Positions 1 to 64,000 of a stretch of DNA of 64,000 nucleotides are shown in pieces (position 1 is the first letter of the stretch; every line of letters starts with the position of its first letter). Made by a program: the position numbers and the translations under genes. The stretch covers positions 20,172,629-20,236,628 of the forward strand of contig NC_081391.1 in NCBI RefSeq assembly GCF_030684315.1, given 5' to 3'. The stretch comes from Stegostoma tigrinum (Eukaryota). Under the pieces are notes generated by a model. That model worked only from the letters and a program-made list of their open reading frames with translations. It was not told where the DNA came from and ran no database searches.

Positions 1-295
1 TCGCCCTGGCCAAAGATGTTTCACAGTTAGTGTCTGCGAAATGATTAGAACTTTTGGCAATCCTGGTGGGTTGATGCCAATCTATTATGTAAACACCTGA
101 CTTACACACTGTCCCCCACGCCCTTGCAGAGTGAGCCTGAAGCAGATTTGTCCCAGACCCTGAATGCGGTAACAAGGTCCTTCCTGATCTGTTACTACTT
201 AACATTGCAGCTGACAGAGACAGATGGGGATCAAGAGCAGAGGAAACATTCAACTGTGTTCTGAAGCGTCACCGTACTTGAAATGCTTACTCGGT

Positions 296-315
296 GTCTC
301 TCTCTCTCTCTCTCT
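296..315 (+). repeat. (TC)n microsatellite within a decayed short repeat; longer copy at 44933-44956
   Basis: Direct inspection. Confidence 0.85.
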
Positions 316-1457
316 ATGGATGCTAGCGGACTAGCTGAGTTTCTCCAATAATCTGTTTTGTCTCCAGGTTGTCAACATCCACAAATCTTCAGTCCCACTT
401 GCAACGCTTGGAAATGCCCGACAGATCCGAACAAAGACTGTAGTCACAAGCTAATGGACATTATCGTTAAATGTTGAATGCAGAAAGTCACCTATGAATT
501 ATACTGCAACTTTGCATTCATTTCAGCTACTTTGGAACTAGTCTAACGATGACCACAAAGCTGTTGTTGGAGAAAGCCCACCTTATCGACTCATGTCCTT
601 GACCGATAGAGTGAGGATATGGAGTTAGGCCAGTAAAAGGAAGCAGCTTGTATTCTACAAGAGAAACCCAGTACAAGAGAAACCTGGGTCCCCTCAGGCA
701 TGAATTGAGCAAAGCTCCGATTGAGATATTAAGCATTTCCCTTTGCTTTTATGACCAAAGGATCAGAGTGTGGAGGCTGATGCAGCGGCAAGAGTATCGC
801 ACACTGTGCCCCTAAGAATAACGTAATTCAAACTCTCCTGAGAGTAATCTGGAATTTTTTAAAATGAAAAAAAGGCACTCTTTCATCTCCCTCATTTAAA
901 CTCTTACTTGCTAAGGTTTCAGAAGCATGTGCTTAGCTCTGATTGTTGAGCAAGACATGCAAGCAGATTGTCCAGTTAGAGCCTTGTGGCTCAAGTTAAG
1001 GGATACCCTAGCCAGTTTATGGCAAAGGAGAGGTTTAACCTCCGGCACAGGTCATGCACTAGCATTCGTTAGGCTGGAATGCAGTGGCTACTGAATGAAA
1101 AGAAAGCTGAACCAATTAAAGGAAGAGACAGATGTGCAGTCAGGTTTTCAGGAGCTGAGAAAAAGGCAGATGCACTAGTGGTGTGGAAGGAAAACCTGCA
1201 GGATTGTATTAAATGGCAGACAGGAGTCAAGGAAGCTGATGGCCTACATTCAGACCCCTGCCTTGTACTTCACTGTAGCCACATCACGGGGGAGGGGGGG
1301 GGGGGCAGGAAGGTAAATGTTTGATGATCAGTCTAGGAATTAGTTACACAGGAGAACGTAGTTGAGTGAATATTTTATTTCCACATGCAGCAATAGAGAA
1401 ACCGATACAAATAATTCTGCTTTCATGTACAATAGTGAAGCAATTCCAAACTGCCAC

Positions 1458-3599
<2,142 letters not shown>

Positions 3600-3666
3600 C
3601 TTCACTATTCCTGCTCACTATCACCTAGACAACTCTAGCACTAATCCTTTGTACTACAATCTCTGG

Positions 3667-3791
3667 TATTTATACTCCTGGGACATTCTACGCTCAACGA
3701 GGGAATGACATCACCAATGATGACTGACATTCCCTGAAAGCCAATTCGGAATCTCCCATGAATTTAGCCCCACCTCTGCCCTCCCACCAAT
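3667..3791 (-). promoter_or_regulatory. F1 proximal promoter: TATA, TGACATCA (CRE/AP-1-like), three CCAAT boxes, kB-like site
   Basis: TATAAATA (minus) at 3667-3674. TGACATCA at 3706-3713. CCAAT (plus) at 3714, 3741 and 3787. GGGAGATTCC (minus) at 3748-3757. The layout recurs upstream of the other copies. Confidence 0.7.
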
Positions 3792-4169
3792 TAGAGAGAG
3801 GGTGTGGGTGTATGAGGCAGAGCTGATCAGAGGTGCAGATTGTTGTCAAGTCTGGATGGTTATTCTGTGATTGGATCAGCAGTCGGTCATTTAGAATCTC
3901 CAATCTGCCGGAACTCTCTATCGGGTCATGGTTAGTTTGAACAAAAAACTAGATTTGGATTTGGAAAGCTTTTCTTTTTAAACTAAGCTTGTTGTGACGA
4001 ACTGCGAGAGGTGCTCAATGAAGGAGAATCAGTTTCTGAGCATGTTCTGCTGGGATATTGGAGAGAAAGGTAGGAGATTGATGGTAGTTCCTAGAAATTT
4101 GTAACAGAAACAAACAGGACAAAGACAGGAAAGATGTTTCTGATGACCAATGCGCCCAGAACCAAGGGT

Positions 4170-4870
4170 CACTGTCTAAGGATATAGAGTAGTCTGTTTG
4201 GGATTGAGTTGAGGAGAAATGTCTTCAGCCAGACAGTGGGGAGTCTGTTGTATTCTGTGGGAAGGAAACAGTTGAGGCCAAAAGACTGAAGGTTTTGAAG
4301 AGTTAGATGTAGCTGATAGGGCTATGGGGATCAAAGGGTATGGAGAGAGAGTGTGAAGATGGTACTGAGTTAAGGGATTACCCATGATCATGTGGGATGC
4401 CAGAGCAGGCTGGAAAGGCTGTATCAAAATGGTTCATAATTTTGAACATTTCAATCAGGTCATCTTTTAATCTTCTCTGCTCCAAGGAGATAAGGCCAAT
4501 TTTTAAAATCTTTCCTGGTATCATTCCAGCAAATCTCCTTTGCACAGTGTCCAGGGCTTTAATGCCCTCCCTTACAAACAGTGCCCAGAATTGAACACAA
4601 TACTCTAATGCGGTCTGACCAATGGTGTGTAGTGGTGTAGCGTTACTTCTTTGCTTTTATACTCTCGGGCTCTCCTTAAAAACACAAGGTTCCTATAAGC
4701 CTTCTTCATGACTGTTTCATCTTGCCTGGCCACCTTCAGGGAATTGTAGTTTTAAATCCTGAGGGCTCTCTGCTCCTGTACTCACCTTGACGTTGTTCCA
4801 TTGAACCTGTATTATCTCTTCATGTCTCCATGTTTCTTCTACCAAAATGCATTTCTTGCATTTTTTTGTG
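4170..4870. mobile_element. Old CR1 fragments (plus 3' end ~4170-4420, then a minus fragment); copies at ~32490-33190 and ~48790-49490
   Basis: Similar to the 3' ends of the younger CR1 copies (GGGATCAAAGGGTATGG; AATTGAACACAATACTC). Confidence 0.55.
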
Positions 4871-4997
4871 TTGAAATTATAAAGTGATTGCCAACATCAA
4901 ATCTTACCCAATAAAAATCAAATGATCCTAATTCTGAAGTCTTCAACTGACCCCCCCCGCCCCCCCCGCCCCGTCTGTGTGTGTGTGTCCACTATAT

Positions 4998-6077
4998 GAT
5001 GCAAAGAGTAGTGATAAACGGGTCCCCTTCGGAATGGCAGGCAGTGACCAGTGGGGTACCACAAGGTTCGGTGCTGGGACCACAGCTGTTTACGATATAT
5101 ATTAATGATATAGACGAAGACATTAAAAGTAGTATTAGCAAATTTGCTGATGACACAAAGTTGGGTGGCAGTGTGTAATGTGAGGAGGATGTTATGAGAA
5201 CACAGGGTGACTTGAACAGACGAGGTGAGTGGACGGATGCATAGCAGACGCAGTTTAATGTGGATAAATGTGTGGTTATACACTTTGGTGGCAGGAACAG
5301 GAAGGCAGATTACTATCTCAATGGAGTCAAGTTAGGTAAAGGGCAAGTACAACGAGATCTAGGTGTTCTTGTACATCAGTCAATGAAAGTAAGCATGCAG
5401 GTACAGCAGGCAGTGAAGAAAGCTAATGGCATGCTTGCCTTCATAACAAGAGGAATTGAGTATAGGAGCAAAGAGGTCTTTTTGCAGCTGTACAGGGCCC
5501 TGGTGAGACCGCACCTGGAGTATTGTGTGCAGTTTTGGTCTCCAAATTTGAGGAAGGATAGTCTTGCTATTGAGGGAGTGCAGCGTAGGTTCACAAGGGC
5601 AATTCCCAGAATGGCGGGACTATCATATGTTAAAAGATTGGAGCGACTGGGCTTGTATACACTTGAGTTTAGAAGGATGAGAAGGAATCTGATTGAGGCG
5701 TATAAGATTATTAAGGGATTGGACACTCTGGAGGCAGGAAGCATGTTTCTGCTGATGGGTGAGTCCAGAACTAGTGGACACAGTTTAAACATCAGGGGAA
5801 GGCCATTTAGAACAGAGTTGAGGAAAAACGTCTTCACCCAGAGAGTGGTGGATATATGGAATGCTCTTCCCCAGAAGGCAGTGGAGGCCAAGTCTCTGGA
5901 TACTTACTAGAAAGAGATAGATAGAACTCTTAAAGGTAGTGGGATCAAGGGTTATGGGGATAAGGCTGGAACAGGATACTGATTGTGGATGATCAGCCAT
6001 GATCATAATGAATGGTGGTGCTGGCTCGAAGGGCCGAATGGCCTACTCCAGCACCTATTGTCTATTGTCTACTGTCT
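4998..6077 (+). mobile_element. 5'-truncated CR1-clade LINE (HER1-like), RT C-terminus and 3' UTR
   Basis: [18 protein letters not shown] and LVRPHLEYCVQFWSP motifs with in-frame stops. Ends in a (TATTGTC)n tail. The empty site is at ~33305. Confidence 0.93.
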
Positions 6078-7017
6078 GTCCCTTCTGTGAAGAGGCTGTT
6101 TCTGACATTATCCTGGACAGTTTAGCTTTAATTTGAAGATTCTATTTCCAATCCATACGCTCAGTCCTAGATGACCCATTGAGACGAAACAATTCCTCTC
6201 AATCTACCCTGTCAAATCCACTAATGCTCTTAAAACTTCCAAATACTGCCGTCTCTTAACCTTCCATACTGAGGGACTCAGGCAAGCTGCCATCATCATT
6301 TAACCAGCTCTTTATCTCTGAGTTGATTCTGGAAATTCTCTGCTGCACCATCTTTAGGCCCAACCTGCCAAAAATGATATCCCAGAGATGGTTGAACCAG
6401 AACTTGACAATTTCATAAAAAACCTCCACCCAGAGGTTTGCAAATCCCTTAGAGATCAGGACTGACATTGAATTAATTTCTTTGTTCAGTGTTTTTATAT
6501 CTCGTCTCTAGTTTCAATACATTTCTGTCCACTTGTCTCAGTTTCATTTTGATCATTAGTTTTGACAACCCAGCAGAAGATGTCCCCATTTCTAAAACAC
6601 TCTGACTCATCTTTCTTGGTCAGGAGTGGATAACTTCACACTTCCCCTTATTGAACTGTATCAGCCATTCTTCCCCACTCCATGGAAGTTTGAAACATTC
6701 TACTGTCATGATAAAGTGCCACTTGATGTAATGCCATCAGCAAATATTTGAATTGTGGCTGTCCATTTCTTCATCTGTAACATTTATAATCCAAGGAAAA
6801 GTTAAGGCCCCAGTTTCTCTCCTTGGGGAAAGTAATGACATCTTGCTTTCTCTTTTATTACCTCATGGGATGAAGGTGTTGTTGGCTGGCCCAGCATTTA
6901 TTGTACTTCCCTAATTATTATTGTCTTCTTGAATTGCTGTTGTCCATTTGGTGCAGGGAGATCCATAATGCCATTTTGGACAGAATTCCAGGATTCAGAT
7001 GGTATGACTGTAGATTG

Positions 7018-7232
7018 AGTTTTGCCTGATGAGCTTCATTGAGTATTTTGAAGAAGTGATGAAGAGCAATGATGAGGGCAGAGTGGTGGGCGTGATCTAC
7101 ATGGACTGCAATGAAGCGTTTGACAATGTTGCTCATAGTAAGCTGTTTAGCAAAGTGAGATCACATGGAATCCATGGAGAATTATCCATTTGGATACAGA
7201 AATGGCTCAAAGGTAGAAGGCAAAGGGTGCCG
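7018..7232 (+). mobile_element. Old CR1 RT fragment (copies at ~34255-34465 and ~51635-51850)
   Basis: IEYFEEVMKSNDEGRVVGVIYMDCNEAFDNVAHSKLFSKVRSHGIHGELSIWIQKWL. Confidence 0.75.
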
Positions 7233-7235
7233 TTA

Positions 7236-8110
7236 GAGGCAACAAAGTGCGGAGCTGGAGGAACATAGCAGGCCAGGCAGCATCAGAGGAGCAGGAAAGC
7301 TGTTGTTTCGGGTTGAGACCCTTCTACCGAAATTGGGAGGGGAGGGGAAGCTCAGAAATGAAGAGGAGGGGTGGGACTGGGAAGGTAGATGGGATGGTGA
7401 TGGGTGAGTGCAGATAGGGAGTAGTCAGGAATGGCCAGTGAGGTGGGGGGGATGCAGATAGGTGGGAGAGAAGATGGACAGGTCAAAGAGGTGGGGATGA
7501 GAGGGAGAGAGGGGATTGGTCATGGGGTGAGGAGATTTTGAAGTTAATAAGGTCCACATTTAGTGTCGTGGGCTGTAAGCTCCCAAGGCAGAATATGAGG
7601 TGCTTCTCTTCCAGTTTGAGGATGACATTGGTGTGATACTGGAGGATGCCCAAAATGGACAGGTCATCCAGGAATGGGAGCGGGAGGGAAGTTAAAACAT
7701 TTTGCGATTGGAAAACGTTGTTTTTTGTTGCACATTGAACACAGATGCTCTAGAAAAACTGACTCCCTCATGTAGCGGAGGCCACATTGGGTGCAGCCGA
7801 TACAACAGACCAACTTGAAACATGTGCAGGTTATCCCTGTCTGATGTCGAAGGTTTGTTTGTTTTTCTTTTGTTTTGAATGGAGACACGTGGGAGGCGGT
7901 CAGGTGTAGCTGTTCCTACAGTTGTAGGGAACCGGGCTGGGGTTAATGGCGAGTACAGAGTGGATGAGGGAGTGGCAGGGATACCAGCGGAGAGGTACTG
8001 GGGTGTCCATAGTAAGAGGGGCTATGCCTGCTTCTGTCAGTTATGTGGAACAGTCCCTCTTCTGCTGCTACACTGTCACTATCCCGTACCTCTTCCTTAC
8101 TCATAGATTG
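7236..8110. mobile_element. Decayed Penelope-like element: minus-strand endonuclease/terminal part followed by a plus-strand RT fragment (copies at ~34470-35330 and ~51855-52730)
   Basis: Homologous to 12630-13440. The plus strand gives a YVEQSLFCCYTVTIPYLFL RT-like remnant. Confidence 0.65.
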
Positions 8111-8317
8111 ACAGTAAATAGCCAGCTACATTGCTGTGTGGGTGGTGAGTCAGCTGTCAGCCAACTGCTTTCCTTCCCTGAAAGGGTTAGAAAAACGTAG
8201 GACTGCTGAGAGTTGGCCTTTCAGCAAATTAAGTGAAGTGTCTCTTTTCTCTTCCACTCTTTCCCCGTCCTTTCGATCTCCTCTCTTCCCCCCCTCCCTC
8301 CACCCCCTGCCCGAAGC

Positions 8318-8383
8318 CTGGATGCAATGCAGGGAACTCTGCAGAGAGAGAAGAAGGTGAACCAGAGTCTATTGGATCTCCAT
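8318..8383 (+). pseudogene. Inverted ferritin exon-3 relic
   Basis: Plus strand translates [22 protein letters not shown]. By hand count 55 of 66 nt match F1 exon 3. Confidence 0.85.
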
Positions 8384-9276
8384 GTCTGCAAATGTAGCTT
8401 TAATTGCACCAGCTGTCCCCAGCAGTTGATTGCTGGAGCGAGAACAGGAACTATGCCACGTTTGTCCCACAAGCTACAAGGTGGGCATTGAGGATAGGAG
8501 ACACTGTTACAGGAGAGAGCAGATTCCTCACTCAGTCTCCTACAGTGGAGACTTGTTAGAAAATCCAATTCCTTAGCTTGGGAAACTAGAACAGTGGTGT
8601 CTTGCTTGTTCAAAGAAGCATGCCAAAAAAATGCAATGCACGTGCCAGATGCTATTGCTGTTCCTTTTTTATTAACAAAGTATTTTTTTAATGCTTGGAT
8701 TCTGCTAACCAAGTTAAGTGAAGGTTACTAGCAAAACTGAGGTCCGGCAGCACCTGTGGATAGACTTCAGTTGAGTAGTCACCAGACTCAACCATTAATT
8801 GGTGTATCAACACGTGCAGAGTGCCACCTGCCCCCCTGACTCTAGCCGTTTGTATTGTGTTTGATCCCAGCTTTTAGGAAAGTTGGAGCATTGCTAGGGA
8901 CAGGGCACCAGTTAAGTGGCTAACAGTTAGAATGGAGCAATTTTGGTGAAGCTATTGACTGGAGACTGCTCTTACAGAACTGTCACCGTGAGCACTGCTT
9001 AAAAGCCAAAAGCTTAACAGTTTGATTTCCACAACAATTACTCATTTAAAAAAAATCTTTTGACTTTGGATTCAGAAACTGAACAAAAATTGCCAGGGCA
9101 AGCATTGATTCAATGCAGAGAGCAAAAAGCCAAAGCGATTTAATAATCAGGTAATAAGCAGCCAAATAAGTGTAGTCAGATACATGGGCAATGTTTTCAT
9201 TTTGTGCAGAGTGTGCAAAAAAAAAGTCATTCACTAGAACACCAGTGTACAACAAATGGAGTTGTTGAATCCTCAT

Positions 9277-10732
9277 TCAGCTCAGGCTGAGCCTGTCAAA
9301 CAGATACTCTCCTTTGCCCTTCTGAGGGGCTCCCAGTCTCTTCAGGTTGGTGATGTGATCTCCCAGCTTCTTGATCATCTTCACTTGCTCATCCAAGTAG
9401 TGCCTCTCCAGGAAGTCACAGCTGGAAGACAAGACAAGTTAGTGGAATCCATTGAAGACATTTGGAAGTGACCCTCAATTCAGATTTAACAAATCAATAC
9501 CATGTTGAGGGAGAGGGGCACTCTGCTGATGCGTTTGGACTGTTGTAGATTTAACAGTCTGCAGGAGGCAGTTATGAGACAATTGTATTCCCCCTCCCCC
9601 CAAGAGTACACAAACAGATCACTTTCAGGTTGGAAACATTCATCTTTCCTGGAATTTGAACGTCATCCTGGTAGTTTGTTGTTCGAAAGGCCATCAGCCC
9701 TACATGCTGAATTTAGCAGTGAAAGGCAAGGAAGCTTATTGGAGAGAAAGTGAGGAACTCACATGAGGGTCTGTGTGGCCAGAGGAGAGATTGTGCAGAT
9801 CCAGCAAACTCTGGTTCACATCCTTCTCCTTCTGCAGAGCTCCCTGCCTTGCCTCCAGATCATTGACCATGGTCAGTCTTCTGAAGCGGCAGCGTGGGGG
9901 TGGATGGTAAGAGACAAGACACATCACTTAAAATGCAAGAAACCAGTGAAAAAAGCAACAAGACCTCCATCTCATTAGGAGAGTGTACAACAGCTAAGAG
10001 ATTATATCCAAAGCATTAAAATGCTATAATATTCAGGGCTTAAAAAGCCTTCTTCAGGACAAAATGACATTTCATTAAACCCAATCTTGATGTCCTACAA
10101 GAGGAGCATGCACCCACATTCTGGAATGCCATCAGTTTCTCAGCTGTTCCCATTCCTTCGAGGAACAGTGCCATGAGAACTCAAAGTGACACAGGACAAC
10201 ATCTTCCCAGTCAAAAGTGAAAGGATTGTAAACAGGGAAACCCATTGGGGTTTGTTGTTAAAGATTCTTCTCTACCTGAAATGCTTCTTCAGTCAGGCCT
10301 GCAGGTTCTGGAAGGGAAAGCCTCCCTTGTAAATCACAACAAAAACCACACCATAATAGATTGAGGTGTAGTTTCTTGCCTTGTGAAGCAGGAGGGATCA
10401 TCTTCCTACAAGTTGGGTCTTGAATATTTCATACTTGACACAAAATATTAAGTATTAAAATAAAACCTCAACATTCCAAAAGGCCATATGGGTAGGGAAA
10501 ATGGCTCAGCTTCAGCAAGGAAACCTTCCAACACAGAACAGGATTCTCAGCTCTGGAGTGAACTAGCAAAGTTGATTAGTGAAGTATTGACAGCAAATAG
10601 AACTCAGGATTGTGATAGTGTTCCTCCCTCTGGGATGGAGGTCCAGGGTCGCATACGCTCTAGAGGTCAGACATATTATCTCTCAACAGATTAACACTCT
10701 TCAATAGAATAAATCCAATTACATTGTACAGA

Positions 10733-10812
<80 letters not shown>

Positions 10813-11093
10813 GACATCCCAGGTCATACATCAGGATCAAACCATTAAAAGATTATTCACTTCTCAAGGTCAGGGAAAGGCCACAGAAGATTCTAAAATA
10901 TGAATTGAATGATGCAGAGAGACCCTACACCCACAATACATTGAGGCCACAGCTTGAAATCTGAAATAAATCCAGAGAACACCACTGTCACCATGGAGAG
11001 GTAAACATGGGAGAAAGAAAGCACCAGGGTGATCTGCTTGTTAACAACATCCTCACAGGCCTTGTGATGGTTCTGCCACACTTGGGAGGGCAT
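9277..11093 (-). pseudogene. Ferritin pseudogene F2
   Basis: Exon 1 10992-11093 has the ferroxidase Glu27 equivalent changed to Val. Exon 2 ~10086-10225 is decayed with indels and a GT>AT donor. Exon 3 9763-9880 is 8 bp short. Exon 4 9277-9421 has a 2-bp deletion giving CTG TGA. Confidence 0.93.
10736..10808 (+). repeat. (CA)n microsatellite, ~36 units
   Basis: Direct inspection. Absent at the paralogous site ~55357. Confidence 0.97.
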
Positions 11094-11160
11094 CTTCACT
11101 ATTGCTGCTCACAATCACTTGGACAACTCTAGAACTGAGTCTCCCTCCCACAAGCTCTTG

Positions 11161-11320
11161 TATTTATACTCCAGAGACCATCCTGCACCAACCAGGGAAT
11201 GACATCACTAACAATGATTGACAATCTCTGACAGCCAATCAGGAATCTGCAAGAACCCAGTCACCAATGAACAGAGGAGGAGGAGAGTGGGGCAATGTGC
11301 TGAGACCCAGAGTCAATCAG
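11161..11320 (-). promoter_or_regulatory. F2 promoter (retained in pseudogene)
   Basis: TATAAATA at 11161-11168, followed by GGGAATGACATCA and CCAAT boxes. Confidence 0.55.
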
Positions 11321-11984
11321 AGATTTGGGCAACAGTCAGGTTGAGATTATTATTCTGTGATAACGAGAGCACTTCGCCTCTCAAACCTGTCCCCTAATTC
11401 AACTGGATCGGTGCGAGTCTGAGTCTTCATTTAATACCTTTGCCTGGGTTCTGCATCACATCATATTGCGAACTAGCACAGCTCAACAAATCAGTTTCGA
11501 AATGTCCAAGGGGCTTGCAGAATTTTGGGAGTGATACTGTAATGTTTGAGATTAAGCATCATCACTGATTACCATAGCTTTGATCTGAAGATTATTCCCC
11601 CTTTTCCAGGATTACTTCGCCACAGGAAACAGTACATTGTCTAACGGCACGATTAGATCCATTAATAATCCAAAGTACCTGGATAATATTCGTTCTCGAG
11701 TCTTCCACACTCTTGCAAGGACAAGGCTAGTTGATGTAAACTGTATTCATAACGTAACCAGCTTGGGGCTGAGAAAATGCTGGTGAATCTGTGCTAAGGT
11801 CCCTCAAATAACCCTGTCAGAGCTCAGCACAGCGCTCCAAATGTGCTCTGATGCCACTTCTATGCTGTTGTATTACAACCCATGCTGTTTTGTTGTCCAG
11901 CTGGCTTGGGGGGAAACTGAGCACGTTCTGGCCTTTTTAATTCGGCTTTCATATCTGCCCACTGCCACACGGTTATTACGGTGC

Positions 11985-12589
11985 TGATGGCGACCATTCA
12001 GCCCATCGTATCCACCACCAACTCGCTGAGCGTTTCACCTCTTGCCATTCTCCTGCACTGTCCCTGTAATCTCCATGTTATTCCCTTTCAGATATCAGTC
12101 CTATTCCCTATTGAATGCGTGAATTGAACCTGCCTCCAACACACTCTCGGACTATACATTTCACACCCTATCCACTCGCTGTGTTGGAAGGTTTTTATTT
12201 TCGCAGATCACTTCAGCTTCTTTTGCCAATTTTAAACCTGTGCCTTCTTGCTCCTGACCCTTTCACAAATGGGAACATCATGCCACTGTTTGTTCTTTCT
12301 GGATCCGAATTTGCGCCGTTTGCTTTCCAGAGAGAAAAGTCCCAGCTTCTCCAATATATCCTCACACCTGAAATTCCTCATTCCTGTTGCCATTCCAGGA
12401 AGCCTCCTCTGCACTGTCTCCAGTACATCCACACTTTCCTTCAGTGTGATGTGCAGAACGAGACACAGTATTCCTGTTGGGGTCAAACTTAAGCAGGTTC
12501 AGCATAATCACCTTGCTCTTGTACACTTGTCCCTACTAATAAAGCTCAGGGCGCTGCGAGCTTTATTAACCATTCGCTTGAACAGTCCT
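11985..12589 (-). mobile_element. Old CR1 3' fragment (copies at ~37480-38082 and ~56540-57143)
   Basis: Minus-strand VLETVQRRLPGM...LEKLGLFSLE motif. Confidence 0.7.
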
Positions 12590-13965
12590 CAGAGATAATG
12601 GGAACTGCAGATGCTGGAGAATCCGAGAAAACAAAGTGTGGAGCTGGATGAACACAGCAGGTCAAGCAGCATCTTAGGAGCACAAAAGCTGACGTTTTGG
12701 GCCTAGACCCTTCATCAGCAAAGGGGGTTTGGGGAAAGAATTCTGAAATAAATAGGGAGAGGGGTAGGCGGACCGAAGATGGATGGAGGAGAAGGTAGGT
12801 GGAGAGGAGAGTATGGGTGGGGAGGTAGGGAGGGGATAGGTCAGTCCGGGGAGGATGGACAGGTCAAAGGGGCCAGGTGAGGTTAGTAGGTAGGAAATGG
12901 AGGTGTGGCTTGAGGTGGGAGGAGGGTCTAGGTGAGAGGAAGAACAGGTTAAGGAGGCTGGGATGAGCTGGGCTGGTTTTGGGATGCAGTGGGAGGAGCG
13001 GAGATTTTGAAGCTGGTGAAAGCCACATTGATACCATTGGGCTGCAGAGTTCCCAAGTGGAATATGAGTTGCTGTTCCTGCAACCTATGGGTGGCATCAT
13101 TATGGCACTGCAGGAGGACCAGGATGGACATGTTGTCACAGGAACGGCGGGGAGAGTTGAAATGGTGCACGACTGGGAGGTGCAGTTGTTTACTGCAAAC
13201 TGAGCGTCGGTGTTCTGCAAAGCGGTCCCCAAGCCTCCGCTGTGTTTCCCCAATGTAGAGGGAGCCACGCCGTGTACAGCAGATGTAGTGTACCACATTG
13301 GCGGATGTGCAGGTGAACATCTGTTTGATGTGGAAAGTCATCTTGGGGCCTGGGATGGGGGTGAGGGAGGAGGTGTGGGGGCAGGTGTAGCACTTCCTGC
13401 GGTTGTAGCAGAAAGTGCTGGGTGTAGTGGGTTTGGATGGGAGTGTGGAGCGAACAAGGACATCGCGGAGAGAATGGTCTCTCCGAAAGCAGACAATGGT
13501 GGGATAGAAAAATGTCTTTGGTGGTGGAGATGGATTGTAGATGGCAGAAGTGTCGGAGGACGATGCATTATATCCAGAGGCTAGTGGGGTGGTATGTGAG
13601 GACTAGGGGGATCCTCTTGGGGAAGTTATTGCGAGGGTAGTGTGTGAGGGATGAGTTGTGGGAAATGCGGGAGACACGATTGAGGACATTCTCGCCCACT
13701 GCAAAGGGGGAAGTGGCGGTCCTGTAAGAACGAGGACATCTGGGATGTGCAGGAGTGGAATGCCTCTTCTTGGAGCAGATGGGGGAAGAGGCAAAGGAAT
13801 TGGGAATAGGGCATGGAGTTTTTGCAGGAAGGTGGGTTGGAGGAGGCGTATCACAGGTAGCTGTGGGAGTTGGTGGGCTCGAAATGGACATCGGTTTGTA
13901 GGTGGTTGCCTGCGATGGAGACAGAAAGTCCAGGAAGGTGAGGGATGTGTTGGAGATGGTCCTTC
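12590..13965 (-). mobile_element. Penelope-like retroelement, 3' part (RT end, GIY-YIG endonuclease, terminal repeat with hammerhead motif)
   Basis: ORF 12949-13341 reads FTCTSANVVHYICCTRRGSLYIGETQRRLGDRFAEH...LGTLQPNGIN. Upstream IPLVLTYHP and PYSQFL motifs are frameshifted. Confidence 0.88.
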
Positions 13966-15680
13966 CACCTTCAATGCTGTAATGCAAATACACCATGCAG
14001 TTCACTCACTCCTGCACCCTCTTTAGAAATGCACCTTTTATTTTGTATTGTCTCTACATGCTTTTCCCACCATTTTTTCTGTTTTGAACTTCATCTGCCA
14101 CTTGCTAGCCGATTCCACCAATACGTCTGTGCCCTTTTGAGGTTCTACACCATTGTCCTCACTCGAAGTTTCTTATCATGTACAAACTCTGAAATTGCAT
14201 CCTTTATACCAGGATATAAGTCATTACTTTACTTTTGTAAAGCCTGGCTCCTCCCCATAACCCGTGGAACTCCACGACAAACCATCCCCCTCGTCCAAAG
14301 AGCATCCATTAGCATCACTTATGTTTCCAGTAACGCAGCCAACTCCGTATCCCTGTCACTGCGCTGCCATTGATTACAGGGGCTTGAACATAGTTCACAA
14401 ATCTAACGTGTGGCACTGTATTATATGTCTTTAGGAAGCCCACGTTGACCACACGAACAACAGCCCTCTCGCCTAACTCGTCAAAATACTTGTGCTAGAT
14501 AGTTAAAAGTGATTTTCCTTTTGAGGAGATCTGGCATGGATCTCAAAAAAAAAAGATTCATATTCATCCATATAACTATTATGCAATTTTCTACTCATCT
14601 CCATTACTTCCTGTCTTCCACTCCCCAACATCACTCATGGAAATGACAGGCATCTACTCCATCACTTATCCCATTTGGAAACTGAATGAAAAGCTGATGC
14701 AAAAGGACAATGCATCTAGAAGTTGTTGCCTCTTCTCAGTGTTCATAATTTATTGCAGCTACTAATTTCCAATTTCAAAACAATTTCTCACACAGATTTA
14801 AAATATCCACTCCCCATACAAGTCCCCTAACCGGCCATTTCCACATACATGCTGTATGTGTTGCTGGGCTTCTATTCAAGCAGAGCTTCACAATGTTGGA
14901 GCTGTAAGAGTTTGCAAATAGGACCTCTCCTCAGCAATTTCTGTACCCTGTTCCCCTACTGAGAGCTTCACTTCAGACAAACAAGAGGTAAAGAAGTGAC
15001 CCAAACAATGATTGGCTGCTGTGTATATAAAGCTATTGGGAGGCATGGAAGGGTAGGAGGAAGTAAGTAGTAGTTGCGGGGGGAGAGGTGGTGGGGTACA
15101 GAGTTGAAGAAGAAAGGCAGAAAAGCTTGGAATCCAACTCTGCCTCCTTTTATTATTCATCTGCTAAACCTCAGTCCCCAAAAAAGCAGAACAAATCCAC
15201 AAGCTGCAGCTGGGAGGTTGGGGCAGCCCTTGCCGTCTGCAAACTTAGAAAGAGTTCACTTGACTCTTGCTGCTGTTGGAAGAAGGGCAAATGAGGACAA
15301 AGGAAGCACCTAGTGTCTAAAGTCATCCAGAGAGGAAAGTCATGTCACTAAGTGGTACACACCTGGAAGGCTAATGTAACACTAAAAAGGAAAGGGGAAA
15401 CACCTCATTTACAAATTTGCCATGAAAAATGTATGTTCCATAGGTACATAAAATTTATGCTACCTTTGGAGGAAGATATCGAAGTGAGTGAAATTTCTAT
15501 TGTGGATTTTTTCAGTCAAGTTTCCTGGTTAGCTGTTGGTAATTTAGTTAGCTTAAAAAACAAAGATCCAAAATCCAGTTCCACAAAGACTTGTATTTCC
15601 ATTTGGAATGGCAGACAGAAAAAGGCAAAGTGGTCATCAGAATTAGGTCAGGAATGGATAAATTTCTTCCATAACCCCAT

Positions 15681-18795
<3,115 letters not shown>

Positions 18796-18862
18796 CTTCA
18801 CTATTCCTGCTCACAAGCACCAAGAAAACTCTAGAACTAAGCCTCTCAGCCACAAGCTCTTG

Positions 18863-19010
18863 TATTTAACCTCCTGGAACATCCTGCACTCAACCAGGGA
18901 ATGACATCACCAATGATGATTGACAATCCCTGATAGCCAATCAGGCATCTCCATGAGTGCAGGAGCCAATGAAGGGCATGGGGTGGAATGAGATCCCCAG
19001 AGCCAATCAG
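18863..19010 (-). promoter_or_regulatory. F3 promoter with degenerate TATA
   Basis: GTTAAATA at the TATA position. TGACATCACCAAT and further CCAAT boxes are present. Confidence 0.6.
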
Positions 19011-19935
19011 AGCTTTGGAACTGAGGCATATTTGGAACATTCAGTGATTGTCGCTGACGAACAGGAGGTGGATGTTCTGCCCTGTCCTGCCACCCAATTG
19101 TGTCAAGCCTGGTCTGTTGCTTCCTTACGCTCTTCCTACATTGGTCCTGTGTTCCTGTCACACCATGAACGAACAAACATCCAACTGTCTCACATCTGAG
19201 CAGTTTATTTGTTCCCAATATTTCTGGGAAAAAGATTGCAGAGTTCTGAATCCTTTTCCTGAGGAAATGATTCCTGGCACCTGCCCTGGATGGCCACAGC
19301 ATAATGATGGCATTGTACTCCTTGGTCACGCTAAAATAATTTCTCTCCCTCTGGCTCCTCAAACCCGATTGTTATTTTCCAAACTTCAATTGTAGTCAGC
19401 CCTAAATCTTCATTACCCAAGTGAATGCAAGTACACTCTTTGCAAATTGTCCTCACAATTTAAGCCTGTTAGTCCTGGGATCGTTCTGGTGAATGCACAC
19501 TGTAGCGCGACGATGGTGTTGTTGCTGTGCTAGTCACAGAGAGGCTCGGATTAACACCACGAGGGCAATAAGTGCTGACCTTAGTCAGCAATGCCCTCGT
19601 CCCATGAATGAACTGAAGAAAACTATCATTGATTGCCTTGGAAATCAATCTGGTTCACTGATATCTTTCAGGGAAGGAAATGGACTCCACGGCCTGTATA
19701 TGACTACAGACCCACAGCAATATCACTGACTCCTAACTTGCCTCTGAGATGGTCAGAAACCTTTTAATTCAAGGGCAGTGAGAGAGGAGCGACGGGGCTT
19801 GGTCTTGCCAGTGACATTCTCCTCCATGAAATCATTTCAAAAACACTTGCTCCAAGGCCGATATATCAGAACTGAATACTGTTCTCCAGGTGGGGTTCAC
19901 CCTACACTTTCCACCAGTGTAGCACAACCTTTCTG

Positions 19936-20240
19936 GTGGCTCGGTGATTAGTACTACTGCCCCGGAGCGCCGCAGACCTGGGTTCAATCCCATCTTCGAG
20001 TGGCCGTTTGTGCATTCTCCCTGGGGCTGTGTGGGTCCCCTTCAGAAGCTCTGGGTTCTTCCCACAGTCTAAAGACGTGCACAACAGGTGGACTGGCCGT
20101 GCTATGTTGCCTTTAGCAAGCAGGCTAGGTGGGTTAGCCATGGGGAAATGTGGGGTTAGAAGGATGGGGTGGGCCTGGGTGCAATGCTCGTCAGAGGATC
20201 AGTGTGGGCTGAATGGCCTAGTTCCACACTGTAGGGATTC
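19936..20240 (+). mobile_element. tRNA-derived SINE (HE1/V-SINE-like)
   Basis: A-box-like GGTGGCTCGGTGATTAG and B-box-like GGTTCAATCCC. Central TTCCCACAGTCTAAAGACGTGC core and CR1-like 3' tail. Family assigned from memory. Confidence 0.8.
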
Positions 20241-20787
20241 ACTGATTTATATTCCAGCTCCACTGCCTTGCAATGAACATTAAAATGCAATTAGCATTTT
20301 AAAAACATCTCATTTACTCTCTACAAGTTGTTAATAATTTCTGCACGCAGATCCCCAAACACACTCTGCGCCTATTTAGCTCCTCGCACTACACTATTTC
20401 AGAACACACTGATGTGTGTGTCTTGGTCTGAAGTACTCTTCCTCAGATTAAATTCTACTGGTCAATATTGTCTATTTGCTTTATTAGTGCCATCTGGTTC
20501 TGCGTGGCAGAGGCAGGTTTATTATTGGCAGTGTTCAAGAGGCACTGGGTAATTAAACAGGAACAACTTGCCAGTTTATAGGGAAAGGCAGAAGATTCAC
20601 AGAAAGGGTAAAGTGCTCAGAGACCGAGTGCAAATGAGACAGTCTGATGGGCCGTCTTCTACAGTATGATAATGCTGTTGCGCTTCCATCAGGATGAGCT
20701 GGCTCACCTCCTCGGGAAACATGAAGACAACCAATGTGAATGAATTAACTACCACTAGATCAAGGGCAGACTTTGAGACAAACCAAG

Positions 20788-22133
20788 ACATCAGTTGTTG
20801 GTAAAGTGTTGGAAAATGTTCCAAGAGATAGGATTTATAATCATCTAGAAAAGAATAATTTGATCAGGGATAGTCAGCACGGTTTTGTGAAGGGTAGGTC
20901 GTGCCTCACAATCCTTATTGCGTTCTTTGAGAAGATGACCAAACACATAGATGAGAGTAAACCGGTTGATGTGGTGTATATGGTTTTCAGCAATGCTTTC
21001 GATAAGGTTCCCCACAATAGGCTATTTACAAAATGCGGAGGAATGGAATTGTGGGAGATATAGCAGTTTGGATCAGAAATTGGCTTGCTGAAAGAAGACA
21101 GGGTGGTGGTTGATGGGAAATGTTCATCCTGGAGACCAGTTACTAGTGGTGTACCACAAGGGTCGGTGTTGGGTCCACTGCTGTTTGTCATTTTTATAAA
21201 CGGCCTGGATGAGGGCGTAGATGGATGGGTTAGTAAATTTGCAGACGACACTAAGGTCGTTGGAGTTGTGGATAGTGACAAAGGATGTTGTAGGTTATAG
21301 AGACATAGATAGGTAAGCTGCAGAGCTGGGCTGAGAGGTGGCAAATGGAGTTTAATGCGGACAAGCGTGAGGTGATGCACTTTGGTAGAAGCAACCGGAA
21401 TGCAAAGTACTGGGCTAATGGTAACATTCTTGGTAGTGTAGATGAGCAGAGAGATCTCGGTGTCCATGTACACAGATCCTTGAAAGTTGCCACCCAGGTT
21501 GACAGCGTTGTTAAGAAGGCATACAGTGTTTTAGCTTTTATTAATAGAGGGATCGAGTTCCGGAACCAAGAGGTTATGCTGCAGCTGTACAAAACTCTGG
21601 TGCGGCCGCACTTTGAGTATTGCATACAGTTCTGGTCACTGCATTATAAGAAAGATGTGGAAGCTTTGGAAAGGGTGCAGAGGAGATTTACTAGGATGTT
21701 GCCTGGTATGGAAGGAAGGTCTTACGAGGAAAGGCTGAGGGACTTGAGGCTGTTTTCGTTAGAGAGAAGCAGGTTGAGAGGTGACTTAACTGAGACATAA
21801 GATAATCAGAGGGTTAGATAGGGTGGATAGCGAGAGCCTTTTTCCTAGGATGGTGACAGCGAGCATGAGGGGGCATAGCTTTAAATTGAGGGGTGAAAGA
21901 TATAGGACAGATGTCAGAGGTAGTTTCTTTACTCAGAGAGTAGTAAGGGTATGGAACGCTTTGCCTGCAACGGAAGTAGATTCGCCAACTTTAAGTACAT
22001 TTAAGTCGTTGTTTGACAAGCATATGGACGTACATGGAATAGTGTAGGTTAGATGGGCTTCAGATTGGTATGACATGTCGGCACAACAGAGGGCAAAAGG
22101 GCCTGTACTGTGCCATAATTTTCTATGTTCTAT
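20788..22133 (+). mobile_element. 5'-truncated CR1-clade LINE (second subfamily)
   Basis: [31 protein letters not shown] and KFADDTK motifs, frameshifted. Ends in a TTCTATGTTCTAT tail. Confidence 0.93.
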
Positions 22134-22837
22134 AAACATCTATCCCACGAGCTCCAGATTTAACCAGGAGCTGAAAAAAAAACCAAACCCCATCCTCTCC
22201 AAGTCTGCTATTAGAAGGTCAGAGTAGAAGCTGATATCTTTTTATATCAGCTCACTAAAGCCTTAATTTAGGGAGGGTGGGGGTCTTAGCCTTTCTAAAA
22301 GAGAAATGACTTGCTGCCTGCCAGATGTAGTGTAAGGGAAGTCAGGTACTGAGCAAAAAAACCCGAAATAGATGCTTCAAATGTGGGAAGCCTCTGAACA
22401 TCTAAGGGATGAGTCAAGCTTTCCTCAAAAAGTAAATAGACACCACAAGAGTGCTATTGACCTCTGGCTTTGAGAGATGATTTCAATATTTTATCAGTAC
22501 TGCTGCAACATTTTGCTGAAGATAAACTTGGTTGCTCGTACTGCTGCAAACAAGGGGCAATTGCCCCATATATAGCCAAATGCTTGTCCACTCACTGACT
22601 CCAAGTATCTTTGGACAGTCATCCCTGTTGACATTATCCAGCTGGTCCAAGGAATTGGACCAAAGTCAGCAAACCATATCCAAGTTGTTGGGAATGGACA
22701 AAATCCTTGGAAGATATTGGATAGGCTTTGGGCTGCAGAATTACAGAAAGCTAGACAGCTTTGGTTCAATGATTTTTATTTCATATTCCAGTACAAGCAA
22801 AAGAGAATGCAAGGACCAAGTGATTGTAAAATCCCAC

Positions 22838-25003
<2,166 letters not shown>

Positions 25004-25068
25004 CTTCACACCTACTTACAAAAAGCAAACCCAAACAACAGCCTAACCCCACCTCCCATGAGCTCTAG

Positions 25069-25220
25069 TATTTATGTGAATGGGAATCTGCATTCCAACA
25101 GGAAGTTATCACCAATAGTGCTTGGCTATTAGGGATTTCCAATCAGCAGGCTCCCATGAATACAGGCATTAATTAGGGAGAGGTGCTGGGGGGAGCTATG
25201 TACAAAGCAGAGCCAATCGG
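25069..25220 (-). promoter_or_regulatory. F4 promoter (divergent)
   Basis: CATAAATA at the TATA position. Three CCAAT boxes are retained although the surrounding sequence is divergent. Confidence 0.5.
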
Positions 25221-25389
25221 AGCAGTGGGAAACCAGCAGGTTTCAACAGTTTGGGCCATGGGAACAGGAGGAGACCATTCAGCCCCTCAAACCTATTTCA
25301 GTATTTAATTAGATCTTGGCTGGTCTGCTTCTCAGTTCCATATAAACTACCTTCTTCCATAAAGCGGAATCATAGAATCCCATCACAAA

Positions 25390-26990
25390 TTCACCAAAGA
25401 TCCTCAGATTGCACCTTCCAAGCAGATGACCATTTCCATCCAGACAGACAAGGGCAGCAGACACGTGAGACCACCACCAACTTCAAGCTCCCCTCCGAGC
25501 CACTCACCATCCCGACTTGGAAATATGTTGGCGTGCCTTCAGTGTCTCTGGGTGGAAATCCTGGAATTCCCTCTGTACGGCCATCGGGGTCGACATGGAC
25601 TGCAGCGGTTCATGAAGGCAGCTGAACCCCACCTTCTCAAGGGGAATCTAGCAATGTACAACAAATGCTGGCCCAACCCATGACTGCCCTTGTCCCGCAA
25701 GTGAATACTCAAAAAAATTACAGTGCCGTAGGAGGCCATTTGACAAATTGTGCTGCACCAGATCCATTGTGCTCATCTCTTGCCATGTCCCTGCACATCA
25801 CCACGATCCCAAAAGAAAACCCAATGCTCTCTTCAAAGCTTCAATTGTATGTGCCCTCCCCACGTCTCCAGGCAGCACATTGCGCATACTCTCCACATTC
25901 TGTGTAAAAATGTTTTTTTCTTCTCACTTTACCCTTGCTTTGTTTGCACATCACTTTAACTATCCCCTCACGTATCTACTTTTTAAAATTTGTTGACGGG
26001 TTGAGGGCATTGCTGACTAGGCAGCATTTATTGCCCATCCCTAATTGCCCAGAGGGCAGTTAAGGATCAACCACATTGCTGTGGGTTTGGAGTCTCATGT
26101 TGGCCATTTGGCAGTTTGGTAAATGGCGGTTTTTTTCCCTAAAGGACATTAGAGGACCAGATGGATTTTTCCAGCAATTGACAATGGACTCATGGTCATC
26201 GTTAGATTCTTAAACTCCAGATATTTATTGAAATCAAATTCCACCATTTACCATGGTGGGATTTGAACCAGGGTCCGCAGAACATGATCTGGGTCTCTAG
26301 ATTAACAGTCCACAATCATACCACGGGGCCATCGCCAAGTAGAAAATAAATGGGTTACTTAACAACAGCCAAGAATCTTGGATTTGAATGTTCAATTTAT
26401 TCCCAAGGTTTTGGCAGAGCAGGGTTTAGATTTCCAGCATTGTGTGTGTGAGGAGCACCGTCCCTAATGGATGAGCTCTAACCTTTAGGTTACGCTGCTG
26501 TCTACACCGACTTCCTCTTGTCCGAAAATATCACACCCGAGAACATCGTTTTTCTCTCGTTGACTCTATCAAATCAATTAATCAGCTTCAAATCTTAATA
26601 ATAATTATTCCTTGTTCTTCTACACTCACAGGAACTTGAGGTTTTAAAAAATGTTGTTTTGGGATGTTGGCATCACTGGCGGGGTGTGTATTTATTGCCC
26701 ATCCCTAGTTTCCTCTTGAGAAGGTGGTGGTGAGTTGCCTTTGTGAACAGTTGCAATGTCCATCTGGTGCAGATAGACTCAGATTGCCCCTAAGGAGAGA
26801 ATTCCAGAAATCTGACTGATTTAACACTGCAGTGACACTGAAGGGACGGTAATATATTTCCAAGCCAGGATGGTGGATGGCTTGGAGGGGAACTTGCAGG
26901 GGGTGGTGTTCCCACGTATCTACTGCCCTTGTCTGAGCAGATGGAAGTGGATGTGGCTTTGGAAGGAGCTGTCAAAATACCTGAATTTCA
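25390..26990. repeat. Cluster of old SINE/LINE-tail fragments in both orientations
   Basis: Recurrent GCATTTATTGCCCATCCCTA block at 26022 and ~26690, its reverse at ~25660, and related pieces at ~6890 and ~19560. 25405-25670 is roughly the inverse of 26680-26955. Confidence 0.55.
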
Positions 26991-28186
26991 TCTTCAATGC
27001 AAATTGCCTTCATTGTTTAACCCTTTCGACCTGTTGTCATCCTGTGCTGCATTCCCTCAAAGACTCAGAGATCGAGACCTGAATACAGTATCATGGATAT
27101 GCACTCACTGGCATTTAATACATGGTAGCAGAACTGTCCGATCAATAACATGGGGGCATCATTTTAAGGTGAAGAGCAGTAGGTTTAGAGGGGATTTGCC
27201 AAAAACATTTTTCACCCAGATGGTGTGATGGGAATCTGGAATGCACTGTGTGGGAGGGTAGTAGAGATGGGAAACATCACAACTTTTGAAACGTACATGG
27301 ATGGGCACTTGAAGTGTCATTACACTTAAGGCTATAGGTGAAGTGCTAGAAAGTGAGATGAGTGTAGATAGGTCAGCACAGACCTGATGTCTATGGCCCG
27401 AATGTCGATCTCTTTGTAATCCAGACAATTCTGTGCCTGTCCACCAGCTCTTGCAATTTCTGCAGATGGATCCCATAACCTTATGGTCACAACCAATTCT
27501 GTTCCCCGAATGTCACAGTTTAGCTAATTTCTCTTTCTTGTTCCGAAGTGCATGGCCTCACTCTTCCTCACATTGAGGCCTGCCTGCTGCTGTTTGCTCA
27601 TTCATTTCAACAATGGCTTGTTGCAAACTTTCAGGTCCCATCCACACCATCCACTTTGTCGCTTAACTTTGCTTTGTCAGGAAATTTGGACATATATCTC
27701 TCGAGTCCTTCATCTACGTCAATCTGTCAATGTGAAACTGAAGCCCAAGTGGAGATCCCTGGGAGTGAGAGTCAAATTTTGTCAATCAAAGTTGGCAGCC
27801 ATTCTGTCAGCCACCTTCCCCCTTCCCAATTCCCAACCCATGTCCAACAGTAACTTCCTATTGTACGCGCATGCATTTTTCCTAATTATGTCATGGATAC
27901 TCGTCATTGTTGGAATTGATTTTAGTTGCTTTGACTGTTCTCAAACTGATAGCATCAGTCCTCCAGGTCAGAGCTCCCCAATTCACCTTAGGGTTTGACG
28001 AGTTTGTAAATGAATATTTCTCCCTGTACATGATGTCGAATTAAATGACATCTGAAGGTTTGAAGCATCTCTCATCTGATCCAGAAGAGGTCAGGGACAC
28101 TGACACTGATCACAGCAGTTGAGGATATTACTCTGCACGAGGTAGCCTGCAGCAAATCTGCAAATCCACCAGTCACACTGGGAAAA

Positions 28187-28282
28187 CAGAGATAATGGGA
28201 ACTGCAGATGCTGGAGAATCCAGGATAACAAAGTGTGGAGCTGGATGAACACAGCAGGCCCAGCAACATGTCAGGAGCACAA
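28187..28282 (-). mobile_element. Short Penelope-derived terminal fragment
   Basis: CAGAGATAATGGGAACTGCAGATGCTGG..., flanked by the imperfect direct repeat ACACTGGG(A/GG)AAACAGA. Confidence 0.8.
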
Positions 28283-29612
28283 CACTGGGGGAAACAGACA
28301 GGATGCCTCTATCGGAATCCTATCACTCCCATTGCTGTTAAGTTTCATGTAAAGCTTTATCCGATCAAGCTCAGGAGCTCTATCATCCATTCCTTCTTCT
28401 GTAAGGAAGTTGCCTGTTGGATTTCTCTCAGATTTGAGAAAAAAAATATGAAAAGCAGTATTAATCTCAGGACGAGAATCAATTCTTTTGGTATTTCCTG
28501 ACACCAGAAAATATAGTCCTTTCAATTTAGAGTGCAGGAAATTGTTGAACAAATTGCAGCACGAGAATCGATGTCCAGTACCAGATTTAAGTCCTGCATG
28601 ATAATGTCTCACTTCTGCACCCCTGCCCTCCTCAGGACTGACTCTGAGCACTGCAGTATATGGAAAATGACTATTCAGTTAGTTTGCGACATCCAGGGTA
28701 AGCACCAGGATTCCTTACTCATTTAATTGCATGCTTGTGACAAAAAAAAATGGGAGGTAGCGTCCACGTGGCGGACTCCCAGTGCAATGGCCACCTACCT
28801 CTGTACAACAGAGACTCTATCACTGGTGTGTCTCGCAAGCCAGCCGGCAAGCAGGCTGTTGTTTGGATAATGAGTGCTTTCCTGAAGTTTGGCAGAGGGC
28901 ACAGTTGTTTGTCATAAACTCAGCTGTGTTAGCTGTTAATTGCCAGTGCCGAGGGCAGAAAGTAAAAGGAAGCATCAGCCCACCCACTATTAAACTTGGG
29001 GAAAAAAAAAAAGAAGAGTTTTCTAACCGCGTGCCAGCAGAATGTATTTCACATGTGCACCAACTACATTGCTGAGATGCTCGAGTCACACGTAGGCCAG
29101 ATCAGGTAATGGTAGCAGATTTCACTCCTCAAGAAAGATGAGTCAAACAGAAGAATGGTAGATATGCAAAACTGTCAGATAGTAAACTGCCCTGATACAC
29201 CGGCTGTCTCTTTAGGTCTTTAAGGATTCTGCAAGCTCTCAGCTCACATTTGGAAGAAAGTTGAGCACTGGCTGCCAAACCTCAGTAAAGTAAGGAACTG
29301 CAAAAGCATGTTTAAGAGAAGTGTTGTGTAGTGACAGCATCGCTAGACCAGGGTGGTCAGATTTGAGCCCCACCTGAGAGGTGATTAACATCCAAAAATG
29401 AATTGATTAGCAGAGGGTTCAACTGTGTCAAAAGGTGACAGAAGCACCTGCCATACAACCTAGATATGATGGATCTGAACAAAAATCAGTTATTCAATTT
29501 CACTAAAAGTGTTTCTTCATTATGGAGATTTTATTTTCCAATTCAACAAGGGTAGATAAAGTTTCTAAAAGACTAATCCATTTACAGCACTGATGGGATT
29601 CTAAAATCCCAC

Positions 29613-31930
<2,318 letters not shown>

Positions 31931-31997
31931 CTTCACTATTCCTGCTCACTATCACCTAGACAGCTCTCATATCAAGTCTTTGTACCACAAGCTCCAG

Positions 31998-32122
31998 TAT
32001 TTATACTCCTGGGACATCCTATGTTCAAGGAGGGAATGACATCACCAATGATGACTGACATTCCCTGAAAGCCAATTAGGAATCTCCCATGAATTTCGCC
32101 CCGCCTCTGCCCTCCCACCAAT
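31998..32122 (-). promoter_or_regulatory. F5 promoter
   Basis: TATAAATA, TGACATCA, three CCAAT boxes, GGGAGATTCC at 32079-32088. Confidence 0.7.
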
Positions 32123-35100
32123 TAGAGAGAGGGTGTGGGTGTATTCGGCAGAGCTGATCAGAGGTGCAGATTGTTGTCAAGTCTGGATGGTTATTCTGTG
32201 ATTGGATCAGCAGTCAGTCATTTAGAATCTCCAATCTGCCGGAACTCTCTATCGGGTCATGGTTAGTTTGAACAGAAAACTAGATTTGGATTTGGAAAGC
32301 CTTTCTTTTAAAACTAAGCTTGTTGTGACCAACTGCAGGAGGTGCTCAATGAAGGAGAATCAGTTTCTGCTGGGATATTGGAGAGAAAGGTCGGAGATTG
32401 GTGGTAGTTCCTAGAAATTTGTAACAGAAACAAACAGGACAAAGACAGGAAGGATGTTTCTGATGACCAATGCGCCCAGAACCAAGGGTCACTGTCTAAG
32501 GATATAGAGTAGTCTGTTTGGGATTGAGATGAGGAGAAATGTCTTCAGCCAGACAGTGGGGAGTCTGTTGTATTCTCTGGGACAAGAAACAGTTGAGGCC
32601 AAAAGACTGAAGGTTTTGAAGAGTTAGATGTAGCTGATCGGGCTATGGGGATCAAAGGGTATGGAGAGAGAGTGTGAAGATGGTACTGAGTTAAGGGATT
32701 ACCCATGATCATATGGGATGCCAGAGCAGGCTGGAAAGGCTGTATCAAAATGGTTCATAATTTTGAACATTTCAATCAGGTCATCTTTTAATCGTCTCTG
32801 CTCCAAGGAGATAAGGCCAATTTTTAAAATCTTTCCTGGTATCATTCCAGCAAATCTCCTTTGCACAGTGTCCAGGGCTTTAATGCCCTCCCTTACAAAC
32901 AGTGCCCAGAATTGAACACAATGCTCTAATGTGGTCTGACCAATGGTGTGTAGTGGTGAAGCATTACTTCTTTGTTTTTATAATCTCGGGCTCTCCTTAA
33001 AAACACAAGATTCCTATAAGCCTTCTTCATGACTGTTTCATCTTGCCTGGCCACCTTCAGGGAATTGTAGTTTTAAATCCTGAGGGCTCTCTGCTCCTGT
33101 ACTCACCTTGACGTTGTTCCATTGAACCTGTATTATCTCTTCATGTCTCCATGTTTCTTCGACCAAAATGCATTTCTTGCATTTTTTTGTGTTGAAATTA
33201 TAAAGTGATTGCCAACATCAAATCTTACCCAATAAAAATCAAGAGATGCTAATTTTGAAGTCTTCAACTGACACCCCACGTGTGTGTGTGTGTGTGTGTC
33301 CACTATCCACTATCCCTTCTGTGAAGAAGCTGTTTCTGACATTATCCTGGGCAGTTTAGCACTAATTTGAAGATTCTATATCCGTTCCATACCTTAAGTC
33401 CTAGAAGACCCATTGAGAAGAAACAATTCCTCTGAATCTACCCTGTCAAGTCCATTAATGGTCTTAAAACTTTCAATTCCTGCCATCTCTTAACCTTCCA
33501 TACTGAGGGACTCGGGCAAGCTGCCATCATCATTTAACCAGCTCTTTATCTCTGAGTTGATTCTGGAAATTATCGGCTGCACCATCTTCAGGCCCAACCT
33601 GCCGAAAATGAGATCTCCAGGGATGGTTGAACCAGAACTTGACAATTTCATAAAAAACTCCACCCAGAGGTGTTCAAATCCCTTTGAGATCAGGACTGAC
33701 ATTGAATTAATTTCTTTGTTCAGTGTTTTTATATCTCGTCTCTCGTTTCAATACATTTCTGTCCACTTGTCTCAGTTTCATTTTGATCATTAGTTTTGAC
33801 AACCCAGCAGAAGATGTCCCCATTTCTAAAACACTCTGGCTCACCTTTCTTGGTCAGGAGTGGATAACTTCGCACTTCCCCTTATTGAAGTGTATCAGCC
33901 ATTCTTCCCCACTCCATGGAAGTTTGAAACATTCCACTGCCATGATAAAGTGCCACTTGATGTAATGCCAGCAGCAAATATTTGAATTGTGGCAGTCCAT
34001 TTCTTCATCTCGAACATTTATAATCCAAGGAAAATTTAAGGCCCCAGTTTCTCTCCTTGGGGAACGTAATCACATCTTGCTTTTTCTTTTATTACCTCAT
34101 GGGATGAAGGTTTTGTTGGCTGGCCCAGCATTTATTGCACTTCCCTAATTATTATTGTCTTCTTGAATTGCTGTTGTCCATTTGGTGCAGGGAGATCCAT
34201 AATGCCATTTTGGACAGAATTCCAGGATTCAGATGGTATGACTGTAGATTGAGTTTTGCCTCATGAGCTTCATTGAGTATTTTGAAGAAGTGATGAAGAG
34301 CAATGATGAGGGCAGAGTGGTGGGCGTGATCTACATGGACTGCAATGAAGCGTTTGACAATGTTGCTCATAGTAAGCTGTTTAGCAAAGTGAGATCACAT
34401 GGAATCCATGGAGAATGATCCATTTGGATACAGAAATGGCTCAAAGGTGGAAGGCACAGGGTGCCGGCAGAGGCAACAAAGTGTGGAGCTGGAGGAACAC
34501 AGCAGCCCAGGCAGCATCAGAGGAGCAGGAAAGCTGATGTTTCAGGCTGAGACCCTTCAGAAATTGGGAGGGGGAAGGGGAAGCTCAGAAATAAGGAGGA
34601 GGGGTGGGACTGGGGATGGTAGGTGGGATGGTGATGGGTGAGTGCAGGTAGGGAGTGGTCAGTGAGGTGGGAGAGAAGATGAACATGAACAGGTCAAGGA
34701 GGTGGGGATTGGTCATGGGATGAGGAGACTTTGAAGTTAATAAGGTTAATAAGGTCTACATTTAGTGTCTTGGGCTATAAGCTCCCAAGGCAGAATATGA
34801 GGTGCTACTCCTCTAGTTTGAGGATGACATTGGTGTGATACTGGAGGATGCCCAAGATGGACAGGTCAGCCATGGAGTGGGAGGTGGGGTGGAAGTTAAA
34901 ACATTTTGTGATTGGAAAGTGTTGTTGTTTGTTGCTCATTGAGTGCAGATGCTCTAGAGAAACTGTCTCCCTCATGGTGGCTACATTGGGTGCAGCCGAT
35001 ACAATAGACCAACTTGAAACAGGTGCAGGTGATCTGTGTCTGATGCCGAAGGTTTGTTAGTTTTTATTTTGAATGGAGACACGGGGTGGATGTGGTGGTG

Positions 35101-35488
35101 GGGCGAGGGGGTCAGGGAATGGTGTAGCTGTTCCTGCAGTTGCAGGGAACAGGGCTGGGGTTAATGGGGAGTACAGAGTGGATGAGAGAGTGGCAGGGAT
35201 ACCAGCATAGAGGTACTGGGGTGTCCACAGTAAGAGGGGCTATGCCTGCTTCTGTCGGATATGTGGAACAGTCCCTCTTCTGCTGCTCCACTGGCACTAT
35301 CCCCTACCTTTTCCTTACTCAAAGATTGAAAGTAAATAGCCAGCTACATTGCTGTGTGGGTGGTGAGTCAGCTGTCGGCCAACTGCTTTCCTTCCCTGAA
35401 AGGGTTAGAAAAGTTTAGAACTGCTGAGAGTTGGTCTTTCTGCAAATTAAGTGGTGTCTCTTCTACTCTGACCCGCCCCAACCGAAGC

Positions 35489-35551
35489 CGAGATGCTATG
35501 AAGGGAACTCTGCAGATAAAGAAGGTGAACCAGAGTCTCCCGGATCCCCTT
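35489..35551 (+). pseudogene. Inverted ferritin exon-3 relic (more decayed copy)
   Basis: Translates RDAMKGTLQIKKVNQSLPDPL, in the same flanking context as 8318-8383. Confidence 0.75.
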
Positions 35552-36489
35552 GTCTACAAATGTAGCTTTAATTGCACCAGCTGTCCTCAGCAGTTGATTG
35601 CTGGAGCAAGAACAGGGACTATGCCACGTTTGTCCCACACGCGACAAGGTGGGCATTGAGGATAGGAGACACTGTTACAGGAGAGAGCAGATTCCTCACT
35701 CAGTCTCCTACAGTGGAGACTTGTTAGAAAATCCAATTCCTTAGCTTGGGAAACTAGAACAGTGGTGTATTGCTTGCTCAAAGAAGCATGGAGAAAAAGC
35801 AACTTGCATGCCAGATGCTGTTGCTGTTACAGTCTTATTAAGGAATATTTTGAATGTTTAGATTCTACCAGTAAAGTTAACAGAATATTACTGGCAAAAC
35901 TGAGGCCTGGCAGCACCTGGAGACAGACTTCAGTTGTGGAGTCACCAGGCTCAACCATTAACTGGTTTAATCAACACACATCCAGAGTTTCACCTGCACC
36001 TACCCCGCCACCCCGCAAACCCCAGCAATTTCTATTTTGTTTGATCCCAGCTTTTAGGAAAGTTGGAGCATTGCTCGGGACAGGGCACCAGTTAAGTGGC
36101 TAACAGTTAGACAGAGTGGAGCAATTTTGGTGAAGCTATTCACGAGAGACTACTCTTACAGAATTGTCACAGTGAGGACAAGACAGATAGTGAGCATTGC
36201 CTACAAGCCAAAAGCTTAACAGTTGTGATTTCCGCAACAATTACTCACTTCAAAAATTCTTCTGACTCTGGATTCAGAAGCTGAACAAAAATAGCCAGGG
36301 CAAGCATTGATTCAATGCAGAGAGCAAAAAGCCGAAGGGACTGAATAATCAGATAATAAACAGCCAAATAAATGAAGCAGTTACTCAAAGTAGTCAGATA
36401 CATGGGCAATGTTTTCATTGACTTTTTTGTGCACTCTGCACTTGCACTAGAACACCAGTGTGCAACAGATGGAGTTGTTGAATCCCCGT

Positions 36490-36634
36490 TCAGCTCAGGC
36501 TGAGCCTCTCAAACAGATACTCTCCTTTGCCCTTCTGAGGGGCTCCCAGTCTCTTCAGGTTGGTGATGTGATCTCCCAGCTTCTTGATCATCTTCACTTG
36601 CTCATCCAAGTAGTGCCTCTCCAGGAAGTCACAG
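36490..36634 (-). pseudogene. Ferritin relic F6 (exon 4 only; paralog of F2)
   Basis: Same 2-bp deletion and [10 protein letters not shown] motif as F2 exon 4. Exons 1-3 are missing, replaced by a retroelement fragment at 36949-37380. Confidence 0.9.
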
Positions 36635-36948
36635 CTGGAAGACAAGACAAGTTAGTTGAGTCCATTGAAGACATTTGGAAGTGACCCTCAATTCAGATTT
36701 AACAAATCACCGCCATGTTGAGGGAGAGGGGCACTCTGGTGATTCATTTGGACTGTTGTAGATTTAACAGTCTGCAGGAGGCAGTTATGAGACAATTGTA
36801 TTCCCCCTCCCCCCAGGAGTAGACAAACAGATCACTTTCAGGTTAGAAACATTCATCTTTCCTGTAATTTGAAAGTCATCCTGGTAGTTTGTTGCTCTGA
36901 AGGCCATCAGCCCTACTTGCTGAATTTAGCAGTGGATGGCAAGGAAGC

Positions 36949-37380
36949 ACACAACCAGCCCAGCTCTTCCCCTCCACCCACTGCATCCCAAAACCAGTCC
37001 AACCTGTCTCTGTCTCCCTAACCTGTTCTTCCTCTCACCCATCCCTTCCTCCCACCCCAAGCCGCACCTCCATCTCCTACCTACCAACCTCATCCCACCT
37101 CCTTGACCTGTCCATCTACCCTGGACTGACCTATCCCCTCCCCACATCCCCACCTATACTCTCCTCTCCACCTATCTTCTTTTCTCTCCATCTTCGGTCC
37201 GCCTCCCCCTCTCTCCCTATTTATTCCAGAACCCTCCCCCCATCCCCCTCTCTGATGAAGGGTCCAGGCCCGAAACGTCAGCTTTTGTGCTCCTGAGATG
37301 CTGCTGGGCCTGCTGTGTTCATCCAGCCTCACATTTTATTATCTTGGATTCTGCAGCATCTGCAGTTCCCATTATCACTG
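36949..37380 (+). mobile_element. Young 3' fragment of the Penelope-like element
   Basis: Reverse complement of ~12590-13000. Ends CCCATTATCACTG. Confidence 0.88.
37252..37282 (+). ncRNA. Minimal hammerhead ribozyme motif (Penelope type)
   Basis: CTGATGA-A-GGGTCCAGGCCC-GAAAC-GTC: both core boxes, stem II, palindromic ACGT stem III and a GUC cleavage triplet. Confidence 0.65.
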
Positions 37381-38082
37381 TTTTGTTGTCCAGCCGGCTT
37401 GGGGGGAAACTGAGCACGTTCTGGCCTTTTTAATTCGGCTTTCATATCTGCCCACTGCCACACGGTTATTACGGTGCTGATGGTGACCATTCAGCCCATC
37501 GTATCCACCACCAACTCGCTGAGCGTTTCACCTCTTGCCATTCTCCTGCACTGTCCCTGTAATCTCCATGTTATTCCCTTTCAGATATCAGTCCTATTCC
37601 CTTTTGAATGCGTGAATTGAACCTGCCTCCAACACACTCTCGGACTATACATTTCACACCCTATCCACTCGCTGTGTTGGAAGGTTTTTATTTTCGCAGA
37701 TCACTTCAGCTTCTTTTGCCAATTTTAAACCTGTGCCGTCTTGCACCTGACCCTTTCACAAATGGGAACATCGTGCCCCTGTTTGTTCTTTCTGGATCCG
37801 TATTTGAGCCATTTGCTTTCCAGAGAGAAGAGTTCCAGCTTCTCCAATATATCCTCACACCTGAAATTCCTCATTCCTGGAGCCATTCCAGGAAGCCTCC
37901 TCTGCACTGTCTCCAGTACATCCACACTTTCCTTCAGTGTGATGTGCAGAATGAGACACAGTATTCCTGTTGGAGTCAAACTTAAGCAGGTTCAGCATAA
38001 TCACCTTGCTCTTGTACACTTGCCCCTACTAATAAAGCTCAGGGCACTGCGAGCTTTGTAAACGATTCTCTTAAACAGTCCT

Positions 38083-39428
38083 CAGAGATAATGGGAACTG
38101 CAGGTGCTGGAGAATCTGAGATAACAAAGTGTAGAGCTGGATGAACACAGCAGGTCATGCAGCATTTGGGCCTAGACCCTTCATCAGAAAAGGGAGATGG
38201 GGAGAGAATTCTGAAATAAATAGGGAGAGGGGTAGGCGGACTGAAGAAGAATAGAGGAGAAGGTAGGTGGAGAGGAAAGTATGGGTGGGGAGGGAGGGAG
38301 GGGATAGGTCAGTCCGGGGAGGATGGACAGGTCAAAGGGGCCAGGTGAGGTTAGTAGGTAGGAAATGGAGGTGTGGCTTGAGGTAGGAGGAGGGGCTCGG
38401 TGAGAGGAAGAACAGGTTATGGAGGCTGGGACGAGCTGGGCTGGTTTTGGGATGCAGTGGGAGGAGGGGAGATTTTGAAGCTGGTCAAATCCACATTGAT
38501 ACCATTGGGCTGCAGAGTTCCCAAGCGGAATATGAGTTGCTGTTCCTGCAACCTATGGGTGGCATCATTATGGCACTGCAGGAGGACCAGGATGGACATG
38601 TTGTCTCAGGAATGGGAGGGGGGAGTTGAAATGGTGCACGACTGGGAGGTGCAGTTGTTTACTGCGATCTGAGCGTAGGTGTTCTGCAAAGTGATCCCAA
38701 GCCTCTGCTGCATTTCCCCAATGTAGCGGAAGCCACACCGTGTACAGCAGATGCAGTATACCACATTGGCGGATGTGCAGGTGAACATCTCTTTGGTGTG
38801 GAAAGTCATCTTGGGGCCTGGGATCGGGGTAAGGGAGGAGGTGTGGGGGCAGGTGCAGCACTTCCTGCAGTTGTAGCAGAAAGTGCTGGGTGTGGTGGGT
38901 TTGGACGGGAGTGTGGAGCAGACAAGGACGTCGCAGAGAGAATGGTCTCTCCGAAAGCAGACAATGGTGGGGATAGAAAAATGTCTTTGGTGGTGGAGTT
39001 AGATTGTAGATGGCAGAAGTTTCGGAGGACGATGCGTTATATCCAGAGGTTAGTGGGGTGGTATGTGAGGACTAGGGGATCCTCTCGGGGAAGTTATTGC
39101 GAGGGTGGTGTGTGAGGGATGAGTTGTGGGAAATGCGGGAGACACGATTAAGGACATTCTCGCCCACTGCAAGGGGGAAGTGGCGGTCCTGTAAGAACGA
39201 GGACATCTGGGATGTGCAGGAGTGGTATGCCTCTCCTTGGAGGAGATGGGGCAGAGGCAAAGGAATTGGGAATAGGGCATGGAGTTTTTGCAGGAAGGTG
39301 GGTCGGTTGAGGCGTATTACAGGTAGCTGTGGGAGTCGGTGGGCTCGAAATGGACATCGGTTTGTAGGTGGTTGCCTGCGATGGAGACAGAAAGTCCAGG
39401 AAGGTGAGGGATGTGTTGGAGATGGTCC
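38083..39428 (-). mobile_element. Penelope-like retroelement (duplicate)
   Basis: Same motifs and insertion site as 12590-13965. Confidence 0.87.
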
Positions 39429-41111
39429 TTCCACCCTCAATGATGTAATGCAAATACACCATACAGTTCACTCACTCCTGCACCCTCTTTAGAAATGCAC
39501 CTTTTATTTTGTATTGTCTCTACATGCTTTTCCCACTTTGAACTTCATCTGCCACTCGCTTGCCGATTCCACCAATATGTCTGTGCCCTTTTGAGGTTCG
39601 ACACCATGGTCCTCACTCTTATTTTCTTATCATGTACAAACTCTGAAATTGCATCCCTTATACCAGGCTATATGTCATTAGCTAAGTTTAGAAAAGCCTG
39701 GCTCCTCCCCATAACCCATGGAACTCCACTACAAACCACCCCCTCGTCCAAAGAGCATCCATTGGCATCACTTATGTTTCCAGTAATGCAGCCAACTCCA
39801 TATCCCTGTCACTGCGCTGCCGTTCATTACAGGGGCTTGAACATTGTGTGGCACTGTATTATATGTCTTTAGGAAGCCCACGTAGACCACACGAACAACA
39901 GCCCTCTCGCCTATCTCCTCAAAATACTTGTGCTAGATAGTTGAAAGTGATTTTCCTTTTGAGGAGATCTGGCATGGATCTCAAAAAAGATTCATATTCA
40001 TCCATGTATCTATTACGCAATTTTCAACTCATCTCCATTACTTCCTATCTTCCACTCCCCAGCATCACTCATGGAAATGCCAGGCGTCTACTCCATCACT
40101 TATCCCATTTGGAAACAGAATGAAAAGCTGATGCAAAAGGACAATGCATCGAGAAGTTGTTGCCTCTTCTCAGTGTTCATAATTTATTGCAGCTACTAAT
40201 TTCCAATGTCAAAACAATTTCTCACACAGATTTAAAAGATCCACTCCCCACCCAAGTCCCCTAACCTGCCATTTCCACATACATGCTGTATATGTTGCTT
40301 GCCTTCTATTGAAGGAGAGCTCAACAATGTTGGAGCTGAAAGAGTTTGCAAATAAGACCTCTCCTCCTCAGCAATTTCTGTACCCTATTCCCCTGCTGAG
40401 AGCTTCACTTCAGACAAACAAGAGGAAAAGAAGTGACCCAACCAATGATTGGCTGCTGTGAACATGAAGCTATTGGGAGGTATGGAAGGGTAGGAGGAAA
40501 TAAGTAGTAATGAGAAATCAGGGAGAAAGAGGGGGGTGGTGTTGAAGAAGAAAGAAGGAAGACAAAAAAATGCTTTGAATCCAACTCTGCTTCCTTTAAA
40601 TCATTCATCTGCTAACCCTCAGTCCCCAAAAGAAACAAAACAAGTCCACAAGCTGCAGATGGGGGCAGCCTTTGCAGTCGGCAAACTTCGAAAGAGTTCA
40701 CTTGACCCTTGCTGCTGTTGGAAGGAGGGCAGAGGAAGCACCTAGTGTCTAATGTCGTCCGGAGAATAAAGTCATGTCACTAAGTGGTACACACCTGGAA
40801 GGCTAATGTAACGCTAAAAGGAAAGGGGAAACGCCTCATTTACAAATTTGCCATGAATAAAACGTACGTTCCATATGTGCATGAAATTTATGCTACCTTT
40901 AGAGGAAGATATAGAAGTGTGTGAAATTTCTATTGTGGATTTTCAGTCAAGTTACCTGGTTAGCTGTTGGTAATTTAGGTTGTTTAAAAAACAAAGATCC
41001 AAAATCCAGTTCAACAAAGACTTGTACTTCCATTTGGAATGGCAGACAGAAAAAGGTAAAGTGGGCATCAGAATTAAGTCACAAATGGACCAATTTCTTC
41101 TATAACCCCAC

Positions 41112-43345
41112 TCAGCTCAGTGAGAGCTTGTCAAACAGGTACTCTCCCATGCCATTGTCAGGGTCTCCCAGTCTCTTCAGGTTGGTGATGTGATCTCCCA
41201 GCTTCTTGATCATCTTCACTTGCTCATCCAGGTAGTGCCTCTCCAGGAAGTCACACAGCTGGAACAAGGAGCCAGAATGTAATGTTAGAGCAGACACATC
41301 AACAATCACACCATTGCGCTTTTGCAGTGATATAAGTGTGAACAAGTGCTGGTATTTGAGAGCAGCTTGCTCTCCAGAAACAATGAACAGACTGGAATAG
41401 CTTTATTTGCAACTTTGCAAATGCAGAAATGGTGACAGAAACCTGAGTTTACCCACCAGGGATCAAACTGCCATTTCACAGAATTGGGTGGAAGTTCTAA
41501 ACACTTACGCCTCTCACCAAGTCAGCAAAGCACATATCAGTGACTGACATCTATGTTCAGGATGGCTGCTGCTCTCAAACACTGGGACAATAGCAAGCCT
41601 ATGCTTGTAGAACAGGAATAGCAGATTCCCATGTCACCTTGAGCTCCCTCGAGACATGCATCCCATCAGGAGCTCATATGAGGGTCCGTGTGGCTAGAGG
41701 CGAGTTTGTGCAGATCCAGCAGATTCTGGTTCACATCCTTCTCCATCCGCAGAGCTCTCTGCATTGCCTCCAGACCATTGCCCCACTCATCCTGCTCTGG
41801 CTTCTGGAGGGAGAAGACAGTCATTAGTGAGGTTAGAAGGTCCAAGACTCGTACAAAGGCAAGAAAATGAAGACATGTGGTAATCTGTGCCATATCCAAA
41901 CCAAGGATTAATAACAATTCACAATTCACAGAAGGTCATGGAGACCATTATCAGACATTTGATCCATCATTAAGAACTGCTGACAGATCAGGGCTAAAGA
42001 CTGAAACATTGGGATGAAGTTACCTGTATTCAGGCTAGTCTACAGTAATGTATCAGTCTAAACTGTCATTGGGGCAAGTTCAGTGCTAAAACCCTTTCAT
42101 TCTGATTTGTTGATCTTTCAGAAAAGGAAAGAATTAGCAAAACCAACTCACATCAAGCAGAGACTTGCTATCAAGACACCTCACTCATCTCAACACAAGA
42201 TGTACAGGGGAGTCTGGAACACCAAGGCCATTGCACAAGCAAGAAACAACACAATTTGCATTTACTACAAGAGATAGACCCCAACCTTGATGTCCTGCAG
42301 GAGAACACGGCCACCACGTTTATTCTGGAATGCCATCAGTTTCTCAGCATGTTCCTGTTCCTCATGGGACTGCTCCTTGAAGAACTCTGCAAAGTGACAG
42401 AGGGCAACATCATCCCGGTCAAAGTAAGAGAACTGTAAGCAGAAGGGAACAGAAGGCAAGACTAAAATTTCATCACCAGCTAAAAGAGTAAAATAGTAAG
42501 CCATTTAACAACTGACTGTATCACAAGTCACTTAAAAAATAAACAGGTGACAATTGATCACAGCATTGATGTTACACATCATCTCCAGACAAACATTCCT
42601 CTCCTCCTTCCCCCACCACCCTACTCAAGTCAGCAACACTAGCTCCTCCCCAAAAGGAACCCAATAATTAGAGACTATAATCTAATCTAATACTGTAATT
42701 GCTTCATGGAAACATCCAGTATTAAACATGGACATGAACATGAGACTTTTCCTGACACCATACACTTCAGAACATAAAAGACAGAGGAGGATGCTAACCA
42801 ATTGTGCAGTAAGGCTCAGCAGTTAGCACTACTGCCACACAGTGCCAGGGACCAGGGTTTGATTAAAACTGTGCATGTGAAGTTCACACATTCTCTCCAA
42901 AGATGTGGGTTTCCTTTCACTGCCCATATATGGGCAGATGATGTTGACCAGCTATGCTAAATTGCCCATAATGGCCAGGGCAGGTGGGTTAGCCATGGGA
43001 AGTGCAGGGTCACAAGGGGACAGTAGGTGGGAGTGCTCTTGAGATGGACTCAATTGGACAAGTGACCTATATCTACATTATGCAGATGCTAATGATTATG
43101 ATACCCAGCCAAAGAGAACCACTCTCAGAAGGAGTAATTTAGATTTCAACACTCTGCTTATTAAAGAGGAGAACTTCTAGGTATTATCAGATTTACATTT
43201 AAATGCATTGTCTCATTTTACAATGCAGACAATCAAGCCTCACCATGGAGAGGTAAACATAAGAGGAATAGAGCTCCAGGTTGATCTGCTTGTTAACAGC
43301 ATCCTCACAGTCCTTGTGATAGTTCTGACACACTTGGGAAGCCAT
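41112..43345 (-). pseudogene. Ferritin F7: open exons but intron-3 donor mutated (probable pseudogene or truncated product)
   Basis: Exons 43244-43345, 42286-42432, 41678-41803, 41112-41258 are all full length and open. The donor after exon 3 reads CAT|ATGAGC instead of GTGAG. Read-through gives ...DPHMSS*. Confidence 0.8.
42805..43085 (+). mobile_element. Decayed HE1-like SINE in F7 intron 1
   Basis: Shares GGCTCAG..TTAGCACTACTGCC, GCTAAATTGCCC and GGTGGGTTAGCCATGGG blocks with 19936-20240. Confidence 0.65.
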
Positions 43346-43413
43346 CTTCACTACTCCTGCTCACTATCACCTCAACACCTCCAGAACTGAACTCCTTTCC
43401 TACGAACTCTTTT

Positions 43414-43545
43414 CTTTATACTCCTGGGTCATCCTGCAATCAACCAGGGAATGACACCACCAATGATGACAGCCAATGAGGAATTGGCATGCATCCAGGC
43501 ACCAATGAGGGGAATGGGGTGGAGTGAGATACTCAGAGCCAATCA
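43414..43545 (-). promoter_or_regulatory. F7 promoter
   Basis: TATAAAG at 43414-43420 and four CCAAT boxes. Confidence 0.6.
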
Positions 43546-46094
43546 GTTTTGAAATGGCAGCAAATCTGTGATTGGTCCCAGGAGCTGAAGGAAGCCTGAA
43601 GGTGACTGGGGGCCAAAAGCAATGTGTTGACTTTTATCTTGCTTCTGGAATGGGGTCAGGCCACTCGGCCTAACAGCAATTATGAATGGATATCAGTGGT
43701 TGGCATCATGAGCAACAGCCATATTCTATGAAATGACTGAAACAAAACTCACTCCAGGGCCAAAATCAGAGTAATATACTCCACATATAGTATATTCTGT
43801 ACTGCATACAATATTGACATAGCCTGTACATTCTAGTCTTCTCCCTCCATCGAGATGATGACTAAACTGCTGTGAGCCTTTTCAGTTCAATTTTGCTGCA
43901 GACTGTGAGTTTTTAAGTCATTTCTACACATGGTTTCCTAACTCTGTGCTTTTCTTCAGTTCCTAGCTCTGTTGCTTTGAAAAAACTCTCATTTATCTTG
44001 GTGCAAGTTTGCTTTTCCTCACATGTTATTGATGTTGTTGATAATATTCTGCCTGTTTATGGTACTATCGTGCCAACTAATAGAATGCCATCAGGAAGCG
44101 TGAGAGAGATCTCTATTCTTTTGTCAATGTCACATGGAAATATATGGACGTCAGAGGACCCTGTGGGGAAGAGACAGAAACATCGAAACCTAGAACACAA
44201 GGGCAGGCGGAGGCCATTCAGCCGTTTGAGCCTTCTCCACCATTCTATATGATCATGGCTGATCCCAGCAAACCCAACAGTGTGTTCCTGCTTTCCCTCC
44301 ATATCGTTCGATCCCTTTAGCCCCAAGCACTAGATCCAACAATTTGAAATCAATGCTTTGGTCTCAACTGTGTACCGTGGTTGCAGATTCCACAGGCTCT
44401 CCCACTGTCTTGGTGAAGAAATGTAATAGCCCATCCATGACACCAGGTTACACACAAATTGCCGATCGACAGTCCGATACCGACCTGTTTCGGAGAGTCC
44501 ACAGTCAGTGTGTATCAGTTTGCTGTTTGGGATGATAAGTATTTTGACTAAGTAACACATGCATTTCTGCATTGACTGGAGATTAATGAAGCTTAGGGCT
44601 TGACGAGTAAAGTTGCCAGCAGCAAGGAATCAGATGTCGCCCTGGCCAAAGATGTTTCACAGTTAGTGTCTGCGAAATGATTAGAACTTTTGGCAATCCT
44701 GGTGGGTTGATGCCAATCTTATATGTAAACACCTGACTTACACACTGTCCCCCACGCCCTTGCAGAGTGAGCCTGAAGCAGATTTGTCCCAGACCCTGAA
44801 TGCGGTAACAAGGTCCTTCCTGATCTGTTACTACTTAACATTGCAGCTGACAGAGACAGATGGGGATCAAGAGCAGAGGAAACATTCAACTGTGTTCTGA
44901 AGCGTCACCGTACTTGAAATGCTTACTCGGTGTCTCTCTCTCTCTCTCTCTCTCTCTATGGATGCTAGCGGACTAGCTGAGTTTCTCCTATAACCTGTTT
45001 TGTCTCCAGGTTGTCAACATCCACAAATCTTCAGTCCCACTTGCAACGCTTGGGAATTCCCAACAGATCCGAACAAAGACTGTAGTCACAAGCTAATGAC
45101 ATTATCATTAAATGGTGAATGCAGAAAGTCACCTATGAATTATACTGCAACTTTGCATTCATTTCAGCTACTTTGGAACTAGTCTAACGATGACCACAAA
45201 GCTGTTGTTGGAGAAAGCCCACCTTATCGACTCATGTCCTTGACCGATAGAGTGAGGATATGGAGTTAGGCCAGTAAAAGGAAGCAGCTTGTATTCTACA
45301 AGAGAAACCCAGTACAAGAGAAACCTGGGTCCCCTCAGGCATGAATTGAGCAAAGCTCCGATTGAGATATTAAGCATTTCCCTTTGCTTTTATGACCAAA
45401 GGATCAGAGTGTGGAGGCTGATACAGCAGCAAGAGTATCGCACACTGTGCCCCTAAGAATAACGTAATTCAAACTCTCCTGAGAGTAAGCTGGAATTTTT
45501 GAAAATGAAAAAAAGGCACTCTTTCATCTCCCTCATTTAAACTCTTACTTGCTAAGGTTTCAGAAGGATGTGCGTAGCTCTGATTGTTGAGCAAGATATG
45601 CAAGCAGATTGTCCAGTTAGAGCCTTGTGGCTCAAGTTAAGGGATACCCTAGCCAGTTTATGGCAAAGGAGAGGTTTAACCTCCGGCACAGGTCATGCAC
45701 TAGCATTCGTTAGGCTGGAATGCAGTGGCTACTGAATGAAAAGAAAGCTGAACCAATTAAAGGAAGAGACAGATGTGCAGTCAGGTTTTCAGGAGCTGAG
45801 AAAAAGGCAGATGCACTAGTGGTGTGGAAGGAAAACCTGCAGGATTGTATTAAATGGCAGACAGGAGTCAAGGAAGCTGATGGCCTACATTCAGACCCCT
45901 GCCTTGTACTTCACTGTAGCCACATCACGGGGGAGGTGGGGGGGAAAAGGTAAATGTTTGATGATCAGTCTAGGAATTAGTTACACAGGAGAACGTAGTT
46001 GAGTGAATATTTTATTTCCACATGCAGCAATAGAGAAACCGATACAAATAATTCTGCTTTCATGTACAATAGTGAAGCAATTCCAAACTGCCAC

Positions 46095-48228
<2,134 letters not shown>

Positions 48229-48295
48229 CTTCACTATTCCTGCTCACTATCACCTAGACAACTCTAGCACTAATCCTTTGTACTACAATCTCTGG

Positions 48296-48420
48296 TATTT
48301 ATACTCCTGGGACATTCTACGCTCAACGAGGGAATGACATCACCAATGATGACTGACATTCCCTGAAAGCCAATTAGGAATCTCCCATGAATTTAGCCCC
48401 GCCTCTGCCCTCCCACCAAT
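48296..48420 (-). promoter_or_regulatory. F8 promoter
   Basis: Same motifs as F1 and F5. GGGAGATTCC at 48377-48386. Confidence 0.7.
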
Positions 48421-49615
48421 TAGAGAGAGGGTGTGGGTGTATTCGGCAGAGCTGATCAGAGGTGCAGATTGTTGTCAAGTCTGGATGGTTATTCTGTGAT
48501 TGGATCAGCAGTCGGTCATTTAGAATCTCCAATCTGCTGGAACTCTCTATCGGGTCATGGTTAGTTTGAAAAAAAAAACTAGATTTGGATTTGGAAAGCT
48601 TTTCTTTTTAAACTAAGCTTGTTGTGACCAACTGCAGGAGGTGCTCAATGAAGGAGAATCAGTTTCTGCTGGGATATTGGAGAGAAAGGTCGGAGATTGG
48701 TGGTAGTTCCTAGAAATTTGTAACAGAAACAAACAGGACAAAGACAGGAAGGATGTTTCTGATGACCAATGCGCCCAGAACCAAGGGTCACTGTCTAAGG
48801 ATATAGAGTAGTCTGTTTGGGATTGAGTTGAGGAGAAATGTCTTCAGCCAGACAGTGGGGAGTCTGTTGTATTCTGTGGGAAGGAAACAGTTGAGGCCAA
48901 AAGACTGAAGGTTTTGAAGAGTTAGATGTAGCTGATAGGGCTATGGGGATCAAAGGGTATGGAGAGAGAGTGTGAAGATGGTACTGAGTTAAGGGATTAC
49001 CCATGATCATGTGGGATGCCAGAGCAGGCTGGAAAGGCTGTATCAAAATGGTTCATAATTTTGAACATTTCAATCAGGTCATCTTTTAATCTTCTCTGCT
49101 CCAAGGAGATAAGGCCAATTTTTAAAATCTTTCCTGGTATCATTCCAGCAAATCTCCTTTGCACAGTGTCCAGGGCTTTAATGCCCTCCCTTACAAACAG
49201 TGCCCAGAATTGAACACAATACTCTAATGTGGTCTGACCAATGGTGTGTAGTGGTGTAGCGTTACTTCTTTGCTTTTATACTCTCGGGCTCTCCTTAAAA
49301 ACACAAGGTTCCTATAAGCCTTCTTCATGACTGTTTCATCTTGCCTGGCCACCTTCAGGGAATTGTAGTTTTAAATCCTGAGGGCTCTCTGCTCCTGTAC
49401 TCACCTTGACGTTGTTCCATTGAACCTGTATTATCTCTTCATGTCTCCATGTTTCTTCTACCAAACTGCATTTCTTGCATTTTTTTGTGTTGAAATTATA
49501 AAGTGATTGCCAACATCAAATCTTACCCAATAAAAATCAAATGATCCTAATTCTGAAGTCTTCAAATGACCCCCCCCGCCCCCCCGCCCCGCCTGTGTGT
49601 GTGTGTCCACTATAT

Positions 49616-50695
49616 GATGCAAAGAGTAGTGATAAACGGGTCCCCTTCGGAATGGCAGGCAGTGACCAGTGGGGTACCACAAGGTTCGGTGCTGGGACCG
49701 CAGCTGTTTACGATATATATGAATGATATAGACGAAGACATTAAAAGTAGTATTAGCAAATTTGCTGATGACACAAAGTTGGGTGGCAGTGTGTAATGTG
49801 AGGAGGATGTTATGAGAACACAGGGTGACTTGAACAGACGAGGTGAGTGGACGGATGCATAGCAGACGCAGTTTAATGTGGATAAATGTGTGGTTATACA
49901 CTTTGGTGGCAGGAACAGGAAGGCAGATTACTATCTCAATGGAGTCAAGTTAGGTAAAGGGCAAGTACAACGAGATCTAGGTGTTCTTGTACATCAGTCA
50001 ATGAAAGTAAGCATGCAGGTACAGCAGGCAGTGAAGAAAGCTAATGGCATGCTTGCCTTCATAACAAGAGGAATTGAGTATAGGAGCAAAGAGGTCTTTT
50101 TGCAGCTGTACAGGGCCCTGGTGAGACCGCACCTGGAGTATTGTGTGCAGTTTTGGTCTCCAAATTTGAGGAAGGATGTTCTTGCTATTGAGGGAGTGCA
50201 GCGTAGGTTCACAAGGGCAATTCCCAGAATGGCGGGACTATCATATGTTAAAAGATTGGAGCGACTGGGCTTGTATACACTTGAGTTTAGAAGGATGAGA
50301 AGGAATCTGATTGAGGCGTATAAGATTATTAAGGGATTGGACACTCTGGAGGCAGGAAGCATGTTTCTGCTGATGGGTGAGTCCAGAACTAGAGGACACA
50401 GTTTAAACATCAGGGGAAGGCCATTTAGAGCAGAGTTGAGGAAAAACGTCTTCACCCAGAGAGTGGTGGATATATGGAATGCTCTTCCCCAGAAGGCAGT
50501 GGAGGCCAAGTCTCTGGATACTTACTAGAAAGAGATAGATAGAACTCTTAAAGGTAGTGGGATCAAGGGTTATGGGGATAAGGCTGGAACAGGATACTGA
50601 TTGTGGATGATCAGCCATGATCATAATGAATGGTGGTGCTGGCTCGAAGGGCCGAATGGCCTACTCCAGCACCTATTGTCTATTGTCTACTGTCT
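49616..50695 (+). mobile_element. CR1-clade LINE (duplicate of 4998-6077)
   Basis: Same motifs and junctions. Confidence 0.93.
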
Positions 50696-52933
50696 GTCCC
50701 TTCTGTGAAGAGGCTGTTTCTGACATTATCCTGGACAGTTTAGCTTTAATTTGAAGATTCTATTTCCAATCCATACGCTCAGCCCTAGATGACCCATTGA
50801 GACGAAACAATTCCTCTCAATCTACCCTGTCAAATCCACTAATGCTCTTAAAACTTCCAAATACCGCCGGCTCTTAACCTTCCATACTGAGGGACTCGGG
50901 CAAGCTGCCATCATCATTTAACCAGCTCTTTATCTCTGAGTTGATTCTGGAAATTCTCGGCTGCACCATCTTTAGGCCCAACCTGCCAAAAATGATATAC
51001 CAGAGATGGTTGAACCAGAACTTGACAATTTCATAAAAAACCTCCACCCAGAGGTGTGCAAATCCCTTAGAGATCAGGACTGACATTGAATTAATTTCTT
51101 TGTTCAGTGTGTTTATATCTCGTCTCTAGTTTCAATACATTTCTGTCCACTTGTCTCAGTTTCATTTTGATCATTAGTTTTGACAACCCAGCAGAAGATG
51201 CCCCATTTCTAAAACACTCTGACTCATCTTTCTTGGTCAGGAGTGGATAACTTCATACTTCCCCTTATTGAACTGTATCAGCCATTCTTCCCCACTCCAT
51301 GGAAGTTTGAAACATTCTACTGTCATGATAAAGTGCCACTTGATGTAATGCCATCAGCAAATATTTGAATTGTGGCTGTCCATTTCTTCATCTGTAACAT
51401 TTATAATCCAAGCAAAAGCTAAGGCCCCAGTTTCTCTCCTTGGGGAAAGTAATGACATCTTGCTTTCTCTTTTATTACCTCATGGGGTGAACGTTTTGTT
51501 GGCTGGCCCAGCATTTATTGCATTTCCCTAATTATTATTGTCTTCTTGAATTGCTGTTGTCCATTTGGTGCAGGGAGATCCATAATGCCATTTTGGACAG
51601 AATTCCAGGATTCAGATGGTATGACTGTAGATTGAGTTTTGCCTCATGAGCTTCATTGAGTATTTTGAAGAAGTGATGAAGAGCAATGATGAGGGCAGAG
51701 TGGTGGGCGTGATCTACATGGACTGCAACGAAGCGTTTTACAATGTTGCTCATAGTAAGCTGTTTAGCAAAGTGAGATCACATGGAATCCATGGAGAATT
51801 ATCCATTTGGATACAGAAATGGCTCAAAGGTGGAGGGCAAAGGGTTCCGGTAGAGGCAACAAAGTGCGGAGCTGGAGGAACATAGCAGGCCAGGCAGCAT
51901 CAGAGGAGCAGGAAAGCTGTTGTTTCGGGTTGAGACCCTTCTACCGAAATTGGGAGGGGAGGGGAAGCTCAGAAATAAAGAGGAGGGGTGGGACTGGGAA
52001 GGTAGATGGGATGGTGATGGGTGAGTGCAGATAGGGGGTAGTCAGGAATGGCCAGTGAGGTGGGGGGGATGCAGATAGGTGGGAGAGAAGATGGACAGGT
52101 CAAAGAGGTGGGGATGAGAGGGAGAGAGGGGATTGGTCATGGGGTGAGGAGATTTTGAAGTTAATAAGGTCCACATTTAGTGTCGTGGGCTGTAAGCTCC
52201 CAAGGCAGAATATGAGGTGCTTCTCTTCCAGTTTGAGGATGACATTGGTGTGATACTGGAGGATGCCCAAAATGGACAGGTCATCCAGGAATGGGAGCGG
52301 GAGGGAAGTTAAAACATTTTGCGATTGGAAAACGTTGTTTTTTGTTGCACATTGAACACAGATGCTCTAGAAAAACTGTCTCCCTCATGTAGCGGAGGCC
52401 ACATTGGGTGCAGCCGATACAACAGACCAACTTGAAACATGTGCAGGTTATCCCTGTCTGATGTCGAAGGTTTGTTTGTTTTTCTTTTGTTTTGAATGGA
52501 GACACGTGGGAGGCGGTCAGGTGTAGCTGTTCCTACAGTTGTAGGGAACCGGGCTGGGGTTAATGGCGAGTACAGAGTGGATGAGGGAGTGGCAGGGATA
52601 CCAGCGGAGAGGTACTGGGGTGTCCATAGTAAGAGGGGCTATGCCTGCTTCTGTCAGTTATGTGGAACAGTCCCTCTTCTGCTGCTACACTGTCACTATC
52701 CCGTACCTCTTCCTTACTCATAGATTGACAGTAAATAGCCAGCTACATTGCTGTGTGGGTGGTGAGTCAGCTGTCAGCCAACTGCTTTCCTTCCCTGAAA
52801 GGGTTAGAAAAACGTAGGACTGCTGAGAGTTGGCCTTTCAGCAAATTAAGTGAAGTGTCTCTTTTCTCTTCCACTCTTTCCCCGTCCTTTCGATCTCCTC
52901 TCTTCCCCCCTCCCTCCACCCCCTGCCCGAAGC

Positions 52934-52996
52934 CTGGATGCAATGCAGGGAACTCTGCAGAGAGAGAAGGTGAACCAGAGTCTATTGGATCTCCAT
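52934..52996 (+). pseudogene. Inverted ferritin exon-3 relic
   Basis: Translates [21 protein letters not shown]. Tandem-unit copy of 8318-8383. Confidence 0.85.
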
Positions 52997-53888
52997 GTCT
53001 GCAAATGTAGCTTTAATTGCACCAGCTGTCCCCAGCAGTTGATTGCTGGAGCCAGAACAGGAACTATGCCACGTTTGTCCCACAAGCTACAAGGTGGGCA
53101 TTGAGGATAGGAGACACTGTTACAGGAGAGAGCAGATTCCTCATTCAGTCTCCTACAGTGGAGACTTGTTAGAAAATCCAATTCCTTAGCTTGGGAAACT
53201 AGAACAGTGGTGTCTTGCTTGTTCAAAGAAGCATGCCAAAAAAATGCAATGCACGTGCCAGATGCTATTGCTGTTCCTTTTTTATTAACAAAGTATTTTT
53301 TAAATGCTTGGATTCTGCTAACCAAGTTAAGTGAAGGTTACTAGCAAAACTGAGGTCTGGCAGCACCTGTGGATAGACTTCAGTTGAGGAGTCACCAGAC
53401 TCAACCATTAATTGGTGTATCAACACGTGCAGAGTGCCACCTGCCCCCCTGACTCTAGCCGTTTGTATTGTGTTTGATCCCAGCTTTTAGGAAAGTTGGA
53501 GCATTGCTAGGGACAGGGCACCAGTTAAGTGGCTAACAGTTAGAATGGAGCAATTTTGGTGAAGCTGTTGCCTGGAGACTGCTCTTACAGAACTGTCACT
53601 GTGAGCACTGCTTAAAAGCCAAAAGCTTAACAGTTTGATTTCCACAACAATTACTCATTTAAAAAAATCTTTTGACTTTGGATTCAGAAACTGAACAAAA
53701 ATTGCCAGGGCAAGCATTGATTCAATGCAGAGAGCAAAAAGCCAAAGCGATTTAATAATCAGGTAATAAGCAGCCAAATAAGTGTAGTCAGATACATGGG
53801 CAATGTTTTCATTTTGTGCAGAGTGTGCAAAAAAAAAGTCATTCACTAGAACACCAGTGTACAACAAATGGAGTTGTTGAATCCTCAT

Positions 53889-55647
53889 TCAGCTCAGGCT
53901 GAGCCTGTCAAACAGATACTCTCCTTTGCCCTTCTGAGGGGCTCCCAGTCTCTTCAGGTTGGTGATGTTATCTCCCAGCTTCTTGATCATCTTCACTTGC
54001 TCATCCAAGTAGTGCCTCTCCAGGAAGTCACAGCTGGAAGACAAGACAAGTTAGTGGAATCCACTGAAGACATTTGGAAGTGACCCTCAATTCAGATTTA
54101 ACAAATCAATACCATGTTGAGGGAGAGGGGCACTCTGGTGATGCGTTTGGACTGTTGTAGATTTAACAGTCTGCAGGAGGCAGTTATGAGACAATTGTAT
54201 TCCCCCTCCCCTCAAGAGTACACAAACAGATCACTTTCAGGTTGGAAACATTCATCTTTCCTGGAATTTGAAAGTCATCCTGGTAGTTTGTTGTTCGAAA
54301 GGCCATCAGCCCTACATGCTGAATTTAGCAGTGAAAGGCAAGGAAGCTTATTGGAGAGAAAGTGAGGAACTCACATGAGGGTCTGTGTGGCCAGAGGAGA
54401 GATTGTGCAGATCCAGCAAACTCTGGTTCACATCCTTCTCCTTCTGCAGAGCTCCCTGCCTTGCCTCCAGATCATTGACCATGGTCAGTCTTCTGAAGCG
54501 GCAGCGTGGGGGTGGATGGCAAGAGACAAGACACATCACTTAAAATGCAAGAAACCAGTGAAAAAAGCAACAAGACCTCCATCTCATTAGGAGAGTGTAT
54601 AACAGCTAAGAGATTATATCCAAAGCATTAAAATGCTATAATATTCAGGGCTTAAAAAGCCTTCTTCAGGACAAAATGACATTTCATTAAACCCAATCTT
54701 GATGTCCTACAAGAGGAGCATGCACCCACATTCTGGAATGCCATCAGTTTCTCAGCTGTTCCCATTCCTTCGAGGAACAGTGCCATGAGAACTCAAAGTG
54801 ACACAGGACAACATCTTCCCAGTCAAAAGTGAAAGGATTGTAAACAGGGAAACCCATTGGGGTTTGTTGTTAAAGATCCTTCTCTGCTTGAAATGCTTCT
54901 TCAGTCAGGCCTGCAGGTTCTGGAAGGGAAAGCCTCCCTTGTAAATCACAACAAAAACAACACCATAATAGATTGAGGTGTAGTTTCTTGCCTTGTGAAG
55001 CAGGAGGGAAGGAAAAGGATCATCTTCCTACAAGTTGGGTCTTGAATATTTCATACTTGACACAAAATATTAAGTATTAAAATAAAACCTCATCATTCCA
55101 AAAGGCCATATGGGTAGGGAAAATGGCTCAGCTTCAGCAAGGAAACCTTCCAACACAGAACAGGATTCTCAGCTCTGGAGTGAACTAGCAGAGTTTATTA
55201 GTGAAGCATTGACAGCAAATAGAACTCAGGATTGTGGTAGTGTTCGTCCCTCGGGGATGGAGGTCCAGAGTCGCATACGCTCTAGAGGTCAGACATATTA
55301 TCTCTAGACAGATTAACACTATTCAATAGAATAAATCCAATTACATTGTACAGAAAAACATGCACAGACTTCCCAGGTCATACATCAGGATCAAACCATT
55401 AAAAGATTATTCACTTCTCAAGGTCAGGGAAAGGCCACAGAAGATTCTAAAATATGAATTGAATGATGCAGAGAGACCCTACACCCACAATACATTGAGG
55501 CCACAGCTTGAAATCTGAAATAAATCCAGAGAACACCACTGTCACCATGGAGAGGTAAACATGGGAGAAAGAAAGCACCAGGGTGATCTGCTTGTTAACA
55601 ACATCCTCACAGGCCTTGTGATGGTTCTGCCACACTTGGGATGGCAT
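53889..55647 (-). pseudogene. Ferritin pseudogene F9 (tandem copy of F2)
   Basis: Exons 55546-55647, ~54698-54837, 54375-54492, 53889-54033 carry the same lesions as F2. Confidence 0.93.
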
Positions 55648-57143
55648 CTTCGCTATTGCTGCTCACAATCACTTGGACAACTCTAGAACTGAGTCTCCCT
55701 CCAACAAGCTCTTGTATTTATACTCCAGAGACCATCCTGCACCAACCAGGGAATGACATCACTAACAATGATTGACAATCTCTGACAGCCAATCAGGAAT
55801 CTGCAAGAACCCAGTCACCAATGAACAGAGGAGGAGGAGAGTGGGGCAATGTGCTGAGACCCAGAGTCAATCAGAGATTTGGGTAACAGTCAGGTTGAGA
55901 TTATTATTCTGTGATAACGAGAGCACTTCGCCTCTCAAACCTGTCCCCTAATTCAACTGGATCGGTGCGAGTCTGAGTCTTCATTTAATACCTTTGCCTG
56001 GGTTCTGCATCGCATCATATTGTGAACTAGCACAGCTCAACAAATCAGTTTCGAAATGTCCAATTGACTTGCAGAATGTTGGGAGTGATACTGTAATGTT
56101 TGAGATTAAGCATCATCACTGATTACCATAGCTTTGATCTGAAGATTATTCCCCCTTTTCCAGGATTACTTCGCCACAGGAAACAGTACATTGTCTAACG
56201 GCACGATTAGATCCATTAATAATCCAAAGTACCTGGATAATATTCGTTCTCGAGTCTTCCACACTCTTGCAAGGACAAGGCTAGTTGATGTAAACTGTAT
56301 TCATAACGTAACCAGCTTGGGGCTGAGAAAATGCTGGTGAATCTGTGCTAAGGTCCCTCAAATAACCCTGTCAGAGCTCAGCACAGCGCTCCAAATGTGC
56401 TCTGATGCCACTTCTATGCTGTTGTATTACAACACATGCTGTTTTGTTGTCCAGCCGGCTTGGGGGGAAACTGAGCACGTTCTGGCCTTTTTAATTCGGC
56501 TTTCATATCTGCCCACTGCCACACGGTTATTACGGTGCTGATGGTGACCATTCGGCCCATCGTATCCACCACCAACTCGCTGAGCGTTTCACCTCTTGCC
56601 ATTCTCCTGCACTGTCCCTGTAATCTCCATGTTATTCCCTTTCAGATATCAGTCCTATTCCCTTTTGAATGCGTGAATTGAACCTGCCTCCAACACACTC
56701 TCGGACTATACATTTCACACCCTATCCACTCGCTGTGTTGGAAGGTTTTTATTTTCGCAGATCACTTCAGCTTCTTTTGCCAATTTTAAACCTGTGCCGT
56801 CTTGCACCTGACCCTTTCACAAATGGGAACATCGTGCCCCTGTTTGTTCTTTCTGGATCCGAATTTGAGCCGTTTGCTTTCCAGAGAGAAAAGTCCCAGC
56901 TTCTCCAATATATCCTCACACCTGAAATTCCTCATTCCTGTTGCCATTCCAGTAAGCCTCTTCTGCACTCTCTCCTATACCTACACTCTTTCCTTCAGTG
57001 TGATGTGCAGAATGAGACACAGTATTCCTGTTGGGGTCAAACTTAAGCAGGTTCAGCATAATCACCTTGCTCTTGTACACTTGCCCCTACTAATAAAGCT
57101 CAGGGCACTGGGTGCTTTATGAACCATTCTCTTGAACAGTCCT

Positions 57144-58505
57144 CAGAGATAATGGGAACTGCAGATGCTGGAGAATCCGAGAAAACAAAGTGTGGAGCTG
57201 GATGAACACAGCAGGTCAAGCAGCATCTTAGGAGCACAAAAGCTGACGTTTTGGGCCTAGACCCTTCATCAGCAAAGGGGGATGGGGAAAGAATTCTGAA
57301 ATAAATAGGGAGAGGGGTAGGCGGACCGAAGATGGATGGAGGAGAAGGTAGGTGGAGAGGAGAGTATGGGTGGGGAGGTAGGGAGGGGATAGGTCAGTCC
57401 GGGGAGGATGGACAGGTCAAAGGGGCCAGGTGAGGTTAGTAGGTAGGAAATGGAGGTGTGGCTTGAGGTGGGAGGAGGGTCTAGGTGAGAGGAAGAACAG
57501 GTTAAGGAGGCTGGGATGTGCTGGGCTGGTTTTGGGATGCAGTGGGAGGAGCGGAGATTTTGAAGCTGGTGAAAGCCACATTGATACCATTGGGCTGCAG
57601 AGTTCCCAAGTGGAATATGAGTTGCTGTTCCTGCAACCTATGGGTGGCATCATTATGGCACTGCAGGAGGACCAGGATGGACATGTTGTCACAGGAACGG
57701 CGGGGAGAGTTGAAATGGTGCACGACTGGGAGGTGCAGTTGTTTACTGCAAACTGAGCGTCGGTGTTCTGCAAAGCGGTCCCCAAGCCTCCGCTGTGTTT
57801 CCCCAATGTAGAGGAAGCCACGCCGTGTACAGCAGATGTAGTGTACCACATTGGCGGATGTGCAGGTGAACATCTGTTTGATGTGGAAAGTCATCTTGGG
57901 GCCTGGGATGGGGGTGAGGGAGGAGGTGTGGGGGCAGGTGTAGCACTTCCTGCGGTTGTAGCAGAAAGTGCTGGGTGTGGATGGGAGTGTGGAGCGAACA
58001 AGGATATCGCGGAGAGAATGGTCTCTCCGAAAGCAGACAATGGTGGGATAGAAAAATGTCTTTGGTGGTGGAGATGGATTGTAGATGGCAGAAGTGTCGG
58101 AGGACGATGCATTATATCCAGAGGCTAGTGGGGTGGTATGTGAGGACTAGGGGGATCCTCTTGGGGAAGTTATTGCGAGGGTAGTGTGTGAGGGATGAGT
58201 TGTGGGAAATGCGGGAGACACGATTGAGGACATTCTCGCCCACTGCAAAGGGGGAAGTGGCGGTCCTGTAAGAACGAGGACATCTGGGATGTGCAGGAGT
58301 GGAATGCCTCTTCTTGGAGCAGATGGGGGAGAGGCAAAGGAATTGGGAATAGGGCATGGAGTTTTTGCAGGAAGGTGGGTTGGAGGAGGCGTATCACAGG
58401 TAGCTGTGGGAGTTGGTGGGCTCGAAATGGACATCGGTTTGTAGGTGGTTGCCTGCGATGGAGACAGAAAGTCCAGGAAGGTGAGGGATGTGTTGGAGAT
58501 GGTCC
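57144..58505 (-). mobile_element. Penelope-like retroelement (duplicate)
   Basis: GIY-YIG ORF at 57502-57894. Confidence 0.88.
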
Positions 58506-60215
58506 TTCCACCTTCAATGCTGTAATGCAAATACACCATGCAGTTCACTCACTCCTGCACCCTCTTTAGAAATGCACCTTTTATTTTGTATTGTCTCTAC
58601 ATGCTTTTCCCACCATTTTTTCTGTTTTGAACTTCATCTGCCACTTGCTTGCCGATTTCACTGATATCGGTGCCCTTTTGAGGTTCTGCACCATGGTCCT
58701 CACTTGAAGTTTCTTATGTACAAACTCTGAAATTGCATCCTTTATACCAGGACATAAGTCATTACTTTACTTTTGTAAAGCCTGGCTCCTCCCCATAACC
58801 CGTGGAACTCCACGACAAACCATCCCCCTCGTCCAAAGAGCATCCATTAGCATCACTTATGTTTCCAGTAACGCAGCCAACTCCGTATCCCTGTCACTGC
58901 GCTGCCATTGATTACAGGGGCTTGAACATTGTTCACAAATCTAACGTGTGGCACTGCATTACATGTCTTTAGGAAGCTCACGTAGACCACACGAACAACA
59001 GCCCTCTCGCCTAACTCGTCAAAATACTTGTGCTAGATAGCTAAAAGTGGTTTTCCTTTTGAGGAGATCTGGCATGGATCTCAAAAAGATTCATATTCAT
59101 CCATATAACTATTATGCAATTTTCTACTCATCTCCATTACTTCCTGTCTTCCACTCCCCAACATCACTCATGGAAATGACAGGCATCTACTCCATCACTT
59201 ATCCCATTTGGAAACTGAATGAAAAGCTGATGCAAAAGGACAATGCATCTAGAAGTTGTTGCCTCTTCTCAGTGTTCATAATTTATTGCAGCTACTAATT
59301 TCCAATTTCAAAACAATTTCTCACACAGATTTAAGAGATCCACTCCCCATACAAGTCCCCTAACCGGCCATTTCCACATACATGCTGTATGTGTTGCTGG
59401 GCTTCTATTCAAGCAGAGCTTCACAATGTTGGAGCTGTAAGAGTTTGCAAATAGGACCTCTCCTCAGCAATTTCTGTACCCTGTTCCCCTACTGAGAGCT
59501 TCACTTCAGACAAACAAGAGGTAAAGAAGTGACCCAAACAATGATCGGCTGCTGTGTATATAAAGCTATTGGGAGGCATGGAAGGGTAGGAGGAAGTAAG
59601 TAGTAGTTGCGGGGGGAGAGGTGGTGGGGTACAGAGTTGAAGAAGAAAGGCAGAAAAGCTTGGAATCCAACTCTGCCTCCTTTTATTATTCATCTGCTAA
59701 ACCTCAGTCCCCAAAAAAGCAGAACAAATCCACAAGCTGCAGCTGGGAGGTTGGGGCAGCCCTTGCCGTCTGCAAACTTAGAAAGAGTTCACTTAACCCT
59801 TGCTGCTGTTGGAAGAAGGGCAGGTGAGGACAGAGGAAGCACCTAGTGTCTAAAGTCATCCAGAGAGGAAAGTCATGTCACTAAGTGGTACACACCTGGA
59901 AGGCTAATGTAACACTAAAAAGGAAAGGGGAAACACCTCATTTACAAATTTGCCATGAAAAAAATGTATGTTCCACATGTGCATAAAATTTATGCTACCT
60001 TTGGAGGAAGATATTGAAGTGAGTGAAATTTCTATTGTGGATTTTTTCAGTCAAGTTTCCTGGTTAGCTGTTGGTAATTTAGTTAGCTTAAAAAACAAAG
60101 ATCCAAAATCCAGTTCCACAAAGACTTGTATTTCCATTTGGAATGGCAGACAGAAAAAGGCAAAGTGGTCATCAGAATTAGGTCAGGAATGGATAAATTT
60201 CTTCCATAACCCCAT

Positions 60216-63182
<2,967 letters not shown>

Positions 63183-63249
63183 CTTCACTATTCCTGCTCA
63201 CTTTCACCTGGGCAACTCCAGAACTAAGCCTCTCAGCCACAAGCTCTTG

Positions 63250-63396
63250 GATTTAACCTCCTGGAACATCCTGCACTCAACCAGGGAATGACATCACCAA
63301 TGATGATTGACAATCCCTGATAGCCAATCAGGCATCTCCATGAGTGCAGGAGCCAATGAAGGGCATGGGGTGGAATGAGATCCCCAGAGCCAATCA
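63250..63396 (-). promoter_or_regulatory. F10 promoter, TATA further degraded
   Basis: GTTAAATC at the TATA position. TGACATCACCAAT and CCAAT boxes are kept. Confidence 0.55.
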
Positions 63397-64000
63397 GAGC
63401 TTTGGAACTGAGGCATATTTGGAACATTCAGTGATTGTCGCTGACGAACAGGAGGTGGATGTTCTGCCCTGTCCTGCCACCCAATTGTGTCAAGCCTGGT
63501 CTGTTGCTTCCTTACGCTCTTCCTACATTGGTCCTGTGTTCCTGTCACACCATGAACGAACAAACATCCAACTGTCTCACATCTGAGCAGTTTATTTGTT
63601 CCCAATATTTCTGGGAAAAAGATTGCAGAGTTCTGAATCCTTTTCCTGAGGAAATGATTCCTGGCACCTGCCCTGGATGGCCACAGCATAATGATGGCAT
63701 TGTACTCCTTGGTCACGCTAAAATAATTTCTCTCCCTCTGGCTCCTCAAACCCGATTGTTATTTTCCAAACTTCAATTGTAGTCAGCCCTAAATCTTCAT
63801 TACCCAAGTGAATGCAAGTACACTCTTTGCAAATTGTCCTCACAATTTAAGCCTGTTAGTCCTGGGATCGTTCTGGTGAATGCACACTGTAGCGCGACGA
63901 TGGTGTTGTTGCTGTGCTAGTCACAGAGAGGCTCGGATTAACACCACGAGGGCAATAAGTGCTGACCTTAGTCAGCAATGCCCTCGTCCCATGAATGAAC

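Follow-up and report, generated by a model that had tools for sequence, protein, structure and literature searches.

The window, the whole 64-kb stretch of DNA analyzed here, contains nine ferritin genes (F1–F9), all on the minus strand and each comprising four coding exons, as defined by self-comparison and exon mapping. Exon mapping places their ATGs at 3599, 11093, 18795, 25003, 31930, 43345, 48228, 55647, and 63182, and the coding exons measure 102, 147, 126, and 147 nt. The F1 gene is built from coding exon 1 (3498–3599), exon 2 (2453–2599), exon 3 (1853–1978), and exon 4 up to the stop (1458–1604), which completes a 173-aa ferritin; an AATAAA lies 78 nt past the stop. This architecture of four exons and three introns, encoding about 175 aa, is that of a vertebrate cytosolic ferritin.

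Five copies (F1, F3, F5, F7, and F9) are intact, with an open 173-aa frame and GT-AG introns. F3 (15681–18870) starts from the TATA-like GTTAAATA, F5 occupies 29613–32005, F7 (46095–48303) is a 98% duplicate of F1, and F9 (60216–63257) is a 99% duplicate of F3 with only 818 nt of upstream DNA inside the window. The other four copies are broken. F2 (9277–11168, TATA to stop) is a pseudogene with several indels in exons 2–4, and its duplicate F8 (53889–55722) is likewise a pseudogene with several indels. F4 (22838–25076) has a 1-nt insertion in exon 2, has lost the exon 3 acceptor, and possesses the most divergent leader of all. F6 (41112–43420) is likely broken; its frame is open and the exon 3 donor is AT, not GT. 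At the 3′ ends, AATAAA occurs at +77/78 in F1, F5, and F7 and is absent within 160 nt after the stop in F3, F6, and F9; F3 and F9 have AATACA at +83. The 3′ UTRs have diverged between copies far more than the leaders.

Self-comparison revealed that positions 1–19613 are repeated at 44637–64000, about 44.6 kb further on, with 98% identity. F1/F7, F2/F8, and F3/F9 are therefore pairs, and the array contains six distinct gene types. Such a repeat may reflect either recent segmental duplication or a pair of haplotypes left uncollapsed. A more ancient duplication of 88% identity matches 1846–9735 to 30174–36948, and 36968–37380 is an inverted copy of the adjoining DNA. The window also contains a CR1-like LINE reverse-transcriptase tail at 5245–5910 and 49863–50528; the best named matches of the frame at 5245–5910 are ray proteins (86% Hypanus, 74% Mobula, 72% Leucoraja), which by this measure makes a ray the likely host. 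Another repeated element, possibly a Penelope-like retroelement, lies at 12864–13602, 38568–39115, and 57417–58146. Pfam analysis of three non-ferritin frames returned one sub-threshold GIY-YIG match (E 8e-4), located in the single copy of this repeat that was scanned.

The F1–F9 protein of 173 aa is 52–73% identical to the control ferritins (see below): 65–73% to the fish H controls, 69–70% to the M control L006, and 52–60% to the L controls, the H, M, and L labels being our own reading. It aligns end to end with the cytosolic controls and has no N-terminal extension, signal peptide, or insert. The seven positions that we take to be the ferroxidase ligands (E24, Y31, E58, E59, H62, E104, and Q138) are all kept in the six open frames. 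The H and M controls also keep all seven, whereas four of them are changed in the two L-type controls. Retention of the full set suggests that the protein most likely still oxidizes and stores iron. The first-pass annotation had proposed an iron-independent role for the family; the conserved ligands leave that proposal unsupported, and what is likely to be independent of iron is only the synthesis of the protein. At what we assume to be the acidic nucleation site, E54 and E61 are kept and residue 57 is His, as in the H controls. In an 11-row tree with a long L branch, built without an outgroup or shark rows and with the truncated L002 left out, the copies fall outside the three-row fish H group (99/97). 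The Arg that separates the ferroxidase Glu pair from the His (residue 60) is replaced by Trp in F3 and F5 and by Gln in F6. In addition, F1 carries Cys at residue 26, and F5 carries Ser at residue 29. Residue 19 is Lys in all open frames and in control L003, versus Arg in most controls. In human H, the corresponding Arg forms part of the contact with NCOA4, the ferritinophagy receptor, and turnover of the window ferritins might differ as a result.

Each gene is preceded by a compact promoter. On the minus strand at F1, the TATA box TATAAATA (3674–3667) is followed by 67 nt and then the ATG (A at 3599), so that its first base is 75 nt ahead of the ATG. The distance from the start of the TATA-like octamer to the ATG is 75 nt in eight copies and 73 nt in F4 (gaps of 67 and 65 nt). 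An exact TATAAA is present in six copies (F1, F2, F5, F6, F7, and F8); the same position reads GTTAAAT in F3 and F9, which are intact yet lack the exact motif, and CATAAAT in F4. The first-pass annotation had placed a TATA about 68 bp before the ATG in every copy; the spacing holds throughout, and the exact box is confined to those six. An initiator-like site at 3638–3644 (minus strand) in F1 puts the predicted start at the A at 3642, 32 nt past the first TATA base. The predicted 5′ UTR is thus 43 nt (3600–3642, minus strand), in agreement with the roughly 40 nt estimated earlier. A pyrimidine-A initiator-like site lies at −43 in eight copies and at −41 in F4, with the sequence TCAGTT in F2, F6, and F8 and TTAGT in F1, F3, F7, and F9.

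The F1 promoter (3714–3904, minus strand) contains five CCAAT/ATTGG boxes and a CRE/ATF-like TGATGTCA at −114. Across the nine promoters, the 285-nt segments above TATA contain 40 CCAAT/ATTGG boxes versus 7.2 expected, a count inflated by the relatedness of the copies, with five to six boxes in F1, F3, F5, F6, F7, and F9 and two to three in F2, F4, and F8. All eight minus-strand TGATTGG sequences of the window fall inside ferritin promoters. Inverted CCAAT boxes, or Y-boxes, mark oocyte promoters. The F4 promoter and leader (24884–25304) are T-rich, and the leader is 56% identical to that of F1; the TATA spacing, the initiator, and three CCAAT boxes are retained. That the most divergent copy has the same promoter layout indicates that the short-leader design is older than the recent copies. 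The F5 leader, alone among the nine, contains an out-of-frame upstream ATG at 31968–31970 (−40), 3 nt past the predicted start.

F1 was compared with contigs, presumably derived from RNA, of a related species (runs X1–X4, of which X2 and X3 belong to one study). Matching contigs are present in all four runs, and they cross each of the three introns where predicted, supporting exons 2 and 3 as mapped; exon 1 is spliced to exon 2 in the contigs of three runs. In X2 and X3, one contig covers all exons from 4 to 1 and continues for 26 nt into the leader, to 3625, so that 3600–3625 is covered and joined to exon 1, with five differences across exon 1 and the leader. These two contigs end some 28 nt upstream of the ATG, where two letters without a match adjoin a weak YAG at −25, and a splice at this YAG may occur in the related species. 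The X1 contig ends at 3611 in adapter, and no exon 1 piece is among those listed for X4. Coverage of 3626–4086 is almost nil, and the contig ends cannot mark the transcription start. Loose ends of X1–X4 at 2501–2591 indicate, by hand translation, that the related species has another ferritin, which is more divergent and H-like.

With four of nine copies broken, the array might be regarded as a birth-and-death cluster under weak selection and without a special role: a redundant paralogue would have lost its iron-responsive element (IRE) by chance, and unequal crossing-over would make the number of copies drift. Drift also predicts broken copies, and it would accommodate the recent 44.6-kb duplication, which may instead represent uncollapsed haplotypes, as well as the odd substitutions in intact copies (Trp at 60 in F3 and F5, Cys at 26 in F1). 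The pN/pS values over 15 pairs range from 0.20 to 0.77; 13 are under 0.5, and the three highest (0.48–0.77) lean toward relaxed constraint. However, the ferroxidase ligands and promoter boxes are kept in the intact copies and eroded in the pseudogenes, the leader and exons are conserved and spliced in another species, and shark ferritin clusters are reported to have been conserved over 250 million years or longer (10.1101/2024.09.09.611499). We consider drift without a role to be very unlikely.

An IRE is defined by a C-bulge, a 5-bp stem, and a CAGWGH loop in a cap-near 5′ UTR, as described in PMC2896125 and PMC4112806, and IRPs repress ferritin translation by binding to this cap-near element (PMC4112806). 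Such a structure was found in none of F1–F9. Rfam cmscan of the whole 64-kb window (E ≤ 10) returned nine weak matches, none of them to an IRE family. Canonical IRE cores were absent from the coding strand of the whole window in both a stricter rule scan and a second scan that followed the SIREs rules for two canonical loops (PMC2896125), with any loop permitted in the leaders. Since 0–3 canonical cores are expected by chance (10 Markov samples), the zero count represents absence and not significant depletion. The CAGTG pentamer is missing between TATA and ATG in all nine copies, and no IRE was found in the 2.7–9.2 kb spacers above F1–F8 (eight of the nine genes) or in the 818 nt above F9. The first-pass annotation had reported that no copy has a CAGTGN-loop hairpin from TATA to ATG and that all copies appear to lack an IRE; the first observation is borne out, and the second now extends to the full 64 kb.

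The positive controls were ten loci retrieved with an IRE motif. Rfam IRE_I matched all ten, seven of them above the gathering score; the stricter scan recovered nine and the SIREs-rule scan ten. Thus the Rfam/Infernal and SIREs-style scans upstream of the ATGs, which had been suggested as a check, recovered all ten control hairpins and detected no IRE in the array. As the controls were chosen by IRE motif, these figures gauge the sensitivity of the tools on canonical IREs only. The any-loop scan detected a marginal stem in two of the nine leaders (F3 and F5), with a loop unlike that of an IRE. A relaxed-loop scan, which admitted loop variants, gave six weak matches within 3 kb upstream or in genes; none is in a leader and none is common to unrelated copies, and they were attributed to chance. 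A degenerate IRE with TAGTGA as the loop was also considered for the leader and was rejected because the upper stem is absent.

The control loci illustrate how much leader an IRE normally occupies. In L001, a fish M-type ferritin by its exon 1, TATA is followed by 71 nt, the IRE loop, 160 nt, and the ATG; the distance from IRE loop to ATG is 164–256 nt in six other ferritin controls and 85 nt in two. In the window genes, the whole stretch from TATA to ATG is 75 nt, which leaves no room for an IRE leader of the control type. Five window promoters aligned with L001 showed no clear homology past exon 1, and deletion end-points therefore cannot be placed. An Rfam mir-692 match was noted inside the coding region of the L-type control L005 (259–367).

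Could the mRNA nevertheless carry an IRE or another IRP site, either supplied by an upstream start or a non-coding exon beyond the window, or arising from a non-canonical fold of the short leader? The transcription start is predicted, the related-species contigs end near the weak YAG at −25 (found in F1, F5, F7, and F9), the upstream DNA of F9 is only 818 nt, and some IRP targets are bound without a recognizable IRE (PMC2896125). Salmon M1–M3 and both H forms are all described as carrying IREs (PMC4117605). On the other hand, a complete core promoter is present at each gene, and folding of the leaders is weak (−5.3 to −8.1 kcal/mol), without a hairpin common to them. Candidate splice acceptors in the leader have 2–7 pyrimidines of 12, versus 8–12 at 15 real acceptors. 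Because no array spacer contains an IRE, a donor exon would need to lie beyond F9 and be spliced across other genes. We give a hidden IRP site very little credence, and the F1–F9 leader is very likely free of an IRE in vivo, as far as its sequence can tell. Four broken copies and three near-identical pairs mean that the IRE-less leader is one inherited state and not nine independent cases.

Taken together, the data are best explained by an IRE-free tandem ferritin array with a TATA/initiator/CCAAT promoter, in which transcription and the number of genes would determine output, most likely in the service of ovary stocking; on balance, we favor this reading. In the proposed mechanism, the predicted 43-nt, unstructured leader offers no IRP site, so that ferritin translation would likely escape repression by IRPs and be insensitive to iron. 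Output would track promoter activity and the number of intact genes, and the product would still oxidize and store iron. The part of the leader that bore the IRE would have been lost once, in an ancestor and before amplification, because all copies share the leader. Loss of the IRE would let extra copies raise the protein level, whereas in low iron a gene with an IRE would be kept repressed by IRP. Escape from IRP control, with regulation by transcription and copy number, had been put forward in the first-pass annotation. We infer the same, and the absence of an IRE, the conserved promoter, and the poor acceptors in the leader make it well supported, with the transcription start and the lack of IRP binding both as predicted from sequence. 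IRE control need not be lost organism-wide, since sharks retain separate FTH1a and FTL genes.

The same IRE-free dosage design could instead serve a general antioxidant or anti-ferroptosis defense across many tissues, with stress or inflammation acting on the promoter to induce the genes. The expansions of fthl27 in snailfish and of FTH1b in sharks have been proposed to work in this way; fthl27 is reported to be broadly expressed and to lower ROS (PMC10746142), and expression in fin and blood is described for some of the FTH1b copies of sharks, in a tissue sample that did not include ovary (PMC13214024). In the window, TGATGTCA at −114 recurs in seven of the nine promoters, an NF-κB-like site is present in three and MRE-like sites in two, and the related-species contigs match in all four runs. 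Against this, no ARE-, AP-1-, or HRE-like motif was found in the 420 nt upstream of any of the nine copies, and the largest shark ferritin cluster is described as ovary-specific (10.1101/2024.09.09.611499). We regard the antioxidant alternative as unlikely.

Returning to ovary stocking, the reasons lie in that ovary-specific shark cluster, which comes from work on the Greenland shark, in the abundance of ferritin transcripts reported for vertebrate ovaries (PMC1488847), and in the IRE-free yolk ferritin of snails. By analogy with these systems, the ovary may be the main site of array expression, a proposal that we put at slightly short of even. The 3′ 200 nt of the five intact copies lack any CPE-like element and so offer no support for a stored maternal mRNA. 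Among the roles suggested earlier, oocyte loading thus has the best outside support and antioxidant defense has some; for immune iron-withholding and erythrocyte loading, no support was found. More tentatively, and rather doubtfully as a whole, the shark and ray expansion, which has been linked to longevity and ferroptosis, may represent an ancient, IRE-free, ferroxidase-active branch in which loss of the IRE leader made amplification useful and a Y-box/CCAAT oocyte promoter came to provide an iron store for large, yolky eggs.

If correct, this reading would define a third, constitutively translated class of cytosolic ferritin in vertebrates, beside the IRE-controlled H and L/M classes. Textbooks use the ferritin IRE as their example of translational control, and the element is regarded as a constant attribute of cytosolic ferritins in vertebrates; a family that has kept its introns and its catalytic site yet does without an IRE would show that this control can be dropped. 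It would also supply a missing step for claims made from shark genomes, in that IRE-free copies would raise ferritin by dosage and IRE-bearing ones would be held down. The ideas on longevity and ferroptosis and on the ovary would become testable.

The window genes resemble the teleost M ferritins, such as salmon M1–M3 described in PMC4117605, in having four exons, three introns, ferroxidase ligands, and multiple copies. They differ from salmon M and from controls L001 and L006, all of which have an IRE, in that their leader is about 160 nt shorter and IRE-free. The closest counterparts are the FTH1b clusters of cartilaginous fishes. In sharks, FTH1a and FTL are described as lying on one chromosome, separate from the tandem FTH1b clusters, with 59 FTH1b copies in the Greenland shark and more copies in sharks than in rays (PMC13214024). 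Another account describes shark ferritin clusters of more than 100 copies, shared with the white shark (bioRxiv 10.1101/2024.09.09.611499). The window array likewise is a four-exon tandem array with broken copies among intact ones, set apart from H and L; nine tandem copies lie within 64 kb, and the LINE relatives in rays and sharks point indirectly to a cartilaginous-fish host. Compared with FTH1b by description, the array probably belongs to these published chondrichthyan clusters. IREs or UTRs are not mentioned in the main texts of PMC13214024 and 10.1101/2024.09.09.611499 or in five supplementary files of the former, and a literature search, made largely among open-access papers, found nothing on the IRE status of shark or ray ferritins.

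Tandem amplification of a ferritin proposed to act by dosage is shared with the hadal snailfish, which has 14 mostly tandem, widely expressed fthl27 copies and in which overexpression lowers ROS (PMC10746142). Unlike the window genes, fthl27 belongs to a teleost and is broadly expressed, and the available text of that paper nowhere mentions IREs.

Ferritins made outside IRP control are known elsewhere, and the window genes would share this property with FTMT, snail yolk ferritin, sponge ferritins, and Fthl17, of which the yolk form and Fthl17 are also germline-linked. To our knowledge, mouse Fthl17 has no IRE. Its six genes lie at one locus (PMC7760355), and FTHL17 is reported to lack ferroxidase activity (PMC7760355, PMC5312872). 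FTMT, which is outside IRP control, is described as intronless, with a targeting peptide and without a TATA/CCAAT promoter (PMC7760355). The snail yolk ferritin has no IRE and is secreted, with a signal peptide and a 42-aa insert (PMC10799875), and many invertebrate ferritins, including atypical sponge ferritins, are reported to be without an IRE (PMC8395497). Unlike the retrogene-type FTMT and Fthl17, the window genes keep their introns, a TATA/CCAAT promoter, and the ferroxidase ligands, and unlike the snail yolk ferritin their proteins have neither a signal peptide nor the 42-aa insert. The array itself is thus probably known, as are IRE-free ferritins; what is probably new is the combination of a missing IRE and a short-leader promoter in an intron-bearing, ferroxidase-intact vertebrate family.
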